Assembly (NCBI GenBank): GCA_037443825.1
Contig: JBBINP010000001.1
Location: 1,430 to 65,429 of the forward strand
Length of the DNA stretch: 64,000 nucleotides
Source: Candidatus Moraniibacteriota bacterium
GTDB taxonomy: Bacteria > Patescibacteriota > Minisyncoccia > Moranbacterales > JBBINP01
Direction: 5' to 3'
Below the pieces are notes generated by a model that was given only the letters and a program-made list of their open reading frames with translations, made no database searches and was not told the DNA's origin. Made by a program: the position numbers and the translations under genes. Positions 1 through 64,000 of the stretch are shown one piece after another (within the stretch, counting starts at the first letter, position 1; each line of letters opens with the position of its first letter).

Positions 1-1
1 C

Positions 2-682
2 AGAATTATTCTCTGGACACCCGGAACAGGAACTGCTCCCCTTTATTCCGGTCAAACGGGTACAGTTGGGGCAACGGCTTCTCATCCTACGCCGGGAACA
101 GGAAGTCTGGGAGCGAGTTTGTCAAGGACTCAATTTACAACATCCACAACAGCAGGCAACGCATCCGGTTTGCGTTCGCCGCTGGCAACAGCTTTGATTG
201 GCAACGCGACGGCTAGAGGCGGATTTTTCTTTAACGCCAGGTTTAATCAAGGATCTTTGCATACGAACGGAGTGCAAAAAATGGTGGGACTTTCTTCTTC
301 CACCGCATTGTTGGCCGGCGAGCCTTCTTCGTCAATGGCGGATTTTATCGGCATGTGTTTGGATTCAACTGACACCACCTGGCAATTTACGCGAAGGACC
401 GGATCAGGCGCCGCAACCAAAGTCAATCTTGGCGTAACTCCCGCTGCCGACCAAGTATTTGAAATAACGATGTTTACTCCTCCGGGCGGCTCGGCGATAA
501 ATGTTAGAATTCTGCAACATGCAAACAATGGATCTTCGACAGTTTTGTTGGATGCTAGTTATAACACGTCTATTCCAGCTGCGACAACCTTTTTGGGAAT
601 GCACCTTCAAGTGCGCAATGGAGCATTGGCGGCAGCGCACAATATTGCGATGAGTCGTATGTACCTTGAATCGGATTTCTAA
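2..682 (+). CDS. 5'-truncated gene (runs off the window start), C-terminal ~225 aa of a larger secreted/surface protein; Gly/Thr/Ser/Ala-rich, beta-rich, lectin- or tail-fibre-like domain
   Basis: Frame 2 is open from nt 2 with no stop until 682; the ORF track only reports it from the first Met at 119. The region is visibly more GC-rich than the rest of the window. The fold assignment is a guess. Confidence 0.45.
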   Translation, partial: RIILWTPGTGTAPLYSGQTGTVGATASHPTPGTGSLGASLSRTQFTTSTTAGNASGLRSPLATALIGNATARGGFFFNARFNQGSLHTNGVQKMVGLSSSTALLAGEPSSSMADFIGMCLDSTDTTWQFTRRTGSGAATKVNLGVTPAADQVFEITMFTPPGGSAINVRILQHANNGSSTVLLDASYNTSIPAATTFLGMHLQVRNGALAAAHNIAMSRMYLESDF

Positions 683-705
683 TAAATTTAAAGTGCAAAA
701 TAAAA

Positions 706-1443
706 ATGAAAAAGACAATCGTAATTATAATATTCGCAACCATAGTCGGGTCTCCGTTTGAAGCCGGAGCTGCTTATGTCGCCGATATTTCACAGAACAA
801 AATAAAAATTGAAGGTGATTGCTTGTCTAAAGAAGCGACGGTCGCGTTGGCCAAGACGGAGCAGCCCGAAAAGATCGTTTATTCCGGTTCCGTTGCCTGT
901 GTTGAGTGGAGGTTCAATTTTGTTGATGATCTCTTATTGTGGAATATGGACGACGGCAGATATTACATATTGATTGACGGCCGCAAGTCGGGAAAGACCA
1001 TAGAGCGCAAAGAAGCGGTTATGAAAATTGGCGATGAAGATCCGGGGGTGGAAACTATCCGCGCATCATCTGTTGAAAGCGTTGTTCTAGAAGATGCGGC
1101 CGCCAATCCGGCGCCGGTGGAAGAATCAAGCTTGTCCGCGCCGGAAATTCAGTCCGCGGGCGACGGCTTTGGCGATGCCATGGCCAATTTCGGCGAAGGA
1201 ATAAATCAAATGAACCAGTCGCTTGATCAGATGGATTCAAACTATCCGAACTCCAAATACGCCGACAATATTTTTGTCAAGACGCTCATTGATCTTTTGC
1301 GCGACGCCCTGTCCGTTTTGGCGAATTTGTTCAGGCAATTGGTTGGCGATATCGGAGCGGCGGGAATTTCTCCATCGGGCGGCGACAAAAACGTTCCGGC
1401 CGGATCGGACAACGGACAATCCTCTTCGGACATTCAATCGTAA
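706..1443 (+). CDS. secreted hypothetical protein (N-terminal signal peptide)
   Basis: ATG at 706 followed by a hydrophobic N-terminal segment (MKKTIVIIIFATIVGSPFEAGAA). No recognisable catalytic motif. A terminator hairpin follows. Confidence 0.6.
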   Translation: MKKTIVIIIFATIVGSPFEAGAAYVADISQNKIKIEGDCLSKEATVALAKTEQPEKIVYSGSVACVEWRFNFVDDLLLWNMDDGRYYILIDGRKSGKTIERKEAVMKIGDEDPGVETIRASSVESVVLEDAAANPAPVEESSLSAPEIQSAGDGFGDAMANFGEGINQMNQSLDQMDSNYPNSKYADNIFVKTLIDLLRDALSVLANLFRQLVGDIGAAGISPSGGDKNVPAGSDNGQSSSDIQS

Positions 1444-1469
1444 AAAAAACAAAAGAAATTTTCAAAAAA

Positions 1470-1500
1470 ACCGAGACCGTCCCCGCTCTCGGTTTTTGAT
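1470..1500 (+). terminator. rho-independent terminator (ACCGAGA-loop-TCTCGGT plus T-run)
   Basis: 7-bp perfect stem at 1470-1476/1487-1493 followed by TTTTT; located 27 nt after the stop of 706..1443. Confidence 0.6.
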
Positions 1501-1555
1501 TTTTTCCGTTTTGTGGTATATTAATAAACAGGATAAGGAACTCTGCGAAAAAAAT

Positions 1556-2341
1556 ATGGAAAATGAAGAAAATAAAAATCCGGTCCAAAAATACGACAAA
1601 AAAAAATTCATAAAAATCGGAATATATACCCTGGCCGCGTTTTTGGTCGCGGGACTGGCTTTTTCCTCTTTTTATTTTTATCAGAAGTATAAAAAAGCGA
1701 GCGTCGTTCCTCCGCCGGAAGACAAGCGCGACGAGACGGCGAAAATCACGGATGAAATAAAAACTTTTATGCTCCTTCCGGACGAGACGCCGACATTGGC
1801 CACGGTAACGGACGCGGAGCAGGCTAAAAACCAGCCCTTTTTCGCGAAAGCGTTAAACGGAGACAAGGTGCTGATATACGTAAACGCCAAAAAAGCCATT
1901 CTTTACCGGCCGGCGGAAAGAAAAATAATTGAAGTGGCCAATGTTTCCGGCCTGGAAGAAAAACAAAGCGCCGATTTGCAGGTTGTGTCCCATGGACAGC
2001 CGGAAAATAACGGGGATTTAAAAAATTCGGTAGCCGGCGAGGAATCGGAGCAGTTGGCCGCGCCGAAAACCGTGAAAGCGGCGGTATATAACGGTTCAAA
2101 CACCAAGGGTTTGGCGGCCAAGCTGGCCGAAAAAATCAATAGTTTGGAAAACGTTGAAATTACGGAAAAATCAAACGCCAAAGGTTCGTATGACGTTACT
2201 TTCGTGATTGACTTGACCGGTGAAAACGCGGATATGTGCGAAAAGATAGCGCAAGCTGTCGGCGGAAGGATGAGTGTTTTTCCCGAAGATGAAATCAAGC
2301 CGGAAGGAGCGGATATTCTGGTGATTGGCGGAAAACAATAG
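1556..2341 (+). CDS. membrane-anchored protein with C-terminal LytR_C (LytR/CpsA/Psr C-terminal) domain
   Basis: The ORF track starts at 1223 and overlaps the upstream gene, so the start was moved to the in-frame ATG at 1556 (MENEENK...). One TM helix (IGIYTLAAFLVAGLAFSSFYFY). The C-terminal segment AAVYNGSNTKGLAAKLAEKINSLENVEI...DVTFVIDLTGENADMCEKIAQAVGG...ADILVIGG is typical of LytR_C. Confidence 0.6.
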   Translation: MENEENKNPVQKYDKKKFIKIGIYTLAAFLVAGLAFSSFYFYQKYKKASVVPPPEDKRDETAKITDEIKTFMLLPDETPTLATVTDAEQAKNQPFFAKALNGDKVLIYVNAKKAILYRPAERKIIEVANVSGLEEKQSADLQVVSHGQPENNGDLKNSVAGEESEQLAAPKTVKAAVYNGSNTKGLAAKLAEKINSLENVEITEKSNAKGSYDVTFVIDLTGENADMCEKIAQAVGGRMSVFPEDEIKPEGADILVIGGKQ

Positions 2342-2390
2342 CCGTTTTGCGCGGAACGCCGGACTTTGAAAAAACCGCGAAAAAAATATT

Positions 2391-3440
2391 ATGAAATTTG
2401 TTATTTCTTTCATTCAACAAAATGTGATTTGGAGCGATATCGTTTTGCTGTTTGGCGGGGCGGCGGCAGGTGCGGGATTTTGGTTTTTTTGGCGCGCGCG
2501 GAAAAAATACGATTCTTCCGGATGGATAAATTACACGGTGGAGGAGAAAGACAATCTCAAAAATCTTTCTGAAAAATTTTTTGTGGACTGGGAGGTTCTG
2601 GCCAGAATCAATCGCATCAAGCCGCCTTATGTTCTGGATGCCGGCAGTGTTATTTTGGTTCCGCCGTCCGGAGTTGTTCCGCGAAACGCGCAAACGCCCG
2701 CGGGCGAAACGACGGAAAATTTTTCAGGCGAAGCGGAAACAGAATCGCGCCTCTTTCCTTTTGTTGGGCAATCCGCTGAAAGTATGGACAAAAATTTTTC
2801 GGCGAATGAAAAAAACAAAACGAATTTGCCGGCGGAGCGTTCCGGACAAAAAGCGATGATTCAAACAATAACGGATTCCGCCGAATTTCAGCCGCGCCAA
2901 GCGAAAACTTTTCATCTGGCGAAATTGAAATGGCTGGCGGCAACCCTTGTTTTGGCGGTTGGATTGGCTGGAGGACTGTTTTTTATTTTTAAAACAAAAA
3001 GAAAAAGCGTTCAAAGCGAAAAAAGCGCGTCTATTGTTTCTTTGAGCGAAGACAAAGAAAACGCGGGCGGACCGGAAACGGAAAATCGCGAAATTGCTTT
3101 GCCTCCCGCGGAGGAAAAGGAAAAGAAATCGCAAGAAAATGATTTGACGGACAAGAATGAACTGGAAATTAAAGTGTTAAACGGCGGCGCGCCGGCCGGA
3201 ATGGCCGAGAAAACAAAAGATTATCTGATTGAAAGCGGTTACGCGAAAGCGGCGGCGGCTAACGCTGAAAAAGACGGCAAAAAAGGAAACACCGTTTTTT
3301 ATCAGGACAAAAAACTTGAAACATTCGCCCGGCAAATAAGCAGCGATCTTCTTAAAAACAGAAAAATAGCCGCCGATGTCAAAGAAGCTGTTTCGGCGGA
3401 AGAAAAAAGCGCGTCAATCGTGATTGTTCTCGGCCAATAA
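2391..3440 (+). CDS. membrane protein with LysM domain and C-terminal LytR_C domain
   Basis: N-terminal TM helix, then a LysM-like segment (YTVEEKDNLKNLSEKFFVDWEVLARINRIKPPYVLDAGSVILVP). The C-terminus (LEIKVLNGGAPAGMAEKTKDYLIESGYAKAAAANAEKDGKKGNTVFY...IVIVLGQ) is LytR_C-like and paralogous to the upstream gene. Confidence 0.6.
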   Translation: MKFVISFIQQNVIWSDIVLLFGGAAAGAGFWFFWRARKKYDSSGWINYTVEEKDNLKNLSEKFFVDWEVLARINRIKPPYVLDAGSVILVPPSGVVPRNAQTPAGETTENFSGEAETESRLFPFVGQSAESMDKNFSANEKNKTNLPAERSGQKAMIQTITDSAEFQPRQAKTFHLAKLKWLAATLVLAVGLAGGLFFIFKTKRKSVQSEKSASIVSLSEDKENAGGPETENREIALPPAEEKEKKSQENDLTDKNELEIKVLNGGAPAGMAEKTKDYLIESGYAKAAAANAEKDGKKGNTVFYQDKKLETFARQISSDLLKNRKIAADVKEAVSAEEKSASIVIVLGQ

Positions 3441-3558
3441 AAAAACAGAAACTGTGGATAAGAAGTGGATTAAAAGGATTTTTTTTCGCGGCGGAAGCGC
3501 AAGCGCGGTCAATCAAAAAATTTCTGATTGTGAAAAAAATATTTTAAATAAAGCGCAT

Positions 3559-3587
3559 TTGACATTTTTCAGGGAATCTGCTAATAT
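3559..3587 (+). promoter_or_regulatory. sigma70-like promoter upstream of rpoB (TTGACA-17-TAATAT)
   Basis: -35 TTGACA at 3559-3564, a 17-nt spacer, and -10 TAATAT at 3582-3587. Two hairpins (CCCCGCGATT...AATCGGCGGGG; CTCGCC-A7-GGCGAG) lie in the ~300-nt leader before rpoB. Confidence 0.4.
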
Positions 3588-3905
3588 AAAATTTGAAAAA
3601 ATATCAAATAAAACGCCCGACTTCTTGCTTTATTTTCTTATTGTCTGTATAATAGATAATGTTTGTCAACCCCGCGATTAAAAAATCGGCGGGGGTGTGG
3701 TGTCTTTACAAATAAAATTATCGCTTTTCCGGCATCCATTTAAAATAAAAATCATTGTTTTCTCGCCGAAAAAAAGGCGAGGCCGAGGGTGAATGGATTA
3801 TTTTTTTAAGAACAATTAAATATCTTTAATTAAAAAACTCATTGCAAATTTGCTTGTTTTCCAGACATTTAGCAAAACAAGAAATGTCAAATGAGGGTTG
3901 TTTTT

Positions 3906-6900
3906 ATGCTTTTACAACCGAAGACGCTTAAAGTCAGAGATTCTTTTGGCGCCGCATCTTCCCTTTCCAGGCGCAAATTTTTTAAAAAACGTTTAATAGT
4001 GTCTTTGCCGAATCTGATTGAAGCGCAAACCGGATCCTATCGCTGGTTTTTGGAAAAAGGACTCATGGAGTTGCTGGATGAAATTAATCCCATCGGCGAC
4101 TTTGCCGGCAAAGATCTGGAGCTTTCCATCTCTGATTATTATTTGGATGATCCCAAATATTCTGAAGCATTGGCGCGCGCCAAAAATGTTTCCTTTGAAG
4201 CCCCGCTTAGGGCCAAAGCGCGTCTCATTATCAAAAAAACCGGAGAAATAAAAGAACAGGAAATTTATTTAGGCGATTTTCCAATAATGACGGATCGCGG
4301 AACTTTCATTATTAATGGCGTGGAACGCGTGGTGGTTAGCCAACTTATTCGCAGTCCGGGGGTGTTTTTCACCATGGATTATCAAAAAGGCAAAAAACTT
4401 TTTGGAGCTAAAATCATTCCAAATCGCGGCGCTTGGCTGGAATTGGACACGGACTTGGATGGTGTGATTTCAGTTAAAATTGACAGGAAACGGAAAGTGC
4501 CCGCCACTTCTTTGTTGCGGGCGTTTGGTTATGGAACCGATGAAAAAATAAAAAACGCTTTCGCCGATGTTGACAAGGGGGAAATACAATACATTGAAGC
4601 GACACTGAATAAGGATCCGGCCAAAAATCAAGGCGATGGCTACAGGGAAGTTTACAAAAGAATACGTCCGGGAGATTTGGCGACTGAAGATAACGCCAAA
4701 CAAATGATAGATGCCATGTTTTTTAATTTTGAACGTTACGATTTCGGCAATGTGGGGCGCTATCGCCTTAACCAGCGATTGAATGTCAATCGCGATGATT
4801 CGGAAGAAAATCGGGTTTTGCTGGTGGATGATTTGATTCTTGTCATTAAGGAAATTATCGCTTTGAACAATAACCCTTTGGCGCAGGCGGATGATATTGA
4901 TCATCTGGGCAACAGGCGCGTCCGCTCCATGGGTGAATTGGTGCAAAATAAACTGCGCATCGGATTGGCTCGCTTGTCTCGCAATGTCAAAGACCGAATG
5001 AGTACTTGCGATGTTGCCACGGTATTGCCGGGACAATTGGTCAATTCGCGCCCGATCGCGGCGGCAATCAAAGAATTTTTTTCCAGTTCTCAACTCTCCC
5101 AGTTTATGGATCAGGTTAATCCATTGGCGGAACTGGAGCACAAGCGACGTTTTTCGGCTATGGGACCTGGCGGTCTCACGCGCGAACGCGCCGGTTTTGA
5201 AGTGCGCGACGTGCATCATTCCCACTACGGACGCATTTGTCCGGTGGAAACGCCGGAAGGTCCGAACATCGGCTTGGTCGGACATATGGCGAGTTACGCG
5301 CGCATAAACGACTATGGATTTTTAGAAACTCCTTATTTGAAAATAAGTCATTTTGTTGAAAATAAAAAAGACCGGCTGATCAACAGAATTTTAAATGAAA
5401 ATGTCGCCGGCATGAAAGCGGGAGAAAAAATCACTCCTGAAATCGCCGAGAAATTGACAACGGTTAAACAAAAAGAAATTCGCGTCAAGCCGTTTATTAT
5501 TCAAGAAGCGGAATATATGAATGCTACCGTGGAGGATCGCAATATTATCGCTCACGCGGGCATCAATACTGATGAAAATTACAATGTTACGGATGATTTT
5601 GTGGAAGCGCGGGTGAAAGGGCAGCCGGAAATTATTGAAGCGGAAAAATTGAATTATATTGATGTTTCCGCCAAACAATGCGTTTCCGTCGCGACCTCGC
5701 TCATTCCCTTTTTGGAACATGACGACGCCAATCGAGCATTGATGGGTTCTAATATGCAGCGCCAGGCGGTGCCTTGCATCGTTCCTCAGTCGCCGGTGGT
5801 GGGGACTGGCATTGAAGACAAGGCCGCGTCCGATTCGGGACAAGTCGTGCTGGCGGCGGAAGACGGAGAGGTTGTTGAAGTTGACGCCAGACATATCGTG
5901 ATTCGCGAAAAAGCCCCGATAGGATCCAAAAAAGATTATTATAACCGCGAATATCGCTTGCTTAATTTTGCCAAATCCAACGCTTTCACCAGCATGAGTC
6001 AGTCGCCACGAGTCAGTAAAGGACAGGTTGTCAAAAAAGGCGATCTGTTGGCGGACGGAGCGGCTACGGATAACGGAGAATTGGCTCTTGGCCAAAATGT
6101 TTTGGTGGCTTTTGCTCTTTGGGAGGGATTTAACTTTGAAGATGCCATCATAATTTCCGAGCGTCTTTTGCAGGATGACCGCTACAGTTCTATTCATATT
6201 GAAGATTTTTCCATTGACGTGCGCGACACCAAGCTCGGGCCGGAAGTGGTAACTCGCGATATTCCGAATATCGGAGAGGAGCGTCTCAGGAATCTTGACG
6301 AGACGGGTATTATTCACGTTGGCGCGGAAGTTTCTTCGGGCGACATTCTGGTTGGAAAAATAACTCCCAAGGGCGAAGGCGATCTCACTCCCGAAGAACG
6401 TCTTTTGCGCGCGATTTTTGGAGAAAAGTCCCGCGACGTAAAAGACAGCTCGCTCTATCTTCCGCACGGGGAACACGGCAAAGTGGTGGACATTAAAATT
6501 CTTTCCCGCGATCAGGGAGACAAGCTTTCAACCGGAGTCATTAAACAAATTCAAGTTTCAGTCGCCCAGCTTCGCAAAGTGGCCGTGGGCGATAAGTTGG
6601 CCGGGCGGCATGGCAACAAAGGAGTTATTTCCCGCATTGCGCCGGTGGAAGATATGCCGTATCTGGCCGACGGAATGCCGGTGGACGTTATTCTGAATCC
6701 GTTGGGAGTGGCCAGCCGTATGAATATCGGTCAAATTTTGGAAACTCATCTTGGTTGGGCGGCGAGCCGCCTTGGTTACACCGTCGCTTCTCCGGTGCTG
6801 GACGGAGTTAGTGAGGATGATATTAAACACGAATTGAAAAAGGCGGGTCTTCCAGACAGCGGAAAAGTCAAACTCATTGACGGTAAAACAGGGGAATATT

Positions 6901-7313
6901 TTAACGGAGAATCAACCGTCGGAATAATGTATATTATGAAACTCAATCATTTGGTGGATGACAAAATTCACATGCGTTCAATCGGTCCTTATTCTCTCAT
7001 CACTCAGCAACCATTGGGCGGCAAAGCCCAGTTTGGAGGACAACGCTTTGGAGAAATGGAAGTGTGGGCGCTGGAAGGGTACGGCGCGGCTCACACTCTT
7101 CAGGAAATGCTGACAATAAAATCAGACGATGTTTTGGGGCGATCTAAAGCTTATGAATCAATCATTAAGGGTGAAAAAATAAAGAGTCCCAATATTCCCG
7201 CTTCTTTTCATGTTTTGGTCAATGAACTGAAAGGTCTTTGTCTTAACATTGAGCTTGTTCAAAGCAAGATTCAAGATGAAAAAGAAGAGTCCAAAAAAGC
7301 GGATAAAAAATAA
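3906..7313 (+). CDS. rpoB: DNA-directed RNA polymerase subunit beta
   Basis: Unmistakable RpoB motifs throughout the 1135-1140 aa product, including PNLIEAQ, GTFIINGVERVVVSQL, and NMQRQAVP. The start was placed at ATG 3906 because a GAGGG motif lies 8 nt upstream; an alternative in-frame ATG is at 3891. Confidence 0.95.
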   Translation: MLLQPKTLKVRDSFGAASSLSRRKFFKKRLIVSLPNLIEAQTGSYRWFLEKGLMELLDEINPIGDFAGKDLELSISDYYLDDPKYSEALARAKNVSFEAPLRAKARLIIKKTGEIKEQEIYLGDFPIMTDRGTFIINGVERVVVSQLIRSPGVFFTMDYQKGKKLFGAKIIPNRGAWLELDTDLDGVISVKIDRKRKVPATSLLRAFGYGTDEKIKNAFADVDKGEIQYIEATLNKDPAKNQGDGYREVYKRIRPGDLATEDNAKQMIDAMFFNFERYDFGNVGRYRLNQRLNVNRDDSEENRVLLVDDLILVIKEIIALNNNPLAQADDIDHLGNRRVRSMGELVQNKLRIGLARLSRNVKDRMSTCDVATVLPGQLVNSRPIAAAIKEFFSSSQLSQFMDQVNPLAELEHKRRFSAMGPGGLTRERAGFEVRDVHHSHYGRICPVETPEGPNIGLVGHMASYARINDYGFLETPYLKISHFVENKKDRLINRILNENVAGMKAGEKITPEIAEKLTTVKQKEIRVKPFIIQEAEYMNATVEDRNIIAHAGINTDENYNVTDDFVEARVKGQPEIIEAEKLNYIDVSAKQCVSVATSLIPFLEHDDANRALMGSNMQRQAVPCIVPQSPVVGTGIEDKAASDSGQVVLAAEDGEVVEVDARHIVIREKAPIGSKKDYYNREYRLLNFAKSNAFTSMSQSPRVSKGQVVKKGDLLADGAATDNGELALGQNVLVAFALWEGFNFEDAIIISERLLQDDRYSSIHIEDFSIDVRDTKLGPEVVTRDIPNIGEERLRNLDETGIIHVGAEVSSGDILVGKITPKGEGDLTPEERLLRAIFGEKSRDVKDSSLYLPHGEHGKVVDIKILSRDQGDKLSTGVIKQIQVSVAQLRKVAVGDKLAGRHGNKGVISRIAPVEDMPYLADGMPVDVILNPLGVASRMNIGQILETHLGWAASRLGYTVASPVLDGVSEDDIKHELKKAGLPDSGKVKLIDGKTGEYFNGESTVGIMYIMKLNHLVDDKIHMRSIGPYSLITQQPLGGKAQFGGQRFGEMEVWALEGYGAAHTLQEMLTIKSDDVLGRSKAYESIIKGEKIKSPNIPASFHVLVNELKGLCLNIELVQSKIQDEKEESKKADKK

Positions 7314-7333
7314 CTTTTTTAGCCATAAACAAA

Positions 7334-10300
7334 ATGGAAAATATTACTAAAGTCAGTGATTTTGACAGCGTTCGTCTGAAATTAGCCAGTCCGGAAGAAA
7401 TTTTAAATTGGTCTCATGGAGAAGTAAGCAAACCGGAAACCATCAACTATCGCACTCAGCGGTATGAAAAGGAAGGCCTTTTTTGCGAAAAGATATTCGG
7501 TCCGGCTAAAGACTGGGAATGTTATTGCGGAAAATACAAACGCATCCGCTATAAAGGCATTGTTTGCGACAAGTGCGGCGTGGAAGTTACGCGTTCCATA
7601 GTACGACGTGAAAGACTGGGGCACATTAAATTGGCAGTGCCGGTTTCTCATATTTGGTTTTTGCGCGGAGTTCCGTCGCGTGTTGGTCTGGCCTTGGGAA
7701 TATCCGTTCAAGAAGCGGAGAAAGTTATTTATTTTTCTTCCTATATCATCAGCGAAGTGAATGAAAAAGAAAGGGAAAAAGCTCTGAGTCAGCTGGAACA
7801 GGAATACAAATCAAAACAAAAAGAAATACGCGACAAAAACGCCGGCAAGGACGATCGGGCGCTGGAGGCGATATTTGAAGAACTGAAAGATGCTTATCGT
7901 TCAACCAAAGATGAATTGAAAAACCTAAAGCCGTTGCGCATACTTTCGGAAATTGAATATTTCAATCTTTCCTCCCGTTTCGGACAAGTTTTTATGGCGG
8001 GAATCGGAGCGGAAACCATTCGCAAAATTCTGGAAAAAATCAATACCGACGAGATGATAAATAAAATAAGCGCGGAACTGGAAGAAAACAAGTCGGGAGA
8101 CAACAAAAAAGCGTTGCAGCGCATCAAACTTTTTCAGGGATTAAAAAAATCCAAAATCAAATTGGAATGGATGTTGCCGACTGTCATTCCTGTGATTCCT
8201 CCCGACTTGCGGCCGATGGTGGCGCTGGATGGCGGGCGTTTTGCCACCTCCGACCTCAACGATCTTTATCGCCGGATTATCAACCGCAACAATCGCCTGA
8301 AAAAATTAATTGAACTTGGAGCGCCGGAAGTGATAACGAGAAATGAAAAAAGAATGCTACAAGAAGCAGTGGACGCCCTTTTTGACAACAGCACCCGCCA
8401 TGGACAGGTTTCCGTGACGGCTTCCACTGGCCAAAAAAGAGCTCTGAAATCACTGGCTGATTCGCTTAAAGGCAAACAAGGACGTTTCCGCCAGAACTTG
8501 CTCGGAAAAAGAGTTGACTATTCGGGCCGCAGCGTGATTGTGGTGGGTCCGAAGCTTAAACTCCATCAAACCGGATTGCCGAAAAAAATGGCTCTGGAGC
8601 TTTTTAAGCCGTTTATTATCAACAAACTCATAGAGCGGGAATACGCGCACAATGTGCGCACGGCCGGAAGAATGGTGGATTCTGAAGCGGAGGAGGCGTA
8701 TGAAATTTTGGATGAAATAATTGAAAATCATTTTGTTTTGCTTAATCGCGCTCCGACTTTGCATCGTTTGTCCATTCAGGCTTTTCAGCCGGTTCTGATC
8801 GAAGGCAAGGCGATCCAGGTGCATCCGATGGTGTGTTCGGCGTTTAATGCCGATTTTGACGGAGATCAGATGGCGGTGCACGTTCCATTGACGGATCAGG
8901 CCCGCGAAGAAAGCGCTAATATTATGTTATCCGCCAAAAATCTTTTGAAACCGGCGACCGGCGATCCGATTACGACTCCTTCCCAGGATATCGTGTTGGG
9001 CATTTATTATCTTACTCATATTAAATCGGGCGCCAAAGGTGAAGGAAAAATTTTTTCCTCGGCGGACGAGGCGATTTTGGCGCATCAAAACAATTTTATT
9101 GACATCAATGCCGAAATTCAGGTTATGATCGGGAAAGAAATAAAGAAAACTTCGGCCGGACGGGTGATATTCAACGAGATGTTGCCCGAAGAACTGCGTT
9201 TTATCAACAACGAAATGATCAAAAAAGATCTCAAAACATTGATGGCCAAAGTGCTTGAAATAAAAGGACAGCAGGAAGCCGCCGAGCTGATTGATCATAT
9301 CAAGGATTTAGGTTTTCGCGCGGCAAGCAAATCCGGAATCAGCTGGGGAATGGACGATCTTACCGTTCCTGTCGAGAAAAAAGGAATTGTCGCCGCGGCT
9401 GAAAAAGAAGTGGAAACAATTAAAAACCAGTATAACATAGGACTTTTGACCAACGAAGAGCGTAAAAGCCGGATTATTGAAGTTTGGAATAACGCCAAAA
9501 ATAAAATTGCTGACGCGGTTAGCCGTTCTATTGATAAGGAGGGGCCGGTTTACTCAATGGTTTATTCCAAGGCGCGCGGATCGGAGTCGGTAGTGGTGCA
9601 GATGACCGGTATGAAAGGTTTGGTGGCTGGCCCGACGGGAGAAACAATTGAATTGCCGGTCAAGAGTTCGTTCAAGGAAGGTTTCAACGTGTTGGAATAT
9701 TTTATTTCCACTCATGGAGCCAGAAAAGGAATGGCCGATACGGCTTTGCGCACGGCAACAGCCGGTTATCTCACGCGTCGTTTGGTGGATGTGACTCAGG
9801 ATATTATTGTCCGGGAGGCGGATTGCAAGGAAAAAAACGGCGCTTATCTTTACAAAGCCGATTCGGATAAAATTGGACAGAGTTTTGCTTCCCGCGTAGA
9901 AGGGCGTTTTGCGCTGGAAGACATTGTTAATCCCAAAAACAAGAAAATCATTGCCGCCAAAGGCGAAATGATAGGCAAAGAGCAAGCCAATGAAATAGAA
10001 GAACTGAATATTGAAAAAATAAAAATTCGCAACGTGGTTTCTTGCAAAACCAGGCGCGGAGTATGCCAAAAATGTTATGGTAAAGATTTGGGGCGCAATG
10101 AGCTGGTTCAAATCGGTCAGGCGGTCGGCATTGTGGCGGCTCAAGCTATTGGCGAGCCGGGAACCCAGCTGACAATGCGCACCTTTCATGTCGGAGGAGT
10201 GGCCGGTTCGGATATTACGCAGGGTCTTCCGCGCGTGGAAGAAATTTTTGAAGCCCGTCCGCCCAAAGGCGAATCGGTGATTGCTGAAACAGACGGAAAA

Positions 10301-10927
10301 GTTACGGATGTTGTTAATGAAAATAAGAAAGTTATCACGATAAAAATTGAAAGCCAGGACAATGAAAAAACGGTGCGCGAATATCAGGTTTCAGCCGATA
10401 CCACGATCAGGGTGGAAAAAGGACAATTAATCGGCAAAGGAACCCAGCTTAACGAAGGCCACATAGACCTTAAAAAAATCTACGAGATTATGGGTATTGA
10501 AGAGTTTCATCGTTATATCCTCAGGGAAATCCAGGAAATTTATGCCGCGCAGGGCGAAGGCATCAATGACAAACACATTGAAATCATTATTAAACAAATG
10601 CTTTCCCGCATCAAAATTTCCGATCCCGGAAACACCTATCTTTTGCCGGGGGACATTGTTGAAAAGGACCAATTTGAAGAAGCTAACGCTGAGGCGAAAA
10701 AACAAGGCGGCAGGGCCGCGGCCGGCGATTGCGTGGTTATGGGAATTACCAAGGCGGCGCTTTCCACTGAATCTTTTCTTTCAGCGGCTTCCTTTCAGGA
10801 AACTACGCGGGTTTTGATCAACGCGGCGATTGTCGGCAAAGAAGACCGCTTGCGCGGACCCAAAGAAAACGTCATTATCGGACGCTTGATTCCGGCTGGA
10901 ACCGGTTTTCAAACCAGATCCGAGTAG
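7334..10927 (+). CDS. rpoC: DNA-directed RNA polymerase subunit beta'
   Basis: 1197 aa. A zinc finger at [21 protein letters not shown], the NADFDGD catalytic motif, and RpoC conservation throughout. Confidence 0.95.
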
Positions 10928-10950
10928 CCGCGATTTTTAAATTTGGTTTT

Positions 10951-10981
10951 CGCCCCGCCTGAAACGGCGGGGTTTTTTTAT
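10951..10981 (+). terminator. rho-independent terminator after rpoC (CCCCGCC-loop-GGCGGGG plus T7)
   Basis: GC-rich 7-bp stem at 10953-10959/10966-10972 followed by TTTTTTT. Confidence 0.7.
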
Positions 10982-11066
10982 TTCAAAATTGACTATTTGA
11001 TTGCGTCAAGATATTATAAAAAAAGACTTTCGGCGGACGCGACGCCTGCCGATTTTGTGTCCGTAT

Positions 11067-11137
11067 CGGAGCGTGGTGTAATGGCAGCACGAGTGCTTTG
11101 GGAGCATTTAGTCCGAGTTCGACTCTCGGCGCTCCGA
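11067..11137 (+). tRNA. tRNA-Pro (anticodon UGG), CCA not encoded
   Basis: Manually folded. Acceptor CGGAGCG pairs with CGCTCCG (with a G-U); D-stem GTGT/GCAC; anticodon stem AGTGC/GCATT with loop TTTGGGA (UGG, G37); T-arm CCGAG-TTCGACT-CTCGG; discriminator A. The ORF 10943..11167 overlapping it is spurious. Confidence 0.8.
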
Positions 11138-19206: not shown

Positions 19207-19686
19207 TTAAATAGTTTTTAAACCTTTATCCCAGAGCAAGTCAAAAATTGATCTCATCTGTTGGCTAAAAGTTTTGCTAGCAATGATGAAGCCGATGCCT
19301 TCTTCGTTAGGCGTAATCACCGCCACTTTGTCGTCATATATAAAAGTCATGCCGGGATAATCCATAGCTTTTGAAAGCAAACGAACCTCACGTAAGTCCT
19401 GCTGCTGATTTTCCAACCAGCCTTTTTTGAATTCATCATTTTCCGGACGCAAGCATCTGGAGAATATTTTCTTTTCCAAACGTCTAGAAGTGAAAGTGAT
19501 TTTACCATCAGAAGCTTTGCGAAGGTCTCTCATTGATCCGATAGATCGCACGATTTTTTCCCGGCAGGATAGTTCTTCCTCGGCAATCTGGCGCATACCC
19601 TCTTCGCCTTCAAATAATCTTAGTTTTGTGAATCTCTCCCGCACGATGGAAATTTTTTGCAGTTCCGGGAGTGACTTTTCAAACAT
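19207..19686 (-). CDS. hypothetical protein
   Basis: The ORF track starts at 19746, which is a TTG; the first ATG is at 19686 (MFEKSLPELQK). No assignable domain. Confidence 0.45.
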   Translation of the reverse strand: MFEKSLPELQKISIVRERFTKLRLFEGEEGMRQIAEEELSCREKIVRSIGSMRDLRKASDGKITFTSRRLEKKIFSRCLRPENDEFKKGWLENQQQDLREVRLLSKAMDYPGMTFIYDDKVAVITPNEEGIGFIIASKTFSQQMRSIFDLLWDKGLKTI

Positions 19687-19763
19687 GGCAATTTTGGCTT
19701 CGAGCAGCCCCTGTTGAAGTTGAATGGAATTTTCAGGATAAACCAAAAGTTAAAAAGGAGAAA

Positions 19764-20084
19764 ATGACGGAAAATGAGTTTTGGCAATGGGTCAAAACCG
19801 GAGGCGGCTTGGAAAAATTAAACATTTCCAGCGAGAAACGTCAAATAACCCTGGATTTCCTCGGGGCATGTATTGGAGAAACAGATAATATGTCTTGTTC
19901 GTGGGATAATCCGACAAAATTAGCCGGCTCTCTTTATGGAATGTTTTATCGGACAATAAAAAACAAGGGAGATATAGTGGAGCACATGGGGAAAAAGTAC
20001 AAAATAATAAGTAGTTACTTTTCTTCTGAATATAAAGAAAGTGATTTGGACAAACACGTTTTGGTTATAATAGAGGAGGAGTAA
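19764..20084 (+). CDS. hypothetical protein (106 aa)
   Basis: ATG at 19764 is preceded by AAAAGGAG. The ORF track start at 19671 overlaps the divergent gene. Confidence 0.5.
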   Translation: MTENEFWQWVKTGGGLEKLNISSEKRQITLDFLGACIGETDNMSCSWDNPTKLAGSLYGMFYRTIKNKGDIVEHMGKKYKIISSYFSSEYKESDLDKHVLVIIEEE

Positions 20085-20088
20085 AAAA

Positions 20089-20122
20089 TGGCCTGCTGAA
20101 TTTTCAGCAGGCCATTAAAATT
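20089..20122. terminator. strong hairpin GGCCTGCTGAA/TTCAGCAGGCC, likely terminator
   Basis: 11-bp perfect inverted repeat immediately after the stop codon at 20084; the T-run after it is weak. Confidence 0.45.
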
Positions 20123-20203
20123 GGATGAGCAAGTAATTTTGACATAAAACGGGAAAATTTATACAATTAAAAGACGCGACTAACTCCTGTCTTCAAATTC
20201 TTT

Positions 20204-21454
20204 ATGTTGTATAAATGTCTTCAAAAAAGCGATTTGCGGGCGTATCAGGCGGTTCTCGGAGAGATTTGCCGCCAGCGGGAGGGACTGGAAATGATTGCTT
20301 CGGAAAATTATGTTTCAGAAGCGGTTTTGGAAGCCATGGGGACGGTTTTTACAAACAAATACTCGGAAGGTTATCCGGGTCGCCGTTATTATGGCGGACA
20401 GATTTATACCGATGTCATTGAAAAGTTGGCTGTCGATCGCGCTAAAAAATTGTTTGGAGCAGAACATGTGAATGTCCAGCCGCTTTCCGGGGCGCCGGCC
20501 AACATGATTGCCTATAACGCCGTTTTGACGCCCGGCGATAAAGTTCTAGGAATGGACCTTTCGCACGGAGGGCATCTTACGCACGGGCATCCGGTAACAT
20601 TTTCGGCGCAAGTTTACAATTTCATAAGATATAAAACTGAAGCCGATGGCGAAATAGATTACGAAAAACTGGAAAAAATGGCGCTAAAAAACAAACCCAA
20701 ACTTATTTTAGCCGGTTTTTCCGCCTATACTCGCCAGTTGGATTATAAAAAATTTCAAATTATCGCCGAAAAATCCGGCGCTATTTCCATGATTGATATT
20801 GCTCATATCGCCGGTCTTATTGCTGGAAAAGCGCTGCCCAACCCTGTTCCTTATTTTGACATTGTGACAACCACGACGCACAAAACGCTCCGCGGTCCCA
20901 GGGGAGGAATGATTATGTGTAGAAAAAAATTCGCCTCTTCCGTTGATAAGGCGTGTTTTCCCGGTTTTCAGGGCGGTCCGCATATGCATCAGATTGTGGC
21001 CAAAGCCGTATGTTTTGGCGAAGCACTGAAACCATCCTTTCGCGCTTATGCCGGACAAGTTGTCAGGAACGCGAAAATATTGGAAAAAGAATTGCGCCGG
21101 CGCGGATTTAAAATAATGTTTGGCGGTACGGATAATCACATGGTTCTGGCGGATATTTTTGGAAGCAAGGGAATAAGCGGCAAGGAAGCGGAGGTTGCCC
21201 TGGATAAAATAGGAATCACGGTAAATAAAAATATAATTCCGGACGATTCGCGTCCGCCCATGGATCCGAGCGGCATTCGCATCGGCACGCCGGCGGCGAC
21301 TACTCGCGGAATGAGAGAAAAAGAAATGAAAATAATCGCTGGATGGATAAATGAAGCGGTTGAAAATCATAAAAACAATAAAGCGCTGCAACAAACAAAC
21401 AGGGAAGTAAAAAAGCTTTGCAAAAAATTTCCTTTATATTTAAGGTTAAAATAA
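20204..21454 (+). CDS. glyA: serine hydroxymethyltransferase
   Basis: IASENYVS, the PLP site TTTTHKTLRGPRGG, and overall SHMT conservation. Confidence 0.95.
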   Translation: MLYKCLQKSDLRAYQAVLGEICRQREGLEMIASENYVSEAVLEAMGTVFTNKYSEGYPGRRYYGGQIYTDVIEKLAVDRAKKLFGAEHVNVQPLSGAPANMIAYNAVLTPGDKVLGMDLSHGGHLTHGHPVTFSAQVYNFIRYKTEADGEIDYEKLEKMALKNKPKLILAGFSAYTRQLDYKKFQIIAEKSGAISMIDIAHIAGLIAGKALPNPVPYFDIVTTTTHKTLRGPRGGMIMCRKKFASSVDKACFPGFQGGPHMHQIVAKAVCFGEALKPSFRAYAGQVVRNAKILEKELRRRGFKIMFGGTDNHMVLADIFGSKGISGKEAEVALDKIGITVNKNIIPDDSRPPMDPSGIRIGTPAATTRGMREKEMKIIAGWINEAVENHKNNKALQQTNREVKKLCKKFPLYLRLK

Positions 21455-21460
21455 TCTTTT

Positions 21461-21955
21461 ATGGCTGAAGGAGAAAAATACCAAAGACTGACTTGGGATC
21501 AATATTTTTTAAATCTGGCGAAAGCGGTCGGCAAGAGAGGAACTTGCGATCGCGGGCGGGCGGGTTGCGCGATTGTGAAAGACAGGCGAATTTTGTCCAC
21601 TGGCTATGCCGGGTCGCCGATCGGCATTGTCCATTGCGATGATGTCGGGCATGAGATGCACACCGTGATTCATGAAAACGGCGAAAAAACGCGCCATTGC
21701 ATCCGCACGACGCACGCGGAACAAAACGCCATTGCCAACGCGGCCCGTTTCGGCGCGGCTTTGGAGGGCGCGACGCTCTATTGTCATATGACTCCCTGTT
21801 ACACTTGCGCCAAAATGATTATTAACGCCGGAATTAAAAGAGTGGTTTGCCACATGGATTATCACGCCGGAAAAAGATCCAAGGAAATTTTTCAAGAAGC
21901 GGGCGTGGCCTATGAATTGGTGAACGGCGAAATCCAAAAATACGACGATATGTAA
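21461..21955 (+). CDS. dCMP deaminase (cytidine/deoxycytidylate deaminase zinc-binding family)
   Basis: HAEQNAIANA...PCYTCAKMI zinc-binding motif (HAE...PC..C). Confidence 0.8.
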   Translation: MAEGEKYQRLTWDQYFLNLAKAVGKRGTCDRGRAGCAIVKDRRILSTGYAGSPIGIVHCDDVGHEMHTVIHENGEKTRHCIRTTHAEQNAIANAARFGAALEGATLYCHMTPCYTCAKMIINAGIKRVVCHMDYHAGKRSKEIFQEAGVAYELVNGEIQKYDDM

Positions 21956-22050
21956 ATCAATCGGCCATCATTTTTCAAACATTCGCGTCTATCGCGTTTT
22001 TTGCGTAATTGGAGCGCGCAAATTAATTATTGAAACAAAATATAAATTTT

Positions 22051-22605
22051 ATGCCCAATCTCATTCTGGGTCTGGCGGGGGAAATGGCTTCCGGCAAAGG
22101 CACGGCGGCTAAATATATTGAAAGCAAATACAACGGAAATTCCCACCGTTTTTCCACGCCCTTGCGCGATGTGCTGGATCGTTTGCGTTTGCAGCAAAAT
22201 CGTGAAAATCTGCAAAAACTTTCCACTTCAGTCCGCCAGGCGTTCGGGGAAGACATTTTGGCCAGAATAATTTTTCATGATGCCGAAAACGATCCCAAGG
22301 AAATCGCGGCTATTGACGGCGTGCGCCGATTGGGAGACATAAAATATTTGCGGAAACTGCCGCATTTTAAATTGATTTATATTAATACGGCAATGGAGAA
22401 ACGGTACGAACGCATTATCAGGCGGGCGGAAAACGCGGATGACCGGAACAAAACTTTTTTGGAATTTCAAAAAGAGCAAAATCAGGAATCGGAATCGCAA
22501 ATCCGCGGACTTGAGCCGATCTCCGATTTCATCGCGGACAACAACGGAACGTTGGAGGAATTTTTTAATCAACTTGACGTAATTGTTGAAAAGTGCCAAA
22601 GTTAA
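22051..22605 (+). CDS. P-loop nucleotide kinase, phage T4 Gp1 dNMP-kinase-like
   Basis: Walker A motif LGLAGEMASGKGT; collinear similarity (from memory) to T4 deoxynucleotide monophosphate kinase, including the C-terminal ADNNGTLEEFFNQL. The ORF track start at 22030 is a TTG; the ATG is at 22051. Confidence 0.5.
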   Translation: MPNLILGLAGEMASGKGTAAKYIESKYNGNSHRFSTPLRDVLDRLRLQQNRENLQKLSTSVRQAFGEDILARIIFHDAENDPKEIAAIDGVRRLGDIKYLRKLPHFKLIYINTAMEKRYERIIRRAENADDRNKTFLEFQKEQNQESESQIRGLEPISDFIADNNGTLEEFFNQLDVIVEKCQS

Positions 22606-22650
22606 AAATCTGGGAAGTGTTTTGTTTTGGCCTTTGAAAATTTAATAAGC

Positions 22651-23304
22651 ATGAAAGAAAAAAGCGTTAAAACAAAAGGAAAGTTTATTGTGCTGGAAGG
22701 CGGAGAAGGCAGCGGAAAGAGCAGTTGCATCCAATATCTGAAAAAAAAACTGGCCGGGCGCGACGATGTTGTTTTTACGCGCGAACCGGGCGGAACGCCG
22801 TTCGGATTGAAACTTCGCGAATTGTTGCTGCATAATCGAGAAAAAAGGTCCGGCCTGGCGGAGCTTATGGTTTTTTGCGCTGATCGGGCGGATCATTGCG
22901 AATCGTTCATTTATCCTTCCTTAAAAAAAGGAAAAATCGTGATTTGCGATCGTTTTGATTACTCAACTTACGCGTATCAAATTTTTGGCCGCCAGGAAAA
23001 AGCGCACGAGAACGATTTTAAAACAATAAACCGCGTGGCTAAAAATCCAGGGCGCGCGCGCGAAATCAAGCCCGATTTGGTCGTATTTCTGGATGTTGAT
23101 CCGAAAATCGGATTGACGAGAGTCAAAAATCGTCCCGACGACGACACGGTCTTTGATGCCGAGGAATTGTCTTTTCATCAAAGAGTGCGCGAGGGATATC
23201 GGAAACAAATTGGCTCGGAATGGATTGTTATTGACGCTGGCAAAAGAAAGGAGGATGTTCAGGAAGAAGTTTGGCGGGCGGCGCAAAAAATAATAAAAAA
23301 CTAA
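22651..23304 (+). CDS. tmk: thymidylate kinase
   Basis: FIVLEGGEGSGKSS P-loop, a DRFDYSTYAYQ-type motif, and the lid region. Confidence 0.85.
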   Translation: MKEKSVKTKGKFIVLEGGEGSGKSSCIQYLKKKLAGRDDVVFTREPGGTPFGLKLRELLLHNREKRSGLAELMVFCADRADHCESFIYPSLKKGKIVICDRFDYSTYAYQIFGRQEKAHENDFKTINRVAKNPGRAREIKPDLVVFLDVDPKIGLTRVKNRPDDDTVFDAEELSFHQRVREGYRKQIGSEWIVIDAGKRKEDVQEEVWRAAQKIIKN

Positions 23305-23318
23305 AAAGGAGGAAAAAT

Positions 23319-24722
23319 ATGATCAAAGTCAGATTAGTGTCCAACACAGATGCCGATCCGATAGTTTTAGCGCAATTCGGCGCCAATGTGTGCTACGACA
23401 AAGAAGCTGTTTTTGGGGAAAGCAATATTAATGTGGAAAAAGGCCTTTTTGACAAAGGTCATCACACTACTTTACAACACTGGTTCGCCACTTTTTTGGT
23501 GGAAGGCATCGCGGTTTCGGACATAACTTTCGGTTTTCACCTGACACACCCTTTTTATAATTCCGGACAAAGAAGCGGGCGGTATTGCGCGAGCATGTTC
23601 AATGACAAGGATTATGATGAAACAATCAAAAAATACGTAAGAAAATTTTGGCCGGAAATTTCCGAAATCCAGATGAAGAATGTCGCGGATTACGTGAAAT
23701 TCGGAGTGGAGACGTACAAAGCCAACATATCTCAGGCGGGCAATCTGACCCTTGATTACTTAATGAAAGAAAGGCCGAAAGTTCCGGCAGAAGTTTCGGC
23801 GGAACTGAAAAGAAAGGGTTTTAAGGGACACAAAGATAATGCTTTGAAAATCGCCCAGGAACAAATGAGGGTTTTTATTCCGACGATTTTTCCGACCGGA
23901 TTTCTGCACACGCTTAATCTGACGGCCCTGGCGGCTCTTTATGAAACTGCTTGGACGCCGGCGATGAAATACGCGACTGGCGAAATGGCGCGCCTGGTTT
24001 TGGAAAAATTTCCGCAACTTTCGTTTTTATTCAAAAAAAACAGAAGAAAAGACCATAAGTGGTCAATAAAAATTCCGCGCGTCAAACTTATTCCGATAGC
24101 CAGAAAACCTCGCCTGAAAAAAATGAAAATAAGCGGGGAAAGTAATTTTGTTTTTGCCGCCGCTGGCATGAAACACCCGCTGGATAAGCTGCATTTTAGT
24201 CCGGAAATGATGGACAATTCGGCAAGCGGCGCGGAAATGGAAATTGAAACGTCAGTGGCCACGATGGGACAGGATCAAAGACATAGAACGATTGGCAGAG
24301 GAAGCGCCAAATTTACCGGCGGTTTTTATATGCCGCCGATAATAAGCGAACTCGGTATGGAAAAGCAAGCGGAAATTTTGATGCGAAAATGGATAAATCT
24401 TTCCAGAGAAGTTCCAGAAACATTGGCGATGTGTCTGGCTCCCTACGGAGCGACTGTAAAATACAAAAAACGTGCTTCTTTCAACGCTTTTTTGCATGAG
24501 CAGGGCAAGCGGTCCTGTTGGCTGGCGCAAGAAGAAATCTATCACCTGAGCAGGTCCTTTCGTTTGGCTATTGCCAAAGAAAAAGGCAAAAACTCTCCGC
24601 TGCTGGCTATTTTTGATCCGCCCTGCCGCCAAACCGGCATTTGCGGAGAAGGCAGTCGTTATTGCGGGCGCGAGATCGGCGTTCGTTTGTCCGGCGATTA
24701 TTTTCCCAACAGAAAAATTTAA
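23319..24722 (+). CDS. thyX: flavin-dependent thymidylate synthase ThyX, tandem-duplicated (two ThyX folds in one 467-aa chain; N-terminal copy degenerate)
   Basis: N-terminal half aligns to ThyX (GHHTTLQHWFATFLVEG...SGQRSGRY), but RHR is replaced by THP and the R..AQ.EI motif is lost. C-terminal half retains QDQRHRTIGRGS and KRSCWLAQEEIYHLSRSFRLAIAKEK. The start was moved to ATG 23319, where an AAAGGAGG motif lies upstream; the ORF track starts at 23271 and overlaps tmk. Confidence 0.7.
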   Translation: MIKVRLVSNTDADPIVLAQFGANVCYDKEAVFGESNINVEKGLFDKGHHTTLQHWFATFLVEGIAVSDITFGFHLTHPFYNSGQRSGRYCASMFNDKDYDETIKKYVRKFWPEISEIQMKNVADYVKFGVETYKANISQAGNLTLDYLMKERPKVPAEVSAELKRKGFKGHKDNALKIAQEQMRVFIPTIFPTGFLHTLNLTALAALYETAWTPAMKYATGEMARLVLEKFPQLSFLFKKNRRKDHKWSIKIPRVKLIPIARKPRLKKMKISGESNFVFAAAGMKHPLDKLHFSPEMMDNSASGAEMEIETSVATMGQDQRHRTIGRGSAKFTGGFYMPPIISELGMEKQAEILMRKWINLSREVPETLAMCLAPYGATVKYKKRASFNAFLHEQGKRSCWLAQEEIYHLSRSFRLAIAKEKGKNSPLLAIFDPPCRQTGICGEGSRYCGREIGVRLSGDYFPNRKI

Positions 24723-24733
24723 AACAACCGCGC

Positions 24734-24777
24734 AAGCCGCCTGAAAATCGGGCGGCTTTATTTTTTGTTTTTTTGTG
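24734..24777 (+). terminator. rho-independent terminator after thyX (AAGCCGCC-loop-GGCGGCTT plus T-run)
   Basis: 8-bp stem followed by TTTATTTTTTGTTTTTTT. Confidence 0.65.
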
Positions 24778-24891
24778 ATAAAATAAAAAAATGCAATGCC
24801 GCCATAATTTTGATAAAATCGGGCGGAGATAAAATCAAGCGTTAAATAAAGTTTCCGCGTTTTTTTCAGCGGCCGGAAACTTTACGATAAA

Positions 24892-25221
24892 ATGAATTTT
24901 GAAGAATATCAGAAAAAATCGCGAATAACCGTTAAATATCCGCGAGCCGGAAAAAATTTTGTTTATCCGACTCTGGGATTGGCGGGAGAAGCCGGCGAAG
25001 TGGCGGAAAAAATCAAAAAAGTCATCCGCGACAAAAATGGAATCATTGATCCGGAAACAAAGAAAGCGATTAAAAAGGAATTGGGCGACGTGCTTTGGTA
25101 TGTTTCCCAGCTGGCGACGGAATTGAACGCGTCTCTTAATGAGATCGCCGAGAACAACATTAAAAAACTGTGTGACAGATTGGAGCGGGGTAAGTTAAAC
25201 GGAGAAGGAGACGACAGATAG
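24892..25221 (+). CDS. MazG-like nucleoside triphosphate pyrophosphohydrolase
   Basis: LGLAGEAGEVAEKIKK and ELGDVLWYV are MazG/NTP-PPase helices carrying the EExxE-type metal-binding pattern. Confidence 0.65.
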   Translation: MNFEEYQKKSRITVKYPRAGKNFVYPTLGLAGEAGEVAEKIKKVIRDKNGIIDPETKKAIKKELGDVLWYVSQLATELNASLNEIAENNIKKLCDRLERGKLNGEGDDR

Positions 25222-25389
25222 CAAAAAACGCGAATGTAAAATGCCAAATAGCGAAACTTTTGAAAAAATTTTCACTGAATTTTTTTAATGTCTCGCGCGC
25301 CAGTTGTTAAATTTTAAATTTATCGCAAAAAATTTTCGCCATCGGCGTTTCGCGTATGCCGCCGGGGCGAATCGCGGGGCAGGAAATGT

Positions 25390-26874
25390 ATGAGCAAATA
25401 TAAAGCGACAATCGGGATAGAAGCGCACATTGAACTCAAAAACGAGTCCAAGATGTTTTGTTGCTGCCGAAACGGAATGGGACTGGAAAAAACGCCGAAC
25501 ATTCATATTTGTCCGGTTTGCACCGGACAACCCGGAGCTTTGCCGGTACCCAACCGAAAAGCTATTGAATTTGTGCAGCTGGCTGGCCTGGCTTTGAATT
25601 GCAATCTGGCAAAAAATTCCAAATTTGACCGCAAAAATTATTTTTATCCGGATATTCCAAAAGGATATCAAATTTCGCAGTATGATCAGCCGCTGTGCCT
25701 TGACGGTATGATGAAAATCCCGAGTTTCAAATCCCAGTCTTCTAAAAAAATAGGCATAATTAGAATACACCTGGAAGAAGACACCGGAAAACTGATGCAT
25801 GCCAAGAACGCGGATTATTCCCTGGTGGATTTTAACCGCGCCGGCGTGCCACTGATGGAATTGGTGACCGAGCCAGACATTGAATCGGGAGCGGAAGCGC
25901 GCCTTTTTTGCCAGAAACTTCAGCAGATTTGCCGGTATCTGGAAATTTCAGACGCCGACATGGAAAAAGGGCATATGCGTTGCGAAGTCAATTTATCGCT
26001 CTACAGGGATGGCGAGGATAAACTAAACGGCACAAAAGTGGAAGTGAAAAATATAAACTCTTTTAAATTCGTGGAAAAAGCCATTGATTATGAAATCAAG
26101 CGGCAGACTGAAATTTTGGAAAAAGGCGGAAAAATAACGCAGGAAACGCGCGGATACGACAGCCGGCGCGACATTACGGTTTCGCAGAGAATCAAGGAAT
26201 CGGCGCACGATTATCGCTATTTTCCGGAGCCGGATATTCCGCCGCTGGAATTTTCAGAGGAATATTTTGCCAAGCTGGCGCTGGATGTTCCGGAATTGCC
26301 GGATGCCAAAAAAGCAAGATTAAAAGAACAATACGGTTTGTCGGAAGAGAATATTGAAATTATAACAAGCGAGCGTGATTTGTCGGAATATTTTGAAAAC
26401 GTTATTTCCGAATTGGATGAAAAAATAAAAAGCGGGGAAATTGCGGCTGTTCGGGAAAAATGCGTGAAACTAATCGCTAATTATATGTCCAGCGAACTCA
26501 AAAAACATCTGGTTGAACGAAAACAAAAAATTTCTGAAATTAAGATTACTCCGGAAAATTATGCCGAGTTTATCGGAATTTTAGCCGATGGCAAAATCAA
26601 TTCCAGCGCGGCGCAATCTTTGCTGGCTGAAATGTACGGAACCGGCGGCAATCCGTCGCGCATTGTCAGGGAAAAAAACCTTTCGCAAATAAACGACGAG
26701 AGAGAGCTGGAAAAAATCATCCGGGAAATAATCGGCAAAAATCCCAAATCGGCGGAGGATTACAAACAAGGCAAGCAAAACGCTTTGCAATTCCTGGTGG
26801 GCCAGGCGATGGCGGCGACTAAAGGAAAAGCCAATCCGAAAATAGCGGCGGAGTTGTTAAAAAAGAATCTTTGA
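25390..26874 (+). CDS. gatB: Asp-tRNA(Asn)/Glu-tRNA(Gln) amidotransferase subunit B
   Basis: IGIEAHIELK, the zinc ligands CCC...CPVCTGQPG, and the GatB C-terminal YqeY-like domain. Confidence 0.9.
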   Translation: MSKYKATIGIEAHIELKNESKMFCCCRNGMGLEKTPNIHICPVCTGQPGALPVPNRKAIEFVQLAGLALNCNLAKNSKFDRKNYFYPDIPKGYQISQYDQPLCLDGMMKIPSFKSQSSKKIGIIRIHLEEDTGKLMHAKNADYSLVDFNRAGVPLMELVTEPDIESGAEARLFCQKLQQICRYLEISDADMEKGHMRCEVNLSLYRDGEDKLNGTKVEVKNINSFKFVEKAIDYEIKRQTEILEKGGKITQETRGYDSRRDITVSQRIKESAHDYRYFPEPDIPPLEFSEEYFAKLALDVPELPDAKKARLKEQYGLSEENIEIITSERDLSEYFENVISELDEKIKSGEIAAVREKCVKLIANYMSSELKKHLVERKQKISEIKITPENYAEFIGILADGKINSSAAQSLLAEMYGTGGNPSRIVREKNLSQINDERELEKIIREIIGKNPKSAEDYKQGKQNALQFLVGQAMAATKGKANPKIAAELLKKNL

Positions 26875-26942
26875 CTGTCTCTATTCTGATTCATCGGGCA
26901 TGAGCTGAAGTATTTGTTTAATTTGCATTGCTAAATAAGCTT

Positions 26943-26971
26943 TTGACTTTCTATTTTCTTTCTATTATGTT
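26943..26971 (+). promoter_or_regulatory. putative promoter of lexA (TTGACT-17-TATGTT)
   Basis: -35 TTGACT at 26943-26948 and a -10-like TATGTT at 26966-26971. A weak call. Confidence 0.3.
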
Positions 26972-26975
26972 ATTA

Positions 26976-27012
26976 GCATAGAGTTAAGATAAAATAAGGT
27001 CAAACTCTATGC
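26976..27012 (+). promoter_or_regulatory. perfect 10-bp inverted repeat GCATAGAGTT-N17-AACTCTATGC overlapping the lexA start codon
   Basis: Arms at 26976-26985 and 27003-27012; the ATG at 27009-27011 lies inside the right arm. Confidence 0.45.
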
Positions 27013-27521
27013 TTACAAAAAGACAAAAACAAGTTTTAGACTTTATATCCTTGTATCACAACAAGAAAGGATATGCGCCCTCTTTGGAGGAAATACGCAA
27101 AAAATTTAAACTCGCATCTGTTTCTACCGCCCATTTTCATGTTAAAAAGTTGCAAGATTTGGGGTTCATAGGAAAACAAGATAATAGATCAAGATCAATC
27201 GATATTTACGAAAAAGAAAAAATGGTTAATATTCCACTGTTTGGTTTAATTGCCGCTGGTCAACCTATTGAGGCGATACAAAACAAAGAGATGATCGCCG
27301 TGCCAAAAAGCAAAGTATCGCGCATAGGTGAATTTTATGCTCTGCGAGTAGTTGGTGACAGTGTGATTGATGAAAATATAAATGACGGCGATTTGGTTTT
27401 GGTAAAACAGCAAGCCACTGCCGAAAACGGACAAAAAGTTGTTGCGCTCGTGGATAACTATAAGGCAACATTAAAAAAATTTTATAAGGAAAAAATATAT
27501 AAGATTACAACCAGCGAATAA
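27009..27521 (+). CDS. lexA: LexA-like repressor (winged-helix DNA-binding domain + S24 peptidase), C-terminus disrupted by a +1 frameshift at an A6 run
   Basis: LexA N-domain (LTKRQKQVLDFI...APSLEEI) and S24 motifs (AAGQPIEA, GDSV, VALVDNYKATLKKFYKE). The annotated frame ends ...KEKIYKITTSE*. The +1 frame from 27475 encodes the expected LexA C-terminus YIRLQPANKTIEPIIIKRDRELAIQGIVIDVIRNE, as in B. subtilis LexA ([31 protein letters not shown]). Confidence 0.75.
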   Translation: MLTKRQKQVLDFISLYHNKKGYAPSLEEIRKKFKLASVSTAHFHVKKLQDLGFIGKQDNRSRSIDIYEKEKMVNIPLFGLIAAGQPIEAIQNKEMIAVPKSKVSRIGEFYALRVVGDSVIDENINDGDLVLVKQQATAENGQKVVALVDNYKATLKKFYKEKIYKITTSE

Positions 27522-27708
27522 AACTATTGAACCGATTATTATAAAAAGAGACAGAGAGCTAGCAATACAAGGCATTGTTATTGATGTAATAAGGAACGAG
27601 GAAAATTTACAGGCGGAAAAACTTTTCAAGAGCAAGGAAATAAAAAGAAATAAAACACTCCCATTAAATAAGATTATTTTAGGCGATGCCGCAGAAGAAT
27701 TAAAAAAG

Positions 27709-28533
27709 TTGCCAAATGAAAGTTGCGATGTAGTTGTTGTTGATCCGCCATATAATATAGGAAAAGATTTCGGAAACAATATAGATAAGCGCGAATTGAA
27801 AGAATATATTGTTTGGTGTAAAGAATGGATAAATGAATCAATTCGCGTAATGAAGCCAACGGGGACAATGTTTATTTATGGATTCAGTGAGATACTTGCT
27901 TATTTATCAGTAGAAATTCCTATCAATAAACGCTGGTTTATTTGGCATTACACGAACAAAAATGTCGCTTCGTTAAATTTTTGGCAAAGAAGCCATGAAT
28001 CAATTATCTGTGCGTGGAAAGATAAACCAATTTTTAATAAAGATGATGTCAGAGAGCCATACACCGAAGGTTTTTTGAATGGAGCCGCCGGAAAAATCAG
28101 AAAAGGAACTGCTGGAAGATTCAGCAGTAGCGGAAAAGAAACGGTTTATAACGCTCATGCCGGCGGGGCCTTGCCTCGCGATGTAATAAAAATACCAGCT
28201 TTGGCTGGCGGGGCGGGAATGAATGAAAGATGGTTTATTTGTAAAACTTGCAAAGATCAAGTTTTTGAACCAAGAGAATTAAAAAATCATGCTAAACATG
28301 ACATAGTCAAACACCCGACACAAAAACCTATTGAATTGTCGCGAAAATTAGTAATGTCCGCGATGCCGAAAAAAGACGGAGTTGTGTTGGTGCCATTTGT
28401 TGGCACTGGCTCTGATTGCGTGGCAGCTAAGGAGTTAGGCCAATTTTATGTAGGGTTTGAAATAAACCCCGATTATATTAAACTGGCTGAAAAATATTTG
28501 GAAAAAAGTAAATACATTTCAAAACTATTTTAA
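27709..28533 (+). CDS. beta-class N4-cytosine/N6-adenine DNA methyltransferase (DPPY motif IV first, FVGTGSD motif I last). Its reading frame is open upstream to 27475 and contiguous with the shifted LexA C-terminus
   Basis: VVVVDPPYN, the PTQKP motif, and the C-terminal FVGTGSDCVAAKELG. 27709 is a TTG. No ATG or GTG occurs in frame between the stop at 27472 and 27709, although the conserved N-terminal region (ILGDAAEELKKLPNES) lies upstream of the TTG. Confidence 0.75.
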   Translation: MPNESCDVVVVDPPYNIGKDFGNNIDKRELKEYIVWCKEWINESIRVMKPTGTMFIYGFSEILAYLSVEIPINKRWFIWHYTNKNVASLNFWQRSHESIICAWKDKPIFNKDDVREPYTEGFLNGAAGKIRKGTAGRFSSSGKETVYNAHAGGALPRDVIKIPALAGGAGMNERWFICKTCKDQVFEPRELKNHAKHDIVKHPTQKPIELSRKLVMSAMPKKDGVVLVPFVGTGSDCVAAKELGQFYVGFEINPDYIKLAEKYLEKSKYISKLF

Positions 28534-28743
28534 AGAATTATCTATTTCTTTTTTCTTTGACAAAAAAGTATTTGGGGTAAAAACTGAGTATTTATCTTTT
28601 GAGTTCCAGTTAAATGATTCTTTAAACTCAAGCCAGCCACTTTCGCGCGAGATTATTCTGTCCGCGATTGTTTCGTGGAATAGAAATATCTTTTTGTATT
28701 CATCGCTTTTTAGAAAATCTGTATTCATAATAAAGCGGATAAA

Positions 28744-31743
28744 TTACTCTCCCCACACGCCCGCTAAAATTTCCTCAATTCGCTTTTGGGCTTCGGATTT
28801 AAGCAGTCGCACGCCTTCCAGCGCCTGCATTTGCTTGTCTAGTTTCTCCACGATTTGGTGTTGGGTTTCGAGGGGTGGAATTAGAAAAAATATGTTTTTT
28901 AGATCTTTTTCATAGATCGCTGCAATATTTGTTGAGGCTTTTTTTATTCCATTTAGCTGATCGGAAACATAATCAGACAAAAAACAATAATTCAAATAAT
29001 CGGGCAATATTTCAGGTTTTGTTTTGATTCTCATCAACATGTGATTAAACAAAACCGGTCTTTCATTATTTTTCTTAAATATTGCCGTTTTTCCTACTAA
29101 TTCAAAGCTGTTACGTGTATTAAACAGAAGGTCATTATCGTCCAGTTTAAATTTGTCTATTTCTTCATTACTAGCTTCAATCGTAACAATACTTGCTTGC
29201 TCAATAAAACCTGACTGAATATTGTTCATTTTGATATATTCAACATCTCCCTTGTCTGTTTCCTCTTTTGTTTTTACTAAGCCAATTTGGGTTGATTCAA
29301 CAATATTTTTAAAAAACTTTTTTTCACCGATAAACGAATGACTACTAATTGAAAAATTATCTTCAATCCTCTCCGCTCCATCAATAATCTGCTTTTGCTT
29401 TTCGATTTTTTCCACGATTTCGTTTTGGACTTCAAGCGGCGGGAGGGGAATTTGTAATGCTAAAATTTCTTCGGTTTTATAGGTTTCGCGACCGGTTGAA
29501 TCTTCAATGCCCAGTTTCGCAAAAGCCGGTTTTAAAAAAATCAACAAATAGTCAGGATTGATTTTTGTATCGTCAATCCTAAACGGAACAAAAGTACCCG
29601 TTGAAACATAATTTTTATCGGAAATCGCAAACGAGCCATTCTGAGTATGCATTTTCCCAATAACAAGATCATCTTTTTGAATAAGAAGTCGTTTTTTGAC
29701 TTTTAGCTCTACCCCCAAACATTCGTTGTTTGTAGAAATAGTATTTGTTTTTGTTGAGATTGTTGGCTCGCAATATATTTTTTCATCTTCAATTTCAATT
29801 TTTCTTTCATCCGACAAATCAATCAAAAATGTGCTCAACGGTTCAAATGTAAATTGCTTTGTTTCTTTCAAAATCTCAAAAAGCTTGGCAAGTTTTTCAT
29901 CTCCTTCTAAAGCATTTTTCTCCAATTTACTCAGAAATTCCCTTGCAATATCCATTTGCAAAGCGTCTTTGGGATTAAAAGAAGCGAGGATTTGTAAAAC
30001 GGTTTTTGGTTCAGCTTTTTGTAATTCTTGATAGCGTTTATCAATTTTTGAGCCGTTTTTTATTTCCACACCTTTTAGTGTTTCTTGCCAATCCTTGATC
30101 TGCTCAATGCTTAAATTACTGCGATAGTTTTGCAAGTTAAAATGGTAGCTATGCGCTTTTTCAATGGCTTTGGCAACTTCGTTGTCAATTTGTCCTTCCA
30201 CGATATTGTCAAACTGCCACAATTTCTCGTCATACATTTCCTTGCTGATTTTTTTGCTTTCCAGTTTTTTATCTAATTGTTCAATAAGTTTTTCTCGTTT
30301 TTTAGCGTTTTTCTCTTTGGTTTTTTCGCTAACCTCTTTTTTTATTCGCTCGGCAATGCGCGGATCAAGGGTTTCGATCTGTTCTTTGGAAATGCAAAAA
30401 CTGTGTTTGGTGTCTTGTGGCTTTTTACTTTGCTTAACTTCTGCAAATAGTTTTAAGAGTTCAGGAATTTGACTGCTTTCAATCGGTTTTCTGTTGGTTC
30501 CCATACTAAAGCCGTCATTTTCTATTTTGTAATACCAAACAAAATCTGTCGGTTCACCTTTTTCAAAATATAAAATCGAAGTTTTGGCTCCTTGCCCGCT
30601 CTTGCTCACAAACACGCCTTGCGGAAGTGAGATAACTGCTCGCAGATTGGTTTCATTCAGAAGTATTTTACGAAGCGCGCAAGCGCTATTTTGCCCCCAA
30701 GTTAAAAAGCCCTCGGAAACAACTACGGCACAACGCCCCTTATCTTTGAGTAAATCAAACATAAGTTTTACGAACAAAATCGTCGTTTCCGATTCCTTGG
30801 AGTATTCTTCCCAAACATTTGGATATGCCGGCTGGTCTCTCTCAGCACCAAAAGGGGGATTGGCAATTACCACGCTTTTGCTTCCGCCGTCTCTGGACGG
30901 ATCGTACATTTTGAGACTGTCGCCTTGATCAATGTTGTGCGGATTAAGTCCGCGAATATACATATTCACCGCCGCCATTTTGCGAATCATTCCCGCATAT
31001 TCAATTCCACCAATTCCGGTGCGATAAAACATATTGGCGATATTTTCGGCAGGAAATTGCCTTGTTTGGCGCGCTTTTTCTATCACATAATCATACGCAT
31101 CAAAAAGAAAACCAGCCGTACCGCAAGCGGGATCAAAAATCGTGTCCGTAAAATCCGGGTCAACCATCTCAACCATCATTTGGCGAATATGGTCTGGCGT
31201 TCGGTAAAGTCCCAAATCTTTTGTTCCGCCGGTTTCAGAAAGAGCGGATTCAATCGCATCGCCGAGTAAATCAGTTTTTAAAATATATTTTTCGTCAATT
31301 TCGTTTACCATGCCGATTACTTCAGCGATCACTCCGCCTTTGACATTATTGGTAAAGTTGGAATTGGCAAAAACTTCTTCCATTAAAACCAACTGATCTT
31401 GCATTTTTTTGGGTAGATTTCCGATGACGACTGTTCGCGCTTTGGAAAGAATGGTGGAGTAAAACGGAAAAATATTTTTATTGAGTTCTGATAAAATTTG
31501 CTCACCGTTCAAAGAAAGCAAATGCGAAAAAAGCAGGCGATAATTTTCACCCGAGAAAAGCTCGCGCAGCGGCTTGAATGATTCGTCTTGTTTGAGTTTG
31601 GCTTCGAAAATGCGAAGTAAACAGAGCTCAATAATATATTCAACACGCATAACCGGCGTGCCGGCAGGACGAAGCTTATTGTGAAGCCTTTTTAGAATAT
31701 TATTTGTTTCGCTATCTGCGTAATGTGTTGTTGATCTGCCCAT
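28744..31743 (-). CDS. Type I restriction-modification HsdM-HsdS fusion (N6-adenine MTase domain + coiled-coil linker + two target-recognition domains)
   Basis: MTase motifs DPACGTAGFL (motif I) and VVIANPPFG (motif IV). A long charged coiled-coil spans about aa 430-640. Two TRD modules each end with the conserved HsdS helices (LPPLEVQNEIVEKIE and IPPLETQHQIVEKLD). Confidence 0.8.
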   Translation of the reverse strand: MGRSTTHYADSETNNILKRLHNKLRPAGTPVMRVEYIIELCLLRIFEAKLKQDESFKPLRELFSGENYRLLFSHLLSLNGEQILSELNKNIFPFYSTILSKARTVVIGNLPKKMQDQLVLMEEVFANSNFTNNVKGGVIAEVIGMVNEIDEKYILKTDLLGDAIESALSETGGTKDLGLYRTPDHIRQMMVEMVDPDFTDTIFDPACGTAGFLFDAYDYVIEKARQTRQFPAENIANMFYRTGIGGIEYAGMIRKMAAVNMYIRGLNPHNIDQGDSLKMYDPSRDGGSKSVVIANPPFGAERDQPAYPNVWEEYSKESETTILFVKLMFDLLKDKGRCAVVVSEGFLTWGQNSACALRKILLNETNLRAVISLPQGVFVSKSGQGAKTSILYFEKGEPTDFVWYYKIENDGFSMGTNRKPIESSQIPELLKLFAEVKQSKKPQDTKHSFCISKEQIETLDPRIAERIKKEVSEKTKEKNAKKREKLIEQLDKKLESKKISKEMYDEKLWQFDNIVEGQIDNEVAKAIEKAHSYHFNLQNYRSNLSIEQIKDWQETLKGVEIKNGSKIDKRYQELQKAEPKTVLQILASFNPKDALQMDIAREFLSKLEKNALEGDEKLAKLFEILKETKQFTFEPLSTFLIDLSDERKIEIEDEKIYCEPTISTKTNTISTNNECLGVELKVKKRLLIQKDDLVIGKMHTQNGSFAISDKNYVSTGTFVPFRIDDTKINPDYLLIFLKPAFAKLGIEDSTGRETYKTEEILALQIPLPPLEVQNEIVEKIEKQKQIIDGAERIEDNFSISSHSFIGEKKFFKNIVESTQIGLVKTKEETDKGDVEYIKMNNIQSGFIEQASIVTIEASNEEIDKFKLDDNDLLFNTRNSFELVGKTAIFKKNNERPVLFNHMLMRIKTKPEILPDYLNYCFLSDYVSDQLNGIKKASTNIAAIYEKDLKNIFFLIPPLETQHQIVEKLDKQMQALEGVRLLKSEAQKRIEEILAGVWGE

Positions 31744-31746
31744 AAC

Positions 31747-34113
31747 TTATACCTTAAATGTTGATTGTAATTCCTCATAAACTTGAGGAAAGCGGTTATC
31801 AAAAACCTGATTTACTTCTTCATAATCCGCGCCAATAATTCTTATAAACACCGGATTATTAAATACTTCTTGCGGTGAAATGCGTTTTTTCTCGGCTATG
31901 TTTGCCGAAACAATATCTTTCATGTCGCGCAAGATTTGAATTTGCTTGTCGTTGAAATTATATGTCTTGATGTATGAATCAAAACCTCTTTCAACTCGTT
32001 CTTTCGGAGTAGGAATTTTTTTGATTTTTAAAGCGTGTAAAAAAAAGTCCCAAATTGATCCCTGTTCAAAATCGTAGGCTTTTTGCAATTGTCCCTCATC
32101 AAGATAAACGTTTGGGTTGCGCGACCAATTTTTAATCTCGTCAATTTCTTGCTCGCTTGGCTCGTAATTTTCATTCGATTTAACTTTCTCTTTAATCTCT
32201 ACGATTTCCGGAGCTTTATCCTTAGTGATCTCTTCTTCAAAAATTTCTTTGGCTTTTTCAATAGGGATATTGTCTATTACTTTTATGCTGTCGCCGTGAA
32301 GGTAAACCCTCTGAATAAGGTGCGCGGGATCTGGATTGTCAATTATACCTGGATTTACCCCACCCCCTCCGCCTCCACTGCCTCCAGTTTGTATTCCTGT
32401 TACAACTTTTTTGTTTTCCTTTACAGTGCCCTTGCCGTTATCTTCCATTTTTTTGCACAGACCAACAAAATCCAAAACTTTAAAACTGAATTTTCCAGTT
32501 TTCGGATCAAGACGAGTTCCACGCCCGAGCATTTGAATATACTTTCCGACTGATTTTGTAAGATTGGCAAAAGCAATATAGCGAACGCAAGGAATATCAA
32601 CGCCGGTACTCATAATATCCACAGAAACAGCGATAAACGGCTTATGATTTTGATCTTTGAACCATTTTTTAAACGTTGCGTTAAGCTCGTCGTTTTCTGA
32701 AATAATAGCTTCTGCATAGCGTGGTGATAATTCATCCTCGCTTGTTTTAAATACTTGATTGATTGCTTTGACGAGTTGAACGGCATGAGCTTGGCTGACG
32801 CCAAACAAAATTACCTTCTCGCCATATTCTGTATTGGCTTTCAGTTCTTCTGCAATTCTTAAGCAATTATCCCAAGCGATAAATTTTCTATTTAGTTGTT
32901 CTAGTTTTATCTTTTTTTCTTGATCCAGCTTAACCAATTCTTCGGTTTTCAAATCAAAGTAGTGATCAAAATTTATGCCAACCTCTCGCGCTGTTTTGGT
33001 AAGTTCTGTTTCAATGGATAAAACTTGATAGGGAGCCAAAAAACCCTCATCAATGCCACGCGTAAGGTCAAATTGATAATCTGGCTCGCCGGTTTCACAG
33101 CCAAAAAGCCGATAAGTATCCAAAATCGCCAAATCTTCATCTGGAATTTCTTTACCTTTTTTAGCAACCGCCGTTCTTGGAGTGGCGGTCAATCCAACAC
33201 GAGGGCACAAGAAATGATCAAAAATCAATTTGCGATTAATATTGATAGATCGGTGACATTCATCAACAATAATCAAATCATAAAAACTGTTTGGAATGTT
33301 TTGATAAATATTCTCTAGCGTGTCAATAACGACGACATGAATTTGTGTGTTTTTGTATTGTTTGTAATTGCCCGAAGTAATACGGATAGCAGAGTATTCC
33401 TTACTAATAAGTGAAAACCCGTCGTTGATAACTTGCTCGGCAAGCATAACTCTATCAACCACAAACAAAACACGCTTTGCCATGTTGTATTCAAATAGTG
33501 CTTTTGTGAAAGCAGCCATTGTTCTTGTCTTTCCAAGACCAGTTGCCATATGAACAAGCATTTTTTGTTTACCCTCTTTGTATTTTTGAATAAGCGCTTG
33601 AATACATTCGGTTTGATAATAGGTTTCTTTACCACAGCTTGGATTTATTCCACCCGCAATACCTTTATCAATCGTGATTACTCGATCAAGATTTATTTTT
33701 CTTGCCTGCTCGATTTTAAGTTGCATTTCTTCAAGTGTCATCAAGCTGTTGACTTGGCGAAATTCTCCCGCTTCAAGCCCTTTCCATTCGGTGTCATAAA
33801 AAAGGGTTCGCTCCGGAGAACAAGCATACAAAAAACGAGGTTTTAAAACTGAAGCGTAAAGTGTACGAAGTTTTGTTAGCGCCTTTTTCTCGTCTTCAAA
33901 TTTATTCTCAAAAATAGCAACAATATTATGATTCAAATCCAATAGCGTAATGTCCGGTTTTACACTTTCTCGACCTTCAAATAGCTTTTGTTGTTCTGGT
34001 GTAAGTGAATATTCTTGTTGGTACAACAAAGTATCGCCGACTTTCCAGCCGAGTTTTTTTAGGTCTTCAATTATTTTCAGATCTGTGTCCGTTGCTTCGT
34101 TAATTCTAGGCAT
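31747..34113 (-). CDS. Type I restriction enzyme R subunit-like (N-terminal PD-(D/E)xK nuclease + SF2 helicase)
   Basis: Nuclease motif KPDITLL...IFENK. Helicase motifs HMATGLGKT (Walker A), IIVDECHRS (Walker B), LTATP and QMLGRGTR. A poly-Gly tract (GGSGGGGGG) is present. Confidence 0.8.
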   Translation of the reverse strand: MPRINEATDTDLKIIEDLKKLGWKVGDTLLYQQEYSLTPEQQKLFEGRESVKPDITLLDLNHNIVAIFENKFEDEKKALTKLRTLYASVLKPRFLYACSPERTLFYDTEWKGLEAGEFRQVNSLMTLEEMQLKIEQARKINLDRVITIDKGIAGGINPSCGKETYYQTECIQALIQKYKEGKQKMLVHMATGLGKTRTMAAFTKALFEYNMAKRVLFVVDRVMLAEQVINDGFSLISKEYSAIRITSGNYKQYKNTQIHVVVIDTLENIYQNIPNSFYDLIIVDECHRSININRKLIFDHFLCPRVGLTATPRTAVAKKGKEIPDEDLAILDTYRLFGCETGEPDYQFDLTRGIDEGFLAPYQVLSIETELTKTAREVGINFDHYFDLKTEELVKLDQEKKIKLEQLNRKFIAWDNCLRIAEELKANTEYGEKVILFGVSQAHAVQLVKAINQVFKTSEDELSPRYAEAIISENDELNATFKKWFKDQNHKPFIAVSVDIMSTGVDIPCVRYIAFANLTKSVGKYIQMLGRGTRLDPKTGKFSFKVLDFVGLCKKMEDNGKGTVKENKKVVTGIQTGGSGGGGGGVNPGIIDNPDPAHLIQRVYLHGDSIKVIDNIPIEKAKEIFEEEITKDKAPEIVEIKEKVKSNENYEPSEQEIDEIKNWSRNPNVYLDEGQLQKAYDFEQGSIWDFFLHALKIKKIPTPKERVERGFDSYIKTYNFNDKQIQILRDMKDIVSANIAEKKRISPQEVFNNPVFIRIIGADYEEVNQVFDNRFPQVYEELQSTFKV

Positions 34114-34115
34114 AA

Positions 34116-34343
34116 TTAAATCTTTATTAAATCATCAATGGTAACCCCTAAACCATCCGCAATTTTCGTTATTGTCTGCAAGGAGGGATTTTTAATAACA
34201 TCACTTTCTATCTTGGCTAAAGTCGTATATGGAATATCCGCCTTTTTAGCTAAAGCGTCTTGAGTAATCTCTTTCTTTTTTCTCCACGCTTTGATTTTTT
34301 CGCCGATGGATTTGTCCTTTTTATTCATTTGCTTTTCTTCCAT
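34116..34343 (-). CDS. XRE-family HTH transcriptional regulator (controller/C-protein candidate of the R-M operon)
   Basis: IKAWRKKKEITQDALAKKADIPYTTLAKIESD...LQTITKIADGLGVTIDDLIK. It sits first in the operon, 2 nt upstream of hsdR. Confidence 0.75.
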   Translation of the reverse strand: MEEKQMNKKDKSIGEKIKAWRKKKEITQDALAKKADIPYTTLAKIESDVIKNPSLQTITKIADGLGVTIDDLIKI

Positions 34344-34361
34344 AAAATGATAGTATTAATA

Positions 34362-34391
34362 TGATGGTGTATGCATATCATCAGTATTATA
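34362..34391 (-). promoter_or_regulatory. operator-like pseudo-palindrome (TGATGGTGTATGCATATCATCA, core TATGCATA) adjacent to a minus-strand TATAAT, upstream of the HTH gene
   Basis: Imperfect 22-bp palindrome at 34362-34383. The -10 TATAAT is the reverse complement of 34386-34391. The arrangement is reminiscent of C-box operators. Confidence 0.35.
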
Positions 34392-34562
34392 CTAACAAAT
34401 ATAATGAAAGCAATCAATTTTTCAACTTTGTTATTAAAAATAAGGGAAGTCCGCTTTTGGCCAGACCCGCAGTAGCGGGGCAAAGATAAAAAATTCCAAT
34501 TTGCGCCTAAAATAGGCTGGCGAGCCCGCGTAGCGGGCGAGCCAATGCTTTCATTTCCCAAC

Positions 34563-34652
34563 TGGCGGAGGGTACAGGATTTGAACCTGTGAGGGGATTT
34601 CTCCCCAACCGCATTTCGAGTGCGGCGCATTAAACCGCTCTGCCAACCCTCC
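34563..34652 (-). tRNA. tRNA-Ser (anticodon CGA), class II with long variable arm, CCA encoded
   Basis: Reverse complement reads GGAGGGT..., with anticodon stem CCGCA/TGCGG, loop CTCGAAA, variable arm TGGGGAGAAATCCCCTCAC, and T-arm AGGTTCAAATCCTGT, ending ACCCTCC-G-CCA. Confidence 0.8.
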
Positions 34653-34832
34653 ATTGCTATAATCGCGAAAAAACATCATTTTTTCTGTTTGCGGATTTTT
34701 GTTTTTCACGCAATTTGCAACAAAATGCCATTTTGCCAAAATCGGATAATTTGTTTCGCGATTCAAATTTGCCACATTTCAGATTTTATTGTAAAATAGA
34801 ATTAGTTTAATGAAAAGGGCTGATTATTTTTT

Positions 34833-35381
34833 ATGCGCGAGGAAAAAAGTTTTGCGGTTCAATTTATTGATCCGGAATCCGTCTTAAATCAAATTGAAAT
34901 AAACCCTGAAAGCGTCGCGGCTGATTTTGGTTGCGGCAGCGGTTATTTTTCCATTCCAATGGCTAAAAAAATCAGTAAAGGAAAGCTTTACGCGCTTGAT
35001 ATCTTGCCGCAGGCGCTGGAATCGGTGCAGAGCCGCGCGAAAAAAGAGGGACTCGCGAATGTTGTCGCGCGGCGGGTTAATCTGGAAAAAAACGAAGGAT
35101 CAAAACTGGAGCGGGAAAGCGCGGATATGGTGATTGTCAAAGACATGCTTTTTCAGAATAAAGACAAAGATATTATTTTGAAAGAAGCTTATCGCGTGCT
35201 TAAGCGGGGCGGCAGGGCGTTGATTGTGGAATGGAACAAAAAAGAGAGTTCCGTTGGTCCGTCGGCGGACATAAGAATATCCCGGGAATCGCTGATTGAT
35301 TTGATTCAGGCGCAAGGTTTTTCCATTGAAAAGGAAGTCGTGGCCGGCGATTTCCACAATGCTTTTTTGGCGATCAAGTGA
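34833..35381 (+). CDS. class I SAM-dependent methyltransferase
   Basis: VADFGCGSGYFS glycine-rich SAM-binding motif and the acidic residue in LYALDI. Confidence 0.7.
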   Translation: MREEKSFAVQFIDPESVLNQIEINPESVAADFGCGSGYFSIPMAKKISKGKLYALDILPQALESVQSRAKKEGLANVVARRVNLEKNEGSKLERESADMVIVKDMLFQNKDKDIILKEAYRVLKRGGRALIVEWNKKESSVGPSADIRISRESLIDLIQAQGFSIEKEVVAGDFHNAFLAIK

Positions 35382-35424
35382 CTTCTTTGTAATTCTTTAT
35401 TATATTTGTTCGGTACAAACAGAA

Positions 35425-36852
35425 ATGAAAATAAAAATAAAAAAAATAAAAATTCAGCCGTTACTCGCGTTTTTTTTGATTATTGCAATGTTTCTTTTTT
35501 CGGGATGTTTGAAACAATCGTCTGTCGCGTATAAGGTTGATTTGGAGATCTGGGGGCCTTTTGACAGCGGGGATGTTTTTGACAGGATTATCGGCGATTA
35601 TAAAATGATCAATCCTTATGTCAGAGAAATAAAATACCGCAAATTTACGGTGGATGCCTATAAAAACGATCTAATCAACGCGCTGGCCACGGGACAGGGG
35701 CCGGATATTTTTCTGATTAACAACACTTGGACGCCTTCCTTTCAGGACAAAATAGAGCCGGCGCCCGAAGCAATCATCAAGGAATATGAATTCCGCAATA
35801 CTTTTGTGGATGTGGCAGTCGGCGATTTTTTGGAAAAGGGAAAAATATACGGTATTCCGCTTTCCGTTGATTCGCTGGCTCTTTATTACAACAAAGACAT
35901 GTTTAACGCCGCCGGCATCACTTCTCCGCCGAAAACATGGGAAGATTTTAATGATGCCGTGTATCGTCTGAATAGAGTGGATTCGTATGGAGAGTTTATT
36001 CAGTCGGGGGCGGCGCTGGGCACGGCCTACAATATCAACCGCGCCACGGATATTTTGGGTTTGCTCATGTTTCAGAACGGAACGCAAATGGTTAATCAGG
36101 AACGGACAGAAGCCATTTTTGACAGGCCGATAAACATCGGAAATGAAACTGTCAATGCCGGAGAAAGCGCGCTCAAATATTATACTGCTTTCGCCCAATC
36201 AAATAACTCTCTTTATAGTTGGAATCCGCGAATGCATTATTCCATTGATTCTTTTTACGAAGGAAAAACGGCGATGATGATCAATTATTCCTGGCATTAC
36301 GAAACCATTAAAAACAAAAATTCCAAACTGAATTTCGCGGTCGCTCCCGTTCCGCAAATTGACATTCATAATCCTGTGAACTTCGCCAATTATTGGGGGT
36401 TCGCGGTTTCCAAAAATAAAATTTCTTCCGCCGATCCGCAACAAAAAGCCGCGCAAAGCAAAATAGCATATGACAAAAACAAAACGCGCATACATGAATC
36501 CTGGCAATTTTTGCGTTATTTGGCGATGAAAAATGGCGGGCAGATAACGCTTATCAACGGCATTGCCGGCACTTTCAAAACCTTTCCTCTAAAATCCGAT
36601 CCGGCCGATGAATATCTTAAAATGACCAAAAGGCCGGCGGCAAGGCGTGATATAATAGAAAAGCAAAAAACCGATCCGATTCTCAATCCTTTTGCTTTTG
36701 GAAATTTAACCGCCAAAAGCTGGCATCAGAAAAATCCGGAAGCGGCGGAGCATGTTTTAAAAGAAATGATTGATTCAATAAATCGGGGAGACACAACCGC
36801 TTATGAAGCTTTAAAACTGGCGGCTGTTCGTGTTTCGCAAACAATGAGATGA
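35425..36852 (+). CDS. extracellular solute-binding lipoprotein (ABC transporter substrate-binding, family 1), orphan
   Basis: Lipobox LFSGC; SBP-like segments GPDIFLINNTW and YGIPLSVDSLALYYNKDMF. The start was moved to ATG 35425. No adjacent permease or ATPase. Confidence 0.65.
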   Translation: MKIKIKKIKIQPLLAFFLIIAMFLFSGCLKQSSVAYKVDLEIWGPFDSGDVFDRIIGDYKMINPYVREIKYRKFTVDAYKNDLINALATGQGPDIFLINNTWTPSFQDKIEPAPEAIIKEYEFRNTFVDVAVGDFLEKGKIYGIPLSVDSLALYYNKDMFNAAGITSPPKTWEDFNDAVYRLNRVDSYGEFIQSGAALGTAYNINRATDILGLLMFQNGTQMVNQERTEAIFDRPINIGNETVNAGESALKYYTAFAQSNNSLYSWNPRMHYSIDSFYEGKTAMMINYSWHYETIKNKNSKLNFAVAPVPQIDIHNPVNFANYWGFAVSKNKISSADPQQKAAQSKIAYDKNKTRIHESWQFLRYLAMKNGGQITLINGIAGTFKTFPLKSDPADEYLKMTKRPAARRDIIEKQKTDPILNPFAFGNLTAKSWHQKNPEAAEHVLKEMIDSINRGDTTAYEALKLAAVRVSQTMR

Positions 36853-36910
36853 AATCATTTTTATCAAAAATAAACAAAATTTGCAAAAATTTTTTAAATG
36901 ATGATTATTT

Positions 36911-37672
36911 ATGAAATACATAAAAGCAGAAAATAAAGTGTTTTTTTTGGTAATATTAACTTTTTTGTTATTTTTTGGAGTAGGCATCTTTTCTGCTAAC
37001 GGAAGTCAGGGGTCCGGAGGCATTGTGCCCTGCGGACGGTATATCGGCACCGCGGAGGAGCAAAAACCATGCACGCTTTGCCATTTAATAATAGGCATTT
37101 ATCGGATTATTGATTACGGAAGAAAAATTTTGACGTTTGTGGCTATCACGACGCTGGTGATCGGCGGCATAATTTATATTTTGAGCGCCGGCAATCAAAA
37201 TATGATAAATCTGGCCAAAAGCGTGATCTGGAAATCTTTGGCGGGTTTTGCCATTATTTTGGGCGCTTGGGTAATAATCAATTATGCGATGTTTTTGATC
37301 AGCACCAAAACCGATCTTGGCGTGGGGGCGACGAAATGGAATGAATTCAGTTGCAGAACCGATTCCACCACATCCATCGCGGTAGCGCCTCCCAGCAATA
37401 AAAAAGAAGAATGCGGAAAAATAGCGGGAATTAAATCTGCTTGTTTTAAACAGTGCCTAAGTCATACCAATAAATATTCCGCCGAATGTCCATCATCTGG
37501 CGAGGAGTGCTGTCAGTTTCAAAGCGGACCGGGTGATGCGTGCGGACCTGGACTGGGAGGTATTTGTTTTGTTTGCGAAGGAGCTTGTGTTTTTAATGCA
37601 TGTCCTGATCCTTATGGGCGTCTTATTGGGGGTACGGATTGTCCTGACGAGAAAATATGTTGCGGGCTATAG
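36911..37672 (+). CDS. VirB2/TrbC-like pilin candidate with a cysteine-rich (16 Cys) C-terminal domain
   Basis: Signal/TM segment, the motif IVPCGRY...CTLCHL, a second TM segment (ITTLVIGGIIYILSAG) shared with the next gene, then a ~100-aa C-terminus with 16 cysteines ending CCGL. Confidence 0.55.
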   Translation: MKYIKAENKVFFLVILTFLLFFGVGIFSANGSQGSGGIVPCGRYIGTAEEQKPCTLCHLIIGIYRIIDYGRKILTFVAITTLVIGGIIYILSAGNQNMINLAKSVIWKSLAGFAIILGAWVIINYAMFLISTKTDLGVGATKWNEFSCRTDSTTSIAVAPPSNKKEECGKIAGIKSACFKQCLSHTNKYSAECPSSGEECCQFQSGPGDACGPGLGGICFVCEGACVFNACPDPYGRLIGGTDCPDEKICCGL

Positions 37673-37768
37673 TCAAAAAATAGTGTTAAGTGTAATATTA
37701 AATTGATGTGATTTTATAAATTGTGAATAAGACAAAAAAATTGAATAAATAAAGTAAGTAATAAAAAA

Positions 37769-38413
37769 ATGAAAAAAATATTATTTTTTGTTGTCAGCAT
37801 AAGTTTTTTGTTTACATTAAGTGCGAGTGGCACATTTGGAAGCGATCCGCCACCCGGCGGTAATCCACCTGGCGCAACTACTCACGCCGTAAAATTTGAA
37901 AATCCGTTAAAATTTGACACAGTGGAAGATATTCTAACCAGCTTGCTTAACAGTTTGCGCGGGGTGATTGTGGTAATCTCGCTTGTTTTTATTGTTATCG
38001 GGGCGATTTTGTATATTACCTCGGCTGGCAGCGAAGAAAGAATTAAATCAGCCAAAAAGGCGATTACCGCTTCCATGATCGGACTGGCAATCGGGATTGC
38101 GGCGCCCTCATTCCTCAAGGAAATAGCCACTATCTTGGGTTGGACAAGCCAAGTTACCGATCCTAGCGGGCAAAATATTCTTACTATCAAACAAATCGCT
38201 CTCAATACTCTGGAATTTCTTTTGGGCATTGTCGGTATTTTTGCCATCATTATGCTGGTGGTGGGCGGAATTTCTTATTTCGGAGCGGGTTTAAATGAAA
38301 AACAAGCCGAATCTTCCAAAAAAATAATCTGGTTTTCCGTTTTGGGCATCCTGGTTGCCATGGCGGCGCTTGTTATAGTTAAGCAGATAGCCGCGTTTTT
38401 TGGCGTTTCATAA
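37769..38413 (+). CDS. VirB2/TrbC-like pilin candidate (paralog of the upstream gene; signal peptide + 3-4 TM helices)
   Basis: Shares the segment ISLVFIVIGAILYITSAGSEE with the upstream gene; hydrophobic helical hairpins throughout. Confidence 0.5.
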   Translation: MKKILFFVVSISFLFTLSASGTFGSDPPPGGNPPGATTHAVKFENPLKFDTVEDILTSLLNSLRGVIVVISLVFIVIGAILYITSAGSEERIKSAKKAITASMIGLAIGIAAPSFLKEIATILGWTSQVTDPSGQNILTIKQIALNTLEFLLGIVGIFAIIMLVVGGISYFGAGLNEKQAESSKKIIWFSVLGILVAMAALVIVKQIAAFFGVS

Positions 38414-38425
38414 AGCGTAAAATTT

Positions 38426-38902
38426 ATGATATTCGGAGTTCCGCAATTTATTAATATTGAAGACAAAGTGGCCGGCCCCTTGACTGGCAAGCAATTGCTT
38501 TGGATGATCGGCATGGGAGCGGCGCTCTTGGTATTGTGGAACACATTGGAAGACAACGCTTTTTTTGTCGCGGCTATTCCGGTAGTTTTGATTTTTTGCG
38601 CTTTTGCTTTCTATCGTCCGTATGAACAATCAATGGTTGAATTTGTGGGACATTCCGTGATTTTCTTGTTTCAGCCGAAAATTTACATATGGAAGAGAAC
38701 TGGAGAGCCGGAAATTTTGGCAAAAATCCAAAAAACAAAAATATCCTTTTCGGGGGAGGAAAAAAAATACACTTCGGACGATTTCGGATCTTTCGCTGAT
38801 CTTCTGGATTCGGATGGTGGCAGGCGCGGAGGAAAAATCATGAATCTTATCGATGAGCGGGAAAAAAAGAAACATAAAAAGAAATTTCCTTTTTTAATGT
38901 AA
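38426..38902 (+). CDS. PrgI-family / VirB3-like small membrane protein
   Basis: N-terminus ...DKVAGPLTGKQLLWMIGMGAALLV matches the PrgI-family signature (G-LT-RQ) from memory, followed by two TM helices; it sits directly upstream of VirB4. Confidence 0.55.
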   Translation: MIFGVPQFINIEDKVAGPLTGKQLLWMIGMGAALLVLWNTLEDNAFFVAAIPVVLIFCAFAFYRPYEQSMVEFVGHSVIFLFQPKIYIWKRTGEPEILAKIQKTKISFSGEEKKYTSDDFGSFADLLDSDGGRRGGKIMNLIDEREKKKHKKKFPFLM

Positions 38903-38904
38903 TT

Positions 38905-39585
38905 ATGGAAACATTGCATTCCAAAAAAAATATCGGGGGCGCGAGCACCCAAAAATACGTTGATATTGAAGAAATCAAGGATGGCGTTATTATGCTTAAA
39001 AACGGCGCTTTGCGCGCTGTGCTTTTGGTTTCCGCGGTTAATTTTGACCTCAAATCGTCGGAAGAGCAAGACGGGATTATCGGACAATATCAAAATTTTC
39101 TTAACTCCCTTGATTTTCCCTTGCAAATCATTGTCAGTTCCCGCAAACTAAATATTGAGCCGTATTTAAAATTTATTTCAGAGCACGAAAGAAGGCAAAC
39201 CAATGAGCTATTGCGGCTGCAAATATCCGAATATAAAAATTTTGTCCGCAACCTCACGGAAGTTTCCAATATTATGTCAAAATATTTTTACATCACGGTG
39301 CCTTTCGCGCCGGTGGAAAACAAGGAAAAAGGAATTTTCAGCCAATTATCAGGACTTCTTCGTCCGAAACAGGCGATTATTCAGAAACGGGAATTGTTTG
39401 AAACGTATAAAAGCCAGTTATGGCAGCGCGTGGATCATATTGTCGCCAGCCTTTCAGGCATCGGGCTCAAAATTGTTCCGCTCAAGACGGATGAAATTAT
39501 TGAACTTCTTTATAATTCATACAACCCGAGCATTTATAATAACGCGATTATCAGGGATAGTGAAAAAATTGAATTGGTAAAATAA
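38905..39585 (+). CDS. VirB4/TraC-family ATPase, N-terminal domain encoded as a separate ORF
   Basis: 226 aa matching the N-terminal domain that precedes the ATPase core in full-length VirB4. It is separated from the ATPase ORF by a stop plus frame change (TAA at 39583, next ATG at 39593). Confidence 0.55.
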   Translation: METLHSKKNIGGASTQKYVDIEEIKDGVIMLKNGALRAVLLVSAVNFDLKSSEEQDGIIGQYQNFLNSLDFPLQIIVSSRKLNIEPYLKFISEHERRQTNELLRLQISEYKNFVRNLTEVSNIMSKYFYITVPFAPVENKEKGIFSQLSGLLRPKQAIIQKRELFETYKSQLWQRVDHIVASLSGIGLKIVPLKTDEIIELLYNSYNPSIYNNAIIRDSEKIELVK

Positions 39586-39592
39586 AAAAATT

Positions 39593-41401
39593 ATGTTTGG
39601 ATGGCAAAATAAAAACAAGAAGGATGAGGTTTTAGAAGACGAGCGAATTTATCGGCAGGGCTTGGCGACCATAAAAGATCTTATTGCTCCGGCATCGGTG
39701 CGGGTGAATATTGATTATCTGCATGTCGGAGAAACTTTCGTCAAAACTCTTTTTGTTATTGCTTATCCGAGATTTCTTCATACTAACTGGTTTTCCACCA
39801 TTATTAATATGGACAATTCCATGGATATCGCGATGTTTGTGCATCCAATCAACACAAACGATGTTTTGAAGGAACTTCGCAAAAACGCGACAAGAGTGGA
39901 ATCGCAAATTCAGCTGGAAAGCGAAGGAGGAAAAGTTCGCGATCCCATTCTTGAAACGGCGATTCATGACATTGAGGAGTTGCGGGACAAATTGCAGCAA
40001 GGCACGGAAAAATTTTTTCGTTTCGGTTTGTACGTAAGTGTCTACGGGCAAACACTGGAAGAAGCCAGAAAAATCAGCCAGCAAATAGAAGCGATTCTGG
40101 AAGCCCAGCTGGTGTATGTCAAGCCGGCGGTAATGCGGGCGGAGAACGGCTTTTCTTCCACATTGCCACTGGGAAACGATGAATTGGATGTCGCCAACAA
40201 CCTCAATACATCTCCTCTTTCCACTACTTTTCCTTTTGTTTCGGCGGAATTATCATCCAATGATGGAATTCTTTACGGCATCAATCGGCACAACAATTCG
40301 CTGATTATTTTTGATCGGTTTAAAATGGAAAACGCCAATATGGTGATATTCGCTAAATCCGGCGCGGGCAAAAGTTACACTGTCAAGCTTGAAGTTTTTC
40401 GTTCCATGATGCTGGGAACAAATATCATTATCATAGATCCTGAAAATGAATACCATTATTTGTGCGAAAAAGTGGGAGGTACTTTTGTGAAAGTTTCGCT
40501 TAATTCTCATTTTCGCATAAATCCCTTTGATCTTCCCAAAATCAAAGAAGATGATGATCCGGAAGAAGTAATTCGCAACAATATCGCCAACCTAATCGGC
40601 CTTTTGCATATTATGCTGGGAACAGTGACTCCGGAAGAAGATTCTATCCTGGATCATGCCATCAGAGAAACATACAACATCCGCGACATAACAGTCCAGA
40701 GCAATTTTCAATCTTTCACTTCCAACTCTTTTCCGACTATGTCGGATTTGTATGAAGTTCTTTCCAATATGGAGGGAGCGGAATCGCTTGCCATGCGGCT
40801 GGCCAAATACACAGAAGGAATTTTTTCCGGATTTCTCAATCATCCCACCAACGTGAAAGTGGACAATCAAATGGTGGTATTTAACATCCGTGACTTGGAG
40901 GAAGAATTGCGTCCGGTGGCGATGTATATCGTGCTGCATTTCATTTGGAACGAAATGCGTTCGGAGCTTAAAAAAAGAATAGTCGTTGTTGACGAAGCAT
41001 GGGTAATGATGCAATATGAAGACGCGGCTTCTTTCATGTTCGGCATTGCCAAGCGTTGCCGAAAATATTACACCGGACTTACGACCATTACTCAGGACGT
41101 GAATGATTTTATGGGATCAAGATACGGAAAACCGATTGTCACCAATTCTTCCATGCAGCTGCTTTTGCGCCAATCGCCGGCTTCCATTGACATTCTGGTG
41201 GAAACTTTTTACTTGACTGATCAGGAAAAATTCCTGCTTTTGGAAAGCAGCGTCGGTGAAGGCATTTTTTTTGCCGGACTTAAGCATGCGGCCGTCAAGG
41301 TTGTGTCTTCTTACACCGAAGACCAGGTGATCACTTCGGATCCCAAACAGCTTCTGGAAATTGAACAAGCCAAAAAAGAATTTGAAGAGTTGGAAGGATA
41401 A
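39593..41401 (+). CDS. VirB4/TrbE/CagE-family T4SS ATPase, C-terminal ATPase domain
   Basis: Walker A VIFAKSGAGKSYTV, Walker B RIVVVDEAWVMM, and the FVHPINTNDVLKEL region typical of VirB4. Confidence 0.8.
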   Translation: MFGWQNKNKKDEVLEDERIYRQGLATIKDLIAPASVRVNIDYLHVGETFVKTLFVIAYPRFLHTNWFSTIINMDNSMDIAMFVHPINTNDVLKELRKNATRVESQIQLESEGGKVRDPILETAIHDIEELRDKLQQGTEKFFRFGLYVSVYGQTLEEARKISQQIEAILEAQLVYVKPAVMRAENGFSSTLPLGNDELDVANNLNTSPLSTTFPFVSAELSSNDGILYGINRHNNSLIIFDRFKMENANMVIFAKSGAGKSYTVKLEVFRSMMLGTNIIIIDPENEYHYLCEKVGGTFVKVSLNSHFRINPFDLPKIKEDDDPEEVIRNNIANLIGLLHIMLGTVTPEEDSILDHAIRETYNIRDITVQSNFQSFTSNSFPTMSDLYEVLSNMEGAESLAMRLAKYTEGIFSGFLNHPTNVKVDNQMVVFNIRDLEEELRPVAMYIVLHFIWNEMRSELKKRIVVVDEAWVMMQYEDAASFMFGIAKRCRKYYTGLTTITQDVNDFMGSRYGKPIVTNSSMQLLLRQSPASIDILVETFYLTDQEKFLLLESSVGEGIFFAGLKHAAVKVVSSYTEDQVITSDPKQLLEIEQAKKEFEELEG

Positions 41402-41476
41402 AACTGATATTTTCCTAAAGTCAGCCTTTGGGATTTTTCCTGAAGGTTTGCTTTATTTCAAGCAAAAATCATTTTT

Positions 41477-42136
41477 ATGCCAATAAGCGATTACGAAAAA
41501 CGCAAACAGCTTCAAGATGATCGAAGAAGGGAATGGGCGCAGAACAATGTTCCCTATCAGCGCATCATGCGTGGGCGGATAGCGGCTAATGTTGCGCGGA
41601 CGGCTAACAAAGAAGAAAGTTATGCGCAATGGAGAAATTCGCTAAAGGCAGCACAAAATAAGATTGATGAAATACAAAGGGACACATCATCAGTCCGGTC
41701 TGTTTTCAAAGGTAAAAAGGGAACAATGCCATTAAGGGCGGCTAAATTAGGATTTGAATTTAAAAAAAGAATTAAGGAACTAGACACAACACCTTTTAAA
41801 TTTTTATTTATAATAGCCATTTTTTCTGACTTGGGAGATTTTACATGGATCATAGGGTTTAGTCTAAAAGTTATTCTATTCATTGCTCTTTTGGGCCATG
41901 GGGCTTGGAAGAAAAAATTAGGCGCTAGAATCATCTACTGGCTATTAATAGTGCTTGACATAATTCCTTTCCTTGGAGCACTGCCACTAAGCACTATTGC
42001 AGTGTTACTTATTTGGCGGGATGTGAAAAAAGAAATCAAAGAAAATGAGGAAAAAATAAAGAAAATAGAAAAAAATCCTGAAGAATTTTGGGACGCCGAA
42101 TATGACGAAGACGAAGAAATGGACGAAGTGACGTAA
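41477..42136 (+). CDS. small membrane protein (2-3 TM helices, charged N- and C-terminal tails), T4SS-cluster associated
   Basis: Hydrophobic segments FKFLFIIAIF...WIIGFSLKVILFIALLG and IIYWLLIVLDIIPFLGALPLSTIAVLLIW; acidic C-terminus. Confidence 0.5.
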   Translation: MPISDYEKRKQLQDDRRREWAQNNVPYQRIMRGRIAANVARTANKEESYAQWRNSLKAAQNKIDEIQRDTSSVRSVFKGKKGTMPLRAAKLGFEFKKRIKELDTTPFKFLFIIAIFSDLGDFTWIIGFSLKVILFIALLGHGAWKKKLGARIIYWLLIVLDIIPFLGALPLSTIAVLLIWRDVKKEIKENEEKIKKIEKNPEEFWDAEYDEDEEMDEVT

Positions 42137-42205
42137 TTCAATCATCAACTAATGCTTCTTTAGTTTCATAAATTATAATTCTTAAATATTTTAAATCTTT
42201 AATCC

Positions 42206-43732
42206 ATGCCTTCTAAAATATTTTCTGCCGTAACTATCGGCCTTGACAGCGATTTGGTGGAAGTGGAGGTGGATGTTTTGGGTCAGGGACTTCATAATTT
42301 TACGATTGTCGGCCTTCCCGATACGGCCATTAAAGAATCCAGGGAGCGTGTCAGTTCGGCGCTCAAAAACAGCGGTTTTCGTCCGCCTCATCAATGCGGA
42401 CGAATTACCGTAAATTTGGCTCCGGCGGATATTCCCAAAATGGCGCCGATCTATGATTTGCCGATGGCGCTCGGGTTTTTGTTGGCGACGCGCCAGATAG
42501 ATTTTTTTCACGGCGACAAGCTTTTTGTCGGCGAGCTGGCTTTGGACGGACGGATTCGCCCCGTTCAGGGCGTTTTGCCGATCGCGATGTTTGCCGAAAA
42601 AAAAGGAATCGCGGAAATCTACGTTCCTCGCGAAAACTCTTCGGAAGCGAGCATGATGCGGAAAACTAAAGTCATTCCGGCGGAAAATCTGTATTCCTTG
42701 ATCAGTCATTTGACGGGAGAGTCAAAAATTGACGCTTATTCGGGCGAGGATATTAAAAAAATTTTTGAAAAAAACAAACCGCTTTCAGATATGGCGCATG
42801 TCCGCGGACAGGAACACGCCAAAAGATCTTTGGAGATAGCGGCGGCGGGAGGGCACAACGTTATTTTTAGCGGTCCGCCAGGTTCCGGAAAAACTCTTTT
42901 GGCCAAGACTGTGCCTTCTATTTTGCCAAAACTTGATTGCGAAGAAGCTTTGGAAATAACCAAAATATTTTCAGTTTCGGGAAAATTGGCGAAAAATGAG
43001 GCAATTGTCACTGTCCGGCCTTTTCGTTCTCCGCATCACAGCGCGAGTTCGGTGTCGCTTGTCGGGGGCGGGACTTATCCTAAGCCGGGCGAAATATCTC
43101 TGGCGCATCGCGGCGTGTTGTTTTTGGATGAATTTGCTGAATTTCCCCGGAGCGTTCTGGAAAATTTGCGGCAACCGCTGGAAGACGGCGTTATTACGGT
43201 TTCCCGCGCCAAAGGATCTTTGGAGTTTCCGGCCAGGTTTATTTTAATTGCGGCCATGAATCCATGTCCATGCGGCAACGCGACTGATCCGGAAAAAATT
43301 TGCTCTTGCGCTCCGTCGCAAATTATCAGATACCAGCGGAGAATTTCCGGGCCGATTTTGGACAGGATTGATCTTCATGTGGAAGTTCCGCGGTTAAAAT
43401 TTGAAAAAATTGAAGAAGAAACTCCTGGTGAAAAAAGCGCGGATATCAGAAAGAGGGTGGAATCCGCGCGAGCCATCCAAAAGAAACGTTTTCAAAAACT
43501 TCCTATTATGATTAACAGCGAAATGAATTCCCAGCAAATCAGAGAATTTTGCAAACTGGACAATGCCGGAGCGGAACTTCTTCGCAGGGCGGTTTCAACC
43601 ATGCGCTTAAGCGCGCGGGCTTATTATCGCATTATTAAAATTGCTCGCACTATTTCCGATTTGGCAAATGAAGAAAATATCGCGCCGGCGCATATTGCCG
43701 AAGCTATCCAGTACCGTTTTAAAAGCGAATAA
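42206..43732 (+). CDS. comM: ComM/YifB-family Mg-chelatase-like AAA+ ATPase
   Basis: N-terminal ChlI/YifB domain, AAA+ Walker A GPPGSGKTLLAK, and the zinc-finger-like CPCGNATDPEKICSC. Confidence 0.85.
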   Translation: MPSKIFSAVTIGLDSDLVEVEVDVLGQGLHNFTIVGLPDTAIKESRERVSSALKNSGFRPPHQCGRITVNLAPADIPKMAPIYDLPMALGFLLATRQIDFFHGDKLFVGELALDGRIRPVQGVLPIAMFAEKKGIAEIYVPRENSSEASMMRKTKVIPAENLYSLISHLTGESKIDAYSGEDIKKIFEKNKPLSDMAHVRGQEHAKRSLEIAAAGGHNVIFSGPPGSGKTLLAKTVPSILPKLDCEEALEITKIFSVSGKLAKNEAIVTVRPFRSPHHSASSVSLVGGGTYPKPGEISLAHRGVLFLDEFAEFPRSVLENLRQPLEDGVITVSRAKGSLEFPARFILIAAMNPCPCGNATDPEKICSCAPSQIIRYQRRISGPILDRIDLHVEVPRLKFEKIEEETPGEKSADIRKRVESARAIQKKRFQKLPIMINSEMNSQQIREFCKLDNAGAELLRRAVSTMRLSARAYYRIIKIARTISDLANEENIAPAHIAEAIQYRFKSE

Positions 43733-44701
43733 ATGTTTATGCCAAAAGGGGGCTTAAAAATAATTTTTATTTTCTTGTTTTTTTTGTCAATCGGATATCC
43801 ATCCGATGTCTTATCTTTTTGGCCAAAAAAGGATCCGTATTATTGGAAAGGCGCGGAACAAGAAAAGCTGATTAAGTTTATTGACGGAGAATCGCCGGTA
43901 TTTTTTCAAAAATCAAAAGCGGAAACGGCAGAGGATTTTTTGCGTGAACAAAAAATAAATTTTTCCGAACACGATTTAATTTTTCCGGCTTTGAAAACAA
44001 AGATTTATTCCGGATCCAATATCATAATTCAACGTTCCAAGGAAGTTGAAATTGAAGAGAGCGATCGGAAGATAAAAATAAACACGCTGGCTTTTTCCGT
44101 GGGAAGCGCTCTTTGGGAAAACAATTTTGTTTTGGGTGAATTTGACATAGTTGAGCCGCCTTTGTTGTCGCCGGTTAAAAATAAAACAGGCGTCATTGTG
44201 ACCAGGGTGGTTATCAAAGAAGAATTAACAAAAAAAAGCATTGATTTTAAGACTGTTGAGAATGAGGACGATAAATTGGGTTGGCGGGAAAAAAAGATAA
44301 AACAGAAAGGCGAAAAGGGCGAGCGCGAATTGACGCACAAAGTCGTGTATCACAACGGCAAAGAAATCGCCAGGCAGCTTTTAAAAAACGAAGTCGTGAA
44401 AGAGCCAATGGATGAGATTATTATCCGGGGAACGCATATGAAACTTGGCAAGGCCGATTCGGGGCAAGGGACATGGTATGTTTGGAAAAACGGGCTTTTT
44501 GCGGCCAGCCGGACTCTTCCGCGGGGATCTTATGCAAAAGTAACTAATACTGAAAACGGAAAATCAGTGGTGGTGCGGATTAACGATTACGGTCCGTTCG
44601 GCAATGAGCGCATCATTGATTTGGACAAGACTGCTTTTCAGAAAATTGCCAATCCAAGCCAGGGCGTTATTGGCGTGAAAGTGGAGCGCGTGTTGAATTA
44701 G
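43733..44701 (+). CDS. RlpA-like (double-psi beta-barrel) protein with G5 domain
   Basis: C-terminus GTWYVWKNGLFAASRTLPRGSYAKVTNTENGKSVVVRINDYGPF matches RlpA/DPBB. The middle region looks like a G5 domain. Confidence 0.6.
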   Translation: MFMPKGGLKIIFIFLFFLSIGYPSDVLSFWPKKDPYYWKGAEQEKLIKFIDGESPVFFQKSKAETAEDFLREQKINFSEHDLIFPALKTKIYSGSNIIIQRSKEVEIEESDRKIKINTLAFSVGSALWENNFVLGEFDIVEPPLLSPVKNKTGVIVTRVVIKEELTKKSIDFKTVENEDDKLGWREKKIKQKGEKGERELTHKVVYHNGKEIARQLLKNEVVKEPMDEIIIRGTHMKLGKADSGQGTWYVWKNGLFAASRTLPRGSYAKVTNTENGKSVVVRINDYGPFGNERIIDLDKTAFQKIANPSQGVIGVKVERVLN

Positions 44702-44760
44702 GACGCGCATTTTTTTAACTGTTTTAAAATCATGAACCGCATGAATTAAATTCAAAATTT

Positions 44761-45573
44761 ATGCCGCAAAAACTGGGACAAAATTTTTTGACTGATAAAA
44801 ATATCGCGAGAAAAATCACGGAAGCGTCCGGCCTGAAGCCAGGTGATTTTGTTTTGGAAATCGGTCCGGGCAGGGGTATTTTGACGGAAGAATTGGCAAA
44901 GAAAGCGGAAAAAGTTTTAGCGGTTGAAATAGACAAAAATTTGGTCATATTGCTGAAGAAAAAATTCAAAAATTGCAAAAACGTAAAAATTGCGGAAGGA
45001 GACGCGCTGAAAATTGATCTGAACCGTTTAATTTGCATTTTCCAAAATATCACGCGCGAAACATCGGGAGTGAAATACAAGGTTGTTTCCAATATCCCGT
45101 ATTACATAACCTCTTTTGTTATAAGATTGTTTCTGGAAAGCGATTGTCCTCCGGATGCAATGACGCTAATGGTTCAAAAAGAAGTAGCTGAGAGAATCAC
45201 AGCTAGGCCGGGAAAAATGAGCGTGTTGTCGGTGGCGGTCCAATATTACGCCCGGCCGGATATTTTGTTCCATGTCGGGCGGGAGAATTTTGATCCGGTG
45301 CCGGAAGTGGACAGCGCTGTAATAAGAATATCCGGAATAAAAAATAAAAAATCAAAATTGAACAGCAAAAAATTTTTTAGATTAGTGCGGGCCGGTTTTT
45401 GCGCCAAACGAAAAACTTTGGCGAACAATCTGGCTAACAGTTTTCATTTGGACAAAAAAGAAGTGGAAGAAAAAATAATTTCTTTGGGTTTTCAGCCGAC
45501 AATCAGGGCGCAGGAGTTGGATGTGGAGGGTTGGAAAAAATTTGAGGATTTGTTCGCGGCTAAAGAAAAATAA
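44761..45573 (+). CDS. rsmA: 16S rRNA (adenine1518/1519-N6) dimethyltransferase
   Basis: LGQNFLTD, SAM-binding segment VLEIGPGRGILT, and the NIPY-type segment. Confidence 0.85.
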   Translation: MPQKLGQNFLTDKNIARKITEASGLKPGDFVLEIGPGRGILTEELAKKAEKVLAVEIDKNLVILLKKKFKNCKNVKIAEGDALKIDLNRLICIFQNITRETSGVKYKVVSNIPYYITSFVIRLFLESDCPPDAMTLMVQKEVAERITARPGKMSVLSVAVQYYARPDILFHVGRENFDPVPEVDSAVIRISGIKNKKSKLNSKKFFRLVRAGFCAKRKTLANNLANSFHLDKKEVEEKIISLGFQPTIRAQELDVEGWKKFEDLFAAKEK

Positions 45574-47326
45574 TTTTTATCAAGACCAGTCCGTAAGCGG
45601 AGATGATCCCCAAAATCCACCAGAAAATATTGCGATAATTCAGCCATCGGTTTGCGGACGGTTTTTGCATCTGGTTGATGAGCCAAAAAGAAATACTGCC
45701 GCCGAGAAAAGCCCACCAGAAAAGGCGCGGCTCGTTGAGTAAAACGACACTGAGCAAGTATGAAATAAAAACGCCTGATCCGACAATAATTTTTCCCCAT
45801 TGCTCTCCGAAAAGAACGGGAATGGTATAAACCCCGTCTTTTTTGTCGCCTGCGATATCTTTGAAATCTTTAAGCGGCAGGGAAAGCGTGTAGCTTATTG
45901 CTAAAAGCCATATTATGGCGGCGGGAAGTTGGCTGATGTTCTGATTCGGAGCAACAAGAATAAAACCGGAAAAAAGTATTAAAAGTGAAGCGATGGAGCT
46001 GGCAAAAGTGGCAATAATCGGGAAACGTTTGAGGCGCAGCGGCCAGCCGGAATAAATCCAGGCTACCGCTTGATAGACAAGAAGAAGCAGTGCGACTTTG
46101 AAATTTACAATAGCGGAAAAAAGAAGGGAGCCGAAAAAAAATATCCAGCCTAATGTTTTATATTCATCAATGGTAAAAACTTTTTTGATTAACGGGCGAT
46201 CGGCGTTGGCAATGGCGTCGATTTCTTGATCTTGAATGTCATTGGCCACCACCGATGCCAGCCAAGCCAACCACACGGCTTCTGTCAGGAGAAGAAAACT
46301 CAATATGTTGAAAAAGCTTAATGTTAAAACAGATCCGGAAAATTTGATTCCCAGCGCCAATCCCACAGCCAGCAATCCGCTATGATATAATAATTGCGGC
46401 GGCCGAGCGTTTTTGACGATTGCTAAAAATTTTTTCTTAAAAAATATCCAGCTTCCTCCGACTAACAATAAAGTCAAAAATAAAGCGTAAACAAAGCTCA
46501 TTTTTATATTAAGCGCGCTGACTATATCCGGTATTTCGCGGGAGAAAAAAATAGCCGGCGACAAAAACATTTGGGCTGTGTTTATTTCAGTGACATTGAA
46601 AAATCCTTTGGTAAAGCCGTCAATGGCAATCGCGATCCAAGATGGAAATGTGCCCAAGACAAAGAATATCGCGTAAGAAACCAATGTGACGAATATGGAA
46701 TAAAGAAATATTTTTTGGAGCAATATTGCGCATGAATTTCCTATTTTTAATTTCAAATTTTTAAATAAACAGTAATTTTCCAAAAAATTACACTTGCCTT
46801 TGAATATGACAGGATATTTAGTTTCAAAATTTCTTTGCCCGTATGTTTTTATAAAACTGTAAATAAAAATAAAAAACAGCGCCAGAGCCACTTCTATTCG
46901 CACGCCGTAAGTTATGCCGATATCCGGCTTATCGCCAAAAAAAGTCAGGAATCTTTTCAATAATCCGGCCAGGGAATCAAATTTATAAAAACTCCAAAAT
47001 CCATTGCCACTCGAAATAATATGGTCAAGAAGCGGGGGAGCGAGTATGATCAGGTGTCCATACAGCATGACATTAGCCGCTGAACGAAACCTGGTTTTTA
47101 GCAGACGAGAAAGAGTGAAAACGAAAAGCAAATAAGCTGACAGAAAAAAAAGCAAGGTGTGGGTAAATTGGTAAAAAATATAGAGTCCGGATTTGAAACG
47201 GAAATCTTGCAGCCAGTTTTCAATCAACAGGCGGACCAAAATAATGCTCAAAAAAGACGCTCCCCAGAGAGTTAGAGAGAAGCGGCTGGATTCAATTTTT
47301 TCAATTATTTTCAAGAAAATTGACAT
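45560..47326 (-). CDS. polytopic membrane protein with C-terminal UbiA-family prenyltransferase domain
   Basis: Two aspartate-rich motifs, ANDIQDQEID and KDFKDIAGDKKDG, in the C-terminal half; an N-terminal ~280-aa multi-TM extension. Confidence 0.6.
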   Translation of the reverse strand: MSIFLKIIEKIESSRFSLTLWGASFLSIILVRLLIENWLQDFRFKSGLYIFYQFTHTLLFFLSAYLLFVFTLSRLLKTRFRSAANVMLYGHLIILAPPLLDHIISSGNGFWSFYKFDSLAGLLKRFLTFFGDKPDIGITYGVRIEVALALFFIFIYSFIKTYGQRNFETKYPVIFKGKCNFLENYCLFKNLKLKIGNSCAILLQKIFLYSIFVTLVSYAIFFVLGTFPSWIAIAIDGFTKGFFNVTEINTAQMFLSPAIFFSREIPDIVSALNIKMSFVYALFLTLLLVGGSWIFFKKKFLAIVKNARPPQLLYHSGLLAVGLALGIKFSGSVLTLSFFNILSFLLLTEAVWLAWLASVVANDIQDQEIDAIANADRPLIKKVFTIDEYKTLGWIFFFGSLLFSAIVNFKVALLLLVYQAVAWIYSGWPLRLKRFPIIATFASSIASLLILFSGFILVAPNQNISQLPAAIIWLLAISYTLSLPLKDFKDIAGDKKDGVYTIPVLFGEQWGKIIVGSGVFISYLLSVVLLNEPRLFWWAFLGGSISFWLINQMQKPSANRWLNYRNIFWWILGIISAYGLVLIKIIFL

Positions 47327-47400
47327 ACGTACACTTTAACACTAAATCTGAAAAAATCGCAAGTCGCGGCGTTGCCGCAATCATGTGTTACAATGAAAAT

Positions 47401-49626
47401 ATGAATTATCATCCCATTCTTGATTATCTGAACCCAAACCAACGCGAAGCCGTAACTCAATCGGAGGGGCCGATTTTGATTATTGCCGGAGCCGGTTCGG
47501 GCAAAACCAAGACGCTTGTCCACAGAGTGGCTTATTTGGTGGCGGAAAAAAGCATTCATTCGCGCAATATTTTGGCGGTGACTTTCACCAACAAGGCGGC
47601 GCAGGAAATGAAGGAAAGAATTGCGAGATTATTGCGAACAGTCTCTCCCTGCGTGGATTATGAATTGCCGATAATCGGAACTTTTCACGCTGTCTGCGTC
47701 AGAATTTTGCGGATGGAAATTGATAAATTGGGCTACAAAAAATCCTTTGGTATTTTTGACGAGCAGGATTCCGCGGCGCTTTTGAAAAAAGTTACCAAAA
47801 AATTGGAAATTGATCCAAAACAATTCAATTTCGGCGTTTTTGCTTATGCTATCAGCAAGGCCAAAAACGAACTTATCGGTTCGGAAGCATTTGTCCGCCA
47901 AGCTGACGGATATTTTGAAGAAACAGTCGCGCGAGTCTACGGAGAATATCAAAGATCGCTGAAAGAGAACAATAGTCTTGATTTTGACGATCTGGTCATG
48001 CTGACTGTTGATCTTTTCCAAAAATTTCCCGAAATATTGTCAAAATATCAAAATATTTTCCGTTATATTTTGGTGGACGAATATCAGGATACCAATCAAT
48101 CGCAGTATGTTTTGGTCAATTTATTGGCGAAAAAGCACCGCAATTTGTGCGTGGTGGGAGATGATTGGCAGTCAATTTACGGCTGGCGGCAAGCGGACAT
48201 CCGCAATATTTTGAATTTTGAAAAAGATTATCCTGAAGCGAAAGTCGTGAAACTGGAACAAAACTATCGTTCCACTCAAATAATTCTGGACGCGGCTTAC
48301 GGTGTAATTTCCAAAAATATCAACCGCAAAGACAAAAATCTTTGGACGCAGCGGCAAGGAGGGCATCTGATTGTTTCCTGCGAAGCCAAAGACGAAGCTG
48401 AAGAAGCGGAGTTTGTGGCGAAGGAAATTTACAAAATAACAAGCGGCAATAATCCAGCGATTTTCAGACGCGATCGGGACAAAAGGCGGCATTCTTTCTC
48501 TGATTGCGTGGTGCTTTATCGGACCAACGCGCAATCGCGCGTTTTGGAGGAATTTTTTTTGCGGCGTTCATTGCCTTATCGGATTATTGGAGGCGTAAAA
48601 TTTTATCAGCGCAAAGAGGTAAAAGATATTGTCGCTTATTTGCGTTTAATCAATAATTTTGATGATGCTGTCGCGCTGGCGAGAATAATTAACGAACCGT
48701 GCAGGGGTATTGGGGAAACAACAATGAATAAATGGATAAGTTTGGCCAAGGAAAATGGAAAAGATTTGATTAATAACTGGCTGGATATCAGCGCGAATCC
48801 AAAATTCCCGTCCGAACCGGATAAGACGGCCAGAATTCAAAACTCAAAAATTGATTCTATATTGAAATTTTGCGATTTTATTAAGCGCATGAAAGAAACT
48901 CAAGAGCATTTGTTGTTGGCTGATTTTATCAGTAAAGTGTTTCGGGAAAGCGGCTATGAAAAAAAAATACTGGATGGAACGCCTGAAGGAGAGACGCGCT
49001 GGGAAAATATCCAGGAGCTTTTAAGCGTAACAAAAAAATACGCCGATAAAAATTCGGCAGAAGCGCTGGCGGCTTTTTTAGAGGAAGCCGCTTTGTCTGC
49101 TGATACGGATAAAATCAACCAGAAAAAGGATGTCGTTCATTTAATGACATTGCATAGCGCCAAAGGATTGGAGTTTCCGTTTGTTTTTATTGTTGGGCTG
49201 GAAGAAGGCATTTTGCCGCATTCCCGCAGCATGCTTTCCGAACAAGAGATGGAAGAAGAAAGACGCCTTATGTATGTTGGAATTACGCGGGCGAAAGAAA
49301 GGGTTTATTTGCTGTTTACCCGCGAACGGACGATTTTCGGCTCCACCCAGATCAATCCGCCATCCAGGTTTTTGGAAGACATTCCATCCTGTTTAATCAA
49401 AACACACGAACCGGAAATTGCGGATCAAAAAGTTAAAATTCATGAAAAGGAAAAAAATAATTCAAAATCCGCGGCAATTGTTTTTAAAGACGGCGATCAG
49501 GTAAAGCATCTTCAATTTGGCGAGGGTTTGGTGGTTTCCGTTCAGGGCGATGAAGTCACGATTGCCTTCAAGAAATTTGGAATTAAGAAATTCTCCATAT
49601 CTTTCGCGCCGTTGGAGAAAGTTTAA
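47401..49626 (+). CDS. pcrA: ATP-dependent DNA helicase PcrA/UvrD
   Basis: Walker A AGAGSGKT and the typical UvrD motifs (TFHAVCVRIL, VDEYQDTN, LEQNYRST, VTLMTLHSAKGLEF). The start was moved to ATG 47401. Confidence 0.9.
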   Translation: MNYHPILDYLNPNQREAVTQSEGPILIIAGAGSGKTKTLVHRVAYLVAEKSIHSRNILAVTFTNKAAQEMKERIARLLRTVSPCVDYELPIIGTFHAVCVRILRMEIDKLGYKKSFGIFDEQDSAALLKKVTKKLEIDPKQFNFGVFAYAISKAKNELIGSEAFVRQADGYFEETVARVYGEYQRSLKENNSLDFDDLVMLTVDLFQKFPEILSKYQNIFRYILVDEYQDTNQSQYVLVNLLAKKHRNLCVVGDDWQSIYGWRQADIRNILNFEKDYPEAKVVKLEQNYRSTQIILDAAYGVISKNINRKDKNLWTQRQGGHLIVSCEAKDEAEEAEFVAKEIYKITSGNNPAIFRRDRDKRRHSFSDCVVLYRTNAQSRVLEEFFLRRSLPYRIIGGVKFYQRKEVKDIVAYLRLINNFDDAVALARIINEPCRGIGETTMNKWISLAKENGKDLINNWLDISANPKFPSEPDKTARIQNSKIDSILKFCDFIKRMKETQEHLLLADFISKVFRESGYEKKILDGTPEGETRWENIQELLSVTKKYADKNSAEALAAFLEEAALSADTDKINQKKDVVHLMTLHSAKGLEFPFVFIVGLEEGILPHSRSMLSEQEMEEERRLMYVGITRAKERVYLLFTRERTIFGSTQINPPSRFLEDIPSCLIKTHEPEIADQKVKIHEKEKNNSKSAAIVFKDGDQVKHLQFGEGLVVSVQGDEVTIAFKKFGIKKFSISFAPLEKV

Positions 49627-49638
49627 TTGCGAATATCC

Positions 49639-50529
49639 ATGGAAAACGCAGTTCATTTTTACCAAAATTTACCTGGACGCATTGATCCGGTTGTTTTTGC
49701 GGCGGGACCGATTTCTGTAAGATGGTACGCTCTGATGTACGTTTTGGCTTTTTTGACGATTTACATTCTTTTGATTTACAGAATCAAAAAAAAAGAATTT
49801 TTTTTCTATAAAATTTCTGGTTATGATTCGGCGGGAAGTTTTGTTATAAACCTTCTTTTTTTCGCTTTTTGGGGGATGTTTATCGGTGGTCGCTTGGGCT
49901 ATGTTTTTTTTTACGATCTTGCCTATTACGCGAAGCATCCATGGGAAGCATTGTTGCCGATTCAAATCATCAATGGCAACTGGCACTTCGTCGGTTATTA
50001 CGGAATGAGTTATTTTGGAGGACTTGTCGGAATTGTTATCGCCGGATTTTTGTTTGCGCGGGTCAATAGAATGAGCTTCCACCGCTTGGCTGAATTTGTC
50101 GTTCCAGCCGTTCCGGCGGGATATTTCTGGGGACGGATAGGCAATTTCTTAAACGGGGAACTTTACGGACGCGCAACTGAAAAATTTTGGGGGATGTATT
50201 TTTCGGCCGACGCGTTTGGTTTTTTGCGCCATCCGTCGCAGCTTTATGAAGCCTTTTTTGAGGGCCTGGTTTTGTTTACGATTCTTTGGCTGTTAAGAAA
50301 TAACAAAAAGCTTGTCATTCATGGTTTGCTATTCGCCGTTTACTTGTTTGGTTACGGTTTTTTTCGTTTTTGGATTGAATTTTGGCGCGAGCCGGATTCG
50401 CAAAACGGATTGTTTTTCGGTTTTCTTTCTTTGGGACAAATATTTTCTCTTTGTCTGATGTTGGCGGCGATCTTGCCGCATCTCGGGATTTTTAAAAGTT
50501 TTTTTTCAAAACATGAGATTTCAAAATAG
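49639..50529 (+). CDS. lgt: prolipoprotein diacylglyceryl transferase
   Basis: Lgt signature GRIGNFLNGELYG and a multi-TM topology. Confidence 0.8.
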   Translation: MENAVHFYQNLPGRIDPVVFAAGPISVRWYALMYVLAFLTIYILLIYRIKKKEFFFYKISGYDSAGSFVINLLFFAFWGMFIGGRLGYVFFYDLAYYAKHPWEALLPIQIINGNWHFVGYYGMSYFGGLVGIVIAGFLFARVNRMSFHRLAEFVVPAVPAGYFWGRIGNFLNGELYGRATEKFWGMYFSADAFGFLRHPSQLYEAFFEGLVLFTILWLLRNNKKLVIHGLLFAVYLFGYGFFRFWIEFWREPDSQNGLFFGFLSLGQIFSLCLMLAAILPHLGIFKSFFSKHEISK

Positions 50530-51979
50530 TATTTCTGAATATTTGGAAAAATTTTCTGTTCAGGCGGCGCTGGGTATTGTTTCCGCCGTTTTATATTTTT
50601 TTTCTACGCCGGCGCCGGATATTTATTATCATTGGGGACCGCTTATTTTTTTCGCTCTGCTCCCGGTTTTTTTGTCGCTGGCGTGCGTTAAAAGTGAAAC
50701 AAAAGGATTTTTGATTTTGTTTATATTTTCCTTTACGGTTTATCTTTTGTCCATGTACTGGCTTAAAAATTCGCACTGGATTATTTGGCTTTCTTTTTCT
50801 TTGCTTTACGCTCTCTACTATGCCTTTTTGGGACCTTTGTATGTCTTTCTTAATCGTCGATTGCCTTTTTTGAATCCCGTCTCCTTTCCTTTTCTTTGGA
50901 TTTTGGCTGATTGGGCAAGGGCGCAGGGTTGGTGGGGTCTTCCTTTTGGAAACGCCGCTCAATCACTTTTTAATTATCCTTATTTTATTCAGGCGGCTGA
51001 AATTGGAGGCGAGCTCTCCGTCACTTTTGTCATAGTTTCTCTTAATGCCGTTTGGGCGGCTCTGGCGATTTCTTTTTTCAAAAAAAGGAGAATGAAAAAA
51101 GGCGAATTGGCGGTTATATTTTTGTTGTTTGCGGTTTTTGTTGCTAGCTTCCTTTTCAGTTATTTTAGATTTAAGAGTTTCAAAAATCAATCTTCGCTTG
51201 AAACTCTGAGTGTTTTGGCGGTTAATCCGGATGTTGATGAAATTGACGAATCAGCAAGATTAAACGCTTATATTAATTTGAGCCAAAAAGGACTGGAAAG
51301 TTTTTGGAACGCGGATCTTTTGGTTTGGAATGAAGGTTCGGTTGTCAGCCATATTTTCTTAAAAGAAGGTCTGGGAGAAATTTTTTATAATTTTGACGAA
51401 CCAGACGTTTTTCGTCTCAGAAAGTTCATAATCAATTCGCAAAAACCGCTTTTGCTGGGAGGGTATGTGTATGATTATTCGGCAAAAAAGAGGATTATTT
51501 ACAACTGTTCCCTGTTGATTTCTTCCCGTGCGGAGATACTGGATTATTATTGCAAAAACCGTTTAATTTTTTTTGGCGAATATTTGCCCGAACAATTCAG
51601 CTTCCTTAATCGTTTCGCGGAAAATCTTTATTTGACGCAAAAAAAGCCGATGTCAAAAAAAACTGTTTTTGAAATAAATAATTGGCGCTTTATTGCGCCG
51701 ATTTGCAGTGAAAACGGATTTGGCGATTTGGTTGCCGGTTACGCGAAAAATAAAGACGTGGATTTTATGGTTAATTTATCCAATGACAATTTTCTGAAAA
51801 GTCGTAGAGCGTCATTTCAACATTTGGCGGCCAATGCTTTTCGGGCGGTGGAAAATCGCTTTCCTGTTGTTTTTTCAACCAATAGCGGTTACAGCGGAAT
51901 GATGGATGAAAAAGGCGTTATTGATGAAAAATCAATGCTTGAAAAAGCGGGATATGCGCTTTTCCGCTTGGAAAAATAA
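50513..51979 (+). CDS. lnt: apolipoprotein N-acyltransferase
   Basis: N-terminal polytopic membrane domain plus a C-terminal CN-hydrolase domain (ENRFPVVFSTNSGYSGMMDEKG). Confidence 0.7.
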   Translation: MRFQNSISEYLEKFSVQAALGIVSAVLYFFSTPAPDIYYHWGPLIFFALLPVFLSLACVKSETKGFLILFIFSFTVYLLSMYWLKNSHWIIWLSFSLLYALYYAFLGPLYVFLNRRLPFLNPVSFPFLWILADWARAQGWWGLPFGNAAQSLFNYPYFIQAAEIGGELSVTFVIVSLNAVWAALAISFFKKRRMKKGELAVIFLLFAVFVASFLFSYFRFKSFKNQSSLETLSVLAVNPDVDEIDESARLNAYINLSQKGLESFWNADLLVWNEGSVVSHIFLKEGLGEIFYNFDEPDVFRLRKFIINSQKPLLLGGYVYDYSAKKRIIYNCSLLISSRAEILDYYCKNRLIFFGEYLPEQFSFLNRFAENLYLTQKKPMSKKTVFEINNWRFIAPICSENGFGDLVAGYAKNKDVDFMVNLSNDNFLKSRRASFQHLAANAFRAVENRFPVVFSTNSGYSGMMDEKGVIDEKSMLEKAGYALFRLEK

Positions 51980-52059
51980 TTTTTTTTGAATTTATTCTTG
52001 TCAAAAAACAGAAATCGCGGTATAATAGCAAAGGAACAATACAAAGATAAAACAATTTA

Positions 52060-53133
52060 TTGATGAAAAAAGATAAAAATAGATCGTATTTCATGGACAG
52101 CGCCTGGGTTAAGCGGAAAACGAGTTGTTTTACCGATATTCCGAACATCAAAAAAAGCATTCAAAATTATAAATCAAAAAACACAAAACCCGTTCTTTTT
52201 TCGCGCGGAAAAAGAACAGTTTCTTTTTTTACCGAGGATTCCAAAAAATATCTTTCTCCTAGGGAAAAGATATGGCTGGAGAGAGGTCTGGTTGTAAATC
52301 GGGCGAGCAATCACATGGATAGTGTTGCGGAAAGAATCGCGCGAAATTATTTAACTTATTATCCCAGTCGTCGCGGCGGATTGGCGCTGTCTTTTTTAAA
52401 GCGATATGAAAAATTCAAAAACGACTTTCAATCAGAGTCTGTTTTGCGTTTGTGGCATATGAATCCGCAAAAAATTTGGAACGCTTCCATAATCGGAGCT
52501 TTGCTTCTGGGAATGATTTCCATGACATTGATTTACCGTTATTTGGGAGAAGGAGTGTTGGCCAAATCGAAAAATGTTCCGTTAGTTGTCAATGTTGATC
52601 AAAAACAGGACAGCCAAATATTGGGCGCTAATGATGCGATTGACCGGGATATTAAAGAAGAAGTGCAGTATATTGGCCGAATGTTTCAGGAAGCGGAAAA
52701 TAAAAAACAGGAAGAATTTGAGAAAGAAATCCTTTCTTTGGTCAAAGGATATCCGATTGAAAAAATGGTTCCGTATATTGCGGAAAAAGACAAGATTGTC
52801 GCGGCTTTTTTAGTGGCAATTGCCAAAAAAGAAAGTAATTGGGGCCGCCGCGTGCCGGTGCTTAACGGGCAAGATTGCCATAATTTTTGGGGTTATCGCG
52901 GGAAGCGAGCGCGCATGGGAACTGGTGAACATACCTGTTTTGACAGTCCTGAAGACGCGGTGGATACGGTGGCTAAAAGGATTCAATTTCTGGTTTCCAA
53001 CAAAAAACTTAATACTCCCGAGAAAATGGTGATTTGGAAATGCGGATCTGATTGCGAGGCGACTGGCGGCCGCGAGGCGGCGTTAAAATGGATAAGTGAC
53101 GTTAATTTGTATTTTCAGAAACTAAACTATTAA
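52060..53133 (+). CDS. membrane-anchored hypothetical protein (possible lysozyme/transglycosylase-like C-terminal domain)
   Basis: One TM helix (IIGALLLGMISMTLIY). AIAKKESNWG faintly resembles the SLT active-site region; this is a weak call. Confidence 0.45.
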   Translation: MMKKDKNRSYFMDSAWVKRKTSCFTDIPNIKKSIQNYKSKNTKPVLFSRGKRTVSFFTEDSKKYLSPREKIWLERGLVVNRASNHMDSVAERIARNYLTYYPSRRGGLALSFLKRYEKFKNDFQSESVLRLWHMNPQKIWNASIIGALLLGMISMTLIYRYLGEGVLAKSKNVPLVVNVDQKQDSQILGANDAIDRDIKEEVQYIGRMFQEAENKKQEEFEKEILSLVKGYPIEKMVPYIAEKDKIVAAFLVAIAKKESNWGRRVPVLNGQDCHNFWGYRGKRARMGTGEHTCFDSPEDAVDTVAKRIQFLVSNKKLNTPEKMVIWKCGSDCEATGGREAALKWISDVNLYFQKLNY

Positions 53134-53195
53134 AAAAGATTCGCGGAAATGATTATTCTTTCAAAAATAAATGAAAACATCTGTTTGTGTTGTTT

Positions 53196-54308
53196 ATGAG
53201 TAAGATTTTTGTTTTAATTGTTATTGTGGCCGGTATTTTCGGTATTGGAGCCGGCTTTTTTTATTATCCAAAATTTTTTCAAGTAGGAATTTCTTTTGCT
53301 AAAACGAAAGAAATAAATCCCCGCGAACCGTTGGTGGTTAATTTCGCGTATCCAATGGTTCGAGAAACAGTGGAAAAAAATACGGAAATCCGTCCGGCAA
53401 CGGAGGTTTTTTTCAAGTGGGAAAATTCAAACAAAAAACTTTCAATTATTCCGCGCGAATTATGGCGGCCGGGGGAGGCGTATTTTATAAAAATTAATGG
53501 AGGGAAAAACATAATGTTGGTGCGGGAGACCAAAAGCATTTCTTTTGAAACAATTCCTTATCCGTATATTAAAAATTTTTTTCCGGCATCGGGCGCCAAA
53601 GATGTTTTGGTTGGCATTGAGGATCCTATAATGGCGGAATTCAACAAGCCGCTGGGAGATTTTAAGGTGAAATTCGCGATTAATCCCGCCGCGGATTTGT
53701 TTCATGAAATCAGCGGTGACGGGAGTCAAATCAAACTGCTGCCGCGAAGCGATTTGCGGCGCGGAGCCAAGTACGCAGTTGAAATTTACGTCCAGCATAA
53801 AGCGGAAAAAAATAATTATCGCAAAATTTATGAAACCGCGTTTGAGACGTTGCCGCCGTTGCCCGAACAGTGGGAAAAAGATCTGGTTAAGCGTCTTGAA
53901 CAAGCGAAAAAATTTACTAACGCGAAAATAAAAGAAGGAAAATATATTGACATTAATTTAAAAATTCAGACAATGGTGATTTTTGAAAACGGCAGGGCAC
54001 TGGACGCTTTTCTTGTTTCCACGGGCAAGCGAGGTATGGAAACGCCGCAAGGATCTTTCGCGATTAGAAACAAATCGCCGCGTCCATGGTCAAAACGATA
54101 CAGTCTTTTCATGCCGTATTGGAACGCTATTGTCGCTGATGGCAAGTTTGGCATTCATGAACTTCCGGAATGGCCGGGTGGATACAAAGAGGGCGAAAAA
54201 CATTTGGGTATTCCGGTTTCTCACGGATGCGTCCGGTTGGGAATCGGTCCGGCGCAAAAGGTTTATGAATGGGCGCCCATCGGCACGCCGGTTATAATTC
54301 ATGATTAA
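53196..54308 (+). CDS. L,D-transpeptidase (YkuD domain) with N-terminal Ig-like domains
   Basis: Catalytic motif HG...SHGCVRL near the C-terminus. The start was moved to ATG 53196. Confidence 0.75.
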   Translation: MSKIFVLIVIVAGIFGIGAGFFYYPKFFQVGISFAKTKEINPREPLVVNFAYPMVRETVEKNTEIRPATEVFFKWENSNKKLSIIPRELWRPGEAYFIKINGGKNIMLVRETKSISFETIPYPYIKNFFPASGAKDVLVGIEDPIMAEFNKPLGDFKVKFAINPAADLFHEISGDGSQIKLLPRSDLRRGAKYAVEIYVQHKAEKNNYRKIYETAFETLPPLPEQWEKDLVKRLEQAKKFTNAKIKEGKYIDINLKIQTMVIFENGRALDAFLVSTGKRGMETPQGSFAIRNKSPRPWSKRYSLFMPYWNAIVADGKFGIHELPEWPGGYKEGEKHLGIPVSHGCVRLGIGPAQKVYEWAPIGTPVIIHD

Positions 54309-54604
54309 TTTTTAAGAATCGCCGGTTGTGTTGAAACTTTCTTTATGGTAAAATATAAGCAGATTTTAAAGAAACTTGTGATAACATAGAGCCAGTATTA
54401 GTGTTTAATTATGTTTTATGCCGCCTTTTTCGTGCGACGACGGCATCAACAATCCAGAATCCGTCTAATTGGGGCAGCAATTTTGATTGGAGGCGTGTTG
54501 AAAAGATACGCAGTTTATTTTAAGAAAAACAAAGCCGGATATATAATTTTTCGGAAAAAAGCCGGAATTCACGTTTTTTAATCACTTTTTTTGAGGCAAT
54601 AACG

Positions 54605-55321
54605 ATGAAAAAAAATAAAATCGCCGTTTTTGATGTTGACGGCACGATATTCAGAAAAAATCTGCACTTTGAGCTGATTGACGAATTGTCCTGGCTCAAG
54701 GTTTTTCCGCGCGAAGTTCGCAACAAACTGGTTAATTCTTACGTCCGCTGGATGGAACATCAAGGCACCTATGAAACATATCGCAAAGATCTAGTGGATT
54801 TATACGCCCAATATATTCGCGGCTGCCGCCAGGAAGATGTTTTCAAAGCCAGCAAGGTTGTTGTTCCTTTTTACGCACAGCGGACATATATTTTCGCCGA
54901 GAAATTAATCAGGAAATTAAAAAAAGAAAACTATTGCGTTATCGCGGTCTCCGGATCGCCTTCGGAAATCGTGGAGGAATATAATCGCAGTTATTTGAAA
55001 TTTGACGCCGCTTTCGGAAGCGTTTATGAAGCTGATAAAAAAGGCGTTTATACGGGAAAAGTTCTTTTTGAGCCGACAAAACACAAAGGCGCTTTGGTTA
55101 AGCAGTATTTGTATGAAAATAAATTAACACTTAAAGATTCATATGGCATCGGGGATACTGAGTCGGACGCGAGTTTTTTGGAAATAGTGGAGCATCCAAT
55201 TGCCTTCAATCCGAACCAAAATCTCAAAGAAATCGCGGAAAAAAAAGGATGGAGAATCGTTGTGGAGAAAAAAGATGTTATTTATGATATCTGTCCCGCT
55301 TTTTCGGATAACTGCCGCTAA
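54605..55321 (+). CDS. HAD-superfamily hydrolase (HAD-IB-like)
   Basis: Motif I AVFDVDGTI and the distal GIGDTESD-type motif. Confidence 0.65.
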   Translation: MKKNKIAVFDVDGTIFRKNLHFELIDELSWLKVFPREVRNKLVNSYVRWMEHQGTYETYRKDLVDLYAQYIRGCRQEDVFKASKVVVPFYAQRTYIFAEKLIRKLKKENYCVIAVSGSPSEIVEEYNRSYLKFDAAFGSVYEADKKGVYTGKVLFEPTKHKGALVKQYLYENKLTLKDSYGIGDTESDASFLEIVEHPIAFNPNQNLKEIAEKKGWRIVVEKKDVIYDICPAFSDNCR

Positions 55322-55418
55322 CGCAATGGTTTTTTGCTGATGCGGTTTGTCGGTTTGATCGGAATTGCAATCTATCCGGTTGGCGCAAATTTTAAAATAA
55401 TTTTTCAAACATAAATTC

Positions 55419-56420
55419 ATGAAATATTGCGCGTTTAATATGAGAATTTTCGCGATTCAAACAATGGCGGCGGTGTTGATAATTCTTGTCGGTTCCATGT
55501 TTTTTTTCGCGAAAACGGCAATCAGCCAAATTTTGGCTGGGGCGGCTTTTTTGCTCGCGGGCGGGGTAGGGTGGATGCTTGTGAAATTCGTAAAAATAGA
55601 GACGAGGGAAAAGGATGAATTGTCAATCACGTCAAAACGACTGGCGATAGTAAATGAACAAATAAGAAAATTGGACAGCGCCAAAAGCGAGTTTATTTCC
55701 ATCGCCTCTCATCAATTGCGCACGCCCCTGACCGCCATAAAGGGTTTTGTGTCGCTTCTTATGGAAGGAACTTACGGAAAATTGGGAACGCGCCAGCAGG
55801 AAGCGCTTGCCAAAGTGTATGCTTCCAACGAGCGGCTCGCGAATCTGGTGGAAGATCTTCTGAATATTTCGCGCATTGAATCGGGACGAATGGAGTTCAG
55901 GTTTCAACTTTGGAAAATTGAAGACATTTGCCGTGAAACGGCAGACGCTTTTGTTTTTCGCGCCCGCGAAAAAAAGTTAAAACTAGAATATAAAGCGCCG
56001 AAAGAACCGTTGCCGGAAATTTTAGTTGATGGCGCCAAAGTGCGCGAAGTCATTTCCAACTTAATGGATAACGCCATTAAATATACTTTAAAAGGCGGAG
56101 TGATTTTGCGTTCGGAGCTTGTGAACGGCGGAAAAAAACAATCGGAGAATGACGGGCAATTCATTAGAATTACGGTTAGCGATACCGGAATAGGAATTCC
56201 GGCGGATGAAATTCCGCATCTTTTCACCAAATTTTTCCGCGGAAAAAACACCAGTCGGATTTCTGCCGGCGGGACCGGATTGGGTCTTTATGTCGGCAAA
56301 TCAATAATTAAATCCAATGGCGGAAAGATATGGGCTGAAAGCCATGGGATTAACAGGGGATCGAAATTTTTCATTGAATTGCCGGTCAAACAAGAAAAAA
56401 ATCTGAAACATAGGGAATAA
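55419..56420 (+). CDS. sensor histidine kinase (orphan; no cognate response regulator in the window)
   Basis: Two N-terminal TM helices, the H-box SIASHQLRTPLTAIKGF, and HATPase_c motifs (DNAIKYT, GTGLGLYV). Confidence 0.8.
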   Translation: MKYCAFNMRIFAIQTMAAVLIILVGSMFFFAKTAISQILAGAAFLLAGGVGWMLVKFVKIETREKDELSITSKRLAIVNEQIRKLDSAKSEFISIASHQLRTPLTAIKGFVSLLMEGTYGKLGTRQQEALAKVYASNERLANLVEDLLNISRIESGRMEFRFQLWKIEDICRETADAFVFRAREKKLKLEYKAPKEPLPEILVDGAKVREVISNLMDNAIKYTLKGGVILRSELVNGGKKQSENDGQFIRITVSDTGIGIPADEIPHLFTKFFRGKNTSRISAGGTGLGLYVGKSIIKSNGGKIWAESHGINRGSKFFIELPVKQEKNLKHRE

Positions 56421-56567
56421 TCAGATAATAATTTTTTTCGGCGGCAAGGAAGCATATTTAATTTTGAAAAGAATGCTGAAAAAAATAGGCGCTAATATTG
56501 AAATCATATCGCGTGGACATCGGGCGCTTGCGTATGTTATAGTTGAAACACAACAAAACAAAAAATT

Positions 56568-56984
56568 ATGGACAAAAAATCAAAAATATTGTTCATTGTT
56601 TTGGGGATAATGATTGCCGGGTCAATCGCGTTGACCTATTGGCGGATAATGGTTAAAAAGGATTATATTATAGAGGGACAGGCGGACTGCGATCCGTATA
56701 TCAGCAGGTGTTTTGTGTGGGAATGCGATCCGGCGTCAAACGAGGAAGGAGAAAAATGCACTGGCAATCCGGATGAAGATGTATGGCACTATCAAGTAGT
56801 GAGAAGAAAAGCTTTTAATATTCCGCTTTGCGATCCGGAAAGGGATGAATCTTGCAATCCGTGGGATTGCGCGGAAGGAGAAATGGATTGCTCGGTTGAT
56901 TTTTGCGCCGAAGATCGGTTAGAAACGCAATACGCCGCCTATTGCAGTGATCCGGTTAAATATTCCGAAGAGAGAATCCATTAG
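56568..56984 (+). CDS. membrane-anchored Cys/Asp/Glu-rich small protein. An acidic Cys-containing repeat tail continues in the +2 frame (56987-57097), suggesting a frameshift
   Basis: TM helix followed by 12 cysteines. Downstream in another frame lies EEESVGCEEESVECETEDGNECDPNSEECRNSKETE, which contains a 21-nt tandem repeat, has no start codon, and matches the compositional theme. Confidence 0.55.
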   Translation: MDKKSKILFIVLGIMIAGSIALTYWRIMVKKDYIIEGQADCDPYISRCFVWECDPASNEEGEKCTGNPDEDVWHYQVVRRKAFNIPLCDPERDESCNPWDCAEGEMDCSVDFCAEDRLETQYAAYCSDPVKYSEERIH

Positions 56985-57154
56985 CAGAAGAAGAGAGTGT
57001 TGGATGCGAAGAAGAAAGCGTTGAATGCGAAACAGAAGACGGAAATGAATGCGATCCAAACAGCGAGGAGTGCCGAAACTCCAAAGAAACCGAGTAATTT
57101 TGATTTTTTTAAGTCGCTGTTAATTTTGTAAAAAATAAAAGATCTTTTCGGTTT

Positions 57155-57340
57155 ATGGCCACATTGATTATTTTAGGGATTGTTTTTTTGTTTATTTTTT
57201 ATCTCATCGTCGATCTTTTGGCTATCAGCCCCAATCCGAATGTTTTTTTTGACAAATGGCTCAGAAAGACGCTTTGGATCTGGCTGCCTTTTTACGCTTT
57301 ATGGAAACTGTCCAAAGAAATTATTGCTAAAAACAGATAA
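57155..57340 (+). CDS. small membrane protein (61 aa)
   Basis: A single hydrophobic helix; weak evidence. Confidence 0.35.
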   Translation: MATLIILGIVFLFIFYLIVDLLAISPNPNVFFDKWLRKTLWIWLPFYALWKLSKEIIAKNR

Positions 57341-57368
57341 AAAAAATCCCCTCGCGAGGGGGATTTAA
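57341..57368. terminator. bidirectional terminator (AAATCCCCTCG/CGAGGGGGATTT palindrome), chiefly for rplT on the minus strand
   Basis: 11-bp perfect palindrome flanked by A8 on one side, which gives a U-tract in the minus sense. Confidence 0.65.
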
Positions 57369-57382
57369 AGTTATTTGAAATT

Positions 57383-57739
57383 TTATTTTAATTCCTGCTT
57401 TGTTTTTTCAATAAAATTTGAAAATATTTCCGGATGCGAAACGGCCATTTGGGACATTGCTTTGCGGTTCAGTTGAATGTTTTTTTCTTTTAATGTTTTG
57501 ATAAAGGAGCTGTATTTCAAACCGTGTTCGCGCAATGCGTTGTTGAAACGCAGAATCCAAAGACCGCGTTGCTCCCGTTTTTTGTTGCGCCGGTCGCGAT
57601 AGGCGTATTTGCCGGCCTTAAGAAGGGCTTCTTTGGCGGCGCGAAAATTGGATTTTCTTCGCCATCGAAATCCTTTGGCCATTTTAATTATTTTTTTTCT
57701 TCTTTTGGATGCGGCCGCGCCGCGTTTAACGCGAGTCAT
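57383..57739 (-). CDS. rplT: 50S ribosomal protein L20
   Basis: MTRVKRGAAASKRRKKI... Confidence 0.9.
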   Translation of the reverse strand: MTRVKRGAAASKRRKKIIKMAKGFRWRRKSNFRAAKEALLKAGKYAYRDRRNKKREQRGLWILRFNNALREHGLKYSSFIKTLKEKNIQLNRKAMSQMAVSHPEIFSNFIEKTKQELK

Positions 57740-57934
57740 TCCGGTGATAGAATTTTGACATTTTTCGGTCCGTTTGATCTAAACGCCAAAGTTCTGAAAA
57801 TTAATTTATTTAAAAATGAAACTATTATTCTAATTTTCACTTTTCTTTTTTTTGGGATGAAAATAAACCAAATAATCGTTGTCTGCCGCAATATCAGTAA
57901 AATACGGCACGCGGAAATCATCGGAAAATGAATG

Positions 57935-58135
57935 TTATTTGGCGTAAGGAAGCGCCGCCAACACATTTTTTTCATCGGCGGAAAACAGCCGCCGGTCGCT
58001 TCTTTTTTTGCGTTTGAATTTTCCGGTTTCGCGGGAATTGAAATGGTTTTGTTTCGTGTAACGGCGAAGAACTTTCTTTTTTCCGCTTATTTTTACTTTT
58101 TTGGCGACCGATTTTCTGGTTTTGAGTTTAGGCAT
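57935..58135 (-). CDS. rpmI: 50S ribosomal protein L35
   Basis: MPKLKTRKSVAKKVKISGKKKVLRR... Confidence 0.85.
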   Translation of the reverse strand: MPKLKTRKSVAKKVKISGKKKVLRRYTKQNHFNSRETGKFKRKKRSDRRLFSADEKNVLAALPYAK

Positions 58136-58192
58136 ATGGTTATGGATTTTATAAAACGCAAATCAAAAATTTATCTTTCTCGTTACTGTTTT

Positions 58193-58735
58193 TTATTGCG
58201 GGGCGATTAAAACATTAAAACCGCCTGGAAAACGTTTGATTTCCTCCTCTATCTTAAAGGGCAGGGAAATTCCGTTAATAAAATTTTTCAAAATCTTTTT
58301 CCCCAGGTCGGCGTGCGCTTTTTCCCGTCCGTGCAAAATAATTTCTATTTTAACCTTGTCTCCATTTTTTAAAAATTTTTCCACCTGCGCTCGCTTGAAT
58401 TCCAAATCATGTTTTTCGGTGCGGAAGCCAATACGGATGCTTTTAACTTCAATTTTTTTCTGCTTGGCTTGGGTCGCGCGCTTTTGTTTGGATTGCTGGT
58501 ATTGGAATTTTCCGTGATCAATGATTTTGCAAACAGGGGGTCGGACGTTGGGGGCCACTTCCACCAAATCCAATTGTCTTTCTCTCGCTATGGCCAGCGC
58601 TTCAACATTACTCATTTCTCCCAGATTATTTCCTTTTTCATCAATAACCATCACCCGCGGCAAGCGGATGTGTTCGTTGACTCTATAGCGCGGAAGTTCA
58701 ACTTTCCGCGGCTGAAATTTAAATTTTCTGCGAAT
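58193..58735 (-). CDS. infC: translation initiation factor IF-3, probable non-AUG (AUU/AUC) start
   Basis: Body matches IF-3 (VRVIDEKG...LDLVEVAPNVRPPVCKIIDHGKF). The conserved N-terminal region (NEHIRLPRVMVIDE) extends upstream of the TTG reported by the ORF track. No in-frame ATG; candidate ATT at 58735 or ATC at 58744. A stop lies at 58756. Confidence 0.8.
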   Translation of the reverse strand: MRRKFKFQPRKVELPRYRVNEHIRLPRVMVIDEKGNNLGEMSNVEALAIARERQLDLVEVAPNVRPPVCKIIDHGKFQYQQSKQKRATQAKQKKIEVKSIRIGFRTEKHDLEFKRAQVEKFLKNGDKVKIEIILHGREKAHADLGKKILKNFINGISLPFKIEEEIKRFPGGFNVLIAPQ

Positions 58736-58773
58736 GTCAGCGATTTTTAATGATTATGTTTTTTTGGCGCGTG

Positions 58774-59182
58774 TGGAGTTGATGGGAATCGCACCCATGT
58801 CCAAATTATTTTTAAAACGCTTTCTACAAGATTAGTCTGTTTATTGTTTCGGTTTTTCCGAAAGCAGTTGTTTGCCTTGAAACAAACAAAAAAACAAACA
58901 ACTTTCTTTGGGCATTGCTTCGCCTTCCGCCGCCAAAGAACCGCGGTTGGCTATTCTGATAGTTGACACCGGAAATTGTTTATCAGAAATCAACAATCCG
59001 ATGGCCTGGCTGTTAAATTAAGCCAAGGCGGGAGCGAAAGCCGGCGTCATTGCTCGCGCAAAGGCCGCTTTCACTTTTGAGTATAAGTTTGCACTTATAA
59101 TTTTTCGGGAAGTTTGCGACTTTACCGAAATAGTCGGCTTGCGAACGTTTTAAGGAACAATTTGTCGAAACTGAACAACCCC
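58774..59182 (-). ncRNA. ssrA: tmRNA (ssrA), ~409 nt, CCA not encoded
   Basis: Reverse complement starts GGGGUUGUUCAGUUUCGACAAAUUG (compare E. coli GGGGCUGAUUCUGGAUUCGACGGGAUUUG). The acceptor stem GGGGUUG/CAACUCC has a G3-U70 pair. The 3' end is GGAC-AUGGG-UGCGAUU-CCCAU-CAACUCC-A (compare E. coli GGAC-GCGGG-UUCAACU-CCCGC-CAGCUCC-A-CCA). A tag-region-like AAGUCGCAAAC is present. It lies directly downstream of smpB. Confidence 0.8.
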
Positions 59183-59250
59183 GTCTCCGTTTCTGGCTGG
59201 AAATTTCCAGTTTCCAATTTCCGATATCTTTAAATATTGGAAATTGGATT

Positions 59251-59706
59251 CTAAAAACTTTTTAAAACTCTTTCCATTTTTCTTTTGAATTCTTTTTTTG
59301 CGATACTCTGGCGTTTGTCAAATTGCTTCTTGCCCCGTCCTACCGCAAATTCCAGTTTAATCAAGCGTTTTTTAGTATACACACGAAGCGGCACTAGTGT
59401 CAAGCCCCCCACGGCTATTTTTCCGATTAAATGTTTGATTTCCGAACTTTTGAGAAGAATTTTGCGCGGGCGCGTCGGATTGTGGTTGGCAATTTTGCCA
59501 GCCGGCTGATAAGGAGGAATATTGGTATTGATGAGATAAAATTCGCTGTCTTTGCGGGCGATAAAACTGTTTTTCAGGGAAATGTGGCCGGTTTTTATGG
59601 ATTTTACTTCCGGTCCATAAAGCACCAAGCCGGCCTCGTAGCGGTCTAAAATTTCATAATCAAAAGTAGCTTTTTTGTTGACAGCAATAATTTTCATAGT
59701 ATTCAT
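59251..59706 (-). CDS. smpB: SsrA-binding protein
   Basis: MNTMKIIAVNKKATFDYEILDRYEAGLVLYGPEVKSIK... The start was moved to ATG 59706 (or 59697); the ORF track extends 5'. Confidence 0.9.
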   Translation of the reverse strand: MNTMKIIAVNKKATFDYEILDRYEAGLVLYGPEVKSIKTGHISLKNSFIARKDSEFYLINTNIPPYQPAGKIANHNPTRPRKILLKSSEIKHLIGKIAVGGLTLVPLRVYTKKRLIKLEFAVGRGKKQFDKRQSIAKKEFKRKMERVLKSF

Positions 59707-59995
59707 AATAATAATAGCAAAAAATGAAGCTTTTGACGAATATGCCGATAATTTTTCCGCGTTAAAATTTGCGCATAACATAAACTTCCTCGCGACAAGA
59801 TGACAATGTGTTGGGGTCAATTTTTATATTCCTTACGTAACAAGCCACAGGGAATTAGCCCCATATGGAGTAAAAGTTGCTTTATTTTAAAGCATTTGCT
59901 ATTATCTCATCAGAAAATGCGATCTAAAAAGGGCTAGTATTTTTAAAAATTAGAATACATAAATAAGTCAGTTCAAAAAACAGGAGGATTAGACA

Positions 59996-61267
59996 ATGAC
60001 AAAAAACAAGGACATTGAAAGCAGAAAAACTTTTGTTTTGGACACAAATGTAATAATTCATGATCCTGAGGCCATCTTAAGTTTTAAGGATAATGAGGTT
60101 ATCATTCCAATTCAAGTAATTGAAGAACTGGACAGTTTAAAAAAAGGCCATGGAGAAATTCCTTATTCGGCGCGACAAGCGCTTAAAATTATTGATTCCT
60201 TCAGAGATCAAGGAAAAATAGGCAATGGCATTTTTTTTCCCAGAGGCGGAAGCATTCGCGTTGATCCGACAAAAAGCAATGGCAAAAAGGTTTTCAAAAA
60301 ACAATCCGTAGACAATGATGTTATTTCACTGGCGCTTTTTATGAAAAACAAAGGAATGAAAAAAGTCGTTGTTATTTCAAAAGACGCGGCGGTAAGAATT
60401 AAAGCCGAAGCGCTGGGGGTTGTTGCTCAAGACTATTGGAAAGATAAAACAACCGTATTTCAAAAATACGGGCGAATTCTAGAAGAAGGAGTCCTCTCTG
60501 ACGGTATTTTTTCTGTGCGTTATCAAATTTTCAATTCAAATGTATGGAGGGTTTTTGGAGAAAATAATTTTCAAGAAACACGAGAAAGGTCTGTTTTTGA
60601 AATTTTTCCAAAAAACATGGATCAGATGTGCGCTATTGATGCGCTGACTTGTCCAAGTATTCAAATCGTAGCGCTGACTGGTAATGCCGGTTCTGGCAAA
60701 ACTCTTTTGGCTTTAGCTTCAGGCCTTCATCAAACTACCAAAAAAGATCCGCTTTATGAGCAAGTTTTGGTAACCAGGCCAATCGTGCCTCTGGGAGGAA
60801 ATGATTTAGGTTTTTTGCCAGGAGATATTGAGGAAAAATTAAAACCATGGATGCAGCCGATATTTGACAATCTGGAAGTGATAGTCAAAACACCAAAACA
60901 TTTAAAAGATCGTATTGACGCTTCTAAATACAAGAGCTATCAATACTTAATTGAAGGAGGAATTGTTCAAATAGAAGCACTTTCTTACATTCGCGGCCGA
61001 ACTTTACCGAAAAGATATTTTATCGTTGATGAGGCGCAAAACCTTCGACCTCTGGATATCAAGACGATTATTACGCGCTGCGGAGAAGGAACAAAAATAG
61101 TTTTTACCGGAGATCTTGGACAAATTGATGCGCCTTATTTAGACGCTCAGTCAAATGGACTGGCTTATTTAATAAGTCGCTATATAAAGGAACCAGAATT
61201 TTGTTATTTGCATCTTTCAAAAAGTGCTCGTTCATCAATGGCGGATAAAGCATCGCGGCTGCTTTAA
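59996..61267 (+). CDS. PhoH2-like protein (N-terminal PIN domain + PhoH ATPase)
   Basis: PIN domain (FVLDTNVIIHD...IPIQVIEELD); PhoH Walker A GNAGSGKTLLALA and Walker B FIVDEAQNL. Confidence 0.8.
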   Translation: MTKNKDIESRKTFVLDTNVIIHDPEAILSFKDNEVIIPIQVIEELDSLKKGHGEIPYSARQALKIIDSFRDQGKIGNGIFFPRGGSIRVDPTKSNGKKVFKKQSVDNDVISLALFMKNKGMKKVVVISKDAAVRIKAEALGVVAQDYWKDKTTVFQKYGRILEEGVLSDGIFSVRYQIFNSNVWRVFGENNFQETRERSVFEIFPKNMDQMCAIDALTCPSIQIVALTGNAGSGKTLLALASGLHQTTKKDPLYEQVLVTRPIVPLGGNDLGFLPGDIEEKLKPWMQPIFDNLEVIVKTPKHLKDRIDASKYKSYQYLIEGGIVQIEALSYIRGRTLPKRYFIVDEAQNLRPLDIKTIITRCGEGTKIVFTGDLGQIDAPYLDAQSNGLAYLISRYIKEPEFCYLHLSKSARSSMADKASRLL

Positions 61268-61530
61268 GTCTTGCCATGTTCTTAACTTGCCCCTGAATTT
61301 CAAAAATTTGGGGGCTTTTATTAATAGACATGTTGCTTAATAAGGCATACCACAATATATGGTGTTTCAAATTTCATAATTACACTACATATTGTTGATT
61401 TTTGAAAATGAGCTTATAAAGCAACAACTCTAATATTTTTTAACGATTAAAATTGCCGGTTTTAAAAGTTGAACATTGCCGCCGATTGTGTTAAATTTAA
61501 AAACGTAATTCGCAAAAATACAATGAATTT

Positions 61531-62598
61531 ATGCAACTGAAAATCGGCATTGTCGGTCTTCCCAATGTTGGAAAATCAACTCTTTTTAAAGCACTGACCA
61601 AAACACCGGTCAATATCAATAATTATCCATTCTGCACCATTGATCCGAACATCGGTATCGTAAAAGTTCCGGACGAACGCCTTTTAAAATTGGCGGAATT
61701 GCCAAAATCGGCCAAAGTAATTCCGGCAGTAGTGGAATTTGTGGATATTGCCGGATTAGTCAAGGGCGCGTCGGTCGGCGAAGGATTGGGCAACAAGTTT
61801 TTGGCCAATATTCGCGAAGTCAACGCTATTGCGGAAGTGGTGCGGATTTTTCAAAATTCGAACATTACGCATGTGCATAACAAAATTGACCCGGCCGGCG
61901 ACATTGAGGTCATTAACACGGAACTTATTTTAGCCGATCTGGAAACGGCGGAAAAAACAAAAGCGCGGCTGGAAAAAATTGCCCGCGGCGCTTTGCATGG
62001 CGACGCGAACACAGACGCGCGGAAACAACTGGAAATTGTTGATAAAATACGCGAAACTTTAGAGACGGGAAAATTAGCCAATGAAACTGATTTGGATTGG
62101 GAAAACGAAAACGTAAAAATGGTTATGCGTGAAATGCCGCTTTTGACTGCGAAACCCTTTCTGTATGTTTATAACGTTGCGGATGTTCGGGAAAAACTGC
62201 CTCCGGAATTGGAAAAGAAAAATCATATCAAACTGGATGTTAAAATTGAAGAAGAGTTGATGGAAATGTCGGAAGCAGAAGCGAAGGATCTGGGAATGGA
62301 ATCAAATGTTGATTTGTTGATAAAAAAAGCGTACGAATTGCTCGGTCTCATAACTTATTTTACCACCGGACCTGATGAAACGCGCGCCTGGACGATAAAA
62401 AAAGGATCTTCGGCTCCATTGGCAGGCGCGGCTATCCACAATGATTTTAAAGAAAAATTCATCCGCGCCGAAGTTATTCAATGGAAAAAATTGCTGGAAG
62501 CGGGCGGCTGGCTTCAGTCCCGCGAAAAAGGATTTTTGCGCATAGAGGGCAAGGAATATGTTGTTCAAGACGGCGATGTCATGGAATTCAAGATCTGA
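61531..62598 (+). CDS. ychF: ribosome-binding ATPase YchF
   Basis: G1 motif GIVGLPNVGKSTLF and the C-terminal TGS domain. Confidence 0.9.
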   Translation: MQLKIGIVGLPNVGKSTLFKALTKTPVNINNYPFCTIDPNIGIVKVPDERLLKLAELPKSAKVIPAVVEFVDIAGLVKGASVGEGLGNKFLANIREVNAIAEVVRIFQNSNITHVHNKIDPAGDIEVINTELILADLETAEKTKARLEKIARGALHGDANTDARKQLEIVDKIRETLETGKLANETDLDWENENVKMVMREMPLLTAKPFLYVYNVADVREKLPPELEKKNHIKLDVKIEEELMEMSEAEAKDLGMESNVDLLIKKAYELLGLITYFTTGPDETRAWTIKKGSSAPLAGAAIHNDFKEKFIRAEVIQWKKLLEAGGWLQSREKGFLRIEGKEYVVQDGDVMEFKI

Positions 62599-62634
62599 AC
62601 GGGCATATTGACAAGAAAAAATAATTTAATAGAA

Positions 62635-62667
62635 TATAATTTAGCAGTCAAAGCACGAGAGTGCTAG
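62635..62667 (+). promoter_or_regulatory. CIRCE-like HrcA operator (TTAGCAGTC-N9-GAGTGCTAG) immediately after a TATAAT -10, upstream of groEL
   Basis: Consensus is TTAGCACTC-N9-GAGTGCTAA. Here the left arm is at 62641-62649 and the right arm at 62659-67. TATAAT is at 62635-62640, and a TTGACA lies 21 nt upstream (non-ideal spacing). Confidence 0.6.
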
Positions 62668-62704
62668 TGATAAAAAATAAATTGTTAAATCGTCGTATTG
62701 TTAA

Positions 62705-64000
<1,296 letters not shown>

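Follow-up and report, generated by a model that had tools for sequence, protein, structure and literature searches.

A one-piece tmRNA with a conserved 24-codon tag encoded directly after smpB in an uncultured Moranbacteria-like member of the Patescibacteria

The minus strand of the DNA analysed here, a 64-kb stretch of 64,000 nucleotides that we call the window, very probably encodes a functional, canonical one-piece tmRNA (SsrA) of uncultured Moranbacteria-like Patescibacteria, directly after smpB. The gene occupies positions 58774..59182 (-), 409 nt from the 5' G1 to the discriminator A, as delimited by ARAGORN, by the Rfam model RF00023 and by direct reading. ARAGORN calls the tmRNA at 58773..59182 (-). 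The RF00023 match lies at 58771..59182 (-), spans model positions 1-374 of 374 and scores 122.7 bits (E 1.8e-48), where the curated gathering score is 47 bits. When the whole window was scanned with ARAGORN and RF00023, this was the single tmRNA. The features that define a tmRNA are present together: the model match, the acceptor, the T-arm and D-loop analogue, the resume context, the tag frame, pseudoknot 1 (PK1) and a neighbouring smpB. The gene is an added member of a known family, and neither the tmRNA itself nor its missing CCA nor the gene order is out of the ordinary. What goes beyond routine is only that a long, basic, Ala/Phe-periodic tag is conserved at the peptide level throughout a clade with very small genomes. 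For annotation, the tmRNA adds an RNA gene that the ORF track lacks.

An earlier note, made from the letters alone, had placed a canonical tmRNA on the minus strand between smpB and infC, with a G3-U70 acceptor, a UUCGAC motif and a 3' end composed of GGAC, T-arm and acceptor strand, and had named a covariance-model search as the check. ARAGORN and the full-length RF00023 match bear out this identification, and each of the motifs can be read directly. The acceptor stem pairs GGGGUUG (59176..59182, -) with CAACUCC (58775..58781, -), in the letters as in the Rfam alignment, and contains the G3-U70 pair, which is the alanine identity pair; the discriminator A is at 58774. UUCGAC is found at gene positions 14-19, and the 3' end is built of GGAC, the T-arm and the acceptor strand. 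The T-arm, AUGGG-UGCGAUU-CCCAU, is located at 58782..58798 (-) by the Rfam alignment and by comparison of relatives. Both the T-arm and the D-loop analogue are aligned in the Rfam match, and the tmRNA has no anticodon arm. Helix 5 spans 59004..59029 (-) in the Rfam alignment and by direct reading: the last tag codons, GCC UUG GCU, form its 5' strand, UAAUUUAAC its loop and AGCCAGGC its 3' strand. The hairpin parts of PK2-PK4 align to RF00023 with several non-standard pairs.

For comparison, 80 related loci (L001-L080) were fetched from a genome collection by SmpB protein query. At best, the SmpB proteins are 68% identical to that of the window, and these top matches belong to MAGs of Candidatus Moranbacteria/Moraniibacteriota and of other Patescibacteria; at this distance, the host counts as a species or genus of its own. 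A tmRNA directly follows smpB in 60 of the 80 loci according to ARAGORN and in 18 of the other 20 according to Rfam, giving a total of 78/80. Because ARAGORN misses these 18 Rfam-found genes and truncates the tags of two more (13 residues each for L022 and L032), covariance models are needed to annotate tmRNA in the Patescibacteria. The tmRNAs of Moranbacteria, Falkowbacteria and Parcubacteria MAGs resemble the present one in the order smpB-ssrA-infC, in the context AUAAGU-GCAAAC (the hyphen precedes the resume codon), in tags of 20-24 codons and, mostly, in lacking an encoded CCA. In L011 the Rfam match is 587 nt long (72.7 bits). It contains an insertion of ~190 nt in the PK4 region (~3825-4010 of that locus), bounded by an inverted repeat of ~22 nt, AGACATCACACTCCAGAAACAG ... 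CTGTTTCTGGAGCGTGATGTCT, in which no intron family reached the Rfam gathering threshold. Other long matches are 483 nt in L046 and 451 nt in L030 (Rfam) and 556 nt in L056 (ARAGORN), where the 5' end was probably set too far upstream.

The tag reading frame consists of 24 codons from GCA, ANLYSKVKAAFARAMTPAFAPALA, at 59021..59092 (-), and was assigned by ARAGORN, translation, homologous tags and codon periodicity. It has no start codon and ends in PALA followed by UAA (59018..59020, -), a stop codon placed in the loop of helix 5 by ARAGORN, Rfam and direct reading. Together with the alanine carried by the tmRNA, the full tag has 25 residues. Its first half is basic (K6, K8, R13) and its second half follows a 4-residue period, AFAR-AMTP-AFAP-ALA here and AIAN-AFAP-SFAP-ALA in the clade consensus. 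Related tags of 20-24 codons share the consensus ANF[IV]SKAKxA[IF]AxAFAPSFAPALA; examples from relatives are ANFISKAKTAIANAFAPSFAPALA, ANLFSKAKTAIAQAFSANFAYALA and ANFISKVKESFARAFAPSFASALA, and Falkowbacteria-like loci encode AKNTLAKVKAAFSMPAFAPVAA. In the 78 loci with a tmRNA, the tag has 24 codons in 43, 23 in eight, 22 in 14, 21 in five, 20 in one, 27 in two, 14 in two and 12 in two; L046 was scored as 26 by script and has 24 when counted from the homologous resume site. The earlier note had called the tag unusually long. It is indeed far above the E. coli length, but published tags span 8-35 residues (PMC8012679), which takes in 24 codons, and among the relatives this length is the commonest (43/78). 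A limited literature search returned no description of tmRNA tags from Patescibacteria/CPR, and tmRNA databases may list such tags.

Conservation of the tag is seen at the level of the peptide. Among 41 distinct 24-codon tags, the mean entropy at codon positions 1, 2 and 3 is 0.75, 0.49 and 1.27, respectively. Residues A1, N2, K6, K8, A12, A14, F15, F19, A20 and A24 show little or no variation, and most of their third codon positions vary freely. The present tag departs from this pattern at residue 15, where it has M and 39/41 relatives have F, and also deviates from relatives at several variable positions. Because the third codon positions are the most variable and the residues are conserved, the translated frame is, on comparative evidence, under peptide-level selection over all 24 codons. 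The first codon itself is not always alanine: L032 resumes at ACA (Thr), and Falkowbacteria-like loci resume at GUC (Val). The loci noted for their resume codons or ARAGORN calls are L032, L042, L045, L066 and L073, together with the 18 that ARAGORN missed. In sister lineages (L043, L069, L070 and L077) the tags have 12-14 codons. These short tags, ANLFARPAYAVA, ANLFKKPALAFA and ANLFTAKQPALAYA, retain just the two ends of the long tag: they begin with ANLF, as long tags do, and keep the pattern ANLF...PA[LY]A.A. Their retention of only the two ends suggests that the long tag arose through internal expansion.

In its working parts the gene closely follows E. coli SsrA. The two share a tRNA-Ala-like domain with G3-U70, a PK1 immediately ahead of the resume codon, a frame-setting U-A at -5/-4, a resume site at GCA AAC near nucleotide 90, a stop codon within helix 5, a tag that ends in Ala-rich, hydrophobic residues, and SmpB as partner. 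They differ in the tag, which is 24 codons long and basic here (K6, K8 and R13) and 10 codons long and acidic in E. coli, and which ends in ALA rather than LAA. In contrast to E. coli, CCA is not encoded here, the T-loop has a G at the position of U55, and the gene is located directly after smpB and before infC. The Mollicutes offer a second comparison. Their tags end in ..YAFA, resembling the A-hydrophobic-A end here, and are acidic or polar in the N-terminal half, whereas the present tag is basic and Ala/Phe-periodic. Only the terminal A-hydrophobic-A is common to the tag family found here and the Mollicutes tags, and the sequence otherwise looks unrelated. The likeness lies in the small, reduced genomes, in a length more than twice that of E. 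coli and in hydrophobic residues spread along the tag; with 25 residues including the carried alanine, against 27 in Mycoplasma pneumoniae, the two belong to the same size class. The proposal that the tag is comparable to Mycoplasma tags holds for size and apparently not for sequence. In M. pneumoniae, whose genome lacks ClpXP, the 27-residue tag is described as unusually long, and Lon carries out most of the degradation (PMC8403727).

The pathway from processing to degradation has been reviewed for the tmRNA family (PMC8012679), and by analogy with this established knowledge the processing, charging, tagging and proteolysis steps can be proposed for the present RNA. The RNA would probably be made as part of, or beside, a smpB-ssrA-infC transcript. 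RNase P would trim its 5' end, an endonuclease or exonuclease would trim the 3' end after the discriminator A, and a CCA-adding enzyme would supply CCA. Alanyl-tRNA synthetase would then charge the RNA with alanine through G3-U70, and the charged tmRNA would enter stalled ribosomes with SmpB and EF-Tu. Translation is predicted to resume at the GCA at 59092, four nucleotides past the conserved A of AUAAGU, so that Ala plus ANLYSKVKAAFARAMTPAFAPALA would be added to the stalled peptide, and to stop at the UAA in the helix 5 loop. The Ala-rich hydrophobic end (..APALA) would mark the product for an ATP-dependent protease.

Of these steps, proteolysis is the least secure, because the tag ends in ALA and not in LAA or VAA. 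In E. coli, ClpX favours LAA and VAA ends. It is possible, but on our estimate rather unlikely, that an otherwise normal tmRNA carries here a long tag that is not a ClpXP-type degron and has been reshaped for another reader (Lon, FtsH or an adaptor), as in Mycoplasma. The basic SKxK half and the repeated [A/S]-hydrophobic-A-x units would then serve as extra recognition determinants. Several observations are in keeping with such a reader. Selection acts on the entire tag and not on its last residues alone, the consensus has the 4-residue period described above, and the short-tag relatives retain just its two ends. There is also a precedent in the long tag of M. pneumoniae, read mainly by Lon (PMC8403727). 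Against it, ClpXP, ClpAP and FtsH elsewhere also accept an Ala-rich hydrophobic C-terminus, long tags of up to 35 residues occur elsewhere (PMC8012679), and nothing in the 64-kb window bears on the choice of protease. A Pfam search of 50 ORFs in the window detected no ClpX, ClpP, Lon or FtsH family. When proteases and a CCA-adding enzyme were sought in the window by Pfam, the YifB/ComM-like protein at 42206..43732 gave a weak Lon_C-like match only. A literature search on the Clp and Lon content of Patescibacteria/CPR returned nothing relevant. We put forward only tentatively the most specific form of the idea, namely that a 12-14-codon ANLF...PALAxA tag was expanded into one with a basic half followed by some four [A/S]-hydrophobic-A-x units in tandem, and that its reader shifted from ClpXP to Lon, FtsH or an adaptor. 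If true, this would be a second, independent specificity switch of the kind seen in Mollicutes, again in reduced genomes. A tag that reflects a different protease or adaptor would offer a parallel to the Lon switch of Mycoplasma as well as a ready-made orthogonal degron.

The length of the tag depends on where translation resumes. One alternative is a shorter true tag, with resumption further along this frame at one of its internal alanine codons, giving for instance ARAMTPAFAPALA. ARAGORN does report 13-residue tags in two relatives, ARAFAPSFATAVA in L022 and ANAFAPSFAPALA in L032, and tags of 12-14 codons do occur in the related lineages L043, L069, L070 and L077. However, the conservation and the excess of third-position change span 24 codons and include N2, K6 and K8, and the invariant AUAAGU precedes codon 1, which lies at gene position 91, 11 nt past PK1 (position 90 in E. 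coli). The same full frame is open in L022 and L032, where the ACA at the resume position of L032 may explain the internal start chosen by ARAGORN, and the short-tag relatives have the same ANLF start as the long tags. An internal start is very unlikely in our view, and we rejected it on the conservation and codon periodicity covering all 24 codons.

The other alternative for the start of the tag lies upstream. The gene has two GCAAAC elements ahead of the tag stop codon. The first, at 59112..59117 (-), is part of AGUCGCAAAC (gene positions 62-71, 59121..59112, -), and its GCA starts at gene position 66, window position 59117. The second begins at gene position 91, window position 59092. In E. 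coli, U85 and A86 set the frame, translation resumes four nucleotides after A86, at position 90, and the resume context is UAGUC-GCAAAC (PMC2481249). The 10-mer AGUCGCAAAC equals this context except for the base at -5. The earlier note had taken it as a match to the E. coli resume context, from which it derived a 35-residue tag ending in LI. The element is present as described, and the frame read from it does encode 34 residues, ANFPKNYKCKLILKSESGLCASNDAGFRSRLGLI, to which the tmRNA-carried alanine adds the thirty-fifth, but this is neither the resume site nor the frame in use.

The first element lies inside PK1 (59104..59136, -), identified by covariation of stem 1 and by a per-sequence helix search for stem 2. 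In stem 1, CGAC at gene positions 47-50 is paired with GUCG at 63-66, and in stem 2, UUCGG at 54-58 is paired with CCGAA at 75-79. In 73 distinct 5' regions, stem 1 is paired in 100%, with compensatory changes at 4/4 pairs. On the MAFFT alignment 55% of the stem 2 cells are paired, a figure that reflects misalignment of the 3' strand by gaps; searched sequence by sequence, 69/73 contain a helix of 5 bp or more, with a mean of 6.4 bp versus 4.7 in shuffles. G66, the G of the first GCA, is the final base of stem 1 and pairs with C47. Across the 73 sequences this pair is C-G in 60, U-A in 12 and U-G in one; in the 12, the A is compensated by a U on the other strand, which indicates that G66 is constrained as a stem base and not as part of an alanine codon. 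The relatives mostly have CGUAAAAC or CGUUAAAC at the site, without GCA. Rfam assigns AGUCGCAAAC to the PK1 hairpin loop, the -5 base is A and not U, and the frame from this GCA is unconserved and lacks an Ala-rich end. We regard resumption at 59117 as highly improbable, and the first GCAAAC, on the evidence of the Rfam alignment, direct reading, the relatives and PK1 covariation, was rejected as a decoy; its likeness to E. coli is, from these comparisons, a coincidence inside PK1.

The real resume codon, as judged from the same comparisons, is the second GCAAAC at 59092. Rfam places it on the consensus resume site AAUAAuUGCaAAC, and ARAGORN chooses it as well. It begins 11 nt past PK1, and directly before it stands the frame-setting context AUAAGU (59093..59098, -). 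Among 73 relatives, AUAAGU and the longer AUAAGU-GCAAAC are nearly invariant, and the A at -4 does not vary at all; U at -5 and A at -4 are the counterparts of E. coli U85 and A86. The frame set by this codon is the one described in the earlier note as the +1 frame, ending in MTPAFAPALA and a stop, and is identical to the ARAGORN tag. ARAGORN, which the note had named as a check that might define a different, shorter tag, thus overturns the 35-residue reading and leaves the claim of a long tag standing.

The 3' end reads CAACUCC-A-CAC, as had been proposed: CAC follows the discriminator A at 58774, and CCA is not encoded. Among the 77 relatives with a readable 3' end, part of them read by eye, CCA is encoded in 13 and absent in 64, and all have C after the discriminator. 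Within the same window, the bases after tRNA-Pro are CCC and those after tRNA-Ser are CCA. Because both the tmRNA and the tRNA-Pro of the window lack CCA, the organism must add it post-transcriptionally, which is common in bacteria. Across the sequences compared, the missing CCA is the rule in this clade.

A second departure from the standard tRNA-like fold concerns the T-loop, UGCGAUU, which has G at the position of tRNA U55. The D-loop analogue (59171..59172, -) is AG and not GG. In the relatives that could be parsed among L001-L080, the UGC T-loop occurs only with AG (23/23) and GG only with UUC (19/19), and AG with UUC forms a set of eight intermediates. From this pattern, the D-loop analogue and the T-loop seem to co-vary at the tertiary contact that joins them (tRNA positions G18-U55). 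Because it co-varies with the A of the D-loop analogue and is common to 23 relatives, the T-loop G looks tolerated. Three features might suggest a decaying or non-functional copy: the unencoded CCA, the non-standard T-loop G and the failure of ARAGORN in 20 related loci, 18 of which do carry the homologous gene. We give this reading almost no credence: the conserved elements are all intact, the covariance match spans the full model, the adjoining smpB is intact, there is no other tmRNA in the window, and the same features recur, alongside compensatory and synonymous changes, in ~78 independent genomes.

The tmRNA is embedded in a conserved gene order. On the minus strand the genes run smpB - ssrA - infC - rpmI - rplT, and a PIN-PhoH gene and ychF diverge upstream; the order smpB-ssrA-infC is found in 70/73 relatives with enough downstream sequence. 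The gene smpB (59251..59697, -) was identified from the ORF list, by a Pfam SmpB match (E 1.1e-51) and by 68% identity to Moranbacteria SmpB. Its start was taken at MKIIAV..., and the open frame reaches 59820. Its stop codon ends at 59251, leaving exactly the 68-nt gap to the tmRNA 5' end that the earlier note had given. On the other side, infC (IF3; 58193..58744, -) was identified by Pfam IF3_N and IF3_C and by synteny in 70/73. The infC frame opens past a TAA at 58756..58754, and the candidate starts, AUC at 58744 and AUU at 58735, are 30-39 nt beyond the tmRNA end, in agreement with the distance of about 40 nt in the note. In this start region (58733..58756, -), no AUG or GUG is found upstream of the conserved N-terminal block RVNEHIR..., and the infC start is probably non-AUG (AUC or AUU). 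infC is known for an unusual AUU start. The infC product in the public record is shorter, at 152 aa.

In the spacer between smpB and ssrA, a long, AU-rich hairpin is predicted at 59201..59260 (-), with an MFE of -23.9 kcal/mol and a z-score of -5.1; the G+C content of the window is 41.6%. The hairpin overlaps the smpB stop codon, ends ~18 nt ahead of the tmRNA 5' end and is not followed by a U-tract. Hairpins upstream of ssrA with z < -3 occur in 17 of 76 relatives and with z < -2 in 29 of 76. The element may act in processing or stability. Two weak promoter-like consensus matches were found, TTGACA-18-TATACT inside smpB (59403..59374) and TGGAAA-17-TAGAAT (59276..59248), and there is no terminator-like site between ssrA and infC. 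Co-transcription of smpB, ssrA and infC followed by processing is plausible.

Further downstream, the minus strand carries at 57383..57739 (-) and 57935..58135 (-) what are presumably genuine rplT (L20) and rpmI (L35) genes, which we recognised by eye; here the public record calls two plus-strand ORFs of 135 and 92 aa, without Pfam hits. The record stretch with these two calls is L081:529-1215. The two ORFs, antisense to rplT and rpmI, look like a mis-annotation in the public record.

Elsewhere in the window are several other gene clusters. An EcoRI-type adenine methylase, a Bro-N protein and a GmrSD/HNH nuclease at 11258..14364 (+) resemble a restriction-modification or defence cluster, as do an N6/N4 methylase and a type I system at 27709..34113; in the type I system the methylase and specificity domains are fused in a protein of 999 aa that adjoins a 788-aa R subunit. 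A T4SS pilin, a PrgI-family protein and a VirB4/TraG-like ATPase at 37769..41401 (+) resemble a type IV secretion or conjugation system. At 14918..15784 (+) there is an unusual-looking fusion of a Sua5/YrdC domain with an O6-methylguanine-DNA-methyltransferase-type DNA-binding domain. An unusual-looking protein of 483 aa is encoded at 23271..24722 (+), in which the ThyX domain covers residues 22-247 only.
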